This document shows positions 1 through 64,000 of a DNA stretch of 64,000 nt, in pieces; within the stretch, counting starts at the first letter, position 1, and every line of letters starts with the position of its first letter. Source of the DNA: a virus; the IMG/VR virus record IMGVR_UViG_3300045988_166055, positions 79,505 to 143,504 of that record; one strand, 5' to 3'. Below the pieces are notes generated by a model. That model was not told the DNA's origin and did not search any database. It saw only the letters and a list, made by a program, of their open reading frames with translations. Both the position numbers and the translations under genes were made by a program.

Positions 1-166
1 AGTTGAATATCTTTCTCAGCTTCCAAATACAGAAGAAGGCGCTAAGAAAGCTGCAGATGTCTTTGTAAGATGCTATGAAAGACCTGCAAACATGGATTAT
101 CAATCTTCTAAGCGTCAAGGCTTTGCATCAGACTTCTGGAAGAAACTGACACCAATATTGAGGTAG
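1..166 (+). CDS. 3' end of a tail-associated lysozyme-like gene (5' part lies outside the window)
   Basis: The frame is open from the window edge to TAG at 164-166. The C-terminal ...VFVRCYERPANMDYQSSKRQGFASDFWKK resembles the end of phage tail-lysozyme domains. It sits directly upstream of the baseplate genes. Confidence 0.3.
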   Translation, partial: VEYLSQLPNTEEGAKKAADVFVRCYERPANMDYQSSKRQGFASDFWKKLTPILR

Positions 167-173
167 ATGAATT

Positions 174-473
174 ATGATAGTATACGGATACGCAATGAAC
201 TATCAATATACAAACGAGGGAACAATGCTCATTCAAGTAAGGATTCCTGCTATACATGGTCCTATGAATAAGAAGGAATACAAGGGTGCTAACATACGAA
301 ATTACGTTAATGAGGAAAACCTCCCTTGGTATCAATCATTGTTATTGCCTAACAATCCATTAAGAGGTCAAGTAGTTGCATTATCATCACTAAATGATAC
401 TCCAAATGATTTTCTTGTTCTAGGATTAACTGGTGGGCAGTATTCACCTGCAGGATTGAATACTATTGATTGA
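174..473 (+). CDS. baseplate hub/spike OB-fold protein (gpV / Mu gp45 / T4 gp5 N-domain-like)
   Basis: The pattern VRIPAIHG...LPW...P..G..V is typical of gpV-type baseplate spike proteins. It is followed by gp25-like and J-like genes. Confidence 0.45.
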   Translation: MIVYGYAMNYQYTNEGTMLIQVRIPAIHGPMNKKEYKGANIRNYVNEENLPWYQSLLLPNNPLRGQVVALSSLNDTPNDFLVLGLTGGQYSPAGLNTID

Positions 474-484
474 GGTGAATTAAG

Positions 485-922
485 ATGTATACAAATTCAT
501 TAGCTTGGCCGTCAATGTTTGATGTTGCTAGAAACAAAGTTTCTGTTATAGAAGATAATCAATCAGTTGTAAATAGGTCAAAGCTCTTAATATTAACTGA
601 TCCAACTGAGTTATATATGAATCCAAATTTTGGAGTAGGATTGAAAAAGTACTTATGGCAGTACAACACAGCCAATCAGAAAGAAAGAATAAAAGACGAT
701 ATAGTTTCTCAACTTAGATTACATGAACCGTGTTCAATTCCTGAAGAAACTCAGATTTCAGAAGGCCTCTTGTTTACAGGAACATCTGATGTAGAAACAA
801 CAAAAGATACTCAGCAGTCACTGAAGATGACTTTAGCAATAAAAACAACATATGGATCTACACTAAATATTGATACAGCTGATTTGCAATCAATAGTAGA
901 TTATTTCAATTCGTTGACATGA
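485..922 (+). CDS. baseplate wedge protein, gp25/gpW-like
   Basis: LLILTDPTELYMNPNFGVGLKKYLWQYN...IVSQLRLHEP matches the GPW/gp25 signature (I..IL.T..GE....P.FG..L....). Confidence 0.6.
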   Translation: MYTNSLAWPSMFDVARNKVSVIEDNQSVVNRSKLLILTDPTELYMNPNFGVGLKKYLWQYNTANQKERIKDDIVSQLRLHEPCSIPEETQISEGLLFTGTSDVETTKDTQQSLKMTLAIKTTYGSTLNIDTADLQSIVDYFNSLT

Positions 923-940
923 CGAAGGAGGATACATCAA

Positions 941-2824
941 ATGGCGGAAAATGGGCTCATAAGTTACACATCAAGAGATTATAATTCTCTTGTAAATGAA
1001 TTTTGGTCTTTGGTTCCAAAACTAACAGAACTTTGGAAACCCGAAGCTGATGCGGATCCAGGTGTTGTGCTTGGAAAGTATCTCGCTTCTGTTGCTGATA
1101 TGCTTGGTGTCAATCTAGACTTTATGGCGAATGAAGTATTTGCTCCTTCAGTTTCTCAACGAAAAAACGCTGAGAAACTTTTCAGTTTGATTGGATATGA
1201 ATTAGGATTCTATACAGCTGCAAGAACAGAAGTAACTTTCACAAATACTTCTAATGAAACAATGACAATTGATTTTGGATTCAACGGAAGTAACTTCTGC
1301 ACTCTTAACGCTTATACAGATATTACAAATCAATCTAGAGTAATAACATACAATATTCTCCCTCTTACAAATAAGTATGGTACAAAGGAAACAAGAAGTC
1401 AGCGAACTGTACTTACTGAAAATATAAATGTGTTTGTTGATTCAGATATTGTTCATCTTGATCCAGGCGAAAGCTGCACAAGAGTAGCAATAGAGGGAGA
1501 GCTTCGTAGTTATAGTGTTTCGGTAGAAAAAATAAAGTCAAGTAACTACATAATAAAGCTTCCGTCGCAGCACATTGATACAACAGCTATTTGGGTGAAA
1601 GCAAAGACAAGCCAAAATGCAGATGATTTCTTGTCTACTCAGTGGATTCAATGCAACAGCCCTGCAGAATTTATTCAGCCTGAACCTAGATTCTCAGTAA
1701 CATATGATAATTATTCAAATGCACAGATTCAATTCTCAAACTATCTTAACCAGCTTGAGAACTATGATAAAAACTGGATAACTATTTATTGGATTGACTG
1801 CTCAGGTGTAATTGGATGCGTAGGTGAAAATGTTTTACAAGATTTCATGCCTGCAAAATCTGGGCAATATATTGATAGCGACTCAGGTGAATTTTCTATA
1901 TCAAACTTATCAAATACTGTTGAGCTGCCTCATAGCTATACAGTAACAGGTAAGAGCCCTGAGACAGCTCGTGAAGCGTATTTCAACAGCAGAAACTATA
2001 TCAATACCTTTGACAGCTTAGTAACACTTCCCGACTTCAACAGATTTCTTAATAGAGAACCTGGAGTAGACTGCGGAGTTGTAATTGACTGTCAGAAAGC
2101 GCTTGAAATAAATCTTGCTATATACAATGATAAGAATCTAACAGATTCACAGAAGTCTAAGATGTATCTAACAAAGTATGATTTCCCTGAAGGAGATCCA
2201 ACACTTGATTGGAATTCAGTACTTGGGCTTGGGTTTGATCCATCTGATCCAAACAAGTTTGTATTTGCAACAAACTTCAAGAGGTACACAGCAATGTGCT
2301 TTGCAATACATAATGATTTCTTATCGAGTAATTACGGTTCAGGGCAGATGAATAACTCTCAGATAAAGAGGAAGACAAACTTCATTCAGTATAAACCGCC
2401 TATTCAGTTCATTGATAATGTTGTAAGAGATTACAAACCGCTGCAAGCAATGACAGTTGATCTTCAGTTTGGCTGGTTAAGAATATTTAACTTCTATATT
2501 GTTGGAACAATAACACCTAAGAAGTCTCTTGACAAGGATACAGCAGCTGTTATCATCAACAAGGTCAAAGAGAACCTTGCAATTTACTTCTCTCCAGCAA
2601 ATAGAAATATCGGAGTCAAACCTACACTAATGGAAATTATAGATGTAGTTGAAAATAGCGATTCTAGAATAAGACATTTTGATCCAGGCAGTGCAAAGAC
2701 ATTGGGCATTGTTTGGTCTGATTGTGACATTGAATATTTTAACTACATCAGCTTTGCTAGATATACACCAGATGTAGCATCAGCAATGGCAATAAGGATA
2801 AATCCTGAGTATCTAAGTAATTAA
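941..2824 (+). CDS. baseplate J-like protein (T4 gp6 / P2 gpJ family)
   Basis: The N-terminus (SRDYNSLVNEFWSLVPKLTELWKPEADADPGVVLGKYLASVADMLGVNLDFMANE) is the classic baseplate-J start. It is 627 aa with an AGGAGG RBS. Confidence 0.7.
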   Translation: MAENGLISYTSRDYNSLVNEFWSLVPKLTELWKPEADADPGVVLGKYLASVADMLGVNLDFMANEVFAPSVSQRKNAEKLFSLIGYELGFYTAARTEVTFTNTSNETMTIDFGFNGSNFCTLNAYTDITNQSRVITYNILPLTNKYGTKETRSQRTVLTENINVFVDSDIVHLDPGESCTRVAIEGELRSYSVSVEKIKSSNYIIKLPSQHIDTTAIWVKAKTSQNADDFLSTQWIQCNSPAEFIQPEPRFSVTYDNYSNAQIQFSNYLNQLENYDKNWITIYWIDCSGVIGCVGENVLQDFMPAKSGQYIDSDSGEFSISNLSNTVELPHSYTVTGKSPETAREAYFNSRNYINTFDSLVTLPDFNRFLNREPGVDCGVVIDCQKALEINLAIYNDKNLTDSQKSKMYLTKYDFPEGDPTLDWNSVLGLGFDPSDPNKFVFATNFKRYTAMCFAIHNDFLSSNYGSGQMNNSQIKRKTNFIQYKPPIQFIDNVVRDYKPLQAMTVDLQFGWLRIFNFYIVGTITPKKSLDKDTAAVIINKVKENLAIYFSPANRNIGVKPTLMEIIDVVENSDSRIRHFDPGSAKTLGIVWSDCDIEYFNYISFARYTPDVASAMAIRINPEYLSN

Positions 2825-2838
2825 GGAGGAATTGATCT

Positions 2839-3957
2839 ATGGACATGAAAAATGTTTCTGTCCCCGAAGTTTATAAGTCCAGTCAGGACTTCAGATTCTT
2901 CCTAGATTGGTTTGAAAAAGCACTAGGTCAGATAAAGTATGACACAGAAAATCTAATTGACTGCTTTGATCCACTAAGATGCAAAGAGGATCTCTTGTGG
3001 TTACTTGGTGACACCATAGGATTCAAATATGATGATAGATTATCAGCAGCATATAACCGTCTTGTTATGCTCTATTTCATGTCTATGATAAAGAACAAGG
3101 GATCTAAAGATGGAGTAACATTAGCTGCGGAAGTCAATCTTGCACAATTTAGTGTAATAAATTACGGGAAAGAAAAGGACATTCTTCAAAACAGACTGGA
3201 AGATACTTCTATTCCTGTAAATGCTGTTTATGTATCTAGCGATGTAGAAAATGGGTTCATTGATATAGTTTATTTTACATCAAACGATGTTCCAATTGAC
3301 GCTTGTATAGAGTATGTAAGGCCATTAGGTATGTACTGCTTCCAGCATTCAGGTGTTAGGTTCGACGGAAGAACAAAAATATCAATTGATGCAAGACTTA
3401 CAAATGAGAATGAGAAAAGTAAACTTTCTAACTTTGTTACTCATGTAGGACATTACAGTAGAAATGATTATGCAAGAATGCAGAAGATGAAAAACGAATA
3501 TCTTCACGAAGTTAACAAAGACGATAAAAGAAGGTACGCATGGTACCGAAATTCTGATGTTGAAGATAGACCAGATGAAGAAATTGATCCAGGGTACAGA
3601 TCTCTTTATTCGCTTCAGATGGCCAACAACGAACACATAGTTAAGTCACTGCTTGAACCTATATTTGGTCTAGGTAAGGAACCGCTCAAGGTAGAAACTA
3701 CTGTACCTGATAATTATGTTATAAGTAATGATGAGCCTCCTTACAATCTAAGATATGATAAAGATAAAGAAGAATCAGTTTCAAAGGATATTTATACAAT
3801 TGATCAAGATCGATCTGAAAATATCCTCAATCCTCGTCCTGCTGTAAGCCCTATAATGTCCGAGCTAGGTTCAGCAGTTTTCTTAGACGATGGAAAGACA
3901 TATCTTGTTAGGGATGAAAATGGAAACATAATTAAGAAAACACTTCCAGAAGAATGA
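2839..3957 (+). CDS. baseplate wedge/tail protein I-like (P2 gpI-like)
   Basis: CFDPLRCKEDLLWLLGDTIGFKYD resembles the gpI motif. Its position immediately after the J-like gene fits. Confidence 0.45.
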   Translation: MDMKNVSVPEVYKSSQDFRFFLDWFEKALGQIKYDTENLIDCFDPLRCKEDLLWLLGDTIGFKYDDRLSAAYNRLVMLYFMSMIKNKGSKDGVTLAAEVNLAQFSVINYGKEKDILQNRLEDTSIPVNAVYVSSDVENGFIDIVYFTSNDVPIDACIEYVRPLGMYCFQHSGVRFDGRTKISIDARLTNENEKSKLSNFVTHVGHYSRNDYARMQKMKNEYLHEVNKDDKRRYAWYRNSDVEDRPDEEIDPGYRSLYSLQMANNEHIVKSLLEPIFGLGKEPLKVETTVPDNYVISNDEPPYNLRYDKDKEESVSKDIYTIDQDRSENILNPRPAVSPIMSELGSAVFLDDGKTYLVRDENGNIIKKTLPEE

Positions 3958-3960
3958 TGA

Positions 3961-3978
3961 GAACCTTGTATCTTTATG
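3961..3978 (+). promoter_or_regulatory. class-2 promoter-like box (AACCTTRTAT family)
   Basis: GAACCTTGTATCTTTATG is intergenic, 14-40 nt upstream of the next start codon. It is one of 8 copies. Confidence 0.45.
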
Positions 3979-3991
3979 AATCTTAAAGGAT

Positions 3992-4246
3992 GTGATTTCA
4001 TTGGCTGAAGATATCAAACGGATGGGAAATGGTCCGTGGAAGGAAGCTTCAGATGAAGATGTAGCTAAAGACGAAAAAGGATTTACAATGCCAAATCTTC
4101 ACAGAAGATTAGATCCTCAACAGCCTACGTCTTTATATGAAGTAGCTCCCAGAGAATATCAAATAGGTGTATACGAAAAAGATTCATACAGAACAACAAC
4201 AATAAATACTCATGATGAAGAATCTGAGTATGATGAGATTCCATAA
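3992..4246 (+). CDS. hypothetical small protein (start uncertain: GTG 3992, TTG 4001 or ATG 4021)
   Basis: ORF track entry that follows a class-2 box. Confidence 0.4.
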   Translation: MISLAEDIKRMGNGPWKEASDEDVAKDEKGFTMPNLHRRLDPQQPTSLYEVAPREYQIGVYEKDSYRTTTINTHDEESEYDEIP

Positions 4247-4258
4247 GGAGATGATTAC

Positions 4259-5461
4259 TTGGATCAGCTTAAGAAAGTTGCAAAACAAATACCTATAAGA
4301 CACAATGTATCTATCCGAGTAATTGATCCTACTTCCGGAAATGTTGTATCCGAGCATACAGGTCACAATGCTGCAACTAATTCATTAGTTACCGGAATTG
4401 CTCACTACTTAAAGGGCGACGGTGTCCTTAACCAAGGGTATCATATGCTAAGTTCGTATGTCCCAATGTACATATCATTAGGTACAATGGGATTGATAAA
4501 TCAAGAATCAGATTCTGAAGGGCTTCCGTCAGGTCTAGGAGTTATAAGCTATAAAGATAAGTATCCAAATGATCCAGATCTAGAGGAAGCAAACAGATTT
4601 GTTGATTATCTAACACAGACTCCTGGATACGGTGCAGACGGATACGACCCAAATGAAAATAATGGTCGAGAATATCTAGGTCTAGGTCCTGTGTTCGAAA
4701 AAAGAGTGCATAAAGAAATAAAACAAGAAATCCTACAGATTGGTGATATAAACTTTGATGGTAAAGTAGACTATCAAGATGTTATGCTACTAGTTGATTA
4801 CAATTGCGGTGTTAAACAGCTTTCTGAAAAGCAACTTTTCGTTGCTCAAGCAGACGAAAACGGATCTGTATCTTGTGAAACTGTTCAGAAGGTAAAAGAT
4901 TGTGCAGAAGGAAAGATACTTCCATCCGAACTAGGTACAGCTATTTATCAGCCTAAGAGTGCTCCAACAGTAAATTGCGAGCTTATATCTGAATCATTTC
5001 CAAGAGCTAAAATTGCATTCAGAGATATTGTACCTGAAACGGAAGCAGAATTTCCTCAAACAGTTGATGTTGTGTATAGTGCAATGATATCTACAGGAGC
5101 ACTTTCGCAATTTAGAGAAACAGATAAGGATTATATCTACATTACAGAGGCTGGTCTTTGGTCTAAGCCTGATTGGTCAGACGGAGGCGACAACGGATTG
5201 CTTGCCGGTTACAGAATATCTCCTCCTAACTCTAACAATTGGAAGATGGCTGAATGGGATACACAGAGACATGTTTATTTTGATTCACCAGAATGCAAAG
5301 AAAACAGACGAATTCTAAAACAAAATATAATCAAAGTTAAACGAAATCAAATAGTACAAGTTGTGTGGAAGATACAGATAGGCGGAATGGATCAGCTTGG
5401 AGGAATAATGAGCCTGTACCCGCACTACTCACCGACTCTTAAATGGATAAATTGGGAATAA
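4259..5461 (+). CDS. virion (baseplate-proximal) protein carrying a dockerin-like module
   Basis: TTG start 8 nt after AAGGAG. Residues encoded at about 4742-4900 (GDINFDGKVDYQDVMLLVDYNCG...ADENGSVSCETVQKV) form a duplicated EF-hand-like dockerin type I pattern. Confidence 0.55.
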   Translation: MDQLKKVAKQIPIRHNVSIRVIDPTSGNVVSEHTGHNAATNSLVTGIAHYLKGDGVLNQGYHMLSSYVPMYISLGTMGLINQESDSEGLPSGLGVISYKDKYPNDPDLEEANRFVDYLTQTPGYGADGYDPNENNGREYLGLGPVFEKRVHKEIKQEILQIGDINFDGKVDYQDVMLLVDYNCGVKQLSEKQLFVAQADENGSVSCETVQKVKDCAEGKILPSELGTAIYQPKSAPTVNCELISESFPRAKIAFRDIVPETEAEFPQTVDVVYSAMISTGALSQFRETDKDYIYITEAGLWSKPDWSDGGDNGLLAGYRISPPNSNNWKMAEWDTQRHVYFDSPECKENRRILKQNIIKVKRNQIVQVVWKIQIGGMDQLGGIMSLYPHYSPTLKWINWE

Positions 5462-5464
5462 GGA

Positions 5465-5851
5465 GTGATAGATTTGAAGAAGGTAATACATGCTGCTGAA
5501 GAAGAATACAGTCAGATTCTATTTACTCCTTCATCTCTAGTTGATTTCTTAACTCAAGTAGACGAGCTTAAAGATGTCAACATAGGCGTAAATGATGACG
5601 GAGAAAATGTTTCAATCTCTATCGGGGATTCAACATATCAAATAAATCCTAAGTCAGTTACAAATATTGATGTATCTGATGATGATCTAGATCAAGCTTG
5701 TCAAGCGAACGAAAGTAATTATGACGAGCTTGAAGAGTCAGGTTCAATTGAAGTGAATGATTCAGTTGAATCGGGAATCATAAAACAGCTATTAAAGACC
5801 TTAGCAATAGGCGGAATAGTACGTTTAGCTGCTAAGGAATTGAAAAATTGA
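5465..5851 (+). CDS. hypothetical acidic protein
   Basis: GTG start after AAGGAG. It is 128 aa and its stop overlaps the next ORF. Confidence 0.5.
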   Translation: MIDLKKVIHAAEEEYSQILFTPSSLVDFLTQVDELKDVNIGVNDDGENVSISIGDSTYQINPKSVTNIDVSDDDLDQACQANESNYDELEESGSIEVNDSVESGIIKQLLKTLAIGGIVRLAAKELKN

Positions 5852-5862
5852 GGTATTGGAAT

Positions 5863-7248
5863 ATGAAAGATACTAGAAAGAAGATTGTATCTGATATAGA
5901 ATCAGAAAAGCCCAAGAACCCTGTCATTGGAATATTTGAAGGTGAGTGTGCTGATTCAAACATAACAAATGAGAATGGACTAGATATAACTAGACCTGTA
6001 TGGGAAAACATATTTAGTTCTGAATCGTATCAGCAAGCTATTGAACTTGGATGGTACATAGGATTCCTAGGACATCCCGATGATCCTGGATGTATGGACT
6101 TCCGAAATGCTTGTATTGTAATGACAGAAGGACATATAGATGATAACGGAAAAGTATATGGTAAATTTAATCTGATTGATACTCCTGTTGGTAGGACAGT
6201 TAAAACATTCATAGACGCAGGTGTAACATTCGGAATTTCTGTAAGAGGCGCAGGGGACATTGTAAACAATTCTGTTGATCCTGATACATTTGTATTTAGA
6301 GGATTTGACCTTGTATCGTTTCCTGCGTTTCCTGAAAGCATCCCTACTTTTACATCGATTGCAGCTTCTAGCGATGTAGAGTCCCAGAAGAAGTATAAAG
6401 CAATTTGTGCAGCAGTTAAAGAGAATCTACCTAACATTGATAGCTGCGAAGCTATTGATATTCTACAGTGTCAGTTTGCTGAACAGTCTGATGAATATAA
6501 AGCTTTAGAAGACAGAAAGAAAGAAATAAAAGGATGTAATTTAACTGACGATGATTTAAGTGAATGCGATGATGTAGACATTACAAAAGATAAAGTAGAG
6601 TCAATGACAAAACTTTATCTAGAACAGGTAGAAGCAAACAATCATCTGAAGAAAGAAAATCAAATTCTTTCAAGTAAATTAGCTTCAAACGAAATTGAAG
6701 CAAGACGAAAGATTTCTTCTATTAGTAGAATAACAGCAGATCAGATAAAATGTGCAACAGATGCAAAGGATGCTGCAGAGAAAAGATGCAAGCAATTAGT
6801 TGCAGCGTCAATCAGAATGAAAGAGACGATTTCGCAAGAAAGATCAAACAACCTTAAATATCTACAGAAGATAAGCGAAAGCAAGAATATTGTTGATTCT
6901 AAGGATTCTTTAATTTCTTCTCTAAAAACCAGACTCAATGAAACCGTCAATGCTTCTGCTAATGTAGAGAGAAGAACTTCAAACCTTGACGAACAGTTAA
7001 AGCGATCCAAGGCTGAAATAGTAGCTTGCAAAAAGATGCTTAAAGATTATCAGGATGCTTATGCAGAACTGTATTCGCAAGCAGTTGGAGCTGATCTTCA
7101 GAAGGTTAAAGTAACTGAATCAACAAGTGTAGCTTCACTTCGTTCTGCTATTACAAGCTCAATAAGTAGAAAACCATCCTCTATTAGAGAGCCTGAAGAA
7201 ATTGATGTAGATGATTGTTACTTTGACGATGACATGGTAACTATTTAA
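5863..7248 (+). CDS. prohead core protease (T4 gp21-like) fused to a coiled-coil scaffold-like C-terminal half
   Basis: GFLGHPDDPG and GISVRGAGD match the His and Ser motifs (GEL.HP / GVS.RG.G) of gp21-type proteases. The C-terminal 250 aa are heptad-rich. ATG 5863 has a GAGG RBS, and the gene lies just upstream of the capsid gene. Confidence 0.6.
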   Translation: MKDTRKKIVSDIESEKPKNPVIGIFEGECADSNITNENGLDITRPVWENIFSSESYQQAIELGWYIGFLGHPDDPGCMDFRNACIVMTEGHIDDNGKVYGKFNLIDTPVGRTVKTFIDAGVTFGISVRGAGDIVNNSVDPDTFVFRGFDLVSFPAFPESIPTFTSIAASSDVESQKKYKAICAAVKENLPNIDSCEAIDILQCQFAEQSDEYKALEDRKKEIKGCNLTDDDLSECDDVDITKDKVESMTKLYLEQVEANNHLKKENQILSSKLASNEIEARRKISSISRITADQIKCATDAKDAAEKRCKQLVAASIRMKETISQERSNNLKYLQKISESKNIVDSKDSLISSLKTRLNETVNASANVERRTSNLDEQLKRSKAEIVACKKMLKDYQDAYAELYSQAVGADLQKVKVTESTSVASLRSAITSSISRKPSSIREPEEIDVDDCYFDDDMVTI

Positions 7249-7279
7249 TTACAAATTTTATATAGGAGAGTGTTTCAAT

Positions 7280-8647
7280 ATGATCACTAAGCGTTCCACT
7301 GCTCCTGCCCGCAGACCTGTCACTGCCGGTCAGAGCATTACTTCTGGCGTTCGTAATCGTAACGCTTCCGCTATTAAGTCCTCAGTAAATCTTACTCCGT
7401 CACAGAGAATGTTCGCTAATCAGATCGCTCGTAACTGTAGAAAGCCTGGCGCTATCATGGCAGCTACAAATACATCAAACATCATGGCTCGTCCCGACTT
7501 CCTGGACCTGCTGCCTGTGTTTGTTCAGAAGCTGATTGTAACTGACATCTTCGGTTCCGTTGCGATGCGTTCTCGTCAGCAGCTGGTTCCTTACTTCAAG
7601 TTCATTGCTGAGAACACTAAGGGAGAGACCAAGTCTGGTACCGTTATGTCTTCTCCGTTTGCTAACCGCCAGGGCGTTGATCCTAACTTTACTGGTCGGG
7701 TAGTAAAGAACGAAGAGGTTGACGGTCAGCTGATGTATACTCCTGTTCTGCCTGGCACTGTTACCATTAAGAGCGCTCAGGGAGTATTCGTTGATAAGGG
7801 TGACGGCAAGCTGTACAAAGCCGATACTCAGGAAGAATCAGGAACCATTGATTATGCTACCGGCGAGATTGGCACCCTGACAGGTGACATGACTGCTACC
7901 TACCAGTACGACAATGAGACTGTTGGTCCTGACACCAATGGCCAGTACGGTGCTAAGATGGGTAAGGGTTACCTGCAGCTTGATGAGTTCAATCTGGTCG
8001 CTGAGGCCAAGGAGCTCGCTTGCTACTGGAGTATCTATTCTGCATTTGCTGCTCAGCAAGAATATGGTTCCAACATCGCTGACATGGCCAAGGAGGCCGC
8101 TGTTGGTGAGATCACTGCTGAAATCAACACCTCTTGCCTGGATATGCTGATGCAAGCAGCTTCTTACAAGCCTGCTTTCAACTGGGATGCTTCTCCTGTT
8201 CTGTCTGGTGCAGTTGTTCCTTCTGATTACCTGAACATGTTCAAGCTGAAGCTGGGTCAGGCTGCTGCTTCTATCTACCAGCAGACTCGCATGACTCGCC
8301 CGAACCGTCTAGTGGTAGGTACTACCGCAGCTGAGTACATCGGCATGATCAACGGCTTCAAGGGTGACAACATCGATGACACTGTTGGTCCTTACAAGTT
8401 CGGTACTCTTGACCAGTTCGAGATATATGTCAATCCTTCTTACGATCCTGATTCTTGGGTCATGTGCTGCAAGAGTAACGACATTAGAAAGAACACGGCT
8501 CTGTTCGGCGAGTATATGCCTATCACCAACACTGATGTGGTTGGTCTGGCTAACATGTCCGCGCAGCAAGGCTATGCCACAATGTACGCAAGCAAGGTCG
8601 TCAACCCTGCCACTTGCGTGAAGGGCAAGATCCTAGGCACTTTCTAA
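7280..8647 (+). CDS. major capsid protein
   Basis: The 455-aa ORF has markedly higher GC and strong codon bias, as expected for a highly expressed gene. It follows the protease/scaffold and ends at a strong terminator. The antisense and overlapping ORFs inside it are shadows. Confidence 0.7.
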   Translation: MITKRSTAPARRPVTAGQSITSGVRNRNASAIKSSVNLTPSQRMFANQIARNCRKPGAIMAATNTSNIMARPDFLDLLPVFVQKLIVTDIFGSVAMRSRQQLVPYFKFIAENTKGETKSGTVMSSPFANRQGVDPNFTGRVVKNEEVDGQLMYTPVLPGTVTIKSAQGVFVDKGDGKLYKADTQEESGTIDYATGEIGTLTGDMTATYQYDNETVGPDTNGQYGAKMGKGYLQLDEFNLVAEAKELACYWSIYSAFAAQQEYGSNIADMAKEAAVGEITAEINTSCLDMLMQAASYKPAFNWDASPVLSGAVVPSDYLNMFKLKLGQAAASIYQQTRMTRPNRLVVGTTAAEYIGMINGFKGDNIDDTVGPYKFGTLDQFEIYVNPSYDPDSWVMCCKSNDIRKNTALFGEYMPITNTDVVGLANMSAQQGYATMYASKVVNPATCVKGKILGTF

Positions 8648-8683
8648 TCCTTTTAAGGATACTAACTTCATCATTTATCACAG

Positions 8684-8715
8684 CCCGGTCTCGAAAGAGA
8701 CCGGGTTTATTTTTG
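8684..8715 (+). terminator. rho-independent terminator (GAAA tetraloop)
   Basis: CCCGGTCTC-GAAA-GAGACCGGG followed by TTTATTTTT. Confidence 0.85.
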
Positions 8716-8741
8716 TATTATTCTATATCATTTCTTTTTCA

Positions 8742-8757
8742 GAATCGTTATTGTAAT
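8742..8757 (+). promoter_or_regulatory. class-1 promoter-like box (ATCGTTAT family)
   Basis: GAATCGTTATTGTAAT, 17 nt upstream of ATG 8774. Confidence 0.55.
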
Positions 8758-8773
8758 TAAGAGGTGATACTAT

Positions 8774-10588
8774 ATGGGTGGACACATAAAGGTGCCGGAT
8801 AATGTGTTTAGAAAATGCGAAATTTGCGGAGATACATTTCATCCTAATACATATAGACAAAGAACATGTGGAAAGCCAAAGACAAAAACTTGTCCCGTTT
8901 GCGGAAAACAATTTGAATATTCATGCAAACCCGATTATATTAAAACCACTTGTTCAAGGAAATGCGCGGATATACTTGCTAAGAAAGTTAGAAACGACAA
9001 TTCGGAAAAGCTAACTAGAAAATGTGCATATTGTGGAAAAGAATTTACGCCTAAGACAAAAAAAGATATTTATTGTAGTGGCCCACACTACAAGAATTGT
9101 GAAGTATGCGGAAAAGAATTCGAGTTTGATGTAAGAGGATATTCTAACATAAAGACTTGTTCTAAAGAATGTAGATATAAATTATCATCTAGAAACAAAG
9201 ACATTGAATCTATGATTCGGAATCATAAGAAAACAATGACTGAAAAGTACGGTGTTGATCAACCTATGCACATTCCTGGAGTAATAGAAAAGATCAAGGA
9301 AACAAATCGAGAAAGGTACGGATCAGATTGGTATACGCAAACTTCGGAATACAAGAAATCAGTTGAAGAAACTTCATTATCCAGATATGGAGTAAAACAT
9401 TTTCTTTCAAGCGAAGATGTTAAGAATAAAAGAAGAGATACATGTAAAGAAAAATATGGATTCAGCAACTATGCTTTTCTTATGGTTGATCACCCTGAAA
9501 AACTTGAAAAATGGATTGAATTCAGAAAAGACGGAAAGAAGTACATATCAGAGAACTATTCAGAAAAGCCTACTAGAAATCAGCTATCAGAAGATTTAGG
9601 AGTATCATATTCTACTATTTCTCAAGAAATACGACTGAAGGGCTTAGATGATTATGTAATGTGTAATGTATCTTACATGGAAGACGAAATAGTAGACGAG
9701 CTGAGGAAACTGATTCCTGATGTTCAAATCATTCGAAGATGTAAGAATTTAATAACACCGTATGAATTAGATATTTATCTACCTGAATATGAAGTTGCAA
9801 TAGAATGCAATCCAACTTATACGCATAATTCGTCTACAAGTAGTTTCACAAATAAACCAAAGCCTATTAGATACCATCAAATGAAAACAGAAATGTGCGA
9901 AAGAAAAGGTGTATTTCTTTTTCATGTATTTGGTTATGAATGGTACAGCAGAAAAGAAATCCTACTTAGTATGATAGGTAATCTTTTAAGATGTAATAGA
10001 AATAGGGTATATGCTCGAAAATGCAAACTAATTGATGTTTCGTCTAATGAATCTAGATCATTCCTAGAATGTAATCATAGACAAGGAGAAGCGTCAGCAT
10101 CAATTAAGCTAGGACTAACTTACAATGACGAGTTAGTTAGTTTGATGACATTTGGAAAGCTAAGAGGAACAATTGGCACAGATAAATCGGATACATCTAA
10201 TTGCTGGGAATTAGTACGGTTTTGTTCTAAGTTAGGCACAAATGTTGTTGGTGGCGCAAGCAAGCTATTCAAATACTTTGTTGATAATTACAATCCAGAA
10301 GAAATAAGATCATTTTCAGATAGGGCTCATACAAAGGGAAATTTGTACTATAAATTAGGATTCCATGAATTGCGAAGATCTGACCCCGGGTATGTTTGGG
10401 TTGAACTTGCTACAGATAATCCTGTTAATAGAGTAACTGTACAGAAATCAAATATAAAATCCTTTCTTCATGATGATTCAATTGACCTTTCTCTTAGTGA
10501 ATCGGAAATAATGATTCAACACGGTTTCGTAAAGGTATTTGATTCAGGCACAATAACATGGCAGTTGAATAAACAAAAATCGTTATAA
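8774..10588 (+). CDS. free-standing homing-endonuclease-like protein (zinc-ribbon repeats plus nuclease-like C-terminal half)
   Basis: There are four CxxC...C..C zinc-ribbon units at the N-terminus and repeated (E/K)(R/K)YG modules. These are followed by ELDIYLPEYEVAIECNPTYTHNS (PD-(D/E)XK-like) and YARKCKLIDVS...NHRQG...VVGGASKLFKYF, which resembles phage Hef/Seg-type homing endonuclease relatives. The gene has its own promoter box and a much lower GC than the capsid gene it follows. Confidence 0.45.
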   Translation: MGGHIKVPDNVFRKCEICGDTFHPNTYRQRTCGKPKTKTCPVCGKQFEYSCKPDYIKTTCSRKCADILAKKVRNDNSEKLTRKCAYCGKEFTPKTKKDIYCSGPHYKNCEVCGKEFEFDVRGYSNIKTCSKECRYKLSSRNKDIESMIRNHKKTMTEKYGVDQPMHIPGVIEKIKETNRERYGSDWYTQTSEYKKSVEETSLSRYGVKHFLSSEDVKNKRRDTCKEKYGFSNYAFLMVDHPEKLEKWIEFRKDGKKYISENYSEKPTRNQLSEDLGVSYSTISQEIRLKGLDDYVMCNVSYMEDEIVDELRKLIPDVQIIRRCKNLITPYELDIYLPEYEVAIECNPTYTHNSSTSSFTNKPKPIRYHQMKTEMCERKGVFLFHVFGYEWYSRKEILLSMIGNLLRCNRNRVYARKCKLIDVSSNESRSFLECNHRQGEASASIKLGLTYNDELVSLMTFGKLRGTIGTDKSDTSNCWELVRFCSKLGTNVVGGASKLFKYFVDNYNPEEIRSFSDRAHTKGNLYYKLGFHELRRSDPGYVWVELATDNPVNRVTVQKSNIKSFLHDDSIDLSLSESEIMIQHGFVKVFDSGTITWQLNKQKSL

Positions 10589-10597
10589 TAATTGTAG
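10577..10597 (+). promoter_or_regulatory. class-1 promoter-like box
   Basis: AAATCGTTATAATAATTGTAG overlaps the stop codon of the preceding gene. Confidence 0.5.
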
Positions 10598-10640
10598 ATA
10601 GAAATGACTTATCAAAATTTATCGAAAGGAACAAAGTTTT

Positions 10641-11528
10641 ATGACAAGAGAAGAACAACTTTCTACTATTAAGCAGCTTCGTGATCTTACAGCAGATCTT
10701 GAATGGCAGCAGGATACACTTGATGAACTTGAATGGAGCAGCTACGATCCTCCTGTAAAGCCTGTTTTGAAAACATATACCAAGCCTGCATACCCTGAGC
10801 CAGAGTCTTCCATGAGGTTCAACTGGAAGGTTTTCAACTACTTTTGGGCTATTACAGCTCTTATTTTTCTTGGCATCTGTAAGCTGTTTGATACACCTAT
10901 TTTTCTGCTTCTTCACGTAGCTATTACCATTGGATACGTCATGAAGTATCGTGAAATGAAAAAGGCTGATGTTGAGAAAGTTAGAAACTCTGCTGAATTC
11001 AAAGCTAAGTTGAAGCAAATTGATGATGACTACGACAGTCTGGTTTATGCAGCTAAAGCGAAATACGAAAAGGATATGGATGAATGGAAGAATGATTTGA
11101 TGCCTAGATACGAGATCGACAAGGTCAAGTACGAAGCAAAGAAACGTGAAGATATTGCTAACTGCAAAGCCGCTATCACTCATGACAAGCGAGAAATTTC
11201 TCGTATTTATGGTGAGACTAAAATCCTTCCTACTGCTTACAGGTCTCTTCCTATTCTAGAATACATTGAAGAATTCATGGCTTCTTCTAACTTCGATGTA
11301 AATCGAGCAATTGAGAACTACGACAGAGAACAGCAGAGATGCATTGATGAAAAGAGGTTCCAGCAGGAGGTTTATTACAATCAGCTTCAGGAGCAAATGG
11401 TTGATGCTCAGGAAAGAGCAAACAGCATTGCAGATAGAGCTAGACGCGATGCTAACAGAGCAGATTTTGTTGCAGCTGTTCAGCGTCATAACACTAATAA
11501 GCATTTGAAGAGGATGGCTGAGAAGTAA
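10641..11528 (+). CDS. membrane-anchored coiled-coil protein, function unknown
   Basis: Contains a hydrophobic stretch (FNYFWAITALIFLGICKLFDTPIFLLLHVAITIGYV) followed by a charged helical C-terminus. Confidence 0.5.
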   Translation: MTREEQLSTIKQLRDLTADLEWQQDTLDELEWSSYDPPVKPVLKTYTKPAYPEPESSMRFNWKVFNYFWAITALIFLGICKLFDTPIFLLLHVAITIGYVMKYREMKKADVEKVRNSAEFKAKLKQIDDDYDSLVYAAKAKYEKDMDEWKNDLMPRYEIDKVKYEAKKREDIANCKAAITHDKREISRIYGETKILPTAYRSLPILEYIEEFMASSNFDVNRAIENYDREQQRCIDEKRFQQEVYYNQLQEQMVDAQERANSIADRARRDANRADFVAAVQRHNTNKHLKRMAEK

Positions 11529-11529
11529 T

Positions 11530-11922
11530 ATGAAGAGAGAGAAAGGTGTAAGACATTATTGGGAGATTACTCTTGGCACAGAGACATTTCAAGAAAAATA
11601 CAAAGGTGGAGTTTTATGGTACTTGAAACACGATTTTAGGGTACCTCCTCTGCATCCTACACTTCATAACTCATCTTTGGAATCATGGCTGAATGACATC
11701 AAAGATGGAAATGCAGAAAATGTACCAGATTGGCTTATAGAAAATGTCAAATTCGTAGAAAGTAAATCGTTCAAATGCGATGATTGTGGGAAGATTGTTT
11801 ATGAACCAAATCAAGCAATCATCATTCCGGGATACACATTACATTTCTGCTCATATAAGTGTGCTTGCGATTATGGCTTAGGTTGTTACAGACTTTCTGT
11901 TCAAGATGCACTTGATCTTTGA
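11530..11922 (+). CDS. hypothetical protein with C-terminal CxxC...FCSxxC zinc finger (TRASH/MYM-like)
   Basis: CDDCGKIVYEPNQAIIIPGYTLHFCSYKCACDYG. Confidence 0.5.
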   Translation: MKREKGVRHYWEITLGTETFQEKYKGGVLWYLKHDFRVPPLHPTLHNSSLESWLNDIKDGNAENVPDWLIENVKFVESKSFKCDDCGKIVYEPNQAIIIPGYTLHFCSYKCACDYGLGCYRLSVQDALDL

Positions 11923-11925
11923 TAA

Positions 11926-11944
11926 GAATCGTTATATTAAGTAT
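11926..11944 (+). promoter_or_regulatory. class-1 promoter-like box
   Basis: GAATCGTTATATTAAGTAT, intergenic. Confidence 0.45.
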
Positions 11945-11981
11945 CTAACATATCAAAACTTGAATACTAGAGGCTACTAAC

Positions 11982-12548
11982 ATGACAATTGCTTACTTTG
12001 AAGGAAAGAAATACACTACCTGCAAAGATTTAAGAAAAGCTGTATTTGAATGGTGTATTGAAAAAGACATTATTCTTCCTAGCGGATCCTCTATAGTAAA
12101 TCTTTGGAAACACTGGAAGATAACAAACAAATATATAGATGTTTTGTCTAGAATTGATATTGTAGATGATAGAGGTGAATTTAGACCCGATAGAATTAGA
12201 TATGTCATTGATGACAAATTCTTTGACAACACAAGCTCGCTGTATCGATATATTGATTTCTATCACAGAAGAGACATTGAGCGTGTTCGAGAAGAGAACA
12301 TCAATATGTATCTTTTCAATTCTAGATTTGATACAAGCAAAATGAATTTGAAGAACAAGGTTAAAGTAGTATTTCTTCCTAAAATTTATTGCCCTAAATG
12401 TCATAGAAAGATTTTCCTTGGTGAAAATGTATTTCACACAGATAAAATGTCTAACTATTGTTCGTATGACTGTTTACCTGAAGGTGAAAGATATATTCAG
12501 AGAATATTAAGAATGGAGGATTTGCTCTATGCCCCAGCGGTCGTATGA
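11982..12548 (+). CDS. hypothetical protein with C-terminal CxxC...CSxxC zinc finger (paralogous motif)
   Basis: CPKCHRKIFLGENVFHTDKMSNYCSYDCL. Confidence 0.5.
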   Translation: MTIAYFEGKKYTTCKDLRKAVFEWCIEKDIILPSGSSIVNLWKHWKITNKYIDVLSRIDIVDDRGEFRPDRIRYVIDDKFFDNTSSLYRYIDFYHRRDIERVREENINMYLFNSRFDTSKMNLKNKVKVVFLPKIYCPKCHRKIFLGENVFHTDKMSNYCSYDCLPEGERYIQRILRMEDLLYAPAVV

Positions 12549-12714
12549 ATATAAAGGTGTAACAATCTATCTTTATTACTATGGGTGTTTTCTTTTCTAC
12601 GCTGAAAAGAATAAATATGGGCTAAAGCACGGACGGTGGAAATGGATTAGTTTTTGCAATACAGATGAAGCGGAACAATTCATAGACAAGCATATAGATA
12701 CTTTCTGTTGGTGA
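12529..12714 (+). CDS. possible small protein
   Basis: 61-aa ORF that overlaps the previous stop. RBS GGAGGA lies upstream. Confidence 0.3.
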   Translation: MPQRSYEYKGVTIYLYYYGCFLFYAEKNKYGLKHGRWKWISFCNTDEAEQFIDKHIDTFCW

Positions 12715-12730
12715 ACCTTATATTTTTATG
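12713..12730 (+). promoter_or_regulatory. class-2 promoter-like box
   Basis: GAACCTTATATTTTTATG. Confidence 0.45.
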
Positions 12731-12817
12731 TGATAGGCGGGAGATACTATATCTTTCGTTGTATGATGAAGTTAATAAAAAACAAAGATCACATAAATCA
12801 TTTTGGAGGTTATCTAA

Positions 12818-13222
12818 ATGAGTTACAAGATTACTATTAAGTTCACCAAGCCTGTTAAGGTTGAAGCATCTATTCCTACTTATCCAATTGCCCCTGAATT
12901 TGTTCTGGGTCAGTCTTATGTGGATGAGAAGGCTTTCCGTGACCAGGCAGGCGATACCGCTTATTCCAAGAACATTTGGGAGAAGGGTGAGTTCCTGATG
13001 GCTCAGGACCTGTCTGAGTTCCTAGGTGAAGTTTCTGTCCATCCTGGTGTTGTTCTTGCTTGCAAGTCCGCTATTCTGGCTGCTGAGGCTGCCGAAGCTT
13101 CTTCTGGTGAGAATGCTGGTTATGAGTTCATAACTGATGACTACAAAGACAAGATGCTGTACGAAGAGATCGGTCGTGCTCTTGCCGGTCAGGGATTCGA
13201 GGTAACTGTCGACCCTACGTAA
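12818..13222 (+). CDS. abundant small virion protein (decoration-like), short isoform
   Basis: 134 aa with a GGAGGT RBS. GC and codon bias resemble those of the capsid gene. Confidence 0.6.
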   Translation: MSYKITIKFTKPVKVEASIPTYPIAPEFVLGQSYVDEKAFRDQAGDTAYSKNIWEKGEFLMAQDLSEFLGEVSVHPGVVLACKSAILAAEAAEASSGENAGYEFITDDYKDKMLYEEIGRALAGQGFEVTVDPT

Positions 13223-13899
13223 AGGGTCAGGTTGATATTTCAGCTTCTGACGGAGAGGATGCTATCCAGAAAGCCATTTCAGCTAATCCGTCAGGAGCTT
13301 ATATCAAGCTGGCCCAGAATGTCTACCAAGGTGGCATTCAGGCAGAAGCTGGATCAAACATCACTATTGATCTAAATGGACATGAGCTAAAATGCGTGCC
13401 TCCATTTGTCGGATCTGATAGTAGCTATTCAAACGGATTGAGATTCATGAAGGGTTCAAAAGTTCTAATTAAGAACGGAACTGTCAAAACATCTTCTCCG
13501 GAGTTAGCTATTCTTATTCAGAACTTCGCAGACGAGTTGATTCTAGATAATGTAACATTGTCTGGAAAGCTTTCTACTCAGTACATTCTATCAAATAACT
13601 TCGGAAATGTTGTTATGAAGAATGGAACTACTGTAAAAGCATCTGGTGGTCATGTAGCATTTGATGCTCATTACGGCTTATCTCCTGAATATGACGATGG
13701 TGTTACAGTAAATATTGCGGATGACACTGTTAAGATAATTGGACTTGTAGAATATACTAAGCAGGAAGGAAAGTCAGATGAAGATTTCCTATCAAGGACA
13801 CATATCTACATACCTGTTGGATATGACCTTACTGCTCCAGAGGGATACAAGTTCCAGTTAACAGAAGATAAAACAAGACAAGAACTAGTTAAAGCGTGA
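13213..13899 (+). CDS. -1 frame extension of the preceding gene encoding a beta-helix-like domain (candidate frameshift product)
   Basis: The -1 frame is open from 13141. It has no ATG, GTG or TTG until GTG 13396, which itself has no RBS. The translation from 13222 on is domain-like: KGQVDISASDGEDAIQKAISANPSGAYIKLAQNVYQGGIQAEAGSNITIDLNG... Confidence 0.5.
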   Translation, partial: PYVKGQVDISASDGEDAIQKAISANPSGAYIKLAQNVYQGGIQAEAGSNITIDLNGHELKCVPPFVGSDSSYSNGLRFMKGSKVLIKNGTVKTSSPELAILIQNFADELILDNVTLSGKLSTQYILSNNFGNVVMKNGTTVKASGGHVAFDAHYGLSPEYDDGVTVNIADDTVKIIGLVEYTKQEGKSDEDFLSRTHIYIPVGYDLTAPEGYKFQLTEDKTRQELVKA

Positions 13900-13921
13900 T
13901 AGAGAGGAGGCCTAGTAAGAT

Positions 13922-14632
13922 ATGACTATGGATGAAGTAACTGCTCAAGTTGGATTCTTACTAGGCTTTCCTACTAACGAGAATGTAGAAGAGGTTGATC
14001 TAAGGCAAGCAGTATTGATTGCATTTAGAGAACTAAAAAGATACATTCGTCAGTCAGTGGAAAAGACTGTCCCGTTTCAAACTAGAATAGACTTGCTCAA
14101 GCAAGATATCCATACAAACAAAGTTCTCAATGTTCAAGCTGCCTATCCTAGAATAGGCCTTACAATGAGTAACATAGACAGTGGTAATGTTTTCCAGGTT
14201 GCTGCCGCTGTAAACGCCTATAGTACGATAGGCAACACAAGTTCAATCAACATAGATCCTATAATGTCTGAACTTGCAATGGCTCAAGTCCGTAACACAA
14301 TTTCTACTGATTTTCAATGGAAATATGATCCGTATAATCAAGTAGTTTATGTTACGCACAGAGATCCATTACCTGCAATGGTAACTATACGATATGTTCC
14401 AGATTTGCAGGATGTATCAGAGATTCAAGGAACAACCTGGATTGACTACTTAGTCCGGATGAGCCTAGCATTCGCAAAAATATCGTTAGGCAGATCTCGG
14501 TCAAAATATACAATTGAGGGCTCTAATGTAACACTTGACGGTGATACACTTCTTCAAGAAGCTAACGCAGAGTTAGAAGCTATAAGAGGTGAACTTGAGC
14601 CTAAGAAAAGTAGACTTGTTGTTTTGAACTAA
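13922..14632 (+). CDS. virion structural protein (possible head-tail connector/adaptor)
   Basis: 236 aa with a GAGGAGG RBS, located in the structural gene neighbourhood. No diagnostic motif was recognised. Confidence 0.35.
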   Translation: MTMDEVTAQVGFLLGFPTNENVEEVDLRQAVLIAFRELKRYIRQSVEKTVPFQTRIDLLKQDIHTNKVLNVQAAYPRIGLTMSNIDSGNVFQVAAAVNAYSTIGNTSSINIDPIMSELAMAQVRNTISTDFQWKYDPYNQVVYVTHRDPLPAMVTIRYVPDLQDVSEIQGTTWIDYLVRMSLAFAKISLGRSRSKYTIEGSNVTLDGDTLLQEANAELEAIRGELEPKKSRLVVLN

Positions 14633-14657
14633 AATTTTATGAAAAGGAGTCTCTTAC

Positions 14658-15059
14658 ATGTTTGTTTCTAAGAAAAACACTAAGAAGGTAACTGCTAGCG
14701 ACGATCTGGATACCGAAGTGATTGAGCCCGAAATGGATGAAGATGTTGTCGATGACACTCCTGATGCTGATGAAGATGTAAATGTTGCCCCTGAGGCAAC
14801 TGATCTTCTATTTGAAGCAGAGGATGTAGCGCAGCTGGTTGCAGAAGTGACTGGTCAGCCTGTCGATGTTGACACAGCTGAAGATGGTAATTCTGTTGAA
14901 TTCACTGTCGGTGAAGATGTTTTCACTGTTACTGCTGAAGGTGACGAGGAAGTTCTGGAAGCTGTTCGAAAGCCACTGAAGAAAAAGAAGCCTGTGTCTG
15001 CTTCTACTAATAGAAAGCCTGCTGGTAAGACCGTTCGCAAGCTGCCTAGCAAGAAGTAA
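14658..15059 (+). CDS. bipartite acidic/basic protein (acidic N-terminal region, KKKK-rich tail)
   Basis: Higher-GC codon usage. The C-terminus is KKKKPVSASTNRKPAGKTVRKLPSKK. Confidence 0.5.
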   Translation: MFVSKKNTKKVTASDDLDTEVIEPEMDEDVVDDTPDADEDVNVAPEATDLLFEAEDVAQLVAEVTGQPVDVDTAEDGNSVEFTVGEDVFTVTAEGDEEVLEAVRKPLKKKKPVSASTNRKPAGKTVRKLPSKK

Positions 15060-15076
15060 GATAAATACTATGAAAA

Positions 15077-15120
15077 AAGAGCTGGTCGTGTCTTATCAAC
15101 ATTGATCAGCTCTTTGATTT
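15077..15120 (+). terminator. terminator-like hairpin
   Basis: AAGAGCTG(GTC)...(GAT)CAGCTCTT followed by TGATTT. The loop is long, so this is a weak call. Confidence 0.4.
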
Positions 15121-15139
15121 GTATGAAAGGATTGTTTGT

Positions 15140-16198
15140 ATGGAAAATGTAGAAGCTGGAATCATTGCTAAGCTACTTAAATCACTGCCCAAGTACTTAG
15201 GCAACGGAATCAATGAGGTAGTTAAGAGAGGAATCAAAGTAGAAGAGTCCAAGCCAGTTGATGGAAAGAATTATGACAGTGGTATCATCTTCGTAGCTAC
15301 AAGCGGAAAGGGCACTGTAATTAAGTGTAAGGTTGTACCCGTTCCTGAGAGAAAAGGTAGATTCAACATGTACATCAAGTCCAAGGATGGGAAGAAAGCA
15401 TCGTATCCTTCTATAAGTCAAGATCAGATGGATGATAAGATCACTGAATTCTTTGATAAGTTTTATGGTGAAGCTTTTGAAGATGCAGATAACAATGAAG
15501 ATGATTTCAACATGGAAGAGTTCAATGAGGATGAAGACGCAAAGAATCAGTCAGCTGATAACGATGACGCAAGTTCTTCTTCAAAGTTATTCATGAAGCT
15601 GTCTAAAGTTACATCGGGAACAGATTTTCATGTCAATCTAGAGTCTGTTATGGCGAACTATAACACAGTTTCAGCTCTTGCAGATATGACTGCAGTTGTT
15701 AACAACGATGACTTTGTTTCTCTTCTAAGCGAAACTCCTAAATGTTATGAAGTTACAACAGTTGATGGACAACTAGATGTAGCTGATAGTGAAGATATGC
15801 CACAATTCAATCCATTTGCTGAACTGCTGAAGGGATATTATGTAGCTACGCTGAATCTAGATTATCTTTCAACGAACTACTCTGGTAGCTCTATGAATAG
15901 ATTAGATCCATATTACATGTCAAGCGACATAAGATATTGGATTCACAATATTGTAACTATAGCAAAGGTGTCAGGTTGCTGCACACCTAATCCCATTGAC
16001 CTTCTTCAAGGGCAAGTAGGAATTGTTTGCGATCAAAACCAGCAAGGATCTTGCTGTATGAAATCTGTTCTAGAAACATTGCTTGCAACAATTGAGCTAT
16101 ATTATGCAAATTTTTCTCATGACATACAATCTATTCTAGATGATAACATAATCCAGATTAAGACATATATCATGAATATAGGAGTTGCTCAATGTTAA
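15140..16198 (+). CDS. hypothetical protein
   Basis: ATG 15140 lies 8 nt after AAAGGA. The ORF-track TTG 15119 is less likely. Confidence 0.5.
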   Translation: MENVEAGIIAKLLKSLPKYLGNGINEVVKRGIKVEESKPVDGKNYDSGIIFVATSGKGTVIKCKVVPVPERKGRFNMYIKSKDGKKASYPSISQDQMDDKITEFFDKFYGEAFEDADNNEDDFNMEEFNEDEDAKNQSADNDDASSSSKLFMKLSKVTSGTDFHVNLESVMANYNTVSALADMTAVVNNDDFVSLLSETPKCYEVTTVDGQLDVADSEDMPQFNPFAELLKGYYVATLNLDYLSTNYSGSSMNRLDPYYMSSDIRYWIHNIVTIAKVSGCCTPNPIDLLQGQVGIVCDQNQQGSCCMKSVLETLLATIELYYANFSHDIQSILDDNIIQIKTYIMNIGVAQC

Positions 16199-16237
16199 GA
16201 TAGTAATTCGTTTATTGCATAAAAGTATTTGAAAATT

Positions 16238-16286
16238 ACCTCCTTGAATCGTTATTGTATTTGATATACAATACCTTCAAGGAGGT
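16238..16286 (+). promoter_or_regulatory. RBS-sequestering hairpin with a class-1 promoter box (16246-16260) in its 5' arm and loop
   Basis: ACCTCCTTGAA at 16238-16248 is perfectly complementary to TTCAAGGAGGT at 16276-16286, which contains the SD of ORF 16293. GAATCGTTATTGTAT lies between the arms, as does a nested hairpin (ATTGTAT 16254-60 / ATACAAT 16266-72). Confidence 0.55.
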
Positions 16287-16292
16287 TAAAAT

Positions 16293-16775
16293 ATGAAAAC
16301 AGGAAATAGAACATATGGAAAACAATTTAGAACATATCAAGATTCTTCATGCGAAATCACAGATACTTCTATTCTTCACGAATACATAAATAATGGTTGT
16401 GGAGTAGTTACTCTTGAAAATCCTGAAACTAAAAAGTACAGAACATATGCTTTTAATCTTCCTAGATATGATAAGTTCAATGAACCTACCATCTTTGTTT
16501 ATGCAAGGATGCGAGACGATTGTTGGCTCTATGTAGGGATGATGAGAAAAGATGTATTCAGAGAAACTAGAAACTCTAACTTCGGTGTAGGCAATCCTGT
16601 ATACGAAGGTGCATTATACATTGTTCAAGTAGCGAATAATAGAAGAAAAAATACAAGAATGAAAATTTATCATTGCGGTGTTTGCTCTGTATGCGGAAGA
16701 AAACTTATTCAGCCTAAATCAATCAAATACGGTGTAGGCCCTAAATGCAGAAATAAGTTGAAGAATGAACAATGA
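16293..16775 (+). CDS. hypothetical protein with DUF6011-like C-terminal zinc motif
   Basis: CGVCSVCGRKLIQPKSIKYGVGPKCRNKL matches the C..CGR.L..P.S...G.GP.C pattern. Confidence 0.5.
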   Translation: MKTGNRTYGKQFRTYQDSSCEITDTSILHEYINNGCGVVTLENPETKKYRTYAFNLPRYDKFNEPTIFVYARMRDDCWLYVGMMRKDVFRETRNSNFGVGNPVYEGALYIVQVANNRRKNTRMKIYHCGVCSVCGRKLIQPKSIKYGVGPKCRNKLKNEQ

Positions 16776-17209
16776 GTTTCTATGAAGATAGTAAAAATTT
16801 CAAAGTATGGGTTGATAGATACAACGGAAATGTTTATAGAGCTGTGTATGAATTAGGCCAAGCTGCTGCAAAAAGAGTAAAAGACTGTAACAACAAAATA
16901 TCTAATGCAGAAGGAATTTCATGGGTACTAAATGGTCATAAACCTGATTATGAACATAGACGAGCATACTGGGATACAAAGAAAGCTATAATTGAAGAAT
17001 ATATTGCTACAAATTTGGAGCTCATTGATGACAAAAAAATTTGTAAATGTGTAAGGTCATCAGTTTGGAATAGCTTGAACCATAGATACCTTTTATATGA
17101 TTACAAAGGTGTTGACGACGAATCACGTAGGGCAAGAATAAGAATTCTTACCAAGTTAATTTGGTATGAAATAAAACCAAACTATAGAGAGGATGCTAAT
17201 GATGCCTGA
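16772..17209 (+). CDS. hypothetical protein
   Basis: ATGA start/stop overlap with the previous gene. Confidence 0.5.
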   Translation: MSFYEDSKNFKVWVDRYNGNVYRAVYELGQAAAKRVKDCNNKISNAEGISWVLNGHKPDYEHRRAYWDTKKAIIEEYIATNLELIDDKKICKCVRSSVWNSLNHRYLLYDYKGVDDESRRARIRILTKLIWYEIKPNYREDANDA

Positions 17210-17657
17210 AATAGAAAATCAAGCTACTGAAGTCAAGGAAAGAAAGAAACCGGGACCTAAACCGAAATCTAAAATCGAACCAATTGATCTATTTGAAACA
17301 AAGACCAATCCTGTAATCAATGAGAATTTAGAAGATAATGTTGAAGTAACTAACGAGATTGATTCCACTCCTGTTATTTCAGAACCTATCAAGGCTGAAG
17401 ATACATTGAAACCTATAGAAACCCCTCCTATCTACGAGAGACCTGTTGAACCGATTAGATACGAAATTATGTCTACATCTGGTAAAACAGTAATGGTCTA
17501 TAGAAACAAGAATTTCAAAGGAGTTGCTATTAGGTACAAAGGTGTCCTAAAGGTCATGAATGAAGTAGAAGGCGGTTACAAAGTTAACTACATGAATTCA
17601 GGATTTGGTTATTGTATAGGTTATGTCAAAGCGTCAGCCATCAACGCAATTAGATAA
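17193..17657 (+). CDS. hypothetical protein
   Basis: 154-aa ORF. The start is either ATG 17193 or ATG 17199. Confidence 0.5.
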   Translation: MLMMPEIENQATEVKERKKPGPKPKSKIEPIDLFETKTNPVINENLEDNVEVTNEIDSTPVISEPIKAEDTLKPIETPPIYERPVEPIRYEIMSTSGKTVMVYRNKNFKGVAIRYKGVLKVMNEVEGGYKVNYMNSGFGYCIGYVKASAINAIR

Positions 17658-17690
17658 TCTAGTTGCGAATAATATATGGAGGTATTAAAT

Positions 17691-17819
17691 ATGGACGAAA
17701 AGATTATTGATCAAATCAATCCAGAAACAACTGCTCCTGTGATTGAGAATGTTGATGACCTTCCCGAAAGTGCTGCTCAAGAGTTCACTGGAGGTAAGGG
17801 AGAAGAGGAGGCTGAGTAA
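17691..17819 (+). CDS. small acidic protein (42 aa), not in the ORF track
   Basis: ATG lies 7 nt after GGAGGT. Translation is MDEKIIDQINPETTAPVIENVDDLPESAAQEFTGGKGEEEAE, and its stop abuts the endolysin start. Confidence 0.45.
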   Translation: MDEKIIDQINPETTAPVIENVDDLPESAAQEFTGGKGEEEAE

Positions 17820-17820
17820 T

Positions 17821-19059
17821 ATGCCTAATTACACAAATAGCTCATTAGTTAACTACACTAAAATCAGCCCTATGCAGAGTGGAAGCAGAGTAAATTCCAG
17901 ATACAATCCTTCTGGTAAGATTACTGTTATCACTATTCATCATATGGCTGGTAACCTTTCTGTAGAAACTTGTGGAAATGTATTTCAGACAAGAGAAGCA
18001 TCCGCGAACTACGGTATTGGTTCTGATGGTCGTGTAGGAATGTATGTAGAAGAAAAGGATAGAGCTTGGACTTCTTCCAGTCCTTCAAACGATTATAAGG
18101 CAGTTACAATCGAGGTAGCTAACTGTGCATATGGTGATCCTTGGCCTGTTTCTTCTGCTGCATATGAGAAGCTGATCCTCCTTTGCGCAGATATTTGCAA
18201 ACGTAATGGAATTGATAAGCTGAACTACACTGGAGACACAACAGGTAACCTTACAATGCACTGCTGGTTTGCTGCTACTGCATGCCCTGGTCCTTATCTA
18301 AAGGCAAGATTCAGCGATATCGCAAATAGAGTAAATGCTATCTTAGATGCTTCAAAGCCTGATCCGACTCCTGTACCGTCAGGTAATCTAGCTGTTGGAG
18401 ATGTAGTTACCTTCGTAGGTGGTTCCCATTATTACAGCTCAGATGCGGCTTCTCCTGCATCTACAGATCTAAAGCCTGGTAAGGCTAAAGTTACAGCTAT
18501 TTACAAGAGCGGAAAGCATCCATATCACCTTATTCACACAGATAGCTCAACTTCTGTATATGGTTGGGTAGATGCATCAGCAATTAAGGAGCTGGAAGAG
18601 AAGCCGTCTACTCCGTCAACCGGTTCTTATGATGTTGGAGATGTTGTAAATTTCAAGGGTGGTAATCACTATTCAAGCGCAAATGCTTCTTCTCCTGCAT
18701 CTACCGGCCTAAAGGCAGGTCCTGCAAAGATCACGTATAAGGCTAACGGAGCACATCCTTATCACCTTGTTCATACAGATAATCAAACAAGCGTATATGG
18801 TTGGGTTGATGCTTCTCAGATCGAAGGCGCTTCTTCAGCACCTTCTGCCCCTTCTGTTGAAACATTCAATAAGGGAGATAAAGTAAAGATCAAGTTGTCT
18901 ACAACCAGATGGGTTGGCGGTGCGTCAATTCCTTCTTGGGTTAAGAATAGTCAGCTTTACATTTGTGGATTCAGAGATAGTGATCCTTGCGTCACAATCA
19001 ATTCTGATCTATCAGGTGTAACAGGTGTTCTTAAGACTTCCGATCTTTATCACAACTAA
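17821..19059 (+). CDS. endolysin: N-acetylmuramoyl-L-alanine amidase (Amidase_2/PGRP-like) with three SH3-like wall-binding repeats
   Basis: ITIHHMAGN...ASANYGIGSDGRVGMYVEE...TIEVAN. The repeat GDVV.F.GG.HY.S..AS.PAS..LK.G.AK.T....G.HPYHL.HTD..TSVYGWVDAS.I occurs twice, plus a third degenerate repeat. ATG 17821 follows a GGAGG RBS. Confidence 0.8.
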   Translation: MPNYTNSSLVNYTKISPMQSGSRVNSRYNPSGKITVITIHHMAGNLSVETCGNVFQTREASANYGIGSDGRVGMYVEEKDRAWTSSSPSNDYKAVTIEVANCAYGDPWPVSSAAYEKLILLCADICKRNGIDKLNYTGDTTGNLTMHCWFAATACPGPYLKARFSDIANRVNAILDASKPDPTPVPSGNLAVGDVVTFVGGSHYYSSDAASPASTDLKPGKAKVTAIYKSGKHPYHLIHTDSSTSVYGWVDASAIKELEEKPSTPSTGSYDVGDVVNFKGGNHYSSANASSPASTGLKAGPAKITYKANGAHPYHLVHTDNQTSVYGWVDASQIEGASSAPSAPSVETFNKGDKVKIKLSTTRWVGGASIPSWVKNSQLYICGFRDSDPCVTINSDLSGVTGVLKTSDLYHN

Positions 19060-19083
19060 TTAAGAACATCTGATGATATAAAG

Positions 19084-19116
19084 GCAGGGCATCGAAAGAT
19101 GCCCTGCTAATTTGTT
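19084..19116 (+). terminator. rho-independent terminator (GAAA tetraloop)
   Basis: GCAGGGCATC-GAAA-GATGCCCTGC followed by TAATTTGTT. Confidence 0.75.
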
Positions 19117-19118
19117 AT

Positions 19119-19139
19119 GAACCGTTATTATAATTGTAG
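19119..19139 (+). promoter_or_regulatory. class-1 promoter-like box (ACCGTTAT variant)
   Basis: GAACCGTTATTATAATTGTAG. Confidence 0.4.
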
Positions 19140-19183
19140 TAATTATTACTTACTGTATTTCAATAAATTAGGAGACAAATGAT

Positions 19184-19822
19184 ATGAAGAAAATGAGAAT
19201 TTCAGCGTTTGTTGTATTTATCATTGGAATGGTCGCTATTATTATTCATATGCTTACTTTGAACACATCTTCTAAGATGGAACCTAAAGATGTAACAGCT
19301 CCAAAAGAAGATAAGTTATCTACTGAAATAACTAATACTCCTGATAATGATTATCCGGTTGCGCAACTTGTAAATAATGAAAGTAATTTTAATTATTCAG
19401 TAAATAAATCGAAGTCTGAGTCAGAAATTGATGATATCATTGAACCATTTATCTTACTTACCGAAGAAGAAAAGCGAGACTTTTCTGCACTAGTTTATCT
19501 AGAAGCTGGAGGGGAGTCTTATGAATGCATGAAAACTGTTGCAAGCGTTATTGTTAACAGAATGATAAACAATGATCTTTCTCTTTACGATGTTATATAT
19601 GCTACTAATCAGTTTGAGCCTGCTGAAAATATTCCGTACACTGATCCTTCTGAAGAAGCAATACAAGCAGTGAACGAAATTGTTCAGAATGGTCCGTGCG
19701 TTCCTAAAAATGTAACTTTCTTCAGAGCAAGCTACTACCATAATTGGAGCGATCTTATTCAGCCTTACACCGTTATTGATAATACATATTTCTCTTACGA
19801 TGTTAGAATTGAGGTGGATTGA
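19184..19822 (+). CDS. SleB/CwlJ-family cell-wall hydrolase with N-terminal signal-anchor
   Basis: N-terminal transmembrane segment ISAFVVFIIGMVAIIIHML, then LVYLEAGGESYECMKTVASVIVNRM...ATNQFEP, the Hydrolase_2 pattern. Confidence 0.65.
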   Translation: MKKMRISAFVVFIIGMVAIIIHMLTLNTSSKMEPKDVTAPKEDKLSTEITNTPDNDYPVAQLVNNESNFNYSVNKSKSESEIDDIIEPFILLTEEEKRDFSALVYLEAGGESYECMKTVASVIVNRMINNDLSLYDVIYATNQFEPAENIPYTDPSEEAIQAVNEIVQNGPCVPKNVTFFRASYYHNWSDLIQPYTVIDNTYFSYDVRIEVD

Positions 19823-20178
19823 GATTGTTGTTCACTGTAATTGGTCCGGATGGGAATCCTAAGATGGTAACAGAATATCGTGAATGTATATACGATATAG
19901 AACAACTTGAGAGTATGGCTTCAGCAGGATGTAAATTCAAGTTGAATGATAAGCTAGTTTCTTTAAGTAATTTGAAGAAAGAGTTGGAATCTTCTTCTGA
20001 TAGTATTGAAAAGATTTCTACTAGTAGATCAATTATTCTTTGCTTGGAAACTGGAGATAAGTTCAATAAGCAATCAGAAGCTGCAAAAGCATTAGGAATT
20101 GATCCAGCATCAGTATCAGATAGTTTGAAAACAGGGCGGAAAAGAGCAGGATATACATTCACTCGTGTTGAGGTGTAA
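19819..20178 (+). CDS. small DNA-binding protein (NUMOD1-like HTH at C-terminus)
   Basis: FNKQSEAAKALGIDPASVSDSLKTGRKRAGYTF. The start is one of TTG 19819, 19825 or 19828. Confidence 0.4.
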   Translation: MRLLFTVIGPDGNPKMVTEYRECIYDIEQLESMASAGCKFKLNDKLVSLSNLKKELESSSDSIEKISTSRSIILCLETGDKFNKQSEAAKALGIDPASVSDSLKTGRKRAGYTFTRVEV

Positions 20179-20179
20179 T

Positions 20180-22015
20180 ATGATCAGCATTACTCAAGTA
20201 GGAAATCTCTACAACATTTCATTCAAATATGACCCAGAATTAGTAGATATGATCAAGAAGGTTCCGGGCAAGTCTTGGAACCCTGTTGAGAAATATTGGA
20301 CAATTGAAAAAAGCAAACTTGGGTTCTTCATGAATCAGATAAAGGGTACTAGATTTGAAAATCAAGTGAACCTTCAAAGTAATGAAGACATTGGAAAGAA
20401 TGACACTTTAGATAAAACTTCACATATTCCCAATATTGATATTTCAAATGTCCCATTCTATGTTAAGAATGGGTCAAAACCTTATCAGCATCAGCTTGAC
20501 TTCATGAAATACGCTATTGATAGACAGCAGAGAGGATACAGAAGCGGATTTCTTTGTGCGGATGAGCCTGGACTAGGAAAAACAATAGAGAGCATTAACC
20601 TCGCTATGTTCAATAGAAATTATAATAATTTCAATCATTGCCTTATCATATGCAACATAAACACATCTAAATATAACTGGGAACAGGAAGTATCTGAGCA
20701 CACAAACGGAAAAATGTTTGGATATCTCCTCGGGTCTAGAATGAAGAAGAAAAGAGGAACAAAAAAGAAAAGAAGGGTTGTATGCGGTACAAAAGAGAAG
20801 TATGAAGACCTGATGACTTTGCACATATATAGTGACGATAACGAACCTGAACTTCCGTATTTCATCATAATGAATGTAGAAACTCTTAGAATGAAAGAAG
20901 GGAAACGCTATCCTATTACAGAGAGACTGATTGAAATGATCAATTCAGGATTTATAAATATGATAGTTATTGACGAAATACATAAGAACATGTCACCTAC
21001 TTCTATTCAAGGAAAGCAGATTCTTAAAATAAAAGATAAAACAGGTTCTAGATGTATTTGGTTGCCGCTTACAGGTACACCTATTGTTAACAAGCCTACT
21101 GATGTCTTCTTACCAATGAAGCTTATAGACGCTCATAATTTTTCAAGCTACTACAAATGGTGTCAAGAGTTTTGCGTTTACGGTGGATATGGTGATGTTG
21201 AAATAGTAGCTTACAAGAATATTCCAAGAATGAAGATCATGCTTCAGCAAAATATGATCAGGCGCTTGAAGAAAGATGTACTAGACCTTCCGGATAAGAT
21301 TCATTTTGATATATTTGTAGAGAATACAAAATATCAAGAAAAGCTTGCTGACGAAGTAACTGCTGAGCTATATGCACACGCAGGAGAAATTTCTAATTCA
21401 ATGAACCCAATGGTGAAATTTTTGAAACTTCGTCAGGTGAATGGATCACCAGAATTAGTTGACCAGTCTTTGAAGGTGAACAGTCAGTATATCAAATATA
21501 ATGCTAAGCTTCAGAAGCTATTTGAATTGTTAGAAGAGATTCATGACCGCGGTGAAAAGGTAGTTATTTTTTCTAATTGGGTTGAACCTTTAAGGACCTT
21601 GTATAGATTCGTATCAACTAAATATAAAGTTTGTTGCTTTACAGGTACTATGTCTGAAGTAGAGAGGCAGAAACATAAGAGGGTTTTCTTAACAAACCCC
21701 GAGTACACTGTAATGGTTGGAACTATCGGTGCATTAGGAACAACCCATACTTTAACTTCTGCAAACAACGTTATATTCTATGATGAGCCTTGGACCTACA
21801 CAGACAAGCTTCAAGCAGAAGATAGATGCCACAGAGTAGGAACAAACTCATCTGTAAACATATATACATTGCTTTCAAAAGATACAGTAGATGAAAGAGT
21901 TCATGATATTGTATACGGAAAGAAAGATGTTGCAGGATACATTGTAGACAACAAACTTGATTTTAGAAACAATCCAGACCTTGTTTACAAATTACTTGGA
22001 AAAGATAAGGAGTAG
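20180..22015 (+). CDS. SNF2-family helicase/ATPase
   Basis: LCADEPGLGKT (motif I), VIDEIHKN (motif II), and a helicase-C region ...NVIFYDEPWTYTDKLQAEDRCHRVGT. Confidence 0.8.
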   Translation: MISITQVGNLYNISFKYDPELVDMIKKVPGKSWNPVEKYWTIEKSKLGFFMNQIKGTRFENQVNLQSNEDIGKNDTLDKTSHIPNIDISNVPFYVKNGSKPYQHQLDFMKYAIDRQQRGYRSGFLCADEPGLGKTIESINLAMFNRNYNNFNHCLIICNINTSKYNWEQEVSEHTNGKMFGYLLGSRMKKKRGTKKKRRVVCGTKEKYEDLMTLHIYSDDNEPELPYFIIMNVETLRMKEGKRYPITERLIEMINSGFINMIVIDEIHKNMSPTSIQGKQILKIKDKTGSRCIWLPLTGTPIVNKPTDVFLPMKLIDAHNFSSYYKWCQEFCVYGGYGDVEIVAYKNIPRMKIMLQQNMIRRLKKDVLDLPDKIHFDIFVENTKYQEKLADEVTAELYAHAGEISNSMNPMVKFLKLRQVNGSPELVDQSLKVNSQYIKYNAKLQKLFELLEEIHDRGEKVVIFSNWVEPLRTLYRFVSTKYKVCCFTGTMSEVERQKHKRVFLTNPEYTVMVGTIGALGTTHTLTSANNVIFYDEPWTYTDKLQAEDRCHRVGTNSSVNIYTLLSKDTVDERVHDIVYGKKDVAGYIVDNKLDFRNNPDLVYKLLGKDKE

Positions 22016-22021
22016 TGAATA

Positions 22022-22825
22022 ATGAAAATTACATCGGCAAAAAGAGATGATATTCTAAAGCGTAAATCTGAATACGACGCAGATAGAGCCAGCAGGCAGG
22101 CTAAGTATGACAAGCAGTATGAATCTTTCAGAGACGAAGATTGGAGTCGTCAGTCTAAGATAGTTGCTGACATTCGTGGAGCTATTGGAGATACATCTCT
22201 AAATATTGATATTGATGTAAGAAGCACATTTTCCGATAACTACGAAGTAGTTGTATCCGACGAAGATGATAAGTTCAACCCAGATAAATCACTTTCATGG
22301 AATTGGCGAGTTACTCTTGATAAAAATGGTGAGGTAAAGAAAGAGTCTTCTTCTTGGTCAGGACTGAAAGCAGTTACTGCTAAGAATCTGTCTAACCTTA
22401 AAGAGATTGTTAGAATTCTAGAAATTCTAAACAAGATTGACTTCAAGATGCTTCTTGAAGAAGTCACACCTCCTAACTATCAAGACTACATAACCGAGAA
22501 GAATCCTAAGTACGAAACAGCTCCCGATTTTGATAGAGAGCTTATGGAAGCTGATATTGAAGATTCTATTGGAGATCGAAAAGGTATTTTAGGAACAGGA
22601 AGTAAATTCTACCGTGGTAATGTTTATCATTTTATTATGAAGGAAACACCGTCCAGCTATACAATGTGGGACATTCCTGCATACTATGTAGAAACCAACG
22701 ACGGATCTCTATCTGATCTCTTTGAAAAGTATTCTGGAAAACGCAATGAATATAAGTATACTATGAGAAAAGATAAATTCTTTGAAACAATTGAACAACC
22801 TATTAAGATTGTAGATTTTAATTGA
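22022..22825 (+). CDS. hypothetical protein
   Basis: 267-aa ORF. Confidence 0.5.
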   Translation: MKITSAKRDDILKRKSEYDADRASRQAKYDKQYESFRDEDWSRQSKIVADIRGAIGDTSLNIDIDVRSTFSDNYEVVVSDEDDKFNPDKSLSWNWRVTLDKNGEVKKESSSWSGLKAVTAKNLSNLKEIVRILEILNKIDFKMLLEEVTPPNYQDYITEKNPKYETAPDFDRELMEADIEDSIGDRKGILGTGSKFYRGNVYHFIMKETPSSYTMWDIPAYYVETNDGSLSDLFEKYSGKRNEYKYTMRKDKFFETIEQPIKIVDFN

Positions 22826-22833
22826 GGTGAATT

Positions 22834-23061
22834 ATGAAGAAGCTAAGAAGAATTACAGCTGCTTCTGAGGATAAGATGTCAGAAGAATTAGACAATCAGA
22901 TTGACTCACTAAAAGACGATTTTGATTATGCTATTGATGGCTTGAGTAAGCTAGGAAGAATGGGTGTCAACGCGTCAAATGATGCAATGGCGATTGCTGA
23001 AAACTTTCACAATTCTCTTCAAACTATTATAAACGATATTGCTAATAAGGTGGTTGAGTAA
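22834..23061 (+). CDS. hypothetical small helical protein
   Basis: 75-aa ORF with a GAGGTG RBS. Confidence 0.5.
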   Translation: MKKLRRITAASEDKMSEELDNQIDSLKDDFDYAIDGLSKLGRMGVNASNDAMAIAENFHNSLQTIINDIANKVVE

Positions 23062-23062
23062 T

Positions 23063-24343
23063 ATGGCTAAAAGAACACACGGCACTCCAGAGCAATTCTT
23101 AAACGCTCTTGAAAACAAGATAAACGAACTTGGTGGATACGATGTAGACAGCGCAACTAACATATCTAACATTCCTTCAAAGCCAGAAATGAAGAATGTA
23201 AAGTCATCTGAAATGAACATTGACAAAGAGAGATATCTTCATAATCTGATCGGCGATCTAGAACTAGATCTTGAAGATTTAGTACAAGGATTTACTGCTG
23301 ACTACGAAGACGATAACCTGTATGTTACTGTTGAAACATTCGACGGAAATACTAGAGAGTACAAAGTCCCGTTTTCTGATCTTAACTGGGATTTCAGATC
23401 AATGGATACAGATGTTGCATATATTTCTGATCACATTGCAGAAGACTTAGATCTCGACCCTACTTCTGACTTAGATTATGACGAGGACGAAGATGTATAT
23501 GCTGAAGGATCTACTTGGGATGAGTTCATAAAAAATCTGGAAGAGAATAATGAAGTTAAAGTAGATGCAGCTTATCGGTATAAGTATACAGGAGACAAAA
23601 TCATCTTTTACAGAAATAACCAAGCATTTGAAGGCGAAGTAACTGAATATTTTAACGGAGACTATGAGCTCATGAAGTATAATGTTCACAAGATTAGATC
23701 TATAAAGAACTCTACTTCTGTAAATTCATCAAAAGAAGCTAAAGCTGAATATAAAGATAGAAGAGGGTATAAGTATACTGAGAAAGAACTTCGAAGAATT
23801 CTTGAAGATCAGCGTGACTTGTATCCAGGTGTTTCATACGAAAACTGGATAAAGACTAACATAGACGAGGGACAGTTGTTCCCAATAAAAGAAGCTATTA
23901 GCTTTGAAGAAAATGATGATGAAGTTATGTCTTCTAAAGATTACTTCATTAAACGAAATAATGATTACGAAAGAATTGAAGACAAAGTAGAGGCAGAGGT
24001 AATAAAGAAGCTGGAATCTCAAGGAGTAGACACAGATTCAACTGAAGCAGGATTCTTCCTAGATCGTGCTGTTGATCTGATAATGCAGCAGGATAATCCA
24101 GATGTTGAGTATTGGTGGAAGAAATTGATGAAGGAGTATAAGGAAGACGTTGACGAACTTCCTCATAGAAACAATAAGAAGAATTCCACTAATTATAATG
24201 ATAGAAAATATTTAGATCAAGATGGCGAAGAATATACAATGTCTGAGTTGAAAGAAATTTTCAAAAATGAGTATCATCCCGATATTTCATTTGATGAATG
24301 GATGAGTGAATCACTCGAAAATGGATATCTTTTCGAGTCTTAA
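23063..24343 (+). CDS. hypothetical acidic protein with internal repeats
   Basis: ATG 23063 follows GGTGG. YTEKELRRILEDQ...YENWIKTNIDEGQLF recurs as YTMSELKEIFKNE...FDEWMSESLENGYLF. Confidence 0.5.
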   Translation: MAKRTHGTPEQFLNALENKINELGGYDVDSATNISNIPSKPEMKNVKSSEMNIDKERYLHNLIGDLELDLEDLVQGFTADYEDDNLYVTVETFDGNTREYKVPFSDLNWDFRSMDTDVAYISDHIAEDLDLDPTSDLDYDEDEDVYAEGSTWDEFIKNLEENNEVKVDAAYRYKYTGDKIIFYRNNQAFEGEVTEYFNGDYELMKYNVHKIRSIKNSTSVNSSKEAKAEYKDRRGYKYTEKELRRILEDQRDLYPGVSYENWIKTNIDEGQLFPIKEAISFEENDDEVMSSKDYFIKRNNDYERIEDKVEAEVIKKLESQGVDTDSTEAGFFLDRAVDLIMQQDNPDVEYWWKKLMKEYKEDVDELPHRNNKKNSTNYNDRKYLDQDGEEYTMSELKEIFKNEYHPDISFDEWMSESLENGYLFES

Positions 24344-24346
24344 CTG

Positions 24347-24823
24347 ATGGGAAACGACGGCCTTGGAAAGAAAGCTGAACAAAAGCTTCGTGTTTGGTTA
24401 GATAGACCTGAAGATGGGTTCAGCTTTGAGAGACTTCCAGATCAGTTATCAGGGTTCTATGGAAGTAAAAATAAATGCGATTTCATAGTTTTCAAATCTC
24501 CATATATGATTTATCTAGAAAGCAAAAGTACTTGGGAAGATAGATTTGATTTTTCAATGATATCTGATTATCAGTATGAAAGCCTTTTAGATAGATCGAA
24601 AATAGAAAATGTTTTTGGATATGTAGCAATCTTATTTGCTACATACAAGAGATGCTTTCTTATTGATGTTAATCAAATAGCTAAACTAAAAAGCGAAGGA
24701 AAAAAATCTATCAACATAAATAAGATAGATAAGTGGAATTTCAAATATTCTGAGATTCCTACATTACCAAGCAAAAAGCAGCTACTTGATTATGTGGGAA
24801 ACATAGTAGATTTAATCAATTGA
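24347..24823 (+). CDS. RecU-like Holliday-junction resolvase (PD-(D/E)XK)
   Basis: GKKAEQKL...CDFIVFKSPYMIYLESKST...FDFSMISDYQYESL follows the RecU D...E.K and HQ-like layout. Confidence 0.5.
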   Translation: MGNDGLGKKAEQKLRVWLDRPEDGFSFERLPDQLSGFYGSKNKCDFIVFKSPYMIYLESKSTWEDRFDFSMISDYQYESLLDRSKIENVFGYVAILFATYKRCFLIDVNQIAKLKSEGKKSININKIDKWNFKYSEIPTLPSKKQLLDYVGNIVDLIN

Positions 24824-24839
24824 ACCTTATATCGTATTA
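24822..24839 (+). promoter_or_regulatory. class-2 promoter-like box
   Basis: GAACCTTATATCGTATTA, followed by AAGTATGTAAG, which resembles the 3' part of class-1 boxes. Confidence 0.45.
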
Positions 24840-24867
24840 CAAATAAGTATGTAAGGAGACGATTCAA

Positions 24868-25134
24868 ATGGGTTTTGAATTTGCAACATTCGCAGCAATT
24901 ACAGTTCTTGCTTATCTTGTTGGTATCGCCGTAAAGGCTTCTTCACTCGACAGCAAGTGGATTCCTGTAATTGTAGGTGCTTTCGGACTTATCGTTGGTG
25001 TAGCTGCTTTCTACATTGGAACTCCTGAGTTCCCTGCAAACGATCCTATTACTGCTGCTGCAGTTGGCGTCGCTTCTGGGCTTGCTGCAACTGGTATCAA
25101 CCAGGCGGTTAAGCAGCTATCAAGCAAGGAATAA
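24868..25134 (+). CDS. holin (SPP1/phage_holin_4-like, 2-3 transmembrane segments)
   Basis: 88 aa, with two or three hydrophobic helices and a charged C-terminus (KQLSSKE). The DSKWIPVIVG pattern is typical of this holin family. Confidence 0.55.
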   Translation: MGFEFATFAAITVLAYLVGIAVKASSLDSKWIPVIVGAFGLIVGVAAFYIGTPEFPANDPITAAAVGVASGLAATGINQAVKQLSSKE

Positions 25135-25234
25135 GCTGATACCATAGCGCCCAGTGGTGTCAGCCAGGCGTGTTCATGGTTTTCATAAAGTACCTCCTTT
25201 CTTTAGGGTAGGCAGGATCTCACGGTCCTGCCTA
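25135..25234 (+). terminator. tandem hairpins downstream of the holin gene
   Basis: GCTGATACCA 25135-44 pairs with TGGTGTCAGC 25155-64. TAGGCAGGA 25209-17 pairs with TCCTGCCTA 25226-34 and is followed by TTCCTATG. Confidence 0.55.
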
Positions 25235-25251
25235 TTCCTATGTTTACTTAA

Positions 25252-25267
25252 GAATCGTTATTGTAAT
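25252..25267 (+). promoter_or_regulatory. class-1 promoter-like box
   Basis: GAATCGTTATTGTAAT, identical to the copies at 8742 and 62193. Confidence 0.55.
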
Positions 25268-25290
25268 CATAAGAAAAGGAGGTATTCACT

Positions 25291-26187
25291 ATGGCAGCAA
25301 CTTATAAGCCGTTTTCTGAATTCAAATATTGGTTCATAAGAGATAATGAAGAAAATGTCAGTGTTTTCAGATCTTCTGATAAGAAGAAGATTGGATTCAT
25401 GACAATTGATCCATCCGATGTAGATGTTTCAATGACAAAAGATAACAAATGGTTTCTTCCTTATCACGAAGCAGTAGTATCTGATGACATCTCAGAAAAT
25501 GAAGTTGTTTGTTCCTACAATGACTGGATCAATCGTCCTGAGTACTTTGTAGGCTGTTATAATCAGCCTATCATTGACGGAATGAGCAACTATTCTAGAC
25601 GAGAGGTATACATCAATATCCTAAGAGGGTGCTGCTACATTAGAGTTTACAACAATGGAAGAGATCCGGACACATGTCAGGATGCTGTAGATAGAATTGT
25701 AGCTTGGCTTGACGAAACAGATTTCTTTACAGCACCCGCATCTACTCGATTCCACGAATCGTTTGAAGGTGGTCTTCTTTATCACACTTTGAAAGTATAC
25801 AATCAAATTGTTGATCTTATGAAAGTAACCAAGTTCAGCAAAGTTGGTGTTGCAAGTGCTGCTCTTGTAGCTCTTGTTCACGACTGGTGTAAGATCAACC
25901 TTTACTCTCCATATAAGAAGAATGTAAAGAATCAAGAAAACGGTCAGTGGGAACAGGTAGATGCATATAATAGAGGAAGTTACGAATTTCCTCATGGTCA
26001 GCAGTCTCTTGAAGTAGCAAGATGCTTCTTCAAATTCACCCAGGAGGAAAAGCTTGCAATTACTCATCATATGGGACACTGGTATTGTCATCCTTCAGAA
26101 GAGAGTTGCTTGCAAACATCAAATGAAAGATATCCGCTTGTTCATATGTTGCAGTTTGCTGATCAGCTAGCAATTACCTCTTACTAA
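25291..26187 (+). CDS. HD-domain phosphohydrolase
   Basis: RFHESFEGGLLYHTL ... LVHDWCK ... HHMGH ... FADQLA gives the H...HD...D arrangement. Confidence 0.6.
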   Translation: MAATYKPFSEFKYWFIRDNEENVSVFRSSDKKKIGFMTIDPSDVDVSMTKDNKWFLPYHEAVVSDDISENEVVCSYNDWINRPEYFVGCYNQPIIDGMSNYSRREVYINILRGCCYIRVYNNGRDPDTCQDAVDRIVAWLDETDFFTAPASTRFHESFEGGLLYHTLKVYNQIVDLMKVTKFSKVGVASAALVALVHDWCKINLYSPYKKNVKNQENGQWEQVDAYNRGSYEFPHGQQSLEVARCFFKFTQEEKLAITHHMGHWYCHPSEESCLQTSNERYPLVHMLQFADQLAITSY

Positions 26188-26199
26188 AGGATGATATAG

Positions 26200-26727
26200 A
26201 TGACAGACGCCCAGGAGAAGCTAATAGTTGATAATTATCAACTTGTACATGGATTTGTTCATAAGTATGGCCAATCATTTGGTCATGAATATGATGAATC
26301 TGTACAGATAGCTTCTCTTGGGCTTTGTTATGCAGCTCTAAAGTATGATGAAACAAAATCAAAGTTTTCAACTTATGCTTATCAATGTATGATGAGAGAA
26401 TTCTTGAAACTAGAAAGATTGAAGAAAGCAAAGCGGAGAGACTTCTCAACTATTTCAATTCAAACTCCTATTCAAAATGTAAAAGGTGAAGAGTCTGGTT
26501 GTCTTGAGGACATTATTTCATATGATGAATTAGGATTCCAAGAAATAGAAATAAAGGATCAAATCGAATACGCACTGTCTAGATTCAGTGGAAAACAATT
26601 AGAAATAGTTAAATATTTCATAGAAAACGGAAAATGTAATCAAAAGACTGTAGCTAAATTATTTGGAGTATCTCAATCATACATATCTAGAATACTTAGA
26701 AGGTTCAAAAATCTAATAGAATATTAA
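26200..26727 (+). CDS. phage-encoded sigma-70-family sigma factor
   Basis: Region 2-like YDESVQIASLGLCYAALKYDETKSKFSTYAYQCMMREF. Region 4.2 HTH: QKTVAKLFGVSQSYISRILRR. Confidence 0.75.
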   Translation: MTDAQEKLIVDNYQLVHGFVHKYGQSFGHEYDESVQIASLGLCYAALKYDETKSKFSTYAYQCMMREFLKLERLKKAKRRDFSTISIQTPIQNVKGEESGCLEDIISYDELGFQEIEIKDQIEYALSRFSGKQLEIVKYFIENGKCNQKTVAKLFGVSQSYISRILRRFKNLIEY

Positions 26728-26730
26728 TGA

Positions 26731-26748
26731 GAACCTTGTATACTCATG
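26731..26748 (+). promoter_or_regulatory. class-2 promoter-like box
   Basis: GAACCTTGTATACTCATG, immediately after the sigma factor gene. Confidence 0.5.
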
Positions 26749-26779
26749 AGTTAAGCTCTTGAAATAAGGAGGTATATTT

Positions 26780-27463
26780 ATGACCCTTTCTGAGGACATG
26801 AAGAAAATAGCCCAAGACGATATAGAAGAAATCATTGATTGGCTTGAAGATGATGGATACAAAGCCAGTTTAGTTTCAATGGAACTTGATCCTGATGAAA
26901 TTGAAATGGATTTGATTCAAAATGTAAAAGCTGTTTTCAGTGTAAACGGAAAAGAAATCCCGCTTAATTTTTATTATTCAATTAAGACGGAAGCAAAAGA
27001 AATCTACATAAATAGGTCGGATGACGAACTTGCAAACGCTTTGAAGGCAGCATCAGTAAATGTATCTGAATCTAAAAAAATTAAATCAAAAAATATTACT
27101 GCTGCTAAGATAACAGCTGCAGATGAAGATTTTGAAAGCGATGAATTTGACGAGTCTTTTGACGAGTCTACTTCTGAAGAAGATTCAGACAGCTTAGCTG
27201 ATAGTATTGACAGCATTTCTGACAAGGTTGACGATATGCAGGATACTATTGATGATGCTGAAGTCGAAGATGATATTGACATAGATATAGAAAATAATAT
27301 CGACAATCATTATATCGCTGAATGCGAAAGATGTCATGGTATATTTATTTCTTCCGTTGTTGAATCAGATCAGCAGCTTGAAAAAATTCATGGAACCTGT
27401 CCTCTTTGCGATAGAGATACCGATCAGTATCTAAAATGGACTGTCAAGAAGGTAGAAAAATGA
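26780..27463 (+). CDS. highly acidic protein with C-terminal zinc ribbon
   Basis: A long D/E/S-rich tract (DEDFESDEFDESFDESTSEEDSDS...) is followed by CERCHG...CPLCD. Confidence 0.5.
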   Translation: MTLSEDMKKIAQDDIEEIIDWLEDDGYKASLVSMELDPDEIEMDLIQNVKAVFSVNGKEIPLNFYYSIKTEAKEIYINRSDDELANALKAASVNVSESKKIKSKNITAAKITAADEDFESDEFDESFDESTSEEDSDSLADSIDSISDKVDDMQDTIDDAEVEDDIDIDIENNIDNHYIAECERCHGIFISSVVESDQQLEKIHGTCPLCDRDTDQYLKWTVKKVEK

Positions 27464-27639
27464 AGAGTAAAAAGAAAGGATTTTTAACTTGTGATATATG
27501 CGGAAAAGACTTCATAAAGGTTTATGATAGCATATATCAGTTTCCTTTCAAAGGTAAAATGTGTCACTTCTGTTCATATACATGTTATAGAGTTGGGCAA
27601 GCGACAAAGGAGAGATTGAAAAATGAAAAAGATGGTTAG
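27460..27639 (+). CDS. small CxxC...FCSxxC zinc-finger protein (third paralogue of the motif)
   Basis: CDICGKDFIKVYDSIYQFPFKGKMCHFCSYTCY. Confidence 0.5.
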   Translation: MKSKKKGFLTCDICGKDFIKVYDSIYQFPFKGKMCHFCSYTCYRVGQATKERLKNEKDG

Positions 27640-28027
27640 CTCATTCCGAAGTGCAATCAAAGCTGATTCAATGAATACAAAGATAACCCAAACTAATAAA
27701 ATTAGAATAGGCGGAAATAATTTCAGAGTGCATACAACAGAATACAATGATGCACCCGATGCCGATGTTATTCAATTATACAATGATTTCTGCGCATCCA
27801 TTTCCATGATTGCACCTTACGATGATGCAGATTACTTCTGGGCAACAATTACAAGAGGAACAATCAAGTATATTCGAGGCGGAAAAGTAAAAGAAATTGA
27901 TTACTACATGAACGCTGATGATATGGACATTGAAAACAATGAATGGGCAAACGAAATAATTGAACAGGTTTGTGTTAGACTGAATCAGTTAAATAAAAAC
28001 ATTGAACCTAGAATTATTCACAATTGA
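27623..28027 (+). CDS. hypothetical protein
   Basis: 134-aa ORF. Confidence 0.5.
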   Translation: MKKMVSSFRSAIKADSMNTKITQTNKIRIGGNNFRVHTTEYNDAPDADVIQLYNDFCASISMIAPYDDADYFWATITRGTIKYIRGGKVKEIDYYMNADDMDIENNEWANEIIEQVCVRLNQLNKNIEPRIIHN

Positions 28028-28037
28028 GGTGAAATTT

Positions 28038-28730
28038 ATGAAGATAATCAAAAAGAGAATATTCTGCTCATTTAACGGTGAGCCTGATCCTACAGGTCTT
28101 TCTGAAGGGTCATTGCGAGATGCACAGAAAGCAAAAACATGGCAAGAAGTTTACAAATTATTTGATAAAATTGTAGACAAATATATGCCTGATGCTGAAA
28201 AGATTGAAAAAGAAGTTTACAATCTTTATGAAAAGAATAAAGGCTTGAAACAGTATCAAGAAGCATATGATCATTGGATTGATGAAGCTGATTTATCTAT
28301 CGAAAACAATGAAGAATACGAAATAGAGAGCTCTGTAGATATTGATGAAGAAACAGAAGATCCTAAATGGATATGTCTTGATATTAAGCATGTAAGAGAT
28401 AGCGACGGAATGCTGACTGATTACGCTCTTTACACAACCAAAGACGAAGATAAATATATCTGCATGTTTGGAGATGCAGATGTATATGCTCCAGATGAGA
28501 TGTATGCAGATGCTGAATTTGATACTGAAGATGAAGCGCTTGAATGGTTTGAAAATTATGTTGGGCCTGGAGATGAAGATGATGAAGATGATATATACTC
28601 TTCAGAGGAAACTGATGGTGACGAAGATAATGATGATCTAGATCATCCTGATCAAGAGTTTGATTCCGCAGATACTTCAATAAATTCTTCTAAACTCCCA
28701 GCTGTGGGAGATGACATCATATTTATTTGA
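28038..28730 (+). CDS. acidic protein ending in the LD.P.QEF.S..TSIN..KLPAV motif
   Basis: ATG 28038 follows GAGGTG. The C-terminal motif is encoded at 28635-28706. Confidence 0.5.
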   Translation: MKIIKKRIFCSFNGEPDPTGLSEGSLRDAQKAKTWQEVYKLFDKIVDKYMPDAEKIEKEVYNLYEKNKGLKQYQEAYDHWIDEADLSIENNEEYEIESSVDIDEETEDPKWICLDIKHVRDSDGMLTDYALYTTKDEDKYICMFGDADVYAPDEMYADAEFDTEDEALEWFENYVGPGDEDDEDDIYSSEETDGDEDNDDLDHPDQEFDSADTSINSSKLPAVGDDIIFI

Positions 28731-28751
28731 GTGGGTAGTATGATAACGCCT

Positions 28752-28769
28752 TAACCTTATATCTTATTG
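28752..28769 (+). promoter_or_regulatory. class-2 promoter-like box
   Basis: TAACCTTATATCTTATTG. Confidence 0.45.
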
Positions 28770-28787
28770 GTTAAGGGGGAGATAATA

Positions 28788-29789
28788 TTGGTAGGTATAT
28801 ATAAAATACAAAACAAAATCAACGGAAAAATTTATATAGGACAATCGGTAGATATAAATAGTAGATTGCAGGATCATAGAAAAAACAGCAGTAATACATA
28901 TTTAAGAAATTCAATTAAAAAATATGGATTATCAAATTTTTCATTTGAAGTAGAAGAAATCTGTGATGAATCAGAATTAGATGAAAGAGAAAAATTCTAT
29001 ATAGAATATTATGATGCTACAAATCCTGACAAAGGTTATAATGTACAGCTAGGTGGAAAGATATCGGAAGCTGCTAGCGGAGAACATTATAGAAACTGGT
29101 TAAGTCAATTAGCTAAGAATAGAGCTTCATCGCCAGATTATAAGAATCCTGCAGAAGGTACAACTCTAATAAGTAAAGGCGACATTACTTCTAGATGTAA
29201 AGTATGCGATTTAGATAAATATCTATCAGAAGGTTGGATCATTGGACCTTCAAACATATGGAGGGAATCGCACAGACATTCGTCTAACATAGAATATTTT
29301 TCAAATCATAAATTTGTAGGGCCTAAAAACGGATTCTACGGTAAACACCATACAGAAGCTACAAAAGAAAAGATACGTAGAAATATGCCAGATACTGGTA
29401 AAGCTAACAGAGGAAAAAAATTATCTGAGGAGCAGAAGGCTAAGCTTAGAGGACCCAGACCTTCTATATCAGGAGACAAGAATCCTAACTATGGTAAGCG
29501 AGGAGAAAATTCTATAATGCATGGTCGAAGAGTAATAAACAACGGAGTATCTGAAAAACGAATAAATTCAAATGAATTAGATAAATACTTATCTAAAGGA
29601 TGGAGTTTAGGCCGTAAACCTTCTGTAAAAGATAACTTAAAACAAGTTGCTTCGAAGGCTAGTAACAATAAGAAGCTACTAAATAATGGGAAAATATGCA
29701 AATACTTCTATACCGATGAGGTAGAAAATAAAATTAAAGACGGTTGGAAAGTAGGTAGGTTAAATGAAAATATTGAAAATAACTGCTAG
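28788..29789 (+). mobile_element. GIY-YIG homing endonuclease (I-TevI-like, with NUMOD3-type repeats)
   Basis: VGIYKIQNKINGKIYIGQS...R...H, then KYG..NF, then repeated H.E..K.K(I/L) and NPNYGK modules. TTG 28788 lies 7 nt after AAGGGGGA. Confidence 0.8.
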
Positions 29790-31170
29790 TGTTGATGAAA
29801 ATGATGTCGAATTAGATAATCCTGAACAAGAATTTACATCAGAAAATACATCAATAAATAAGAATAAGCTTCCAGCAGTTTATCGCTTAATAAATATACC
29901 CAAATGGTCTGTAGGAATTGATTTTGGTGGTGGAAAATGGGACACCGCAGTAGAGCATATCCGAGATTTAGGTGCAACACTCTGTGTATACGATCCGTAT
30001 AACAGAACTGCTCAGCACAACAGAGAAATGCTTAAAACGCTAAAAGCAAACGGCGGAGCTGATTGGGCTGTAAATTCAAATGTTCTGAATGTTATCAAGG
30101 AGCAGGAAGCAAGACAAAGTGTTTTAAGAAACATTTCTAAGATAACTAAATCTGGAGCCCCTATTTATATTACAGTCTACGAAGGTAGAGGAGACGCAAA
30201 GGAAGGTCCAACAAAATCTGGTTACCAGCTTAACAGAAAGACTCAAGATTATCTAGAAGAAATTCAAGAAGTCTTCCCAGATGCAAAGAGAAAAGGTAAG
30301 CTGATCATTGCACATAATGTTCAGTCAGCAAGCTCTTCTACAAATGTTAATTCGTCCGAAAAAGTTCGCCCTATAGATGAATTAAATGAGGTAACAGATC
30401 AAATTAGAGACGACCTGATTCAGAAACTAGTTGATGTTATGTCAGGTACAACTTTTGGATTCTCTAGAAATGAAGCTATTGATTATTCAAGAGTAGATAT
30501 TAGATTTGACGACGATGAAAACAGGATTGAAGTTGAAGTTGGTGCAGAAGTTAGCTACGACGGTCTAATGCGAATTGCTCAAGAGCTTGATCCTATAATT
30601 CAATCGTATGATCAAGATGCTTACTTTGATGCTGAAGATGCAGGATTGCTTGTCGCAGTTATTCCATACGAGTCATTGAGAAAGCACATGAATGTTAATT
30701 CAGCTGTTGACGTTCCCGAACCTTCATTAGATCCTCCTGAATACGATGATCCTGAGGAAGGTGAAGAAACAGTTGAAGTTGAATGTGACATCAATCAACT
30801 TGAAATAACAGTTGACGAAGACGGATCATGGGAATATCAAAGAGATGATTTCCTTGACGAAATTCTTACTTCCGAGGATGAGCTTACTTCTGAAGAATAT
30901 GATGTATACATTCAGGACAGAAACGGCTTGATTGAAGACTTTGACTCAATTGTAGAGCCTAGCATCCCAGGAGTACCTGGAACTTATTTAATTTCTTGCC
31001 ATGTCAAAATGGTTTATGACGTAACAGGCGTAGAGATTGTACGTGAATATCAAGGTAAAGACGAAGACGGTGATCCTATAATTGATGAGGATTACTACAC
31101 CGGAAATGCTGATGTAGAGTTCAACAGAAATGAAAGCTACATAACAAACTTCTATTCAGAAGAAATCTAA
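29764..31170 (+). CDS. SAM-methyltransferase-like domain protein with acidic C-terminal half
   Basis: GIDFGGGKWDTA...CVYDP (motif I-like) and SNVLNVI...GAPIYITVYEG. The N-terminus repeats the LD.P.QEF.S..TSIN..KLPAV motif (29809-29880). The gene overlaps the end of the endonuclease gene by 26 nt. Confidence 0.45.
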   Translation: MKILKITASVDENDVELDNPEQEFTSENTSINKNKLPAVYRLINIPKWSVGIDFGGGKWDTAVEHIRDLGATLCVYDPYNRTAQHNREMLKTLKANGGADWAVNSNVLNVIKEQEARQSVLRNISKITKSGAPIYITVYEGRGDAKEGPTKSGYQLNRKTQDYLEEIQEVFPDAKRKGKLIIAHNVQSASSSTNVNSSEKVRPIDELNEVTDQIRDDLIQKLVDVMSGTTFGFSRNEAIDYSRVDIRFDDDENRIEVEVGAEVSYDGLMRIAQELDPIIQSYDQDAYFDAEDAGLLVAVIPYESLRKHMNVNSAVDVPEPSLDPPEYDDPEEGEETVEVECDINQLEITVDEDGSWEYQRDDFLDEILTSEDELTSEEYDVYIQDRNGLIEDFDSIVEPSIPGVPGTYLISCHVKMVYDVTGVEIVREYQGKDEDGDPIIDEDYYTGNADVEFNRNESYITNFYSEEI

Positions 31171-31178
31171 ATAGATAA

Positions 31179-31193
31179 GAATCGTTATAATCA
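31179..31193 (+). promoter_or_regulatory. class-1 promoter-like box overlapping a terminator stem
   Basis: GAATCGTTATAATCA. Confidence 0.5.
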
Positions 31194-31225
31194 GTGAAGG
31201 AGAAATTCTTCACTGATTATTTTTT
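31189..31225 (+). terminator. rho-independent terminator
   Basis: AATCAGTGAAG 31189-99 pairs with CTTCACTGATT 31208-18 and is followed by ATTTTTT. Confidence 0.7.
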
Positions 31226-31242
31226 ACGGAGGACACATCAAA

Positions 31243-31623
31243 ATGAAAAAATTCAGATCCGTACTTTCTGTAATCTTTGGAGTTATCTGTGCATTCAGTT
31301 TCTTTATCTGCATCAGCATAGATGCAGATCATCCTGATTGGTTCAAGTATCTCATGATTGGATTCATCACCTTTGTAGTGTCTTACTTCCTTGCAAGTTT
31401 CTTCTATAATCCTCATAAGTACATTCGTCATTTTTATGCTGCTTTCATGACAATTGCAATTAAAATTCAAATTCGTCGTAGACCTAATAGCAAACTTGCT
31501 TTAGGTGTGAAGGAAAAATTTTCCTTTAGGCATGGCGGTCATTATAATAAGAAAATCAACTACAAGAAGTTCTATCGTTATGCTCTTAGCTACTATGATA
31601 GAGATCATTTTCAGGAGGTATAA
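31243..31623 (+). CDS. small membrane protein
   Basis: Two hydrophobic helices: VLSVIFGVICAFSFFICISI and LMIGFITFVVSYFLASFF. Confidence 0.5.
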   Translation: MKKFRSVLSVIFGVICAFSFFICISIDADHPDWFKYLMIGFITFVVSYFLASFFYNPHKYIRHFYAAFMTIAIKIQIRRRPNSKLALGVKEKFSFRHGGHYNKKINYKKFYRYALSYYDRDHFQEV

Positions 31624-31628
31624 ATACA

Positions 31629-33233
31629 TTGAATCTTAATGAAGAGCAGAAGCTAGCAGTTGAATGCGATGATGATCTAATTTTATGCATGGCTGGAGCA
31701 GGGTCTGGCAAAACAACTGTTCTCATTGAAAGAATAAGCAGACTTTGTGAAAAAGAAGATCCAAAGAGTATTCTTGCTCTTACATTTACAAATGCCGCAG
31801 CATTTGAAATGAAGGACAGATATATAAGACGAAATCCTGGAAAGCTTGTACCAGAATTTAGAACATTCCACAGTTTCTGCTATTCTGTTCTTTGCACAGA
31901 TTATGAAATCCGAAATAAGCTTGGATATCATTCTGTTCCGAGCATATGCGACGAAGCAAAGATGAAGCGTATTCAGAATACTGTTTATCTTGAATTAGGT
32001 CTACATCTTTCTAAAGATGAATTAAATGGAAAAGTTAAACTTAGTCCAAAGAAAGAGCAAGAATATGCTCTTTATAAAAAGAGAATCAAAAAAGTAATGA
32101 AAGACGAAAACATAATCACTTTCGATGAATTGTCTTCGTCTATTTGTGATTTGTTCTTCAACGAAGACCAATTGACCAATAAATACAAAGATCGATTCAA
32201 GTATCTTCTTATTGATGAATTTCAAGATACAAGTCCGGAACAGTGGAAGTTTGCAACTTCGTTCAAACATTCTAAAATTTTTCTTGTCGGAGATGAGAAA
32301 CAGGCAATCTATTCCTTCAGAGGCGCTGACAGCTCTATCATAAAGATGCTTTCTGAACTTGATAATTGGACTCATATCTATCTTCCTAGAAATTATAGAT
32401 CAACAACGCAAATATGCAGTTTCGCAAATAAAATTGTTCGTCAGTCTGGTAGCAAACTGAAGATAGAACTGATTTCTGATAGGTCAGGACCTAGTGTTAC
32501 TGTTCTTCCTTCTACATCAAACAGATATTCTGAACCTATTGGAATAGATGATTTTGCTACTTTCTGCGAAATGAATAGAGAGCTTGAAGGAACAACAGCA
32601 ATTCTATGTAGATCAAACTCAGAAGTAGCAGAAGTTTGCAGAATGCTTGATGGTGCAGGACTAAACTATCTTACAGGTAAGAAGAACACAGACTACAAGT
32701 ATATTATTAAATCTGTAAAGGATAACGAATATCTAGCAGACTGGCTTGCTTCTTACTTGAATGCAGATAAATACGCTGATTTTATTCGTATTCAGTCAAT
32801 TGAAAATATGAGCAGAATTGATGTAATTGTAAATTACTTTTCAAATGTAAAGAAGATTCAAGATAGACTTAGAAAAGTGGTAACTATTAGAAAAGCGTTG
32901 AAAAACCCTTCTAGGTCAAGGATGTCTATGGCCGTCGATGTATTGACTATTTGTGGATTCAATCCCTTAGATAATCAAATTGAAGTAGACGAAAATTGTT
33001 CGTCTGACGAACTTTTTGAAGCAATTACAGCAGTGATTGAAGAGAAGATTGTATCAGATCTATATGTAGGAACAATTCACAGCTCTAAGGGGCTTGAATA
33101 TGACAATGTATTTCTTTTCAATGTGAACGACTATTCATTCAAATTGAACAAAGAGGATCAGTGGAATCTTTATTATGTAGGTGTTACAAGGGCAAAGACT
33201 AATCTTGTTATATTCAAAGGAGACGCATACTGA
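31629..33233 (+). CDS. UvrD/PcrA/Rep-family helicase
   Basis: TTG start. Motifs: CMAGAGSGKTT, LLIDEFQDTSPEQW, NYRSTTQI, VGTIHSSKGLEYDNVF. Confidence 0.8.
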   Translation: MNLNEEQKLAVECDDDLILCMAGAGSGKTTVLIERISRLCEKEDPKSILALTFTNAAAFEMKDRYIRRNPGKLVPEFRTFHSFCYSVLCTDYEIRNKLGYHSVPSICDEAKMKRIQNTVYLELGLHLSKDELNGKVKLSPKKEQEYALYKKRIKKVMKDENIITFDELSSSICDLFFNEDQLTNKYKDRFKYLLIDEFQDTSPEQWKFATSFKHSKIFLVGDEKQAIYSFRGADSSIIKMLSELDNWTHIYLPRNYRSTTQICSFANKIVRQSGSKLKIELISDRSGPSVTVLPSTSNRYSEPIGIDDFATFCEMNRELEGTTAILCRSNSEVAEVCRMLDGAGLNYLTGKKNTDYKYIIKSVKDNEYLADWLASYLNADKYADFIRIQSIENMSRIDVIVNYFSNVKKIQDRLRKVVTIRKALKNPSRSRMSMAVDVLTICGFNPLDNQIEVDENCSSDELFEAITAVIEEKIVSDLYVGTIHSSKGLEYDNVFLFNVNDYSFKLNKEDQWNLYYVGVTRAKTNLVIFKGDAY

Positions 33234-33562
33234 TGAATAACCCAACCGAAGATTTCTTGACAACAATATCAAAGAGATTATCATCTAGATCAGATTGTAA
33301 GAATGTTATGTATGTTGTTAGAATCAAAAGTAACACAGTGACAATGTTTCCAGATATATATGTATACAGAAGTAAGCACAACAGAAAGCCTGAAGATAAA
33401 ATGAACATACTATGTTATGTTCAGAATGTAGTTAAAGGACTTCATGTAAATTTAGAAGTAGACGGTGGAATCGTTATTGATGATGTAAATTTACAGGATG
33501 GTGAGTACATATATCAATCTTCTTTTGATAACAAAAGAAGAAAGTGGAGAAGACTTGTCTGA
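33233..33562 (+). CDS. hypothetical protein
   Basis: TGATG start/stop overlap with the helicase gene. Confidence 0.5.
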   Translation: MNNPTEDFLTTISKRLSSRSDCKNVMYVVRIKSNTVTMFPDIYVYRSKHNRKPEDKMNILCYVQNVVKGLHVNLEVDGGIVIDDVNLQDGEYIYQSSFDNKRRKWRRLV

Positions 33563-33579
33563 CACCTTAGGAGGAAAAT

Positions 33580-35364
33580 ATGAAAATTAAATCAGTTGAG
33601 ATCTGGGGAATGCACAATGTGTTGCACAAGAAGTATGACTTCAGTAGTGTAAACTATTTCTTCGGAAAGAATGGTTCCGGAAAAACAACTGTGCTGCAGG
33701 CTGTGCAGCTGGCGCTTCTCGGATACATTCCTGGAACAAATAAGAAGGCACAGGATATCTTTACACATAGCTGCGCGCCAGAGATGAAAGTTTCTCTGGT
33801 ATTTGACAATGGATACAATATCACTCGAAGCTACAAGAAAAACAAGCAGTCAGTAAAATCTGAAACAACTTGTATTCCTGATGGATTTGACCCTTCTGAT
33901 ATTCTAAAAGATATAGAATTGCCTGTTTTTAACTTTAGTTCCTTCCTCACAATGTCTCCAAATGCTATGAAGAATTGGTTCATTAAATTCTTGCCGTCTT
34001 CTGAAAATGAAGTAAACTGGAAAGATATTCTAGATGGATCAGAAGTAAGCTATGTAAATGACTCTCTTTATAGAGATGTTCTAAATTATGCGTCCGAGCT
34101 GCCTCCTGATATTGAAGGTGTTATTAAACTAAATGAATATATGAAAGCCTTACTTTCATTCAAACAAGCAGAGCAGAAGCGATATCAGTCTACTTTCTCT
34201 TCATTGGTTTACTATCAAGATTATGATGGACCAAACAATGAAAACGAAATTACTGATAAGATTGCGTCACTTCGTCTTACTAAGCAGAAGTATTTGAATG
34301 ATGTCTCTGCTTATAATTCTCAGCAGTATACTGAACGATGTCTTTCTGAATATTCAGACTTAAGCGATGAAATAAATAATGATGACGATTTTATTTCCTG
34401 CCAGTCTTCTGTACATGATCTTGAAAATAAACTAAGAGAAATCGATTCAAAAAAGTTTGAAATTGAGAGAGAGATCAATTCAAAGCGTCATGAATACGAC
34501 GAAGTAAACAAAGTTGCATCAACCGGAGGAATTTGTTCTTACACAAATGAAGTTTGCTCTTCTATTCAGCCAATGATAAACGGAATGAAAGAGCGTTCAG
34601 TAAGGTTGAAAGAAAGCATTTCTAATCTAAAAATTCAGCTAGAATCTATTTCTTATTCTAGAGTGTCTGTATGTAAAACTTTGAATGAAACAAAACAGAA
34701 AGTTGCGGCCATCATCAAGCGTTATGATGAAAGAGATACTATTCTTAAAAGCTACAATCCTGTAAGTAAGCCCGAAGATTTGGATATTTCTTTCATTGAT
34801 AATGAAATTGCAAGACTTGAGGAATGTATTGTTCAGTTGCGAGCAAACCTTCAATATGATAGAATTTCCGAAAATGTTAGCAGAGAAAAGATGGTCATGG
34901 AGCAAGACATTGACACACTAAAGAATTGGATCAATGCTACCGGGCCTAATGGAATTCAGGCAAGCTTGTCTGAAAAGCCATTCCACGATATGGAAATCAT
35001 TCTAAATGATTTCCTCCATACAATGTATGATCCAAACATCTCCTTCAAGTTTATTCTTGACAGCAAGAACAATAGTTTCGGATTTGGAATCATTCGTGAT
35101 AAACGATTCATCAAATTTGATACGCTATCAAGTGGTGAGAAATGCATTGTATCTATTGTACTTGCTACTGGGTTGATTAGCTGCAACAAATCTCAAATTC
35201 ATCTAATGCTTGTTGATGATGCGCTTGATCATCTAGATGACGAAAAAGCAGATATGTTCTTCAGCACACTCGCAAAACTTGGAGACACTCAGTTCATTCT
35301 TGCAGGTGTTAAAAAATGTAATGTTAATACCAGTGATAACTTCAAAATCACTGAAATAATTTAA
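33580..35364 (+). CDS. SbcC/Rad50-like recombination ATPase (T4 gp46 analogue)
   Basis: Walker A FFGKNGSGKTT, a long coiled-coil middle, signature LSSGEK, and Walker B LMLVDDALDHLD. Confidence 0.7.
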   Translation: MKIKSVEIWGMHNVLHKKYDFSSVNYFFGKNGSGKTTVLQAVQLALLGYIPGTNKKAQDIFTHSCAPEMKVSLVFDNGYNITRSYKKNKQSVKSETTCIPDGFDPSDILKDIELPVFNFSSFLTMSPNAMKNWFIKFLPSSENEVNWKDILDGSEVSYVNDSLYRDVLNYASELPPDIEGVIKLNEYMKALLSFKQAEQKRYQSTFSSLVYYQDYDGPNNENEITDKIASLRLTKQKYLNDVSAYNSQQYTERCLSEYSDLSDEINNDDDFISCQSSVHDLENKLREIDSKKFEIEREINSKRHEYDEVNKVASTGGICSYTNEVCSSIQPMINGMKERSVRLKESISNLKIQLESISYSRVSVCKTLNETKQKVAAIIKRYDERDTILKSYNPVSKPEDLDISFIDNEIARLEECIVQLRANLQYDRISENVSREKMVMEQDIDTLKNWINATGPNGIQASLSEKPFHDMEIILNDFLHTMYDPNISFKFILDSKNNSFGFGIIRDKRFIKFDTLSSGEKCIVSIVLATGLISCNKSQIHLMLVDDALDHLDDEKADMFFSTLAKLGDTQFILAGVKKCNVNTSDNFKITEII

Positions 35365-35381
35365 CAAGGAGAATATAATAA

Positions 35382-35837
35382 ATGGGTCTAGAAATTGGTA
35401 AATTTGTTGATGTAGAAGTAATTCGTATCATTGACAAGGGAGCAGTTGTTCGCCTAGAGGATGGACATACAGAGCTCATTCATCTATCTAAAGTTTCTAA
35501 CAAATTTGTTAGAGACGTAAACGACTATCTTGCTGTAGGAGATAGACTGAAAGCAGAAGTAGTCAAAGGAACATACAAGGAAACTGAACTGTCAATCAAG
35601 TATCTAGATCTGTCTCCTAAAAAGAAGGAAGAAAAAACTAACCAAAAGCCCGTTGAAAATGCTAAGCCTCAGAAATCATATAATCAAGCTAAAAAGGAGT
35701 CATTTCCTCAGATGAGCCTCGATGACATGATAAAGCAAAGCAACAAGCAGTTCGACGATAAGTTCAGAGGTAAGCGAGAGTTCACAAAGAAGAACAAGAA
35801 CTATCGAAAGAAAAAAAGACCTTACGAAGATGATTGA
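35382..35837 (+). CDS. S1 RNA-binding-domain protein with basic tail
   Basis: GKFVDVEVIRIIDKGAVVRLEDGHTELIHLSKVSNKFVRDVNDYLAVGDRLKAEVV is an S1 fold pattern. Confidence 0.65.
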   Translation: MGLEIGKFVDVEVIRIIDKGAVVRLEDGHTELIHLSKVSNKFVRDVNDYLAVGDRLKAEVVKGTYKETELSIKYLDLSPKKKEEKTNQKPVENAKPQKSYNQAKKESFPQMSLDDMIKQSNKQFDDKFRGKREFTKKNKNYRKKKRPYEDD

Positions 35838-36024
35838 GACCATATTTCTTCCTGACGGAAGCATAAGGTATACAAATAGCTGTTCAAATAAATTGTACAC
35901 AAGTTATGCTGATGCTAAAGTAAATGAGGAAGAAATGAAGCAAATAGATAATAGGCTGAGGAGAAAATCCTCAGCCAATATCTATATAAATAAAACGTTT
36001 GTAAAGAAAACAAGAGGTGTATGA
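35830..36024 (+). CDS. hypothetical small protein
   Basis: 64-aa ORF that overlaps both neighbours. Confidence 0.4.
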   Translation: MIETIFLPDGSIRYTNSCSNKLYTSYADAKVNEEEMKQIDNRLRRKSSANIYINKTFVKKTRGV

Positions 36025-37268
36025 TGTTTAATAAGTATCCTGAATTACGAATTGCATATGAAAAAGAATGCAGACGACAGGAACAAAACATAGAGTTCAT
36101 TGCTTCAGAAAATTTTGTAAGTATTGATATATTATCAGCCCTAGGAAGTGTATTTACAAACAAATATAGCGAAGGGTATCCAAAGTACAGAACTGAAGAT
36201 AAGGGAAACAAAGGAAGATACTACGGAGGGTGTCAATACATTGACGAAGTAGAAGATTTCTGTATTGAGCAATGGAAGAAAGTATTTCATTTAGATCATA
36301 AGATATCTGGATTGAATAAAACAAGTTATCATGTCAATGTTCAGCCTCATTCTGGTTCGCAAGCTAATATGGCTTCGTACATGAGTGTACTTAATCCTGG
36401 TGACACTATTCTGTCAATGAACCTAAACAACGGAGGGCATCTTACACACGGATCCTCTGTTAATTTCTCTGGAAAACTTTATAATGTTGTTTTCTATGAT
36501 GTAGATGAAAGAGGATACATTGATTATCTTGACATTGAAAAGAAGATAAAAGAGTTCAAACCTAAACTTGTTTTAGCAGGAGCAAGTGCCTATTCTAGAA
36601 CAATTGATTTTGAAAGGATATATAACATAATAAATATATGTTCGACTCATGATTACAGGCCGTATTTCATGGTAGATATGAGTCATATAGCAGGATTAGT
36701 TGCTACAGGTAACCATCCTTCTCCCTTTGGTTATGCAGATATTATAACTACCACAACACACAAGACATTAAGAGGGCCTAGAGGTGGTATAATATTTTGT
36801 GTAAATGACCTTGCAAAGAAAGTAGATAGTTCAGTATTTCCTGGTTGTCAAGGTGGTCCACTTCAGAATGTAATTCTTGCAAAGGCAGTATGCGCTTGTG
36901 AAGATTGCCAACCGGAATATTACAAATACATTGATAAAGTTGTTAGGAACGCAAATGCAATGGCCACCAGGTTCAAACAGCTTGGTTACGAAATAGTAAC
37001 AGGTGGAACCGATAATCACATGTTCTTGATTGACTTGTCTAAAACTCATCCTAATTTATCCGGTAGAAATGTTCAGGAATATTTAGACAAATTTAATATA
37101 ACCGTTAATAAGAATTGTGTACCAAATGAAAAACGAGGTCCTCAGCAAGCTTCAGGAATACGGATTGGTACACCTGCAATGACAACTAAGGGCTGGTCAG
37201 AAACGGATTTCATAATTTGCGCTGAGAAGATTGACGAGCTAATTAAACAGCTAAATAAGAATCGTTAA
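36021..37268 (+). CDS. glyA: serine hydroxymethyltransferase
   Basis: IASENFVS...TNKYSEGYP..RYYGGC.YIDEVE, and the PLP-lysine motif TTTTHKTLRGPRGG. Confidence 0.9.
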   Translation: MMFNKYPELRIAYEKECRRQEQNIEFIASENFVSIDILSALGSVFTNKYSEGYPKYRTEDKGNKGRYYGGCQYIDEVEDFCIEQWKKVFHLDHKISGLNKTSYHVNVQPHSGSQANMASYMSVLNPGDTILSMNLNNGGHLTHGSSVNFSGKLYNVVFYDVDERGYIDYLDIEKKIKEFKPKLVLAGASAYSRTIDFERIYNIINICSTHDYRPYFMVDMSHIAGLVATGNHPSPFGYADIITTTTHKTLRGPRGGIIFCVNDLAKKVDSSVFPGCQGGPLQNVILAKAVCACEDCQPEYYKYIDKVVRNANAMATRFKQLGYEIVTGGTDNHMFLIDLSKTHPNLSGRNVQEYLDKFNITVNKNCVPNEKRGPQQASGIRIGTPAMTTKGWSETDFIICAEKIDELIKQLNKNR

Positions 37269-37279
37269 TAAGTATGTAG
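37259..37279 (+). promoter_or_regulatory. class-1 promoter-like box (long form ending ATGTAG)
   Basis: GAATCGTTAATAAGTATGTAG overlaps the glyA stop codon. Confidence 0.5.
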
Positions 37280-37462
37280 GCAGACAACATCTGCTTACAA
37301 CCAGAAGAGAAGGGTCGCTACCTTCGGGAAGTGCTATTTTTGGGACGAGCACTCAGGCAAGTTGGTGGGTAGCCTTGCCAGTTAAAACTCATTTGTATCA
37401 AATCAGAAATGATTGTATTTTGACTTATCTAAAAGCTAAAGTTTTACGAACTAGAAAGAAGT

Positions 37463-37675
37463 TTGATGATATTGAAGTCTGAGTCAAATAAATACTACGA
37501 TCAGATTGATAAAGCTATCAAGTCATATGAACAGTTTAGACCTTGTCATCCTATGGGTCCTGATAAAATATGTGACAAGATTGATTGGTGCTGGAAATGG
37601 AGAAAAATTTCTGAAAATCAAATGCACAACCTGGTCGATAGAATAGTTTATCTTATGGACAATAACTTAGTTTGA
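37463..37675 (+). CDS. hypothetical small protein (TTG start)
   Basis: 70-aa ORF with a weak RBS. Confidence 0.35.
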   Translation: MMILKSESNKYYDQIDKAIKSYEQFRPCHPMGPDKICDKIDWCWKWRKISENQMHNLVDRIVYLMDNNLV

Positions 37676-37689
37676 TCTTATTTTAATAT

Positions 37690-37764
37690 TGGGGCGTAGC
37701 CAAGCGGAAAGGCAGTAGACTTTGACTCTATTATTCGCTGGTTCGAATCCAGCCGTCCCAGCCA
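37690..37764 (+). tRNA. tRNA-Gln (anticodon UUG)
   Basis: Hand-folded cloverleaf. Acceptor TGGGGCG/CGTCCCA, anticodon loop CTTTGAC, T-arm GCTGG-TTCGAAT-CCAGC, encoded CCA. Confidence 0.9.
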
Positions 37765-37965
37765 GTGGTCAATTAGCTATTGACTGATGTCAGAGTAATC
37801 AGCTAACCTGACAAAGAATGAAAATGATCGCTGAAAACTGCTACTAAAGGATTCGTCCTCATTATTCACCTTAAGATAGTGGCTAGTTATTTGTGGATTA
37901 CTAGTTGATGATGATTAGCGTGACAATCTAAGCGGTAAGCTGATGAATAGTTAGGAGGAACATAA

Positions 37966-38349
37966 ATGAAAATTCTTCGTCATCAAAACATAGAAGGAAT
38001 GGCGAGAGTTGGATTTACTTCAGATAGCTACGAAGTATACGTCAATACAGACGATGGTGGAAAAATTCCTCACTTTCATTACAGACTGAAAAATGATTGG
38101 AATAAGTTTCACACATGTATAAAAATTGAAAGTCCTGAATATTTTCATCATACAGGTAAAGAAAGCGTGTTGAATTCTAAACAAATTAGATCGCTCATTC
38201 GATTTCTTAAGTCATCTGTATCTCTATCACAATATAGTGAAAAATTTTCTAACAACTTTGAATTGATTATTTTTCTATGGAACATAAACAATTCGGATGT
38301 TATAGTTGATCCTGAAACAAAAATTCCTGATTACTATCAACTAAATTAA
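37966..38349 (+). CDS. hypothetical protein (DUF4160-like IPHFH motif)
   Basis: 127 aa with an AGGAGG RBS. Confidence 0.5.
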   Translation: MKILRHQNIEGMARVGFTSDSYEVYVNTDDGGKIPHFHYRLKNDWNKFHTCIKIESPEYFHHTGKESVLNSKQIRSLIRFLKSSVSLSQYSEKFSNNFELIIFLWNINNSDVIVDPETKIPDYYQLN

Positions 38350-38352
38350 ATC

Positions 38353-38373
38353 CAATCGTTATTAAGTATGTAG
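38353..38373 (+). promoter_or_regulatory. class-1 promoter-like box (long form)
   Basis: CAATCGTTATTAAGTATGTAG. Confidence 0.5.
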
Positions 38374-38536
38374 CAGCTAGTAAGCTGTAACATAAGGAGC
38401 TCACAATCCTGCCGAAATATCTTCTAGAATATTTCCGCACAATATAGAAAAGAGTGGGTGGCAAGGAATATGCCAGGAATGATTCTAAGCTTGACATGCA
38501 AGTACAACCGGGTGAGAAACTAGTCCCGGTAAATAT

Positions 38537-38611
38537 TGTCAATTAGTTTATGAGGTAAAACATTGTAGCTTAAGATACAATAAGTTGGTTCAATTCCAAC
38601 ATTGACAGCCA
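38537..38611 (+). tRNA. non-canonical tRNA-like gene with an 8-nt anticodon loop GCTTAAGA and a 3-nt variable loop
   Basis: Acceptor TGTCAAT/ATTGACA, D-arm GTTT/AAAC, T-arm GTTGG-TTCAATT-CCAAC, G73 and encoded CCA. The anticodon stem TTGTA/TACAA leaves 8 loop nucleotides. The most canonical reading is anticodon UAA on a short-variable-arm body. Confidence 0.5.
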
Positions 38612-38730
38612 TCGGTCATTGTTGACTGACGCCCACCGAATCTGCTATCTTAGATCATCAGTAGCAGATGCAGTTTTCTAGTTCTCTTTTCTGTTCATCG
38701 AACGTGTTGAAAATAAAGAGAATAATATAT

Positions 38731-38822
38731 GGCGCGATACCGAAGTGGTCATAACGGAGCGGTCTTGAAAACCGTAGGCGGTGATGAGCCGTCCGTGGGT
38801 TCGAATCCCACTCGCGCCGCCA
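38731..38822 (+). tRNA. tRNA-Ser (anticodon UGA)
   Basis: Acceptor GGCGCGA/TCGCGCC, loop CTTGAAA, long variable arm, G73, CCA. Confidence 0.9.
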
Positions 38823-39045
38823 TGCCTTTTCATTCAGCTGACATTAGATTGTCAAATTGATGAAAGTGAAACCAACTATGCTGGCAGGTTGTCGACGGGT
38901 TGAAGAGCCGTAGAGTCTAAACTATTCTCCTCTATTCTAGAAAGAGTCGGAAAGCTAGGCCCCGTAGTAGCAGCCGAAAAGTATCCTAAAACGATAGGCG
39001 TTAAAAAATGTTTTATAGGTGACAGCCCGGAAAGACGGGCATTCT

Positions 39046-39141
39046 CATCTGCTAGAACAATGGTAGTTCAGATAAGTTTATGCTTATTCCGTGTCTGTTG
39101 GTCAATCAGACATTATCTCGGTTCGAATCCGAGGCAGGTGA
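39046..39141 (+). tRNA. aberrant 96-nt tRNA-like gene A (giant extra arm; loop contains TAT; no encoded CCA)
   Basis: Acceptor CATCTGC/GCAGGTG, D-arm GAAC-AATGGTA-GTTC, T-arm CTCGG-TTCGAAT-CCGAG, A73. The anticodon arm is GATAAG-TTTATG-CTTATT (6 bp stem, 6 nt loop). The 28-nt variable region carries a GTCTG/CAGAC hairpin. Confidence 0.45.
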
Positions 39142-39473
39142 CAAATGTCTACTGGTCACCATCTACATACGACAATCAAAACTGCATAGGAGATGGAATT
39201 GGCAACGGCAGCCATGATAAGTGAAGCGATGTTCGAGTCATCAACCTGATCCTGTTCGACTCAGGCAGGGCATGGTGCAAAACTTATCAAGAGGAACTAA
39301 GTACCTGCCTCGCTTCGGATAGCAAAGAAGGCGTTAGTAGTAATCGAAAAACTACTCGCGGTTACAGGGAGGGAGCGGCGTTATAGGTAAACCTCCTGGG
39401 TGTTCTGCTATCGTGCACCTTAGAAAGGCGAAGCTTTTCAGTTAGGACTAATCCGGCCAGATAGCAAAAATAT
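39142..39473 (+). ncRNA. ORF-free structured spacer (candidate ncRNA)
   Basis: No ORF of 60 aa or more. Two T-arm-like hairpins are present (GATG-TTCGAGT-CATC 39228-42 and CCTG-TTCGACT-CAGG 39251-65), along with further GC-rich hairpins. Confidence 0.3.
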
Positions 39474-39547
39474 GCGGATATAGTGTAACGGTAACATGCG
39501 ACTCTTCCAAAGTCGTGTTGCGGGTTCGAGTCCCGTTATCCGCTCCA
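39474..39547 (+). tRNA. tRNA-Gly (anticodon UCC)
   Basis: Acceptor GCGGATA/TATCCGC, loop CTTCCAA, CCA encoded. Confidence 0.9.
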
Positions 39548-39565
39548 TAGAAGGAGGTGACAAAT

Positions 39566-39901
39566 ATGTCTGTTTATAAATGCCCAGTTTGCGGAGGAAG
39601 AGGATTTGTTACTTGCGGATTCTATTCAAGTCAAACATACGATGGAAGCTCGGTAACTAATTACAATTCAACTGAAGTTTGTAGAAGCTGTAATGGTAGA
39701 GGAATTATATTTGATGAATTCTTAGGATCAACTTCAAATAGTATTCATAGATATTGCAGTAATTGTGAAATGAACGATGGTATGGTGTATCCATCGTATC
39801 CTCCTAAATACAGATGTACTTTATCAGGTAATTTCAATGAAGGAACGCATACATGTAATCTAGATGATATTTTGTCAAAGGAAAATAACCAATCTGAATA
39901 A
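39566..39901 (+). CDS. DnaJ-type zinc-finger (CxxCxGxG x2) small protein
   Basis: CPVCGGRGFV ... CRSCNGRGII. ATG lies 9 nt after AGGAGG. Confidence 0.55.
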   Translation: MSVYKCPVCGGRGFVTCGFYSSQTYDGSSVTNYNSTEVCRSCNGRGIIFDEFLGSTSNSIHRYCSNCEMNDGMVYPSYPPKYRCTLSGNFNEGTHTCNLDDILSKENNQSE

Positions 39902-39945
39902 GTTGATAATCGGTAGGGCGCTGCGGTGTGCTTGACCGTGTTCTC

Positions 39946-39980
39946 CCGTCCGGGTGTTGGCGCATCCGGACGGCTTTTTC
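39946..39980 (+). terminator. rho-independent terminator
   Basis: CCGTCCGG 39946-53 pairs with CCGGACGG 39966-73 and is followed by CTTTTTC. Confidence 0.7.
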
Positions 39981-40028
39981 TATCTAGTAAATTATTAACG
40001 AATGATTAAGACTATTGACTTTTCATAA

Positions 40029-40049
40029 GAATCGTTATATAATATGTAC
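40029..40049 (+). promoter_or_regulatory. class-1 promoter-like box with an upstream TTGACT -35-like hexamer
   Basis: TTGACT-N17-TATATAAT geometry. The box is GAATCGTTATATAATATGTAC. Confidence 0.55.
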
Positions 40050-40096
40050 ATAAGTCAGCCAACACATCAAAAAGCTTCAAAGCTAAGGAGGAAAAA

Positions 40097-40411
40097 ATGA
40101 ACGGATACATTATCAAAGCTACATACCTCACAGGTCCGCATAAAGGAGCATCTTATTTCCTTCAAAAAGGCGGATATGTAACATCCGATCCCGATGACCA
40201 GTGGTCAGATAACTGCTACAAGACAGAAAACATCTGCAAGTCAATTTGCATGAAGCTTGAAAGAAGCAACATGGCTGAAAACGTAGTAGAGAAAAGAACA
40301 AGAGAGTATAGATCTCAAAAAGGGTACAATGTATCCGATTTCATGATCTACGAATTGATGAAATATGAACCGTATTTTGTCAAAACTGTTCACAATTCGG
40401 ATGTTTTCTAA
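40097..40411 (+). CDS. hypothetical protein
   Basis: 104 aa with an AAGGAGG RBS. Confidence 0.55.
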   Translation: MNGYIIKATYLTGPHKGASYFLQKGGYVTSDPDDQWSDNCYKTENICKSICMKLERSNMAENVVEKRTREYRSQKGYNVSDFMIYELMKYEPYFVKTVHNSDVF

Positions 40412-40424
40412 GGAGGTATTCACA

Positions 40425-40697
40425 ATGATCATCAATTCTCGTTTAGAAGCAAGGAAGTCTGTTAAGGATAACTTCGAGCTCGCTTGTAAATTTCAAATGA
40501 CAGTCATCAATGTCTTTCATAAGGACTTGATTACAGGTGAAATTGTTCTCACTGATATGTTCAGCCACGATAGTATTCAAGCCGTTACATGGAGAGACGA
40601 TTACCTTGAATCGTTAAAGAAGCTAGAGGTACCTTACATTTGCTATGTGGGAGATCATTTCACAGAATCATCTGGCTACTTAGACTTTGAGGAGTGA
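40425..40697 (+). CDS. hypothetical protein
   Basis: ATG 40425 follows AAGGAGG. The ORF-track start at 40365 is unlikely. Confidence 0.5.
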   Translation: MIINSRLEARKSVKDNFELACKFQMTVINVFHKDLITGEIVLTDMFSHDSIQAVTWRDDYLESLKKLEVPYICYVGDHFTESSGYLDFEE

Positions 40698-40702
40698 CAA
40701 TC

Positions 40703-40987
40703 ATGGATAGAAAAGTTTTTGAAGCTTTATCTTCTGCAAATAAATTGATCAACCATCAACTTGATTGTCAAAAGGCCGCTATTCCTGATATACAAAAAGC
40801 TATTGAAGAAACAGCGAAAGCTTTCAATATCACTTACAAACAAGGCCGCAGTGAAGGATTTGAATCCGAAACTATTGATGATATAGCAGAAATTTACGGA
40901 TATCTAATCGGAGCTAAAGGTGCAATTGAAGCGGTCATATCTAAGTTAGAAGGAGCAAAGAATATGATGTCTAATTTTGATAAATGA
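40703..40987 (+). CDS. hypothetical protein
   Basis: ATG 40703 follows GAGGAG. Confidence 0.5.
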   Translation: MDRKVFEALSSANKLINHQLDCQKAAIPDIQKAIEETAKAFNITYKQGRSEGFESETIDDIAEIYGYLIGAKGAIEAVISKLEGAKNMMSNFDK

Positions 40988-41135
40988 ATGAATACATGAA
41001 ACGAATAATCAAGAAATCGGCTGTAATCGGGATGGCTAAAGAACCGTCAAGAGGTGTTTTTAGATCGTTGATGGAGAAGTCCTGTCATTTCCTTTTTACA
41101 ATGACATAACTTCTCCCGGCGTTGCTAAATCCGGA

Positions 41136-41390
41136 TTGACTTACAACCACAAAAATTTGTGGCCTGATGTTAAACCTAAAGGATGCAATAAACCGTATAA
41201 TTACTACCCTCGTGGACGAGTAGAGCTAGGAAAGAAAAATTCTATCATATATGTAAATCCTAACTTCGATAAATATGATTTAGCAGAAGTTAGAAAGGAT
41301 TTTGGACTTATCAATGAGCCTAAAGTAGTATTTGATAATTCAGATCATTACAAATGTTATCTAGATGACGGATGGAAGCCAGATAAATAA
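41136..41390 (+). CDS. hypothetical protein (TTG start, weak)
   Basis: 84-aa ORF. A 41-aa ORF (40984-41109) precedes it, so this may be a disrupted gene. Confidence 0.3.
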   Translation: MTYNHKNLWPDVKPKGCNKPYNYYPRGRVELGKKNSIIYVNPNFDKYDLAEVRKDFGLINEPKVVFDNSDHYKCYLDDGWKPDK

Positions 41391-41411
41391 CAATCGTTAT
41401 ATAAAATGTAG
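41391..41411 (+). promoter_or_regulatory. class-1 promoter-like box (long form)
   Basis: CAATCGTTATATAAAATGTAG, 12 nt upstream of tRNA-Leu. Confidence 0.55.
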
Positions 41412-41422
41412 TAATCAAATTT

Positions 41423-41510
41423 GCTGGTGTGGTGGAACTGGTAAGACACTTTAGACTTAAAATCTAACGCATTAAGTTGTGTACGGGTTCGAATCCCGTC
41501 ACCAGCACCA
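41423..41510 (+). tRNA. tRNA-Leu (anticodon UAA)
   Basis: Acceptor GCTGGTG/CACCAGC, loop CTTAAAA, long variable arm, A73, CCA. Confidence 0.9.
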
Positions 41511-41543
41511 TTGTCACAGTCATCTTGATTGTGTGGATTGAAA
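41511..41543 (+). repeat. post-tRNA box, copy 1 (hairpin plus GATTGTGTGGATTGAAA)
   Basis: TTGTCACAGTCATCTTGATTGTGTGGATTGAAA. The 17-mer at 41527-43 is identical to 43048-64. Confidence 0.6.
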
Positions 41544-42539
41544 TAAGGGCATACGGAGAAAGTGGTCGTATAAACGTTGTGGTGATCAAGCAATGCCTGA
41601 AGTATCAACGTGACAGATCGGAGAGACGATCAAAAGCGAGGTTCGATTCAGGAAGGTTACAAAATGTATTCCATTTAGAACCGGGTTACGCTGTCTAAGT
41701 GGTTGCCCCTGATGGTCCGGTACGATTCCGGAGGGAATGATTGCTAGAATCATTCCTAACGCTTAGACCTATCTTTTCTATATAGCTGGCCACTATTCTG
41801 CCAATCGACGGATTGGATGAGGTTTCGACCATCAGATAAACGGCTGAAAATGTATAGGCGTTTACTGCTTAACGAAATGAAGCGGGCTGTTGTTCATCTC
41901 AGGATAAAAAGATGGCGTGCCAGCCGACATTGTTAGCCTATTTCGGTAGGTATTCGGTTAGAATAAGGAATGCTACTTATTCGGGAGCTAAATTGAATGT
42001 GCATCCTTCTGAAGTTGGAGTCTCGAAGATAACGGTTCTGAGAGATAGATGTTAAGTTAGTACTTAGCATTGAGGTTAAACTTGTCAGCTCCTAAAAGTT
42101 AATATCGAGCAAACTCACCATAAAGTGTTCTAGCTGCTAATCTAAAAGAGAATGAGATGATTAGAAGGATTGAGCGAATCTAGATGCTCGTTATTATATT
42201 TGCCATCTGCTGGTCCTACACAGCAGTGAGGATGGTAGGACATCCAATAACCAAGCAATCGGTGGAGATAGCGCCGGACACCTCGCCTGTTGAGGAGGGA
42301 ATTTGAACAAAAAGGTAAGATATGTTCACACCAGAACATAAGGGCATATGGAATGGTGAAAATACTTACTAAACCAATCTGCTAGGTTATCTGAGAGAAT
42401 GTCAGGATTTGAGGCAGATAAGTGATAGAATGCAGTACTCTCATTTGACTTTGAGAAGAACCTTTCATATTATCACTTAATGAGTTCTATGCGTTGCAAA
42501 CACTTCTCTCATTCGGGATAGAAAAGAAGGGTTAGACAT
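41511..42539 (+). ncRNA. candidate large structured ncRNA (about 1.03 kb) between tRNA-Leu and tRNA-Glu
   Basis: No RBS-preceded ORF. Exact long-range helices pair 41709-17 with 41827-35 and 42419-27 with 42471-79. A pseudoknot-type complementarity pairs 42213-19 with 42235-41. There are many local hairpins. Confidence 0.45.
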
Positions 42540-42614
42540 GGCGCCTTGGTCAAGTGGTTAAGACACGGCCCTTTCACGGCTGTAACATGGGTTCGAGTCC
42601 CGTAGGCGTCACCA
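42540..42614 (+). tRNA. tRNA-Glu (anticodon UUC)
   Basis: Acceptor GGCGCCT/AGGCGTC, loop CTTTCAC, CCA. Confidence 0.9.
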
Positions 42615-42705
42615 TCACATCCTATAGGATGTGTTAAGTGTGATATATGGTAACAGATTCCGACCTAAGCGCACGGGTCTTCTAGAGGCCTTCGGAATCG
42701 AATAT

Positions 42706-42781
42706 CCGGGTGTAGCTCAGATGGTAGAGCGCGTGGTTTGGGACCACGATGCCGCTGGTTCGAATCCAGTCACTCGGACCA
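42706..42781 (+). tRNA. tRNA-Pro (anticodon UGG)
   Basis: Acceptor CCGGGTG/CACTCGG, loop TTTGGGA, CCA. Confidence 0.9.
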
Positions 42782-42801
42782 TTTTTTCATTCAATTTTTA
42801 T

Positions 42802-42822
42802 TCATCGTTATATAACATGTAG
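42802..42822 (+). promoter_or_regulatory. class-1 promoter-like box (long form)
   Basis: TCATCGTTATATAACATGTAG. Confidence 0.5.
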
Positions 42823-42924
42823 GAGGCATCCATCTCGGATACAATACTACAACGTAGATAGAGAAAACATTTTCTCTGTAATGAGAGGTAAGATACTCTT
42901 GAAGTCGCCTAAAAAAATAAATTA
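42823..42924 (+). ncRNA. candidate small RNA (about 100 nt) between two class-1 boxes
   Basis: No start codon. It contains the hairpin AGAGAAAA-CA-TTTTCTCT and ends in an A-run. The next class-1 box begins at 42925. Confidence 0.3.
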
Positions 42925-42945
42925 GCATCGTTATATATCATGTAG
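42925..42945 (+). promoter_or_regulatory. class-1 promoter-like box (long form)
   Basis: GCATCGTTATATATCATGTAG, 11 nt upstream of tRNA-Thr. Confidence 0.55.
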
Positions 42946-42955
42946 CATAAAATAT

Positions 42956-43031
42956 GCTGGATTAGCTCAGTTGGCAGAGCGCGTGATTTGTAATCTCGAG
43001 GTCAAGGGTTCGAGTCCCTTATCCAGCTCCA
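42956..43031 (+). tRNA. tRNA-Thr (anticodon UGU)
   Basis: Acceptor GCTGGAT/ATCCAGC, loop TTTGTAA (one U-U mismatch in the stem), CCA. Confidence 0.85.
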
Positions 43032-43064
43032 TTGCCACAATTTATTAGATTGTGTGGATTGAAA
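43032..43064 (+). repeat. post-tRNA box, copy 2
   Basis: TTGCCACAATTTATTAGATTGTGTGGATTGAAA. Confidence 0.6.
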
Positions 43065-43123
43065 CCATCTCATCTCCTTCCTGATCCAGTTTCTGGTCTG
43101 GATAAACAAAACCGGGTAAATAT

Positions 43124-43219
43124 CCTGCCTTAGCATAACGGTAGTGCAACCGGCCTATACCCGGCATAAGGCTCTAGATTGGGGCAAGATCTCGGTTCGA
43201 ATCCGAGGGGCAGGACCAT
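43124..43219 (+). tRNA. aberrant 96-nt tRNA-like gene B (giant extra arm; loop CCTATAC; CCA encoded)
   Basis: Acceptor CCTGCCT/GGGCAGG, D-arm GCAT-AACGGTA-GTGC, and a T-arm CTCGG-TTCGAAT-CCGAG identical to gene A, with A73. The anticodon stem CCGG/CCGG carries loop CCTATAC. The variable region is 25 nt. Confidence 0.45.
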
Positions 43220-43412
43220 TAGCGCCCATACAAGCTTAAAAGTATGGTGAGGAATCAAGTTACTCAAGTTAGGTCAGCTTGACATCCAACAGTAAGGACC
43301 TACGACAGGTGAGAATGACGGATTAGTCCTTTCTTGAATAAACAGAACCTGACCCATTGGCGCCGAGGGTGAACGCTGCTTGAAGGTAAAGAAAGGCAAT
43401 AAAACTTTACAT

Positions 43413-43489
43413 GGGAGCATAGCTCAGTTGGTTAGAGCGCATGACTGTTAATCATGATGTCGAAGGTTCAAGTCCTTCTGTTCCCGCCA
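43413..43489 (+). tRNA. tRNA-Asn (anticodon GUU)
   Basis: Acceptor GGGAGCA/TGTTCCC, loop CTGTTAA, CCA. Confidence 0.9.
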
Positions 43490-44036
43490 GCGCCTATATC
43501 AGTCTAGGTCTTGAAAGGATATAGAGACCAATGAATTATCTTTTTAGAAAGGTGATTTATCTGATGAAAAGAGATCATCAACTCTCGGCGAATTAGAACT
43601 TGACGAATTTGTCTTTTGACAAAAAGAAGCAGCAGGTTCGTCTCTGCGCTTAATCTACTGAACTGCAATGTTGATGTAAGCGGTAATTAGGTTCCCAAAC
43701 CAATTCAGGGAGATTAAGAAAAAGTTTGCTTATTTAGTAGAAAGAGGGTTGGAGGGGCACAGCAAGTAGAATAAAAGGACCTATCCAGAATGCCAGGATT
43801 GACACCATAAAATGCTGTCAATGAGAGCATCAGTATTAGACCACGGTGAAGCGATGTGATGATGATAGGAATTGGGACTATCTAATCTCATCTAATGCCG
43901 ATATACATCTGGTTGTGTAGGTAGGCAACAAATTTGAAAGCTATAACAGGATGTGCTAAGGAGTAGAAGTAATAACCTCTGTCTACTGTGTATTTCTGCT
44001 AAATAAGTTCAACTTTTTTATTAAGGGGTTTGAAAA
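43490..44036 (+). ncRNA. ORF-free structured spacer (about 550 nt), second candidate large ncRNA
   Basis: No ORF of 60 aa or more on either strand in the track. Interleaved helices 43494-500/43518-24 and 43507-11/43525-29 give pseudoknot topology. Hairpins lie at 43608-13/43618-23 and 43798-804/43816-22. Confidence 0.35.
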
Positions 44037-44252
44037 ATGAAAACAATCACTTTTATCTGTTATGATAAATATCCAAAAACAACAAAAAGGTCTCACATTT
44101 TTAAGAAGCGTTTTTCTTCGTTAGCAGATGTTGCTAAATTCTTGAAAGTTTCAAATAAAATCTATTTGCAAAATCCGATGAACGAATTTTCAAAAGACGA
44201 ACTAAGAATTCTTTCAATGAAAGTTCGATCGTTAAATAAAATGAAGGTGTAG
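44037..44252 (+). CDS. hypothetical small basic protein
   Basis: 71 aa with a GGGG RBS-like stretch upstream. Its 3' end overlaps tRNA-Lys by 10 nt. Confidence 0.35.
   Translation: MKTITFICYDKYPKTTKRSHIFKKRFSSLADVAKFLKVSNKIYLQNPMNEFSKDELRILSMKVRSLNKMKV
44226..44246 (+). promoter_or_regulatory. degenerate class-1-like box
   Basis: CGATCGTTAAATAAAATGAAG matches the 41391 box at 17 of 21 positions. It runs into tRNA-Lys, so function is doubtful. Confidence 0.25.
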
Positions 44253-44318
44253 CTCAGTCGGTAGAGCACCTGCCTTTTAAGCAGGGTGTCGGGAGTTCGA
44301 ATCTCCTCACCTTCACCA
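44243..44318 (+). tRNA. tRNA-Lys (anticodon UUU)
   Basis: Acceptor GAAGGTG/CACCTTC, loop CTTTTAA, CCA. Confidence 0.9.
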
Positions 44319-44324
44319 AAATAT

Positions 44325-44409
44325 GCACCTGTGGTGGAACTGGCAGACACGCTTGACTTAGGATCAAGTGCCTTCAGGTTTAAGGGTTCGAGTCCCTTCA
44401 GGTGCACCA
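44325..44409 (+). tRNA. tRNA-Leu (anticodon UAG)
   Basis: Acceptor GCACCTG/CAGGTGC, loop CTTAGGA, long variable arm, A73, CCA. Confidence 0.9.
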
Positions 44410-44414
44410 TATAT

Positions 44415-44491
44415 GGAGGATTAGCTCAGCTGGTTAGAGCGCTTGCTTTACACGCAAGAAGTCGCAAGTTCGAATCTTGCATTCTCCACCA
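44415..44491 (+). tRNA. tRNA-Val (anticodon UAC)
   Basis: Acceptor GGAGGAT/ATTCTCC, loop TTTACAC, CCA. Confidence 0.9.
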
Positions 44492-44497
44492 TTATTT

Positions 44498-44574
44498 GGC
44501 CAAGTAGTTCAGTTGGTTAGAACGCCAGCCTGTCACGCTGGAGGTCACGGGTTCGAACCCCGTCTTGGTCGCCA
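44498..44574 (+). tRNA. tRNA-Asp (anticodon GUC)
   Basis: Acceptor GGCCAAG/CTTGGTC, loop CTGTCAC, CCA. Confidence 0.9.
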
Positions 44575-44740
44575 TTGTTGGTTTTACTATTTTATCAATG
44601 TCAGAACGGGGCGAGTCCGTTCAAGTCGCTCAAATCGGGTTGGCCACCAGGAGAGTCAGATTAAAATGGGTTGAGGCGGAGAGTTGGAAAGCCTAGTAGC
44701 TACATTAGGCATGCATAGTGTAGCTACCTCAAAAAAATAA

Positions 44741-44815
44741 GGGTCCGTATTTCAATGGGAGAAAGCTTCCTTTGCACGGAAGAAGTTGCGTGTTCGAGTC
44801 ACGTCGGATCCACCA
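44741..44815 (+). tRNA. tRNA-Ala (anticodon UGC)
   Basis: Acceptor GGGTCCG/CGGATCC with the G3:U70 identity pair, loop TTTGCAC, CCA. Confidence 0.9.
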
Positions 44816-44936
44816 TTTGAGACTTCAGACAAGTTGGTTAGAATGTCTGATTAAACGACATACAATGAGACGATACCAAGACTTTAGTTCGTTACAGAGC
44901 GGTGACTGAATGTCAAATCCCTTATGTCATTTATCT

Positions 44937-45013
44937 GGGCCTTTAGCTCAGTTGGTTAGAGCATCCGGCTCATAACCGGATCGTCCCGGGTTCGAATCCC
45001 CGAAGGCCCACCA
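44937..45013 (+). tRNA. tRNA with anticodon CAU (elongator Met or lysidine-Ile2)
   Basis: Acceptor GGGCCTT/AAGGCCC has 1:72 paired, so it is not an initiator. Loop CTCATAA, CCA. Confidence 0.85.
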
Positions 45014-45168
45014 TAATTGGTACAACACGACTGTAACGGCTCCCGCGGTTTAGAGTTGTATCCCGTTTCTTAGTTGAAGCGTGTAGTGTCAAGAGAGCCT
45101 ACCAGACGAGCCATATGGGCACCACCTAGCGGTGAAAAGATATGTGGGACGATCGTCAATTATTATAT

Positions 45169-45245
45169 GCCTCAGTAGCTCAGTTGGATAGAGCAACTTC
45201 CTTCTAAGCAGTAGGCCACAGGTTCAAGTCCTGTTTGAGGTGCCA
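45169..45245 (+). tRNA. tRNA-Arg (anticodon UCU)
   Basis: Acceptor GCCTCAG/TTGAGGT (two G-U pairs), loop CTTCTAA, CCA. Confidence 0.8.
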
Positions 45246-45319
45246 GAAAGCACATTAAATAACGTGGAATAAAACTGGAGGTTGTGATGGGACGTTGAGC
45301 CTCCTTTACAAAACAATAA

Positions 45320-45388
45320 GATGCTTTACGCCAGTTGGTAGACGACTCTTGTACAGAGAAGACGCTGGTTCGAATACAGCAAGCATCA
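45320..45388 (+). pseudogene. degenerate tRNA-like element (shortened anticodon arm; no CCA)
   Basis: Acceptor GATGCTT/AAGCATC, D-loop AGTTGGTA, T-loop TTCGAAT. Only 19 nt lie between the D and T arms (CTCT-TGTAC-AGAG). Confidence 0.35.
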
Positions 45389-45594
45389 AAAGCTGCTCTG
45401 ATTGGGTCCGTGCTTGATACTAAGTTGCAGGAACATAAAGGCCTGCACGCTAATCTTCATCACCCAAAGAAGAAAAAGGACAGCAGTAAAAAATCTGTCA
45501 AAGATCAGATAAGACAGAAACTGCATCGAGCAAGTAGAGATAGCGCTGTCTTGAAAGCTCAAAAATATCCTATCTGCAGTAGGATATTAAATCT

Positions 45595-45620
45595 AGCCCT
45601 CCGTGACAACACGGAGGGCT
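45595..45620 (+). terminator. strong hairpin without U-tract
   Basis: AGCCCTCCGTG-ACAA-CACGGAGGGCT, immediately upstream of a class-1 box. Confidence 0.4.
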
Positions 45621-45627
45621 TCACTAT

Positions 45628-45646
45628 GAATCGTTATAGTACATAT
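45628..45646 (+). promoter_or_regulatory. class-1 promoter-like box
   Basis: GAATCGTTATAGTACATAT. Confidence 0.5.
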
Positions 45647-45669
45647 ATCGATACAGGAGTGATATCAAT

Positions 45670-45849
45670 ATGGATCAAAAGGAATCAACTATTCAGAATA
45701 ACATAAGGACACAATCAAAACTCATACAAGACTACATAGAAAAAGTAAGACAGCAAAAGAAAGAAATTGAAATGCTTCAATCCGAAATAGATAGGCTTAC
45801 CTTTATCATTCAAGACTATCAATGTATGATGATTGTTAATAAGAGGTGA
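45670..45849 (+). CDS. small coiled-coil protein (59 aa), not in the ORF track
   Basis: ATG lies 8 nt after GGAGTG. Translation begins MDQKESTIQNNIRTQSKLIQDYIEKVRQQKKEIEMLQSEIDRL... Confidence 0.45.
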   Translation: MDQKESTIQNNIRTQSKLIQDYIEKVRQQKKEIEMLQSEIDRLTFIIQDYQCMMIVNKR

Positions 45850-45854
45850 AATAA

Positions 45855-47771
45855 ATGAGTTTCAATGCACTTGAAAAGAAAATAAAGGAGAATGCGCAGA
45901 AATACTATACAGATGGGTCTCAGTCAATGACAGACTCAGAATTTGATTCTGCAGTAAGCGAACTTAAAAAGTCAAAACCCAATTCAGAATTATTTACAAC
46001 AGGTTGGGGATATGATCCAAATGAAAACAATTCCGGAAAGAAGTTCAAACATAGATACGGACTAGTTGGATCATTAGATAAAGTTCATAATTGGGACGAA
46101 CTGCAGAAAGATCTTAGAGACAGAGAAATAATTGCATCATTGAAGCTTGATGGACTAAGCGTAGTTCTATATTATGTTGACGGCAAACTTGATCAAGCTC
46201 TTACTCGCGGCGACGGAAAAATTGGAATTGACATCACTGACAAGGTCTTGTTCATCAATTCTAGACTGAAGCAAATTGATAAGACATTTACAGGAGGCGT
46301 TAGAGGAGAAATCTTGATGTCCTTCCCCGCGTTTGAAAACTATGCTAAAGATCATGAAGACGCGAAGAATCCTAGAAATACTACTGCGGGTCTTATAAAT
46401 GCAAAAGAAATTTCAACAGATCTAAGACTTCTAGACATTGTTTTCTACAAAGTAGTTGGATGTAATGAAGACAGATTCGATGACTATGTTGATATGCTGA
46501 ACTACATTGAATCTCAGTTCTATCCTTATGTTGTAGATTATGAGAATGTTTCTCTAATGGAGAACGCAATCATGTACAGAATGAATGATCTAAGATCAGT
46601 ATGGTATGGCCACTACCCTGCAGATGGAATTGTGCTTGCAAGAAATGATCTAGGTAGACTTACTACAAATGAAACTGGAAATATGAATAGCGATGAAACA
46701 AACGAAACAATCTATACATTTGTTTCACAAGCATTCAAATTTCCTGCTGAAACAAAGGAAGCAAAAGTAGAATGTGTTGAATGGTCTTTGAGTAAAACAA
46801 AATACCTCATTCCAAAAGTGAAGATTGAACCTACTCAGCTTTCAGGAACAACTGTTCAGTATACGGCAGGATTCAATGCTGATTACATTATGAATAGCAA
46901 GATAGGTCCAGGAGCGGTAGTTGAAATATGCAAGTCAGGAGAAATAATCCCTGATATTCAAAGTGTTGTCAAAACTTCCGATGAAGTTAAGATGCCTACA
47001 ATTTGCCCTTTCTGCGGAGAATATCTTGAATGGAAAGGTGTACACCTATTCTGCCCTAACAATGATTGCAGACATTTTAAGATGACTGATTTGCTTATTT
47101 GGTGTTCAAAACTTGTTCCAATTGATGGACTTGGAGATAAAATAAGAGAAAAATTCTTCACAGAAATTTATGGAGAAGAATACTGCACTGTCGATCAAAT
47201 AATGAAATATCCTGTATTGACCCGTGCAAAGGTACCTGACATTGACAAAGGAAAGCAATATCAACTATTTAGAGATTCTATACTAGCGCTTTTCAGAAAT
47301 AAATTTAACATCGTTACTGTTCTTGAAGCTCTTAATATTCCAAGACTTGGACATGAAACAGCAAAGAAACTGTCTAAGTATCCAGATTTTATCAAGAAAC
47401 TTGCAAACAATGATGAAAATACCTTCATAAACCTTCATTCATTCATTGGAAATGCAAACGCAGATTCTATCAATGAGCATAGAGAAAAGTTCATGCGTAT
47501 CAATTTCCTGTTAGATAGAGATGGAATTGATTGGAATGTGACAGAATCTTCTAATATAAGAGTTGCAATAACAGGTAAACTATCATGTAAGCGAGCGGAT
47601 TTTGAGAAAGAGCTTGAATCAATTGGAATCTCAGTTGGTTCAATAAATAATGAAACAAAATACTTGATTACTGATGACCCTAATAGTTCTTCAGAAAAGA
47701 ATAGAAAGGCAGACAAATTAGGAATTAAAAAGATAACAGAGGCAGAATTTAGAAAAATTTTCAGAATTTAA
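45855..47771 (+). CDS. ligA: NAD-dependent DNA ligase
   Basis: Adenylation motif SLKLDGLS, zinc finger CPFCGEYLEWKGVHLFCPNNDC, an HhH region, and a C-terminal BRCT-like VAITGKLS...KYLITDD. Confidence 0.85.
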   Translation: MSFNALEKKIKENAQKYYTDGSQSMTDSEFDSAVSELKKSKPNSELFTTGWGYDPNENNSGKKFKHRYGLVGSLDKVHNWDELQKDLRDREIIASLKLDGLSVVLYYVDGKLDQALTRGDGKIGIDITDKVLFINSRLKQIDKTFTGGVRGEILMSFPAFENYAKDHEDAKNPRNTTAGLINAKEISTDLRLLDIVFYKVVGCNEDRFDDYVDMLNYIESQFYPYVVDYENVSLMENAIMYRMNDLRSVWYGHYPADGIVLARNDLGRLTTNETGNMNSDETNETIYTFVSQAFKFPAETKEAKVECVEWSLSKTKYLIPKVKIEPTQLSGTTVQYTAGFNADYIMNSKIGPGAVVEICKSGEIIPDIQSVVKTSDEVKMPTICPFCGEYLEWKGVHLFCPNNDCRHFKMTDLLIWCSKLVPIDGLGDKIREKFFTEIYGEEYCTVDQIMKYPVLTRAKVPDIDKGKQYQLFRDSILALFRNKFNIVTVLEALNIPRLGHETAKKLSKYPDFIKKLANNDENTFINLHSFIGNANADSINEHREKFMRINFLLDRDGIDWNVTESSNIRVAITGKLSCKRADFEKELESIGISVGSINNETKYLITDDPNSSSEKNRKADKLGIKKITEAEFRKIFRI

Positions 47772-47784
47772 GGAGGATTATTTA

Positions 47785-48726
47785 ATGGAACTTATTGAGC
47801 CTAATGTAGAAATGATTACGGAAAGAGATATCTACAAACGAATTGAACTTGCGGGGAGAACCTGCTATAAGTCAGAAGACAAAATTAAAGAAGACTCAGC
47901 AAAAAAGTTTGTTAAAGCTATGATTAAGAGTAATCATACTGCTATGCTGGAGCATGCGTCACTGGTATTTCAAGTAGATTCATATTTTGTTTGGGAAAAA
48001 ATTAAGAGATGTAATAGAAGATATCTGAATCTAACTGAATGCTACGTTCCTACAGGATACAACAACCAAGAAAGACGGCTTCTTGTTTCAGGTAACATTC
48101 GAGCTATCAACGAATCCGAAAATCCTTTTCTGCTTAAAGCTATGGTAAATGCAGGATACGGTGACGCAGTATATGGTGACCCTACAGTAGAAAAGGATAG
48201 GGAATACGATGTAGATGCTAGAGTTGTCAATCTCATTGATCTTGAAAATATTCAGAGAGAAGAGATCTTGAATCACTACTATCCTTCTTTCAGATTAATT
48301 ACAGATAGGGCAGTAACTCATGAGATGGTTCGTCATCGTCCCGCAAGTTTTGCTCAAGAATCTCAGAGATATGTAAACTATGAAAAGAAAGGTGGAGTTC
48401 AGTTCATTAAACCTTATTGGTTTGATTCAGCATCTGCTACTGAAAAGATTTCGTTCAAATTTTCTTTGCAGAATTCTGAAGGAATTTACAAGGAGCTAGT
48501 TGAATCCGGTCTGAAGCCGCAGGAAGCAAGAGGAGTTCTTCCTAATGCTACAAAGACAGAAATTGTTATGACAGCTCCCATGTATGAGTGGCAGCATTTT
48601 CTTAATCTTAGATTTTTTGGAACAACTGGAACACCTCATCCTGATATGAAGAACATTGCAAGATACATCTATAACTATCTGAAAGATGATGAACTTGTAA
48701 ATAAATATGGAACAATTGTCCTATAA
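47785..48726 (+). CDS. thyX: flavin-dependent thymidylate synthase
   Basis: ThyX signature HEMVRHRPASFAQESQRYV (RHR..S....S.RY). Confidence 0.85.
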   Translation: MELIEPNVEMITERDIYKRIELAGRTCYKSEDKIKEDSAKKFVKAMIKSNHTAMLEHASLVFQVDSYFVWEKIKRCNRRYLNLTECYVPTGYNNQERRLLVSGNIRAINESENPFLLKAMVNAGYGDAVYGDPTVEKDREYDVDARVVNLIDLENIQREEILNHYYPSFRLITDRAVTHEMVRHRPASFAQESQRYVNYEKKGGVQFIKPYWFDSASATEKISFKFSLQNSEGIYKELVESGLKPQEARGVLPNATKTEIVMTAPMYEWQHFLNLRFFGTTGTPHPDMKNIARYIYNYLKDDELVNKYGTIVL

Positions 48727-48759
48727 TTACAACTAAATTGTAAACAGAAATCACCTTCT

Positions 48760-48777
48760 GAACCTTGTATACATCCG
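48760..48777 (+). promoter_or_regulatory. class-2 promoter-like box
   Basis: GAACCTTGTATACATCCG. Confidence 0.5.
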
Positions 48778-48800
48778 AACCAGGTCAGGAGGTGATTTCT

Positions 48801-49034
48801 ATGTGTAACAATTGTTTTCTTGAAATTCCGGATACATGTATGAAAATTTTTGAAGGATCAAAAGTTCGATTAGGTAGATTTGAAACTCAAGTTTGGGTTT
48901 TACATCATGGATGGTATACATGTAATGGAAATAGACCACACTGTGGGTGGTATTTTGTTAACTTAGATAATCCTTCAATGATAAAACCTGTATCATTGCC
49001 TGATTTATACGATATATATTTAGTAGAAAACTAA
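48801..49034 (+). CDS. small GW(Y/F)-motif protein
   Basis: ATG follows AGGAGGTG. G..V.L.RF.TQVWVLHHGWYT..G....GWYF matches the N-domain of the next gene. Confidence 0.5.
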   Translation: MCNNCFLEIPDTCMKIFEGSKVRLGRFETQVWVLHHGWYTCNGNRPHCGWYFVNLDNPSMIKPVSLPDLYDIYLVEN

Positions 49035-49055
49035 ACCTTGAAAGGGGTGAACGAA

Positions 49056-49676
49056 TTGAACTACATTTCCGTTCCTGGTACCGGAACAAAACTTTTTGAT
49101 GGTACAGTAGTTGCGTTAGCAAAATATCCAGGAACAAAATGGATTGTTCGACAAGGATGGTTCTCTTACCAAGGACAACAACGAAATGGATGGTATTTCT
49201 GTTCAATTTCTACTCAGACGACGATACCTGTTAGCAACGAAGACCTTTTGACGGTGACGGTTATTTCATCTGACGGATGCGGATGTTGTCCCCCTACTCC
49301 ATGCCCTCCGACACCATTTCCTCCTGGTCCGCCACCAATGGGCAATCCATTCAGCGATAAGGATAAGTTCCAAGTAGATAGATCATTTATATCTGTTGAC
49401 ACAATTGCTGAACGTGATTATCTTCTTCAAAACCAGCTTATTCCAGATGGTAAAATTGTCAAAGTTAATCAGACAAAGCAAGGTAAAATGTATTTCACCT
49501 GGAATCAGGTTCTTTCTCAATGGGAGGAAGAAACCTTTGGTATTAACACAGATAAATTCGTAACCAATGAAGGGCTTGAAACAAAGATTACTGAAACAAT
49601 TAAGTCAAGCGACGAAGTTAAGACAGTAATAAAAGAAGTCTCTCAAGCAGATATTCAATGGAATCAATTAAATTAA
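49056..49676 (+). CDS. paralogous GW(Y/F)-domain protein with a Cys/Pro-rich linker
   Basis: GT.V.LAKYPGTKWIVRQGWFS..G....GWYF, then CGCCPPTPCPPTPFPPGPPP. The start is TTG 49056, or 49038. Confidence 0.5.
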   Translation: MNYISVPGTGTKLFDGTVVALAKYPGTKWIVRQGWFSYQGQQRNGWYFCSISTQTTIPVSNEDLLTVTVISSDGCGCCPPTPCPPTPFPPGPPPMGNPFSDKDKFQVDRSFISVDTIAERDYLLQNQLIPDGKIVKVNQTKQGKMYFTWNQVLSQWEEETFGINTDKFVTNEGLETKITETIKSSDEVKTVIKEVSQADIQWNQLN

Positions 49677-49690
49677 GGAGTGAAGAATAA

Positions 49691-51190
49691 ATGGCCAAAG
49701 TTCTATTTAGTTATGGCATAAAAGCTAACTATCTAGCTCTATCTGCCAAGGATGAAAATACACTGTATTTCATCACAGACAGCCAGGAAATCTTCAAAGG
49801 TAATCATCTAGTAGCAGATAAAACAAAGCTGAATGTTTCCTTTTTGGACGCTATTCCTACTGCTGAAACGTCTGTTCCTAACGTCCTTTATGTAGCTACC
49901 GTTGGCGGTAAGACTACAATGTGGATCAAGGACGGCGATTCAATTGTTCAGACAGGCGGTGGAGAAGCTACTGAAATTGCCGACGGCGTAATCACTATTA
50001 GTAAGTTCGCTGACGGAACAGTTGCTAAGACTCTTGATGCCGCATCTGATACTACTATTCCTACTTCTAAAGCAGTTGCAGATGCTATTGCAAATGCTGT
50101 CAAGGGGCTTGACGGTGCTTTTGTTGATGTATCGGCTGAAGCTGCTCCAGAGGGAAGCACAGGAACAGTTATTAAGTTTACCGCTAAAGACGGATCTGCT
50201 AAACAAGTAACTGTTGCAGATATCTTCCTTGCAAGCGCAACTTATGACAATGCTACTCATAAGCTGAAGCTTACTCTAAATGACGAAGCTTCTTCTATTG
50301 TAGAAGTAGATCTTTCAGATATAATTGGAAATTCTCTTTCTGATGTAATTGTAGGACAGGATGAAGAATTCACAGTAGAACTAGGACCAGGAGGCACTCT
50401 TGGTGGATTCAAGACAGGCGACAAAGTATCAACGGATATGACAGCTGAAAATATTGTCAAGAAGCTTCTTATGAAGCAAGTACCTCCTACTTATACACAG
50501 CCCTCTGTTTCTATTTCAAACAACGGCGGTTCTTCCGCTGGTGAATATGAGATTGGTTCTACTGTAACTCCTAAGCTTAGAGCTACATTTACAAAGAATG
50601 ATGCAGGCGATCTTACTTCTATTCAGTTTAAGAAAGCCGGAACAGATGTTGGCGATGCAGCAACCGCTTCTCCTGCTGATTACACAGAAGCTGCATTTAA
50701 TCTTAGCTCTGCTGTTTCTTATTTTGCAACTGTTTCTTATGGAGAAGGCGCAATTAAGAAAGATAACCTGGGAGACGATTATCCAACAGGTCACATCGAA
50801 GCAGGCTCTAAGAATACAAGTAACTTTACATTTACTCCTTACCGTCAAGGTTACTTCTGCGGTTATACAGTTGACACCGCTACGCTTACTTCTGACGGTA
50901 TCAGAAACCTTCAGCAGAATAAGGGTGGAGCTTATTCAGCAGGTACTGTAAAAGTAACTGTAAAGGCAGGAGCAAAACGAGTTGTAATTGCTGCCCCTCT
51001 TGCAAATAAGGGAATTACAAAGGTTCTGAACGAATCCGCGCTAAATGCTGATGTTACTTCTACCTTTGTTAAATCTACTGTTGATGTTGAAGGCGCAAAC
51101 AACTACGAAGCTGCTACTTACAATGTTTGGACGTTCATCCCAGATGTAGCTTATGGCCAGGATGCTATCCTTGCTGTAACATTCGGTTAA
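49691..51190 (+). CDS. tail fibre / receptor-binding protein paralogue 1
   Basis: N-terminal YG.KANYLALSAKDENTLYFITDSQEIFKG module, A/T/G/S-rich beta-type sequence, higher GC. Confidence 0.55.
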   Translation: MAKVLFSYGIKANYLALSAKDENTLYFITDSQEIFKGNHLVADKTKLNVSFLDAIPTAETSVPNVLYVATVGGKTTMWIKDGDSIVQTGGGEATEIADGVITISKFADGTVAKTLDAASDTTIPTSKAVADAIANAVKGLDGAFVDVSAEAAPEGSTGTVIKFTAKDGSAKQVTVADIFLASATYDNATHKLKLTLNDEASSIVEVDLSDIIGNSLSDVIVGQDEEFTVELGPGGTLGGFKTGDKVSTDMTAENIVKKLLMKQVPPTYTQPSVSISNNGGSSAGEYEIGSTVTPKLRATFTKNDAGDLTSIQFKKAGTDVGDAATASPADYTEAAFNLSSAVSYFATVSYGEGAIKKDNLGDDYPTGHIEAGSKNTSNFTFTPYRQGYFCGYTVDTATLTSDGIRNLQQNKGGAYSAGTVKVTVKAGAKRVVIAAPLANKGITKVLNESALNADVTSTFVKSTVDVEGANNYEAATYNVWTFIPDVAYGQDAILAVTFG

Positions 51191-51215
51191 TCTAAGAAAG
51201 GAGTGAAATTGAATT

Positions 51216-52793
51216 ATGGCAGTTATCAAAAAAGATAATTCCTACATGGAGTTTCCTCTTCAGATAAGCCGGCAGTACGGTGGTCCTATTGATAGATACT
51301 CAGTATTCTATTCAATGGAAGACGCTACTAAGTATGCTACTACCAGCCCTCTGTCTTATGTAGGTCAGATTATTTCTGTTGTAGACGAAGCTGCTCAAAA
51401 TGCTACAGCTTATCAGATTTCAAATACAGCAGGTGACCTTGTCGAAGTAGGTAAGGGAGCTAATAAGCCGATGCTCTTCGTTGCTGACGAATCTGCTATG
51501 CTTGCCTTGCAAGACATCGAAGTTGGTCAGCAAGTTTATCGTGAGGACAAGAAAACCATTTGGATCTTCAAAGGTGGCGACGCTTCTAAGCTTTCTAACT
51601 GGGTTGAGTCTGCTGCACAAAATGATACAGTTTGGAACGGCACAACCAACAAAGTTGTATTCTACTCACTGACTCAGCAACAGTATGATGCAATTGGTTC
51701 AAAGGATTCAAATACACTATACTTTGTCTCTGATTCTGGTAAGGTTTACAAGGGATCAGCAGACATGACAAAATCAGTAATTGTTACTGATTCTGTTCCT
51801 GCTGTCGCTGATGCTATTCTAGATAAGCTTTACATCGACTCCGCTTCCTTTGAAGCTAAGATTACAGTTGATGGAAGCAATTGGATCATCCTTTCTCCAG
51901 GCTACCTTACAGACGGAGCTAACTGGGCGAGTGCAGATTCTAAGAAATTTGCAACAATTGGCCTGATCAAGAAGGGGATCAGCTCAGCTGTTGAAGCTAT
52001 TTCACTCAATACTACTTTTGATGGTACTTCTGGTACTGTTAAAGTTGGTGAAGGACAAGGAGCTACTCTTACAGGAATTGCCCATGGTATAGCTTACGAC
52101 TCTTCTCTTTTGAAGATCACAATTCCTCAGTACGGCAGTGAAGATCTTGTCATCAATATTCCTAAAGAGAAATTCGTTACTGCTGGTAAGTATTACGAAA
52201 ACTATCCCGAAACAGATCCTACTCATCACAAGGTAATTGTCCTTACAATCGACAATCAGGATGATCCGGTTATCATTCCGGCTGAAGCTCTTGTAAACAT
52301 TTACACTGCTGACAATACTGCAAAGAACCTTGTTGTTACTGTTTCCGATGACAACAAGATTTCTGCTCAGTTAATCATTGATACAGCAAGCGGCAATGCT
52401 TTAAGATACAGCGATGCAGGATTCATGGTTGACATTTCTGGTAAGCTCGACAAGCTGTCAGGAGCTCTGGGTCAGAAACTGCTTATCAGTAATACAGATG
52501 GTACAATCACTGAAAGTGGATATGGAATCCAGACAGAGGGAGATATAACAGATTCTACTTCTGATCTAGCTGCAAACAAAGTTATCTATGACGCACTTGC
52601 TAATAAACTAGATGCTGTTGCAGGAACTGAAAACAACATTGTTGTATTCGGTGCTGGCAAATCAATCAAAGATTCTGCAAAAGCTGTTGGTGGAGACAAA
52701 CTTAAGGCTACAGTTGATGCTAACACAGTTGCTACTGAGGCTGCTGTTAAAGCTGCAATTGACGAAGCTCTTGAGTGGTCGACTATCGGATAA
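51216..52793 (+). CDS. tail fibre protein paralogue 2
   Basis: Carries the internal module YSLTQQQYDAIGSKDSNTLYFVSDSGKVYKG and fibre-like composition. Confidence 0.55.
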   Translation: MAVIKKDNSYMEFPLQISRQYGGPIDRYSVFYSMEDATKYATTSPLSYVGQIISVVDEAAQNATAYQISNTAGDLVEVGKGANKPMLFVADESAMLALQDIEVGQQVYREDKKTIWIFKGGDASKLSNWVESAAQNDTVWNGTTNKVVFYSLTQQQYDAIGSKDSNTLYFVSDSGKVYKGSADMTKSVIVTDSVPAVADAILDKLYIDSASFEAKITVDGSNWIILSPGYLTDGANWASADSKKFATIGLIKKGISSAVEAISLNTTFDGTSGTVKVGEGQGATLTGIAHGIAYDSSLLKITIPQYGSEDLVINIPKEKFVTAGKYYENYPETDPTHHKVIVLTIDNQDDPVIIPAEALVNIYTADNTAKNLVVTVSDDNKISAQLIIDTASGNALRYSDAGFMVDISGKLDKLSGALGQKLLISNTDGTITESGYGIQTEGDITDSTSDLAANKVIYDALANKLDAVAGTENNIVVFGAGKSIKDSAKAVGGDKLKATVDANTVATEAAVKAAIDEALEWSTIG

Positions 52794-52808
52794 AATTTTC
52801 ACTATCAA

Positions 52809-52828
52809 CCCTCCGCTTCGGCGGAGGG
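52809..52828 (+). terminator. UUCG-tetraloop hairpin (attenuator-like, no U-tract)
   Basis: CCCTCCGC-TTCG-GCGGAGGG. Confidence 0.4.
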
Positions 52829-52866
52829 TAGATATACAATTAACTTAAATTTTTAGGAGTGATTTT

Positions 52867-54210
52867 ATGCCCGCAATTAAAGGTGTTGTAGATTTTAAGT
52901 ATGGTCTGCAATCGGCTTATTCACAAGCAGTCAAAGATCTAAATACTCTTTATTTTACTACTGATACTCAGAGACTTTTCGTTGGTGAAACTGAGTACAC
53001 TCGTCCCGTTGGTCATGGTACTTCCCTTCCCGGAGATTTCATGCCGCCAGACTCTCTATTCGTTGTAGAGAATGGTACTGCTCGTTCCCTTTACTACAGT
53101 AAAGACGGTGAATCATGGGATCTTATTTCTCGTCTGCCTGCTTCTATTACTGCTGGTGTAGTAGGTGCTAACGCTGGTGGTCAGCTTGATTTTGGAGCAA
53201 CCATCAAGATTCCTAAGGTAACTTATGATGATAGAGGCAATGTAACTGATGCTGAAGATGTAACTGTTAAGCTGCCTGCTAAGCCTTCAGATATTAAGAA
53301 CACAGTTACTGTTAGTGGCACCGGCAACGCTGTAACGGCTGCTGAATTTGATACAGCTGGTCATGCCCTGACCCTTACAAAGGGTGAGACATTTGCTACA
53401 AAGAAAGAGCTGACAGATGCCATCGGTAAAATCACATCCTTTGAGATTGATTCTAATGGTGGTAATGGATATGCATCACTTGCAGCTCTGAAACAGGCGC
53501 ACGCAACTGGTACTGCTGGCGTATTTTATCTAGTTGTCAATCCAGATTCAACTGATAGTAACGCCTTTGTCGAATACTTCTGGACTGGTACTGCCTATGA
53601 AATGGCTGGCAAGTTCGGAGAAGTTGATCACAGCTCACTTGCTACAAAGAAAGAGCTTACTGACGGCCTTGCTGAGAAGGTTGACAAGACAACTACTGTC
53701 AATGGTCAAGCACTTAGCGGTAATGTTCAAATTGATGACATTACTGGCAATGCTGGCACAGCTACTAAGCTGCAGACAGCTAGAAAAATAAACGGCGTAA
53801 ACTTCGATGGTAGTGAAGATATCACAATTGATGTTGGTCCTAACACTCTTGCCAGTCAGACTGATGTCAATATCGCTACTCCTGCTGATGGTCAGTCTCT
53901 TGTATATGATGCTACTTCAAAGAAGTGGATCAACAAGAAGCTCGCTAAGGCAGATGTTGGTCTTGGTAACGTCAATAACACAGCAGATAGCGAAAAGGTA
54001 GTTAAGTCTGCTGGTGCTCTGACAAATGCTCGTACTATCGCCCTTTCTGGAGATGCTACAGGTTCAGTCAGCTTCGATGGTTCTAAGGATGTAACAATCG
54101 AAGTTACTGGAGTTAAGGCTGCTGCTGATGGTGAAGGTAACAACATTGTTGCTACTTATGCTACTAAGGAAGAAGCAGCTGCTGCTGTTCTGACTTGGCA
54201 GTCAATCTAA
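52867..54210 (+). CDS. tail fibre protein paralogue 3
   Basis: N-terminal FKYGLQSAYSQAVKDLNTLYFTTDTQRLFVG. Repeated (A)TKKELTD segments. Confidence 0.55.
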   Translation: MPAIKGVVDFKYGLQSAYSQAVKDLNTLYFTTDTQRLFVGETEYTRPVGHGTSLPGDFMPPDSLFVVENGTARSLYYSKDGESWDLISRLPASITAGVVGANAGGQLDFGATIKIPKVTYDDRGNVTDAEDVTVKLPAKPSDIKNTVTVSGTGNAVTAAEFDTAGHALTLTKGETFATKKELTDAIGKITSFEIDSNGGNGYASLAALKQAHATGTAGVFYLVVNPDSTDSNAFVEYFWTGTAYEMAGKFGEVDHSSLATKKELTDGLAEKVDKTTTVNGQALSGNVQIDDITGNAGTATKLQTARKINGVNFDGSEDITIDVGPNTLASQTDVNIATPADGQSLVYDATSKKWINKKLAKADVGLGNVNNTADSEKVVKSAGALTNARTIALSGDATGSVSFDGSKDVTIEVTGVKAAADGEGNNIVATYATKEEAAAAVLTWQSI

Positions 54211-54267
54211 CCAACTAAGATATGCGGGGTTAATTGAAATAAGTAAATTAGCTCCGCATTATTTCTA

Positions 54268-54285
54268 GAATCCTTATATAACAAT
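54268..54285 (+). promoter_or_regulatory. class-2-like box (ATCCTTATAT variant)
   Basis: GAATCCTTATATAACAAT. Confidence 0.35.
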
Positions 54286-54290
54286 GAGAG

Positions 54291-54680
54291 GTGATTGTAG
54301 TGGCCAATAAAACGGAAGATGTAATTTTTAGAAGAGGTCCGGCGGCTACAATGCCCCAAGAAAAACACTCCGGAACTCTTCTAGTTGAATCAGACACAGG
54401 TAATGTATTTGTAGATGATTCTGATGAAGTAAGAGTTCAGCTAACTGATACATCAAAAATATCAAGACACGGTGACAAGTTCGACAATGATGTTGAACTT
54501 GATTTCCCTTCAGAAACAGAAGGAAAATCTTCTAAGTTATCAAGTGATAACATAAATTTCAAAAATGGTGAAAACTTTGCTAAATTCGACAGTAACGGAC
54601 TTGATGGTAGCGAACAAGTCATTGATAATATACGAAAAAAGTTAGATGTTCCTGATCATTTCGTTTGGGAATCTATCTAA
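54291..54680 (+). CDS. short fibre-like protein with Mtd_N-like N-terminus
   Basis: VIFRRGPAATMPQEKHSGTLLVESDTGNVFVDD resembles the FRGG......G....DTD.....DG tail-fibre N-terminal module. The likely start is GTG 54300. Confidence 0.45.
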   Translation: MIVVANKTEDVIFRRGPAATMPQEKHSGTLLVESDTGNVFVDDSDEVRVQLTDTSKISRHGDKFDNDVELDFPSETEGKSSKLSSDNINFKNGENFAKFDSNGLDGSEQVIDNIRKKLDVPDHFVWESI

Positions 54681-54707
54681 TCAAAATATGAAAGGATTGA
54701 TTCTTAA

Positions 54708-55223
54708 ATGGATCATGTTATTGATTTAGACATAGTGATTTATATTTGCACGTTGATCGCTTCTATTTCTGGAGCATCTATAGTAATTGGAAAAGCGATA
54801 AAGAAATCAGTCTCATCTGCAGCAAAAGAAATAATAGATGAAAGACTGAAGAAGTCAGATGAAGAGCATAAAAAATCCATAGACGAAATGGAAGACAGAA
54901 TGAACAAGAAAATAAATGCCCTTCAGAATTCTGTAGATACGCAAATATCCGAAATTCGTACGCAGCTTGATGAGCTAACAAAGTCACAAAATGATGTTAA
55001 CAATAAAATGAAATCAGCTCTACTTGCTAGTACACGAGATAGAATAAATCAAGCTCATGACTACTATATGCGAAAAGAGTTCATTGGCACACACTCATTG
55101 TACATAATTGAACAGTTATATGAATCTTACAAGGAGCTTGGAGGTAATAGCTTCATATCTGATCAGATGAAGGATATCCATAGCTTAGAAGTAAGAAGCG
55201 CTGAAATGAGTATTAAAGATTAA
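54708..55223 (+). CDS. membrane-anchored coiled-coil protein (XhlA/BhlA-like architecture)
   Basis: N-terminal transmembrane segment IVIYICTLIASISGASIVIG followed by a heptad-rich region. Confidence 0.35.
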   Translation: MDHVIDLDIVIYICTLIASISGASIVIGKAIKKSVSSAAKEIIDERLKKSDEEHKKSIDEMEDRMNKKINALQNSVDTQISEIRTQLDELTKSQNDVNNKMKSALLASTRDRINQAHDYYMRKEFIGTHSLYIIEQLYESYKELGGNSFISDQMKDIHSLEVRSAEMSIKD

Positions 55224-55246
55224 GTCTTCGAGAGGAGATATTTTAT

Positions 55247-56323
55247 ATGCCAACTGCAAAGAATGAAGTTAAACTAAAATTTGGTACTAAGGCCAAATAT
55301 ACATCCGCTACAAAAAATGCCGATACAGTATATTTCATTACTGACACTAATCAAATTTTTGTAGGCTCATCACTAGTTTCTTCTAAATGCTATTATGTAA
55401 CAGCTTCTCCTGTAGCTTCAAATTACGGAGTTGGAGATGTTGTAGTTTGGAAAATTTCAGAAAACAATGCAAACATATGCGTAGTTAATTCATCTGGAAC
55501 ATTTGACACTTTTTCTATCTCCATTCCAAATGATGAAATAACAGCAAACACAAATGCAAGACATTCGCATACAAATAAAGAAATACTTGATGCTATATCT
55601 GGAACTCCAATACAAGTAGTAGCTCAGACGCTTACAGATGAGCAGAAAACACAAGCACGGACCAATATTGGAGCTCTTGGAACAGTTGTACCTAATCCTA
55701 CCAATGATAACGATGCTGCAAACAAAGCATATGTTGACTCAAAGATAGCATCAGGAGGAGTTACCGTTGACCCTTCACTTTCTGACACATCAACTAATCC
55801 TGTTCAGAATAAAGTTGTGAAAGCTGCAATTGACGGAAAATCTTCAGTAACAATAAAATCCTGGACGGCTGATGATGTGGGGGGGGTTGATGTAACACTT
55901 GCTTCTGGAACTACTTATATCATTGACAGCCAAAGTTTAGAAGCAATTGAACAAAATATAGAAGCACCAGACGGAAAAATTATAATTGAGCTTCCGTCAG
56001 CAATACTGGCTGACAACAATGGTTACAGCATTATACAAGAACCTACAAAGCTCTATTTAGGATACGGTTATGACAATATTGGAAATAAAAAGATATATAT
56101 ATCTAAATTTGATCCAACCAATTTGCTAGGATCCGATATTATTAGTATTGAATTCTCTTTTCCATATATATTGTATTTTTTAAATGATGTTTATGGAGAC
56201 GGTGAAAAAATGTTTTTGTTTGAATCAATTGGTTCTCATTCTGAAATAAATTATGCTCAAGTAAAAATACTTTCAGATGTAACAGTATCAAGTAAGCAAA
56301 AACAAATGCTTTTCGAAGCATAA
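55247..56323 (+). CDS. tail fibre protein paralogue 4
   Basis: N-terminal LKFGTKAKYTSATKNADTVYFITDTNQIFVG. Confidence 0.5.
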   Translation: MPTAKNEVKLKFGTKAKYTSATKNADTVYFITDTNQIFVGSSLVSSKCYYVTASPVASNYGVGDVVVWKISENNANICVVNSSGTFDTFSISIPNDEITANTNARHSHTNKEILDAISGTPIQVVAQTLTDEQKTQARTNIGALGTVVPNPTNDNDAANKAYVDSKIASGGVTVDPSLSDTSTNPVQNKVVKAAIDGKSSVTIKSWTADDVGGVDVTLASGTTYIIDSQSLEAIEQNIEAPDGKIIIELPSAILADNNGYSIIQEPTKLYLGYGYDNIGNKKIYISKFDPTNLLGSDIISIEFSFPYILYFLNDVYGDGEKMFLFESIGSHSEINYAQVKILSDVTVSSKQKQMLFEA

Positions 56324-56334
56324 ATAAAATAAAT

Positions 56335-56363
56335 TCCCGGTGCAGAAATGCACCGGGATTTTT
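56335..56363. terminator. bidirectional rho-independent terminator between convergent genes (GAAA tetraloop)
   Basis: TCCCGGTGCA-GAAA-TGCACCGGGA flanked by an A-run on the 5' side and TTTTT on the 3' side. Confidence 0.8.
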
Positions 56364-56375
56364 ATTTCATAATAT
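56364..56375. repeat. left copy of a 12-bp inverted repeat flanking the minus-strand cassette
   Basis: ATTTCATAATAT. The reverse complement occurs at 58069-58080. Confidence 0.4.
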
Positions 56376-56450
56376 CATCTCTAGCTACTTGTTGAATGAA
56401 TGTTAACCATGAACGTATAGTTAAAGTTAATATTGGTATTATTATCACTT

Positions 56451-57236
56451 TTAGCTTCTATTATTTGTATTTCCTATATTCCAAGAATTATATTTCCATC
56501 CATTATTGTATATGAACGGAATTCCATATAAGAACTTTTTTCCGTTATAAATTCTAGCCGGTTCAATTTGCTTCGTTGAAACATGTGTTTGGCTAGCCGA
56601 AGTTCCTACTCGAAATTCACACTTATTAGTTGTTGCTGTTCCTCCTGTTGAATCATTAACAACACAATAAGCATAGGTATTATCATAGGAACTATGGGAA
56701 AGTGTCCCTGTCAAACTCTTAGAGGTTCCAACAACTGTAGATCCTTTATACCATTTATAGGTATATCCAGTTCCTCCTGATGGGTTACAAGTTAGCGTAA
56801 AGTTATTCCCATCATAACCAGCTATGAATTCTGGAATAGGCTGAACAGATATAACATTTACGCTTGGAGGAGGTGGATCAATCTGAGGAAATGTTATTGT
56901 ACCTGAAACTGAGAGAGAATATGGGGTGTAAGTAGTCTCATTTTCAGAACACCACATAGCAGATACATCAAGAGAAGTAGCAGAGGTATCGTATACTTTT
57001 ACAGTTTTACTTCCAATAGTGTACCAACCAGCGGAGCTAAAATTATATGTCTGATAAGTTTTTTCTCCTTGGATGATATAGTAAGCGCTATGTGTATTTC
57101 CATTGTAAGAGTATCCTGTTGCATCATATACTTTTAAGGTCAAAGTAATTGTAGTAGCTGAAGCTGACTGACTATATGAATATTCAAGCCTTGCGTACCA
57201 ATTTTTTGAGGATTTTGGGCCATCAAAATAACTCAT
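56451..57236 (-). CDS. Ig-like-domain protein, distal partner of the minus-strand fibre
   Basis: LTCNPSGGTGYTYKWYKGSTVVGTSKSLTG...YAYCVVNDSTGG is an Ig-like pattern. Its start lies 11 nt after the stop of the upstream minus-strand gene. Confidence 0.5.
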   Translation of the reverse strand: MSYFDGPKSSKNWYARLEYSYSQSASATTITLTLKVYDATGYSYNGNTHSAYYIIQGEKTYQTYNFSSAGWYTIGSKTVKVYDTSATSLDVSAMWCSENETTYTPYSLSVSGTITFPQIDPPPPSVNVISVQPIPEFIAGYDGNNFTLTCNPSGGTGYTYKWYKGSTVVGTSKSLTGTLSHSSYDNTYAYCVVNDSTGGTATTNKCEFRVGTSASQTHVSTKQIEPARIYNGKKFLYGIPFIYNNGWKYNSWNIGNTNNRS

Positions 57237-57247
57237 TTACTCACCTC

Positions 57248-57949
57248 TTACGCAGTTCTCTTCCAAATATATATACTTAGATAAGGAGGCATATTGTTGT
57301 GGGAATTTCCCCCGCCAGTAGTGCCCGTCAAAGTGTTACGGCTAACATCAAATGCTGCTGTTGAATAGGGATAATATCTTCCGCTTCCGCTTTGCGTTCC
57401 CATGTCGCCTACGGTAAATGCATTCTTTGCATTGGTGATAAAGCCAAAGTATCCTGACTCGTTGGCCGGGTTATGTCCGTGGCTTGGCATCTCCTCTGTC
57501 GTCAGGGTATGACTGGCTTCGCCGCCTTGACTCCCCGCAGGATAACTACTACTCATTCCAAGTAAGAATTTGCCTTGAATCTGCTCCCAAGTTCCTCCAA
57601 AGAGCGTCCCAGGATTTGTACTATTTACATTCATATAAATAGAACCGATTGGATAAACATTATCCAAAACAAAGTTAGTCCCAACTGTCTGGAAAAACAA
57701 CTGATTGATATCTGGGCTACTAGGTAAAGTAGAGCCATAATCGGTACCAGAAGTAAGCTTTATACCCTTTGTAGTAAGGGTACCTGTCATAGTTCCGCCA
57801 GAAAGCTGTAAGTAATTAGCTGAATCATCTTCTTCAACTAAATAAATCTCGTCATCGTTTATCAATCCTTGTGTTTTCATCTTTTCAAAAATTGATTTAG
57901 TAGGGACTTTATTTATGACGAAATTGGTAACATGTTTTTCTGTAGGCAT
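57248..57949 (-). CDS. tail fibre protein with phage tail-collar domain
   Basis: GGEASHTLTTEEMPSHGH and GGGNSHNNMPPYLSIYIWKR are tail-collar (MdpB-like) motifs. The N-terminal module ends DDEIYLVEED. The ATG at 57949-57947 follows GGAGGT. Confidence 0.7.
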   Translation of the reverse strand: MPTEKHVTNFVINKVPTKSIFEKMKTQGLINDDEIYLVEEDDSANYLQLSGGTMTGTLTTKGIKLTSGTDYGSTLPSSPDINQLFFQTVGTNFVLDNVYPIGSIYMNVNSTNPGTLFGGTWEQIQGKFLLGMSSSYPAGSQGGEASHTLTTEEMPSHGHNPANESGYFGFITNAKNAFTVGDMGTQSGSGRYYPYSTAAFDVSRNTLTGTTGGGNSHNNMPPYLSIYIWKRTA

Positions 57950-58068
57950 GAAAATACCTCCAATTTTCATTAAGATTATCAATACTATGTAAGGTAAACC
58001 CTTTAGAGAATGATAATAAGCTTGTTTTCAAATAAAAATCATTGTTCAATTGTGAATAAAATAAATCT

Positions 58069-58080
58069 ATATTATGAAAT
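58069..58080. repeat. right copy of the 12-bp inverted repeat
   Basis: ATATTATGAAAT. Confidence 0.4.
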
Positions 58081-58097
58081 CTAATAGATAGGGTCCA

Positions 58098-58115
58098 GGA
58101 CCTTGTATACATTCA
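58098..58115 (+). promoter_or_regulatory. class-2 promoter-like box
   Basis: GGACCTTGTATACATTCA. Confidence 0.5.
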
Positions 58116-58153
58116 ACATTAAGAATTTTACCTTATTTAGGAGGTTGAAATAA

Positions 58154-59782
58154 ATGCCTAGACAAATTTGGAATGAAGGTCGTGTACAAGGCTATTCTGC
58201 ATATGAAATATATCTAAAACAAGCTCTTTCTGATAATCCCGATTTACAACCTGCTACTGAAAGAGAGTGGTTAGCTTCAAGTATAGCTTGCGGATCTTCT
58301 ATGGTTGTTAAGATCCCAAAAACGAGCAACGATGCTGGATATTTAGACATTTCTCTTCCTGAAAATTCTAAGCTATGCGCAGCAAATGTAATATTTGCTA
58401 ATTTGTTTTTAGGTGATTGCGAATACGATGTTAATAGTTATTTTGCAAAACGAGTAATTAACTATGGATTCTGCATAAGCAACACATTGAACTTTCACCC
58501 TGATACAAACGGAACGCAGATACCTACTACTGACGACGATATATCATTAGAAAGCGTTCTTTCCTATTCCGAGGCGTACAACAAGATAATTGATGGTGTA
58601 GTCATTCAACCAGGTAAATGGAAAGAAACAGGCGACGAAGCAGGGCAATATATGGACCTATCTCCGGATATGTCTAAATCGCCTTTCATAAGAATCTTCT
58701 ATTCTGGAAAGATTGAATCTACTATACAAATAATGCTTACTGGGTTCACGATTAGATCTGTTATTTCAGGAATTTGTGGAATAGACGGAAGCTACAATGC
58801 TACATCCCCTCAAGATGGTACATTCTTGGGCCCAGCTCAGTTTCCTTGGGCAGCTAAAATAATTTTTAGCCAAAGCACTGCAACATCAATCTCTCTAAAT
58901 ATGTCAAATTACATACGACAAATAAAGGGAGAAAATGCTATTTCTAAATTAAGTGGCAAATCATTAGTTGATATGGAAACATGCGACCCAAGTATTTTCT
59001 ATTCATCAAAACAGCCTGATGCAAAAATTTATTTTGATTCTTGCAATCTTGACTCTCCTGACGGAAAAGGAAATATTCTAACAATCCACTCAAAATCAGA
59101 CAAGTATTCTCCTGCAATATACGCAACTAGATATGATCCAGATAAGGAAAAGTCATTATCTCCTTTCAATGTTGTAGGTAAAGGAGCTGTTCAGATGTTT
59201 GATGATTCTACATCTGACGCTGATATGAAAGGATATGAGAAGACATATCCAGGTACATTCGCACTAAGACGAAAGGATGACGGATCTGTTGAAACTCTAA
59301 ATGAAAACAATGATGTTGTACCTGTTGCGAGAATAGATTACAAGGAGCTTTCTTATTCAAATCTATCTCCAAATGACAAAAAAGCAAAGGGAGTAGTTAC
59401 ATCCGTTGGAAACAAAAAATCCTTATCGATTTCTTTATCAGATGATGACACTGATAGCCAACTAACTATAAGTGATGACGGGACAAGCAACGGAAGCATT
59501 GGATCAACATCATTCAATAAGGGAGCAATGAATAAACTTTCTCCAAGTTCTTCAAATATAACACCTGCATACATCCTAGAAGCTACTGCAAATAACAAGT
59601 CAATTGATATTCTAGGCGATAGAATGAAAGCCCTCAAGGCTGGATTAGAAAAAGAAACATCTGCAGGTAATTTAGGATACATTCAGTTACCTAATGGATT
59701 AAGATTATACATTTCAGCTACTAAACCAACTGCAAATGATGTGCCTGTTGGATCTATTGGAATAGGCTGGACAGAGGAGTGA
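58154..59782 (+). CDS. virion/tail-fibre-associated structural protein
   Basis: 542 aa with an AGGAGG RBS, located in the fibre module. No diagnostic motif was recognised. Confidence 0.4.
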   Translation: MPRQIWNEGRVQGYSAYEIYLKQALSDNPDLQPATEREWLASSIACGSSMVVKIPKTSNDAGYLDISLPENSKLCAANVIFANLFLGDCEYDVNSYFAKRVINYGFCISNTLNFHPDTNGTQIPTTDDDISLESVLSYSEAYNKIIDGVVIQPGKWKETGDEAGQYMDLSPDMSKSPFIRIFYSGKIESTIQIMLTGFTIRSVISGICGIDGSYNATSPQDGTFLGPAQFPWAAKIIFSQSTATSISLNMSNYIRQIKGENAISKLSGKSLVDMETCDPSIFYSSKQPDAKIYFDSCNLDSPDGKGNILTIHSKSDKYSPAIYATRYDPDKEKSLSPFNVVGKGAVQMFDDSTSDADMKGYEKTYPGTFALRRKDDGSVETLNENNDVVPVARIDYKELSYSNLSPNDKKAKGVVTSVGNKKSLSISLSDDDTDSQLTISDDGTSNGSIGSTSFNKGAMNKLSPSSSNITPAYILEATANNKSIDILGDRMKALKAGLEKETSAGNLGYIQLPNGLRLYISATKPTANDVPVGSIGIGWTEE

Positions 59783-59786
59783 TACA

Positions 59787-61004
59787 ATGCCTCAGCTAAG
59801 TTATTCGTGGCATCAAGATGAATGGTCTTATAGCGCTGAAGGTGTGCTAAAGAAAATAGGCACATTCACAAACAATACAAGCAAAAAGATAAAAATTTCT
59901 TCAGTTGAATTATACCTTGGAACGCTTAGAGGCTATGTAAACTCTGGAACAGTATTTACAGGTAACGGAGGTTCAATAGATACTTATATCCAACTCGGTG
60001 GCAATGAATCAGATACTAAAACTGTTTCAAACGTGTGCGGAACTGGAGGTAGTGGAGATAACATATGGGCAGATACAAACAGCTGTCAAAAATACACTTT
60101 TACTATTTCCCCAATAACATTATCAGTTGGGTCATCTGCTGATCTATATATAATGACTCCTTCTCTTTCTGAAGGGAGTACCGGAAAAGTTCTTGTTATG
60201 CAGAAGTCTACCGGTAGAGCAAACTATGAAGAAATCCAAGATACATTTACTATAACATACAATGCTAATGGATATGGAACAGCGCCCTCAGCGCAAACTG
60301 GGCAGCTACCATTAAAAGTAAAGTCAGGTCCAACAGGATATGACCCAGATTTGTATCTGTTTAATTATTGGAATACAAAATCAGATGGTACAGGTACAAC
60401 ATATACTGTTGGATCTTCATACAACAATCAATCAAATATTACATTATATGCAATATGGAGTTACGGATCTTGCTATTTAGCGAACGGAGGAATAATTTAT
60501 CAATCACCGGGGCTCCAATACCCAGAAGGAGCTTCGTTTGAAAAAGACATAACATGGTCAACAGCTTACACTAGAAAGGTCTTTATACCTTCAAATGATG
60601 TATGGCAGGTAGACTTCAATCAAGAAGAAACAGGTGAAATTTTTCAATACTGGGCAGATAGCTCAGACGGATCTGGTAATAAGTACTATCCTGGAGATCA
60701 ATATACTATAAGCGGTGGTCATAAGTTTTACGCTATATCAAATTTACCAAATTATACTGTCAAATGGTTTGATGGATATACAGATAAAGTATTAAAAACT
60801 ATGACAGTTAAGCAAGGAACTACAATACCAAAATCTGACTATCCTCCAGAACCTGTTAGACAAGGTTACAAATTTGCTGGATGGTACGGAGATACAACAA
60901 ATATTAGAGGAAATTTGAATGTTATCGCTATGTGGGGAGATTCGCCTGTTTGGATAATGACAACAGATGGATGGAAGAAATACATCCCAAAGGAGAATAA
61001 GTGA
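59787..61004 (+). CDS. adhesin-like protein with Listeria-Bacteroides (Flg_new) repeats
   Basis: FTITYNANGYGTAPS...YLFNYWNTKSDGTGTTYTVGSSY...ITLYAIW and YTVKWFDG...VRQGYKFAGWYGDTTNIRGNLNVIAMW. Confidence 0.55.
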   Translation: MPQLSYSWHQDEWSYSAEGVLKKIGTFTNNTSKKIKISSVELYLGTLRGYVNSGTVFTGNGGSIDTYIQLGGNESDTKTVSNVCGTGGSGDNIWADTNSCQKYTFTISPITLSVGSSADLYIMTPSLSEGSTGKVLVMQKSTGRANYEEIQDTFTITYNANGYGTAPSAQTGQLPLKVKSGPTGYDPDLYLFNYWNTKSDGTGTTYTVGSSYNNQSNITLYAIWSYGSCYLANGGIIYQSPGLQYPEGASFEKDITWSTAYTRKVFIPSNDVWQVDFNQEETGEIFQYWADSSDGSGNKYYPGDQYTISGGHKFYAISNLPNYTVKWFDGYTDKVLKTMTVKQGTTIPKSDYPPEPVRQGYKFAGWYGDTTNIRGNLNVIAMWGDSPVWIMTTDGWKKYIPKENK

Positions 61005-61008
61005 TTTT

Positions 61009-61770
61009 ATGGGCTGGGAATACTACAACGGAAAACCACAATTCTATTCATATCCTAACTATGTATTCAATACTAGTGCAAGCAAAGTATATTTGAAAAA
61101 CGGAGTAGACTCCGGTACTGGGTCGCTTCATTATTGGTCATGGCAGACAGGTTCACTTTTCAAAGATAATGATATCGTTATAAAATATACAAACGATACA
61201 GAAGGCGCTATAAGATTAAAAAGTTACAGAATAAAGACAACAGCTTGTGATTCAGGTGGATTAAGCTACTGGGCTTGGGGAGGATTAGTTGAAACACCAT
61301 GTGTAGGATATGGAGGAACTTACTACACATATGTTAATGTAACAAATGACAACGGAAAGACATACGAAAGTTCATCTGTTGTGAATGTAAATGTTCCAAA
61401 TCTTTCAAAAACAAACATGAATTACAGAGGAAGCGATGCCACGCACAGTGCGTCATTTGGAAACCCTCCCCAATATCCTGAAGGTCAACCTGGTGGAATG
61501 ACAGGAAGAATATTTGAATTAACTGATTGCCCTGCAATTCAACCTGGCGGATATGCGTATGTTCATCTTGGAGTCGGTCATTTTAATGACCCTTCAACTG
61601 ACCCAATATCTACTGTTATACGATTCAAGATGGATCCAGGTGAAATGGAAGTAATTGCAGAGCCTGCAGAAAATCCTGTTATCTGGAGATTTGGCGAAGA
61701 CAAGGATTGGCATCTAGTTAAAACACTGTTTAAGATGACTTCGTCAGGCTGGGAGCAGATAGATAATTGA
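61009..61770 (+). CDS. hypothetical structural protein
   Basis: ATG 61009 follows AAGGAG. Confidence 0.45.
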   Translation: MGWEYYNGKPQFYSYPNYVFNTSASKVYLKNGVDSGTGSLHYWSWQTGSLFKDNDIVIKYTNDTEGAIRLKSYRIKTTACDSGGLSYWAWGGLVETPCVGYGGTYYTYVNVTNDNGKTYESSSVVNVNVPNLSKTNMNYRGSDATHSASFGNPPQYPEGQPGGMTGRIFELTDCPAIQPGGYAYVHLGVGHFNDPSTDPISTVIRFKMDPGEMEVIAEPAENPVIWRFGEDKDWHLVKTLFKMTSSGWEQIDN

Positions 61771-61779
61771 GGTGATCAA

Positions 61780-62190
61780 ATGAAAATAGAATGTAAATCT
61801 AATCAATCTTTGTCAGCTAATCAACAAGTAAATAGAGTAGGAAAATTTCTATATAAACATATTGATGGTGCTTTTAACTACAAAAAATCATCAAACATGT
61901 ATGATGTATACATGACAATTTTATATCAGCTTCCTGTTGAGAGCCAAGATAAGTCAAAAGGAGAAGAATTCAATGATCTTCACGAAATGACTCTTGATAT
62001 CAATGTAACAACATATCTGAATAAGGTTAGAATAAACATAATTGAAATGACTCCTGAAGAAAAAACAATAGGATACGATTTATACGAACCTGAGAAGCTT
62101 GAAGATTTAGTTAAGGCGAGCGAAATTATACTGAAAAAAATTCATAAAAGAATATCTAGAGAATTTAGAGAATACGAATTTCTATTTTGA
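61780..62190 (+). CDS. hypothetical protein
   Basis: 136 aa with a GAGGTG RBS. Confidence 0.5.
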   Translation: MKIECKSNQSLSANQQVNRVGKFLYKHIDGAFNYKKSSNMYDVYMTILYQLPVESQDKSKGEEFNDLHEMTLDINVTTYLNKVRINIIEMTPEEKTIGYDLYEPEKLEDLVKASEIILKKIHKRISREFREYEFLF

Positions 62191-62192
62191 TT

Positions 62193-62208
62193 GAATCGTT
62201 ATTGTAAT
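62193..62208 (+). promoter_or_regulatory. class-1 promoter-like box
   Basis: GAATCGTTATTGTAAT. Confidence 0.55.
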
Positions 62209-62225
62209 TGAAAGGATGGTGAGCA

Positions 62226-62717
62226 TTGAAGAAATTGATAAGACATGACGATTCAATTCTATGCATGGCTAACGTTAGAGGAAAAGACATAGCGAACCCA
62301 GGACCATTGAACTTTTCTTTCTATTTCTCATCCGGAGCTGGATACCCTCATGAAATTAGAGTAAAGCCCGTGTTTAACCCTGAAAAGCTTCTAAAGAGCA
62401 AAGTAGGTAACCTAAAATTATGTGACGATTGGGAGTATCTGCATGGCGTTGATGATGATCATGTAGATAACAAAGATATAAGAAAGATGATAGCCTTCTT
62501 CAAAAAGTACATTGTTCTTTTTTGCATGGTTTGGGATGAGCAGATGCAAGAAGTAACTTTGCAACATTACTTTGAAGGGCAAGCTGATTTCAACGAATTG
62601 CTTGAAGATATTGATTTTTATCCTAAATACAAAAATAAGATGAATAATATTCATGACGTAGAGGAACTTGAGACCTTCTGCAGAAAAAACAATCTGGTTA
62701 ATTTCTACGGAAACTAA
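62226..62717 (+). CDS. hypothetical protein (TTG start)
   Basis: 163 aa. RBS AAAGGATGG. Confidence 0.45.
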   Translation: MKKLIRHDDSILCMANVRGKDIANPGPLNFSFYFSSGAGYPHEIRVKPVFNPEKLLKSKVGNLKLCDDWEYLHGVDDDHVDNKDIRKMIAFFKKYIVLFCMVWDEQMQEVTLQHYFEGQADFNELLEDIDFYPKYKNKMNNIHDVEELETFCRKNNLVNFYGN

Positions 62718-62750
62718 AACAACATGGTCAACACTATGATGATATATAAT

Positions 62751-62803
62751 ACATGTGTTTTGTAAATTTCCTGAAACCCACATGTAAAACAAAAATAAAG
62801 GAG
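62751..62803 (+). promoter_or_regulatory. preQ1-I-riboswitch-like pseudoknot leader sequestering the yhhQ SD
   Basis: P1 pairs ACATGTG 62751-57 with CACATGT 62779-85. Loop TTCCT 62768-72 can pair with AGGAG 62799-803 (the SD). GAAACC lies just 5' of the P1 3' strand. An A-rich tail AAAACAAAAATAA lies between P1 and the SD. Confidence 0.4.
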
Positions 62804-62813
62804 AAATATACAT

Positions 62814-63563
62814 ATGAATAAACTAAAACAAATCATTGTGACAGAAGCAAAGGACTACAAAATCCTTCTAAGAAACGCTCCAACTGTTACAATGATTTTC
62901 TTTACTCTCAGCGTAGTTCTGATGAACATTTTTGCACAAAAAGAACTGCTAAATATTGAATACCTTGCTCTTGACTGTGGATTCCTTCTGTCTTGGATGA
63001 GTTTCCTTTGCATGGATATGCTTACAAAGAGATTCGGAGCAAGATCAGCTATCAAGCTTTCGTTGTTTGCAGTTTTCATGAATCTTATCTGTTCAGGAAT
63101 TTTCTTCATTGTTTCAAGAGTTGGAAACAATTGGAGCGTTTTCTACGATTTCAATGATAGTATGGCGAATGATGCAGTGAACGGAGTCTTTGGTGGAACA
63201 TGGTATGTACTAGTAGGATCAATGACTGCATTCATCGTCTCTGCTATTGTAAACGCTATTCTAAACGATGGAATTGGAAAGCTTATCAAAAAGAAGAATT
63301 TCTTTGAATATGCAATGAGATCATATGTTTCTACAGCTATCGGTCAATTTGTAGATAATTTTGTTTTTGCTACAATTGTTTCTAAAGTTTTCTTTGGATG
63401 GACATGGATTCAAGTTGTGTTTTGCTCGCTTGCAGGCGCAGCAGCTGAACTTCTTTCTGAGGTTGTATTCAGCCCTGTAGGATTCAAAGTTTGCAAGCGA
63501 TGGGAAAAAGAAGAAGTAGGAAAAGATTACATAGATTTTACTAAGGAGGCTGCTAAGACTTGA
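62814..63563 (+). CDS. yhhQ: queuosine-precursor (preQ0/preQ1) transporter, YhhQ/VUT family
   Basis: Polytopic membrane protein with ...YVSTAIGQFVDNFVFATIV... typical of DUF165/YhhQ. Confidence 0.7.
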   Translation: MNKLKQIIVTEAKDYKILLRNAPTVTMIFFTLSVVLMNIFAQKELLNIEYLALDCGFLLSWMSFLCMDMLTKRFGARSAIKLSLFAVFMNLICSGIFFIVSRVGNNWSVFYDFNDSMANDAVNGVFGGTWYVLVGSMTAFIVSAIVNAILNDGIGKLIKKKNFFEYAMRSYVSTAIGQFVDNFVFATIVSKVFFGWTWIQVVFCSLAGAAAELLSEVVFSPVGFKVCKRWEKEEVGKDYIDFTKEAAKT

Positions 63564-64000
63564 TTGTAATTGTTACAGGTTCGTCTAATGGCATTGGTCG
63601 TGAAACAGCTAAGAAATTTCTTGACAATGGAGATATTGTTCACGGAATTGACATTAGTCCTGAATATGATAAGGAGTATCTACAAACTAAAGTAGGAAGA
63701 TATTTTCATCATGTAGCAGATGTAGGAAAGTTTGAACAGCTTCCTACCCTCTACGATCCATCTATTCTTATCAATAATGCAGGATGTCAGAACGGTCCTG
63801 ACGATATCAGAACAAATCTTATTGGTGTAATGAATTGCACAAAGAAGTATGCTCTGTCAAACAGAAAGATCAAATCTGTTGTAAACCTTGCATCAGTTTC
63901 TGCTCACAATGGTTGCGAATTTCCTGAATACACAGCGTCTAAAGGTGGAGTCCTATCTTATACTGTTTGGACAGCCAAACAAATTGCAAAGTATCAAGCA
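63560..64000 (+). CDS. short-chain dehydrogenase/reductase (3' end outside the window)
   Basis: TTG start 10 nt after TAAGGAGG. Motifs VTGSSNGIG (TGxxxGxG), NNAG, and YTASKGG (YxxxK). Confidence 0.7.
   Translation, partial: MIVIVTGSSNGIGRETAKKFLDNGDIVHGIDISPEYDKEYLQTKVGRYFHHVADVGKFEQLPTLYDPSILINNAGCQNGPDDIRTNLIGVMNCTKKYALSNRKIKSVVNLASVSAHNGCEFPEYTASKGGVLSYTVWTAKQIAKYQA

What the first reader, a model, noticed from the sequence alone, without database searches (positions are those of the whole stretch)
62751..63563. preQ1-riboswitch-like pseudoknot upstream of a phage yhhQ (queuosine-precursor transporter), followed by an SDR
Seen in sequence, in the 96-nt leader of yhhQ:
- A 7-bp helix: ACATGTG 62751-57 with CACATGT 62779-85.
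- Loop nucleotides TTCCT (62768-72) are complementary to the SD AGGAG (62799-803).
- GAAACC lies immediately 5' of the helix 3' strand.
- An A-rich tail (AAAACAAAAATAA) links the helix to the SD.

This layout (stem-loop, an AAC(C) element immediately 5' of the P1 3' strand, A-rich tail, and loop-to-SD pairing giving an H-type pseudoknot) is the architecture of class I preQ1 riboswitches. Here the first loop and the tail are longer than in the textbook examples.

Established knowledge: YhhQ-family transporter genes are among the genes controlled by preQ1 riboswitches in bacteria.

Inference:
- This is a phage-borne ligand-sensing leader.
- Together with the adjacent SDR (63560 to the window end), it may be the edge of a 7-deazaguanine salvage or DNA-modification module.
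Basis: partly seen in the sequence, partly recalled or inferred. Interest (0 to 1): 0.65.

Follow-up and report, generated by a model that had tools for sequence, protein, structure and literature searches.

The report
Phage preQ1-type riboswitch, extended-loop variant
The 96-nt leader of a phage queuosine-precursor transporter gene holds a real, conserved RNA pseudoknot that is very likely a preQ1-sensing riboswitch of an undescribed long-loop form, and a second copy just past the window controls the phage's own complete preQ1 synthesis operon.

Summary
The element is one of at least 32 distinct phage leaders. They share an invariant loop core and a P1 helix with strong compensatory covariation: the 5 core pairs are 100 % paired, and the covariation score is 0.369 against 0.083 in shuffles. 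Loop–SD pairing is supported by a perfectly correlated indel (32/32). The CC:GG pairs are also retained where the partner is not an SD.

The motif precedes only YhhQ-family transporters and queF (preQ1 synthase) operons. It is coupled either to SD sequestration or to terminator/antiterminator platforms, which is typical of a riboswitch aptamer. A contig 100 % identical to the window's end shows leader–yhhQ–SDR–leader copy 2–queF–queC–queD–queE–folE.

Rfam's preQ1-I, -II and -III models do not detect it. It has a conserved 8-12-nt insertion (UGUA…) in loop L1 and (C/U)C rather than AC before the P1 3' strand. I therefore file it as a new variant of preQ1-I, closest to type III, and not as a member of a described type. 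Ligand binding is untested.

The parts
62745..62750 (+). TATAAT, a -10-like box directly upstream of P1 and the possible promoter of the yhhQ transcript
   Evidence: Read from the sequence. AT-rich 'TATATA'-like boxes lie 3-20 nt upstream of P1 in most relatives. The sigma-70 scan listed no complete promoter here. This part is inference only.
62750..62757 (+). P1 5' strand (UACAUGUG); the conserved core is the 5 pairs 62753-62757
   Evidence: It forms an exact 8-bp inverted repeat with 62779-86. Across the family the 5 core pairs are 100 % paired in 32 distinct sequences, with 8-16 double-sided changes at four of them, and the top G (62757) is invariant. RNAalifold predicts the same helix.
62758..62768 (+). 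Extended loop L1: the invariant UU(U/A)UGUA (62758-64) plus a variable 1-5-nt spacer. This is the feature that sets the variant apart from described preQ1-I types
   Evidence: G8 to A15 are invariant or nearly so in alignment A3. L1 is 2-3 nt in described types (PMC11625349, PMC10622847). UUUUGU 62758-63 is complementary to ACAAAA 62789-94. That complementarity is kept in register across the family: 93.7 % paired against 61-68 % when slid, with one-sided changes only.
62769..62772 (+). P2 5' strand, the anti-SD UCCU (U62768 can add a U•G pair)
   Evidence: CCU is invariant and the preceding U is present in 20 of 22 sequences. The number of U's after CC matches the spacing between AAAUAA and AGG in 32 of 32 sequences.
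62773..62778 (+). Loop L2 (GAAACC). C62778 sits at the position of the ligand-specificity cytidine of preQ1-I
   Evidence: The pattern GA(A/C)(A/G)(C/U)C is conserved and the last C is invariant. The position corresponds to C17 of the Bsu and Can aptamers and C15 of the Tte aptamer (PMC11625349). The dinucleotide before P1 3' is CC in 21 and UC in 11 sequences, and never AC.
62779..62786 (+). P1 3' strand (CACAUGUA)
62787..62798 (+). A-rich tail L3 (AAACAAAAAUAA). The last 10 nt, A-Y-AAAAA-UAA, are fixed in length and sequence, while the 5' part varies in length
   Evidence: Alignment A3. One lineage (L013) tolerates a hairpin inserted between P1 and this segment.
62799..62803 (+). Shine-Dalgarno AGGAG, which also serves as the P2 3' strand
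   Evidence: It is complementary to 62768-72 and invariant across the family. The ATG follows 10 nt later.
62751..62806 (+). The whole aptamer plus expression platform, as delimited by covariance model R1
   Evidence: 75.6 bits, E about 1e-12, and the only strong hit in the window.
62814..63563 (+). Controlled gene: a YhhQ/Vut_1-family queuosine-precursor transporter, 249 aa
   Evidence: Pfam PF02592 at 79.2 bits. TIGR00697 at 48.1 bits, just below its 50.95 cutoff. More than 2,000 homologues were found.
63560..64000 (+). SDR-family oxidoreductase, cut by the window end and 223 aa in full. It is translationally coupled to yhhQ (TTGA overlap)
   Evidence: Pfam adh_short at 58 bits. The full-length gene is seen in L001 and L247. 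No specific subfamily was assigned.

Best explanation
The leader at 62751-62806 is a translational OFF riboswitch. It most likely senses preQ1, or preQ1 and preQ0, and is built on the class I preQ1 H-type pseudoknot plan.

Proposed fold:
- P1 (62750-57/62779-86) is closed by an invariant G-C pair that forms the floor of the ligand pocket.
- C62778, immediately 5' of the P1 3' strand, pairs with the ligand.
- The A-rich tail lies along P1.
- Ligand binding stabilises P2, in which loop UCCU (62769-72) pairs with AGGA of the Shine-Dalgarno (62799-802). Ribosomes are then kept off the yhhQ mRNA when the precursor pool is high.

A second copy about 240 nt beyond the window end does the same for queF-queC-queD-queE-folE. 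The phage therefore feedback-regulates both import and de novo synthesis of preQ1.

Shown here:
- The conserved structure and the covariation in P1.
- The correlated indel that supports P2.
- The exclusive gene association.
- The two kinds of expression platform.
- The gene order.

Inferred:
- The identity of the ligand.
- The OFF logic.
- The role of the extended L1.
For: 1. P1 covaries. The 5 core pairs are 100 % paired in 32 distinct leaders, 4 of them with 8-16 double-sided changes. The covariation score is 0.369 against 0.083±0.014 in shuffles (0/500) and 0.04-0.11 in slid registers. RNAalifold independently predicts the same helix.

2. P2 is supported in two ways. CCU, CCUU and CCUUU in the loop match 0, 1 and 2 extra nt before AGG in 32 of 32 sequences. 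In the terminator-type leaders of L238-L240 the 3' partner is not an SD, yet CC:GG complementarity is kept.

3. The gene association is exclusive. All 32 distinct instances precede either YhhQ-family transporters (TIGR00697 up to 146 bits) or QueF (TIGR03139 at 146-166 bits, cutoff 87).

4. The aptamer is modular. The same aptamer is joined to SD sequestration in the window and to antiterminator/terminator platforms upstream of queF. The scanner detected the terminators in L240 and L239. The L240 leader folds with z = -4.0.

5. It resembles preQ1-I.
- It has UU atop P1, CCU:AGG as in type III, a cytidine before P1 3', and an A-rich tail.
- Cellular orthologous yhhQ genes carry leaders whose best Rfam hit is RF00522.
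- The phage-derived model finds those cellular leaders at the right position, at 14-23 bits, in about a dozen loci.
- yhhQ is an established preQ1-I type III target (PMC10622847).

6. The genomic context fits. L247 is 100 % identical to window 62600-64000 and continues SDR-[copy 2, 65.5 bits]-QueF-QueC-QueD-QueE-HEG-FolE. The gene families were confirmed in the 94 %-identical relative.
Against: - No Rfam preQ1-I, -II or -III hit appears even at E<=10 on 151 nt, nor on a second long-loop locus.
- The hairpin loop is 21 nt, against about 10-13 nt in described types.
- The dinucleotide before P1 3' is CC in the window. Described types have UC (type I) or AC (types II and III).
- The P2 pairs never vary, so there is no true covariation for the pseudoknot.
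- A register-specific L1-tail complementarity crosses P2 topologically and is not explained by the simple model.
- The single-sequence fold is not significant (z = -1.5), and its MFE pairs the 5' arm with the start-codon region instead.
- No binding or reporter data exist.
Confidence: 0.8

Rival explanations
1. The fold and mechanism are the same, but the cognate ligand is not preQ1. The extended L1 and the (C/U)C specificity dinucleotide might retune the pocket to preQ0, to two stacked ligands as in type I, to queuine, or to another 7-deazapurine intermediate.
For: - YhhQ prefers preQ0 (PMC10622847).
- The pocket-proximal dinucleotide differs from all described types.
- A conserved 7-nt L1 element has no counterpart in known structures.
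- UU plus UC is the signature of type I, which binds two ligands, and 11 of 32 sequences have it.
Against: - The regulon (transporter plus queF-queCDE-folE) ends at preQ1, which is the classic preQ1 feedback regulon.
- The specificity cytidine and the G-C floor are invariant, as in preQ1-binding aptamers.
- Known class I aptamers already bind both preQ0 and preQ1.
Confidence: 0.12
2. The element is a conserved operator for a phage or host RNA-binding protein or small RNA. It would be a translational repressor site on Q-pathway mRNAs and not a metabolite sensor.
For: - The loop sequences are invariant (UUUUGUA, CCUGA), as is typical of protein-recognition sites.
- T4-like phages use translational repressors (own knowledge).
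- There is no match to the Rfam riboswitch models.
Against: - The element occurs in phages of very different size and gene content (35-200 kb contigs, transporters 53-96 % identical), but always with Q-precursor genes.
- It is fused to two different expression platforms that both exploit the same CC:GG pairing.
- It shares detailed anatomy with preQ1-I.
- No candidate regulator gene is linked to it.
Confidence: 0.05
3. It is an ordinary hairpin (an mRNA stabiliser, a processing site, or a terminator of the upstream gene), and the SD complementarity is coincidental.
For: The helix contains the palindrome ACATGT. The single-sequence fold is not significant.
Against: - No U-run follows the hairpin and the scan found no terminator.
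- Covariation, the invariant loop, the correlated indel and the gene association all argue against it.
- The core occurs once in the window against 0.00 expected.
Confidence: 0.02

Closest known systems
preQ1-I type III riboswitch (for example the E. coli yhhQ leader, PDB 8FZA; PMC10622847)
   Same: - It controls yhhQ by translational SD sequestration.
- UU follows the P1 5' strand.
- P2 is CCU:AGG, preceded by a pyrimidine.
- The A-rich tail is of variable length.
- A G-C pair forms the pocket floor.
- A cytidine lies directly before the P1 3' strand.
   Different: - Type III has the smallest, pyrimidine-rich loop (L1 about 3 nt), whereas here L1 is 9-14 nt with a conserved UGUA(A).
- Type III has AC before P1 3', whereas here it is CC or UC (GC in three divergent copies).
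- Type III is almost confined to gamma-proteobacteria, whereas these leaders are in phages with strong Firmicute-style SDs.
- The Rfam model that covers class I does not score this leader.
preQ1-I type I (Carnobacterium antarcticum; PMC8752633), which binds two stacked preQ1
   Same: - UU atop P1.
- UC before P1 3' in 11 of 32 family members.
- The loop begins UU.UGUAA, which resembles the type I consensus UUCGuAA seen in the Rfam alignment.
- The tail is A-rich.
   Different: - The window has CC, not UC.
- The conserved tail CUA (C31 reads the second ligand) is replaced by AUAA.
- The loop is 8-10 nt longer.
- P2 here involves a separate CCU segment, not the GUAA region.
preQ1-I type II (B. 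subtilis queCDEF and T. tengcongensis leaders)
   Same: - The same regulon logic applies: a preQ1 aptamer in front of a queCDEF-type operon.
- L2 is 6 nt, as in the Bsu aptamer.
- Both transcriptional (Bsu-like) and translational (Tte-like) platforms occur in the phage family.
   Different: The defining AC before P1 3' is absent in 32 of 32 sequences, and L1 is much longer.
Phage 7-deazaguanine gene clusters (phages 9g, CAjan, Dp-1, HVTV-1; PMC6884629)
   Same: The phage encodes folE, queD, queE, queC and queF. Phages encoding a QueF homologue, such as Dp-1 and HVTV-1, carry dPreQ1 in their DNA.
   Different: - No riboswitch is mentioned in that study's main text.
- Here a transporter and an SDR are added, and the cluster is under two aptamer copies.
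- No dpdA or tgt was found in the roughly 74 kb examined.

Membership tests
preQ1-I riboswitch (Rfam RF00522), class level | A P1 helix of about 5 bp, closed by a conserved G-C pair that forms the pocket floor | tested here: met
   The top G-C is invariant in 32 of 32 sequences. The four pairs below it covary and are 100 % paired.
preQ1-I riboswitch (Rfam RF00522), class level | A specificity cytidine immediately 5' of the P1 3' strand | tested here: met
   The C at alignment column 32 (C62778) is invariant.
preQ1-I riboswitch (Rfam RF00522), class level | A P2 pseudoknot between the hairpin loop and the 3' tail, overlapping the SD or the expression platform | tested here: met
   UCCU:AGGA is complementary in all sequences. 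The indel is perfectly correlated in 32 of 32. CC:GG is kept in terminator-type leaders where GG is not an SD. Caveat: the pairs never vary, so there is no base covariation.
preQ1-I riboswitch (Rfam RF00522), class level | An A-rich L3 tail between P1 and P2 | tested here: met
   A-Y-AAAAA-UAA is conserved.
preQ1-I riboswitch (Rfam RF00522), class level | A compact aptamer: L1 of 2-3 nt and a hairpin loop of about 10-13 nt | tested here: not met
   The loop is 18-23 nt (21 in the window), and L1 is 9-14 nt with the conserved UU(U/A)UGUA.
preQ1-I riboswitch (Rfam RF00522), class level | Scores at or above the curated gathering threshold of RF00522 (39 bits) | tested here: not met
   No hit at gathering or at E<=10 on 151 nt. 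The control cellular leader L071 scores 19.6 bits, E = 0.043.
preQ1-I riboswitch (Rfam RF00522), class level | Located upstream of queuosine biosynthesis or salvage genes | tested here: met
   It precedes only YhhQ-family transporters and queF(-queCDE-folE) operons.
preQ1-I riboswitch (Rfam RF00522), class level | Binds preQ1 selectively and switches gene expression | not testable with these tools
   This needs ITC, in-line probing and reporter assays.
preQ1-I type I | UU after the P1 5' strand, UC before the P1 3' strand, and a conserved C-U-A in the 3' tail | tested here: not met
   UU is invariant. However, the window has CC (UC in only 11 of 32), and the tail has AUAA in place of CUA (definitions).
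preQ1-I type II | AC before the P1 3' strand | tested here: not met
   0 of 32 sequences have AC. The dinucleotide is CC in 21 and UC in 11.
preQ1-I type III | UU after P1, AC at the specificity position, a short pyrimidine-rich loop, and a fully paired AAGG/AGG SD | tested here: not met
   UU and CCU:AGG are present. AC is absent and the loop is long and not pyrimidine-rich (definitions).
preQ1-II (RF01054) and preQ1-III (RF02680) | A match to the class model (the P4 hairpin of class II, or the HLout pseudoknot with distal SD of class III) | tested here: not met
   Neither model hits at E<=10, and no extra hairpin lies between P1 and the SD in the window.
YhhQ / queuosine precursor transporter (Pfam PF02592, NCBIfam TIGR00697) | Scores above the family cutoffs | tested here: inconclusive
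   Pfam Vut_1 scores 79.2 against 27.2, so it is met. The TIGR00697 equivalog scores 48.1 against 50.95, narrowly missed. Substrate was not tested.

The most novel reading that the evidence does not exclude
This may be a fourth, so far undescribed and apparently phage-restricted subtype of the class I preQ1 aptamer. Its conserved L1 insertion would form an extra tertiary element, possibly the register-specific L1-tail helix. It might change ligand stoichiometry or preference (preQ0 against preQ1). Large gut and rumen phages would use it, singly, in pairs and in tandem, to autoregulate a complete virus-encoded preQ1 import and synthesis module during infection.
Probability: 0.5. Interest if true: 0.7.

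Novelty: new variant of a known kind. Interest (0 to 1): 0.62.

Why it matters
- Riboswitch families carried by viruses are few. This appears to be a widespread phage-borne aptamer family, with at least 32 distinct sequences in phage contigs of 35-200 kb. It regulates an auxiliary metabolic pathway from within the virus.
- It shows that phages do more than carry preQ0/preQ1 genes. They place both import (yhhQ) and de novo synthesis (queF-queCDE-folE) under metabolite feedback. This bears on how 7-deazaguanine DNA modification or Q-tRNA supply is timed in infection.
- For RNA structure, the variant keeps the minimal preQ1-I pocket elements but adds a conserved 7-nt loop element that current structures do not explain. 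Existing covariance models miss it, so it is a concrete target for ITC and crystallography, and for improving annotation models.

Tried and rejected
- **Rfam at gathering threshold.** Scans of the window and of 34 related loci found no preQ1 family. This proved uninformative, because textbook-looking cellular leaders also fail the threshold.
- **GenBank phages.** Neither DNA nor protein gave a match.
- **Single-sequence MFE.** It proposes pairing of 62752-58 with the start-codon region. That pairing is not conserved in relatives, so I rejected it.
- **Terminator and promoter scans of the window leader.** They found no terminator and no full sigma-70 promoter.
- **MAFFT alignment of the leaders.** It mis-registered three long-armed sequences and the CC segment. 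I replaced it with a hand-registered alignment in which N stands for gaps.
- **L1-tail helix as the true P2.** It is register-specific but shows only one-sided changes, is broken in L238, and crosses the better-supported CCU:AGG helix. I left it as unresolved.
- **Metagenome pattern scan.** By the covariance model, 116 of 120 hits were chance matches, and the 4 real ones sat on short or cut contigs. It added nothing on gene association.
- **Search for tgt/dpdA.** No PF01702-type hit appeared among 61 window ORFs, among 9 ORFs beyond folE in the relative, or among the precomputed families of L247.
- **Original type-classification paper (McCown et al. 2014).** It is not held, so I could not check it for similar variants.
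- **Scripting sandbox.** It was lost, so later analyses used the native tools only.
Full report
**1. The observation**

- ACATGTG 62751-57 pairs with CACATGT 62779-85. The repeat finder extends this to an exact 8-bp inverted repeat, 62750-57/62779-86.
- Loop TTCCT 62768-72 is complementary to AGGAG 62799-803.
- GAAACC 62773-78 abuts the 3' arm.
- AAAACAAAAATAA links the helix to the SD, and the ATG is at 62814.
- The downstream ORF is a Vut_1/YhhQ-family protein. It scores 79 bits in Pfam, and 48.1 bits for TIGR00697 against a cutoff of 50.95.
- An SDR starts at 63560, overlapping the yhhQ stop.

Taken alone, the leader does not fold significantly better than shuffles (z = -1.5). The case therefore rests on comparison.

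**2. Existing models do not see it, but that test is weak**

Rfam finds no preQ1-I, -II or -III hit at gathering or at E<=10 on a 151-nt target. I ran positive controls on leaders of cellular orthologues of the same yhhQ clade under identical conditions.
- One type (for example GGAUG-UUCCUUGCCAAAC-CAUCC-GAAAAAAA-CAAGGAGG) has RF00522 as its best hit, but at only 19.6 bits against a gathering score of 39.
- Another, very common type has preQ1-II as best hit, at 23 bits against 47.
- Large gathering-threshold scans of 34 loci found none of them.

So orthologous genes do sit behind preQ1-like aptamers, and the curated thresholds are too strict for these tiny RNAs. The window's leader is nevertheless less model-like than the cellular ones.

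**3. It is a conserved, covarying RNA family**

The transporter has more than 2,000 homologues. IMG/VR loci with 53-96 % identical transporters carry the same leader with different helix sequences: ACAUGUG/CACAUGU, CCUGUG/CACAGG, GACCAG/CUGGUC, GAGGG/CCCUC and others.

A gene-independent scan of IMG/VR with the conserved loop core was filtered for flanking complementarity and an SD. It gave 32 distinct full motifs.

On a hand-registered alignment (A3):
- The five core P1 pairs are 100 % paired.
- Four of them show 8-16 double-sided changes, and the top G-C is invariant.
- The covariation score is 0.369, against 0.083±0.014 in shuffles (0/500) and 0.04-0.11 in slid registers.
- RNAalifold on an independent MAFFT alignment predicts exactly this helix.

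The loop is UU(U/A)UGUA - 1-5 nt - (U)CCU(U)(U) - GA(A/C)(A/G)(C/U)C. The tail ends in A-Y-AAAAA-UAA followed by (N0-2)AGGAG.

**4. The pseudoknot**

The P2 pairs (UCCU:AGGA) never vary, because the 3' strand is the SD. Base covariation is therefore impossible. Two other observations support P2.
- *Correlated indel.* Loops with CCU, CCUU or CCUUU have 0, 1 or 2 extra nucleotides between AAAUAA and AGG in 32 of 32 sequences. This keeps L2 and the end of L3 in register with the P1-proximal end of P2, which is the geometry of the preQ1-I pocket ceiling.
- *Retention without an SD.* In three more distant phages the 3' partner is not an SD at all, yet CC:GG complementarity is retained (see section 6).

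A further complementarity links L1 and the tail: UUUUGU 62758-63 with ACAAAA 62789-94. It is kept in register across the family, 93.7 % paired against 61-68 % when slid. It shows only G-C to G•U changes, is broken in L238, and crosses P2 topologically. I leave it as an unexplained tertiary or alternative pairing.

Positions 11 (U to A) and 30 (A to G) of the alignment change together in three otherwise different leaders, L009, L016 and L018.

**5. Gene association**

Every one of the 32 distinct motifs is followed by an SD and a start codon of one of two gene types:
- a YhhQ/Vut_1-family transporter, with several divergent subfamilies and TIGR00697 scores up to 146 bits; or
- QueF, the preQ1 synthase (TIGR03139 at 146-166 bits, cutoff 87).

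In the window's lineage the motif occurs twice, 1.49 kb apart.

A contig that encodes exactly the window's YhhQ (L247) is 100 % identical to window 62600-64000. It continues as follows:
- SDR;
- aptamer copy 2 (65.5 bits, L247 11427-11481, which is 240-294 nt beyond the window end);
- QueF, QueC, QueD(PTPS) and radical-SAM QueE;
- a NUMOD3 homing-endonuclease-like ORF;
- GTP cyclohydrolase I.

In the 94 %-identical relative the families were confirmed against NCBIfam:

| Protein | Score (bits) | Cutoff (bits) |
|---|---|---|
| QueC | 167 | 150 |
| QueD | 83.5 | 89 |
| QueE | 245 | 260 |
| FolE | 226 | 162 |

**6. Two expression platforms on one aptamer**

Upstream of queF in L240 and L239 the aptamer tail (…AAUAAC-AAGG / …AAUAAC-AGG) runs straight into GGUUACA(C).
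- That segment can pair with the 5' arm of a downstream hairpin followed by a U-run. The scanner calls this hairpin a terminator in both loci: L240 7265-7300 and L239 7399-7433.
- The arms differ between the two loci by compensatory changes.
- The L240 leader folds with z = -4.0, and its centroid shows P1 plus the terminator.
- L238 has an analogous arrangement, read by eye but not called by the scanner. It is followed by a second, different long-loop preQ1-like aptamer directly before queF, making a tandem.

This is the classic design. Ligand-stabilised P2 sequesters the antiterminator strand, the terminator forms, and transcription stops. An aptamer joined to either SD sequestration or a terminator switch is characteristic of riboswitches. 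It is hard to reconcile with a protein operator.

**7. Relation to known classes**

Definitions are taken from PMC11625349, PMC8752633 and PMC10622847.

The phage leader shares these features with class I:
- the G-C floor pair;
- the cytidine before P1 3';
- the A-rich L3;
- the loop-to-SD P2;
- UU atop P1 (types I and III);
- a P2 of CCU:AGG preceded by a pyrimidine (type III, which controls yhhQ in E. coli).

The covariance model built only from phage leaders (R1) finds the RF00522-like cellular yhhQ leaders at the correct place in about a dozen loci, at 14-23 bits.

It differs in three ways:
- L1 is 9-14 nt with a conserved UGUA(A), instead of 2-3 nt.
- The dinucleotide before P1 3' is CC (21 of 32, including the window) or UC (11 of 32), and GC in three divergent copies. 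It is never AC.
- The type I tail element CUA is absent.

It thus fails the defining features of each described type and the Rfam threshold, while working like a class I aptamer. I classify it as a new variant of a known kind.

I found no description of such a variant, or of phage preQ1 aptamers, in the searchable literature. The original classification paper could not be read.

**8. Biological setting**

- The window is from a T4-like myovirus. It has the Gp23 capsid, gp25 and gp10 baseplate proteins, a prohead protease, a sigma-70-region-2 protein, SHMT, ThyX and an NAD-ligase.
- It carries 17-18 tRNA genes, including the Q-family tRNA-Asn(GUU) and tRNA-Asp(GUC).
- Among the 80 best cellular yhhQ loci, the phage-type leader appears only in L030. 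That is a 142-kb contig binned into a MAG and probably a phage.
- No tgt or dpdA was detected in the roughly 74 kb inspected. Whether the preQ1 goes into DNA or into tRNA is therefore unknown.

**9. Verdict**

- Confidence that this is a functional structured cis-regulator: about 0.95.
- Confidence that it is a preQ1/preQ0-responsive OFF riboswitch: about 0.8.
- Confidence that it is an undescribed subtype: about 0.5, limited by literature access.

Interest is moderate to high. The mechanism is familiar, but the extended loop, the phage restriction, the paired and tandem use, and the control of a complete virus-encoded preQ1 pathway are new and directly testable.

Noticed in passing
L247 11427-11481 (about 240-294 nt beyond window position 64000): A second copy of the same aptamer (65.5 bits) lies between the SDR and queF. 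It controls queF-queC-queD-queE-folE in the same genome.
   Followed up: yes
L014 5447-6958 (also L013): The queF gene here encodes 503 aa. An intein-like insert with a homing-endonuclease-like region sits exactly at the catalytic Cys motif (EFTSKC|VTGD…VHN|CPKTGQ).
   Followed up: partly
L247 13810-15163: A NUMOD3 (homing-endonuclease-type) ORF lies between queE and folE. GTP cyclohydrolase I is called as two ORFs (74 + 191 aa), which suggests a mobile-element insertion, or a frameshift, in folE.
   Followed up: no
L037-L102 (for example L038 3899-3998), upstream of cellular yhhQ in rumen and gut Clostridia: A very common leader has the form hairpin + AAGCAG-UUCGGGUCCGAUAUC-CUGCUU-GUAAAAUAUUAAAACCAAAGGAG. 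Its best Rfam hit is preQ1-II, at only 23 bits (gathering 47) and without the P4 hairpin. It shares UU…UCC-GAUAUC with the phage type, so it may be another unmodelled preQ1 aptamer variant.
   Followed up: partly
L238 7533-7610: A second, different long-loop aptamer (CCGCAG-UUUGGUUUUACUUUCCCAGUC-CUGCGG…CUAAAGGAGG) sits in tandem behind the terminator-type aptamer, directly before queF. Rfam does not recognise it.
   Followed up: partly
L017 3838-4001 and L240 4921-5160: In two phages the aptamer's SD is followed by a short ORF (8 and 18 codons), and in L017 by a hairpin and in L240 by a long inverted repeat. Only then comes yhhQ with its own SD. These may be uORF-coupled control or remnants of rearrangement.
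   Followed up: no
alignment A3 columns 11 and 30 (window equivalents 62760 and 62776): The L1 change U to A and the L2 change A to G occur together in L009, L016 and L018. These have unrelated P1 sequences and also an extra or changed nucleotide in the tail. This may mark a tertiary contact.
   Followed up: partly
window 37690-45388: A cluster of 17-18 tRNA genes.
- ARAGORN calls 38537-38611 with an undetermined two-base anticodon.
- tRNA-Ile(UAU) at 43124-43218 is 95 nt long.
- Rfam calls an 18th, weak tRNA at 45320-45388 that ARAGORN does not report.
   Followed up: no
window 36021-37265, 47785-48723; L247 17161-17631: The phage encodes serine hydroxymethyltransferase, ThyX and a dCMP/cytidine-deaminase-like protein. 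These one-carbon and pyrimidine genes could indicate further nucleotide or DNA modification.
   Followed up: no
L015 7816-7852: An Rfam abiF RNA hit above its gathering score (40.6 against 37 bits) lies in a related phage contig, about 3 kb downstream of yhhQ.
   Followed up: no
L247 19510-20163; one ORF in the set scanned: A PemK/MazF-like toxin domain protein is encoded in the phage, about 9 kb beyond yhhQ.
   Followed up: no
window 59787-61770: Two overlapping ORFs (405 and 267 aa) lie upstream of the module. The first carries Listeria-Bacteroides repeat (Flg_new) domains and is probably a host-recognition or tail-fibre protein.
   Followed up: no
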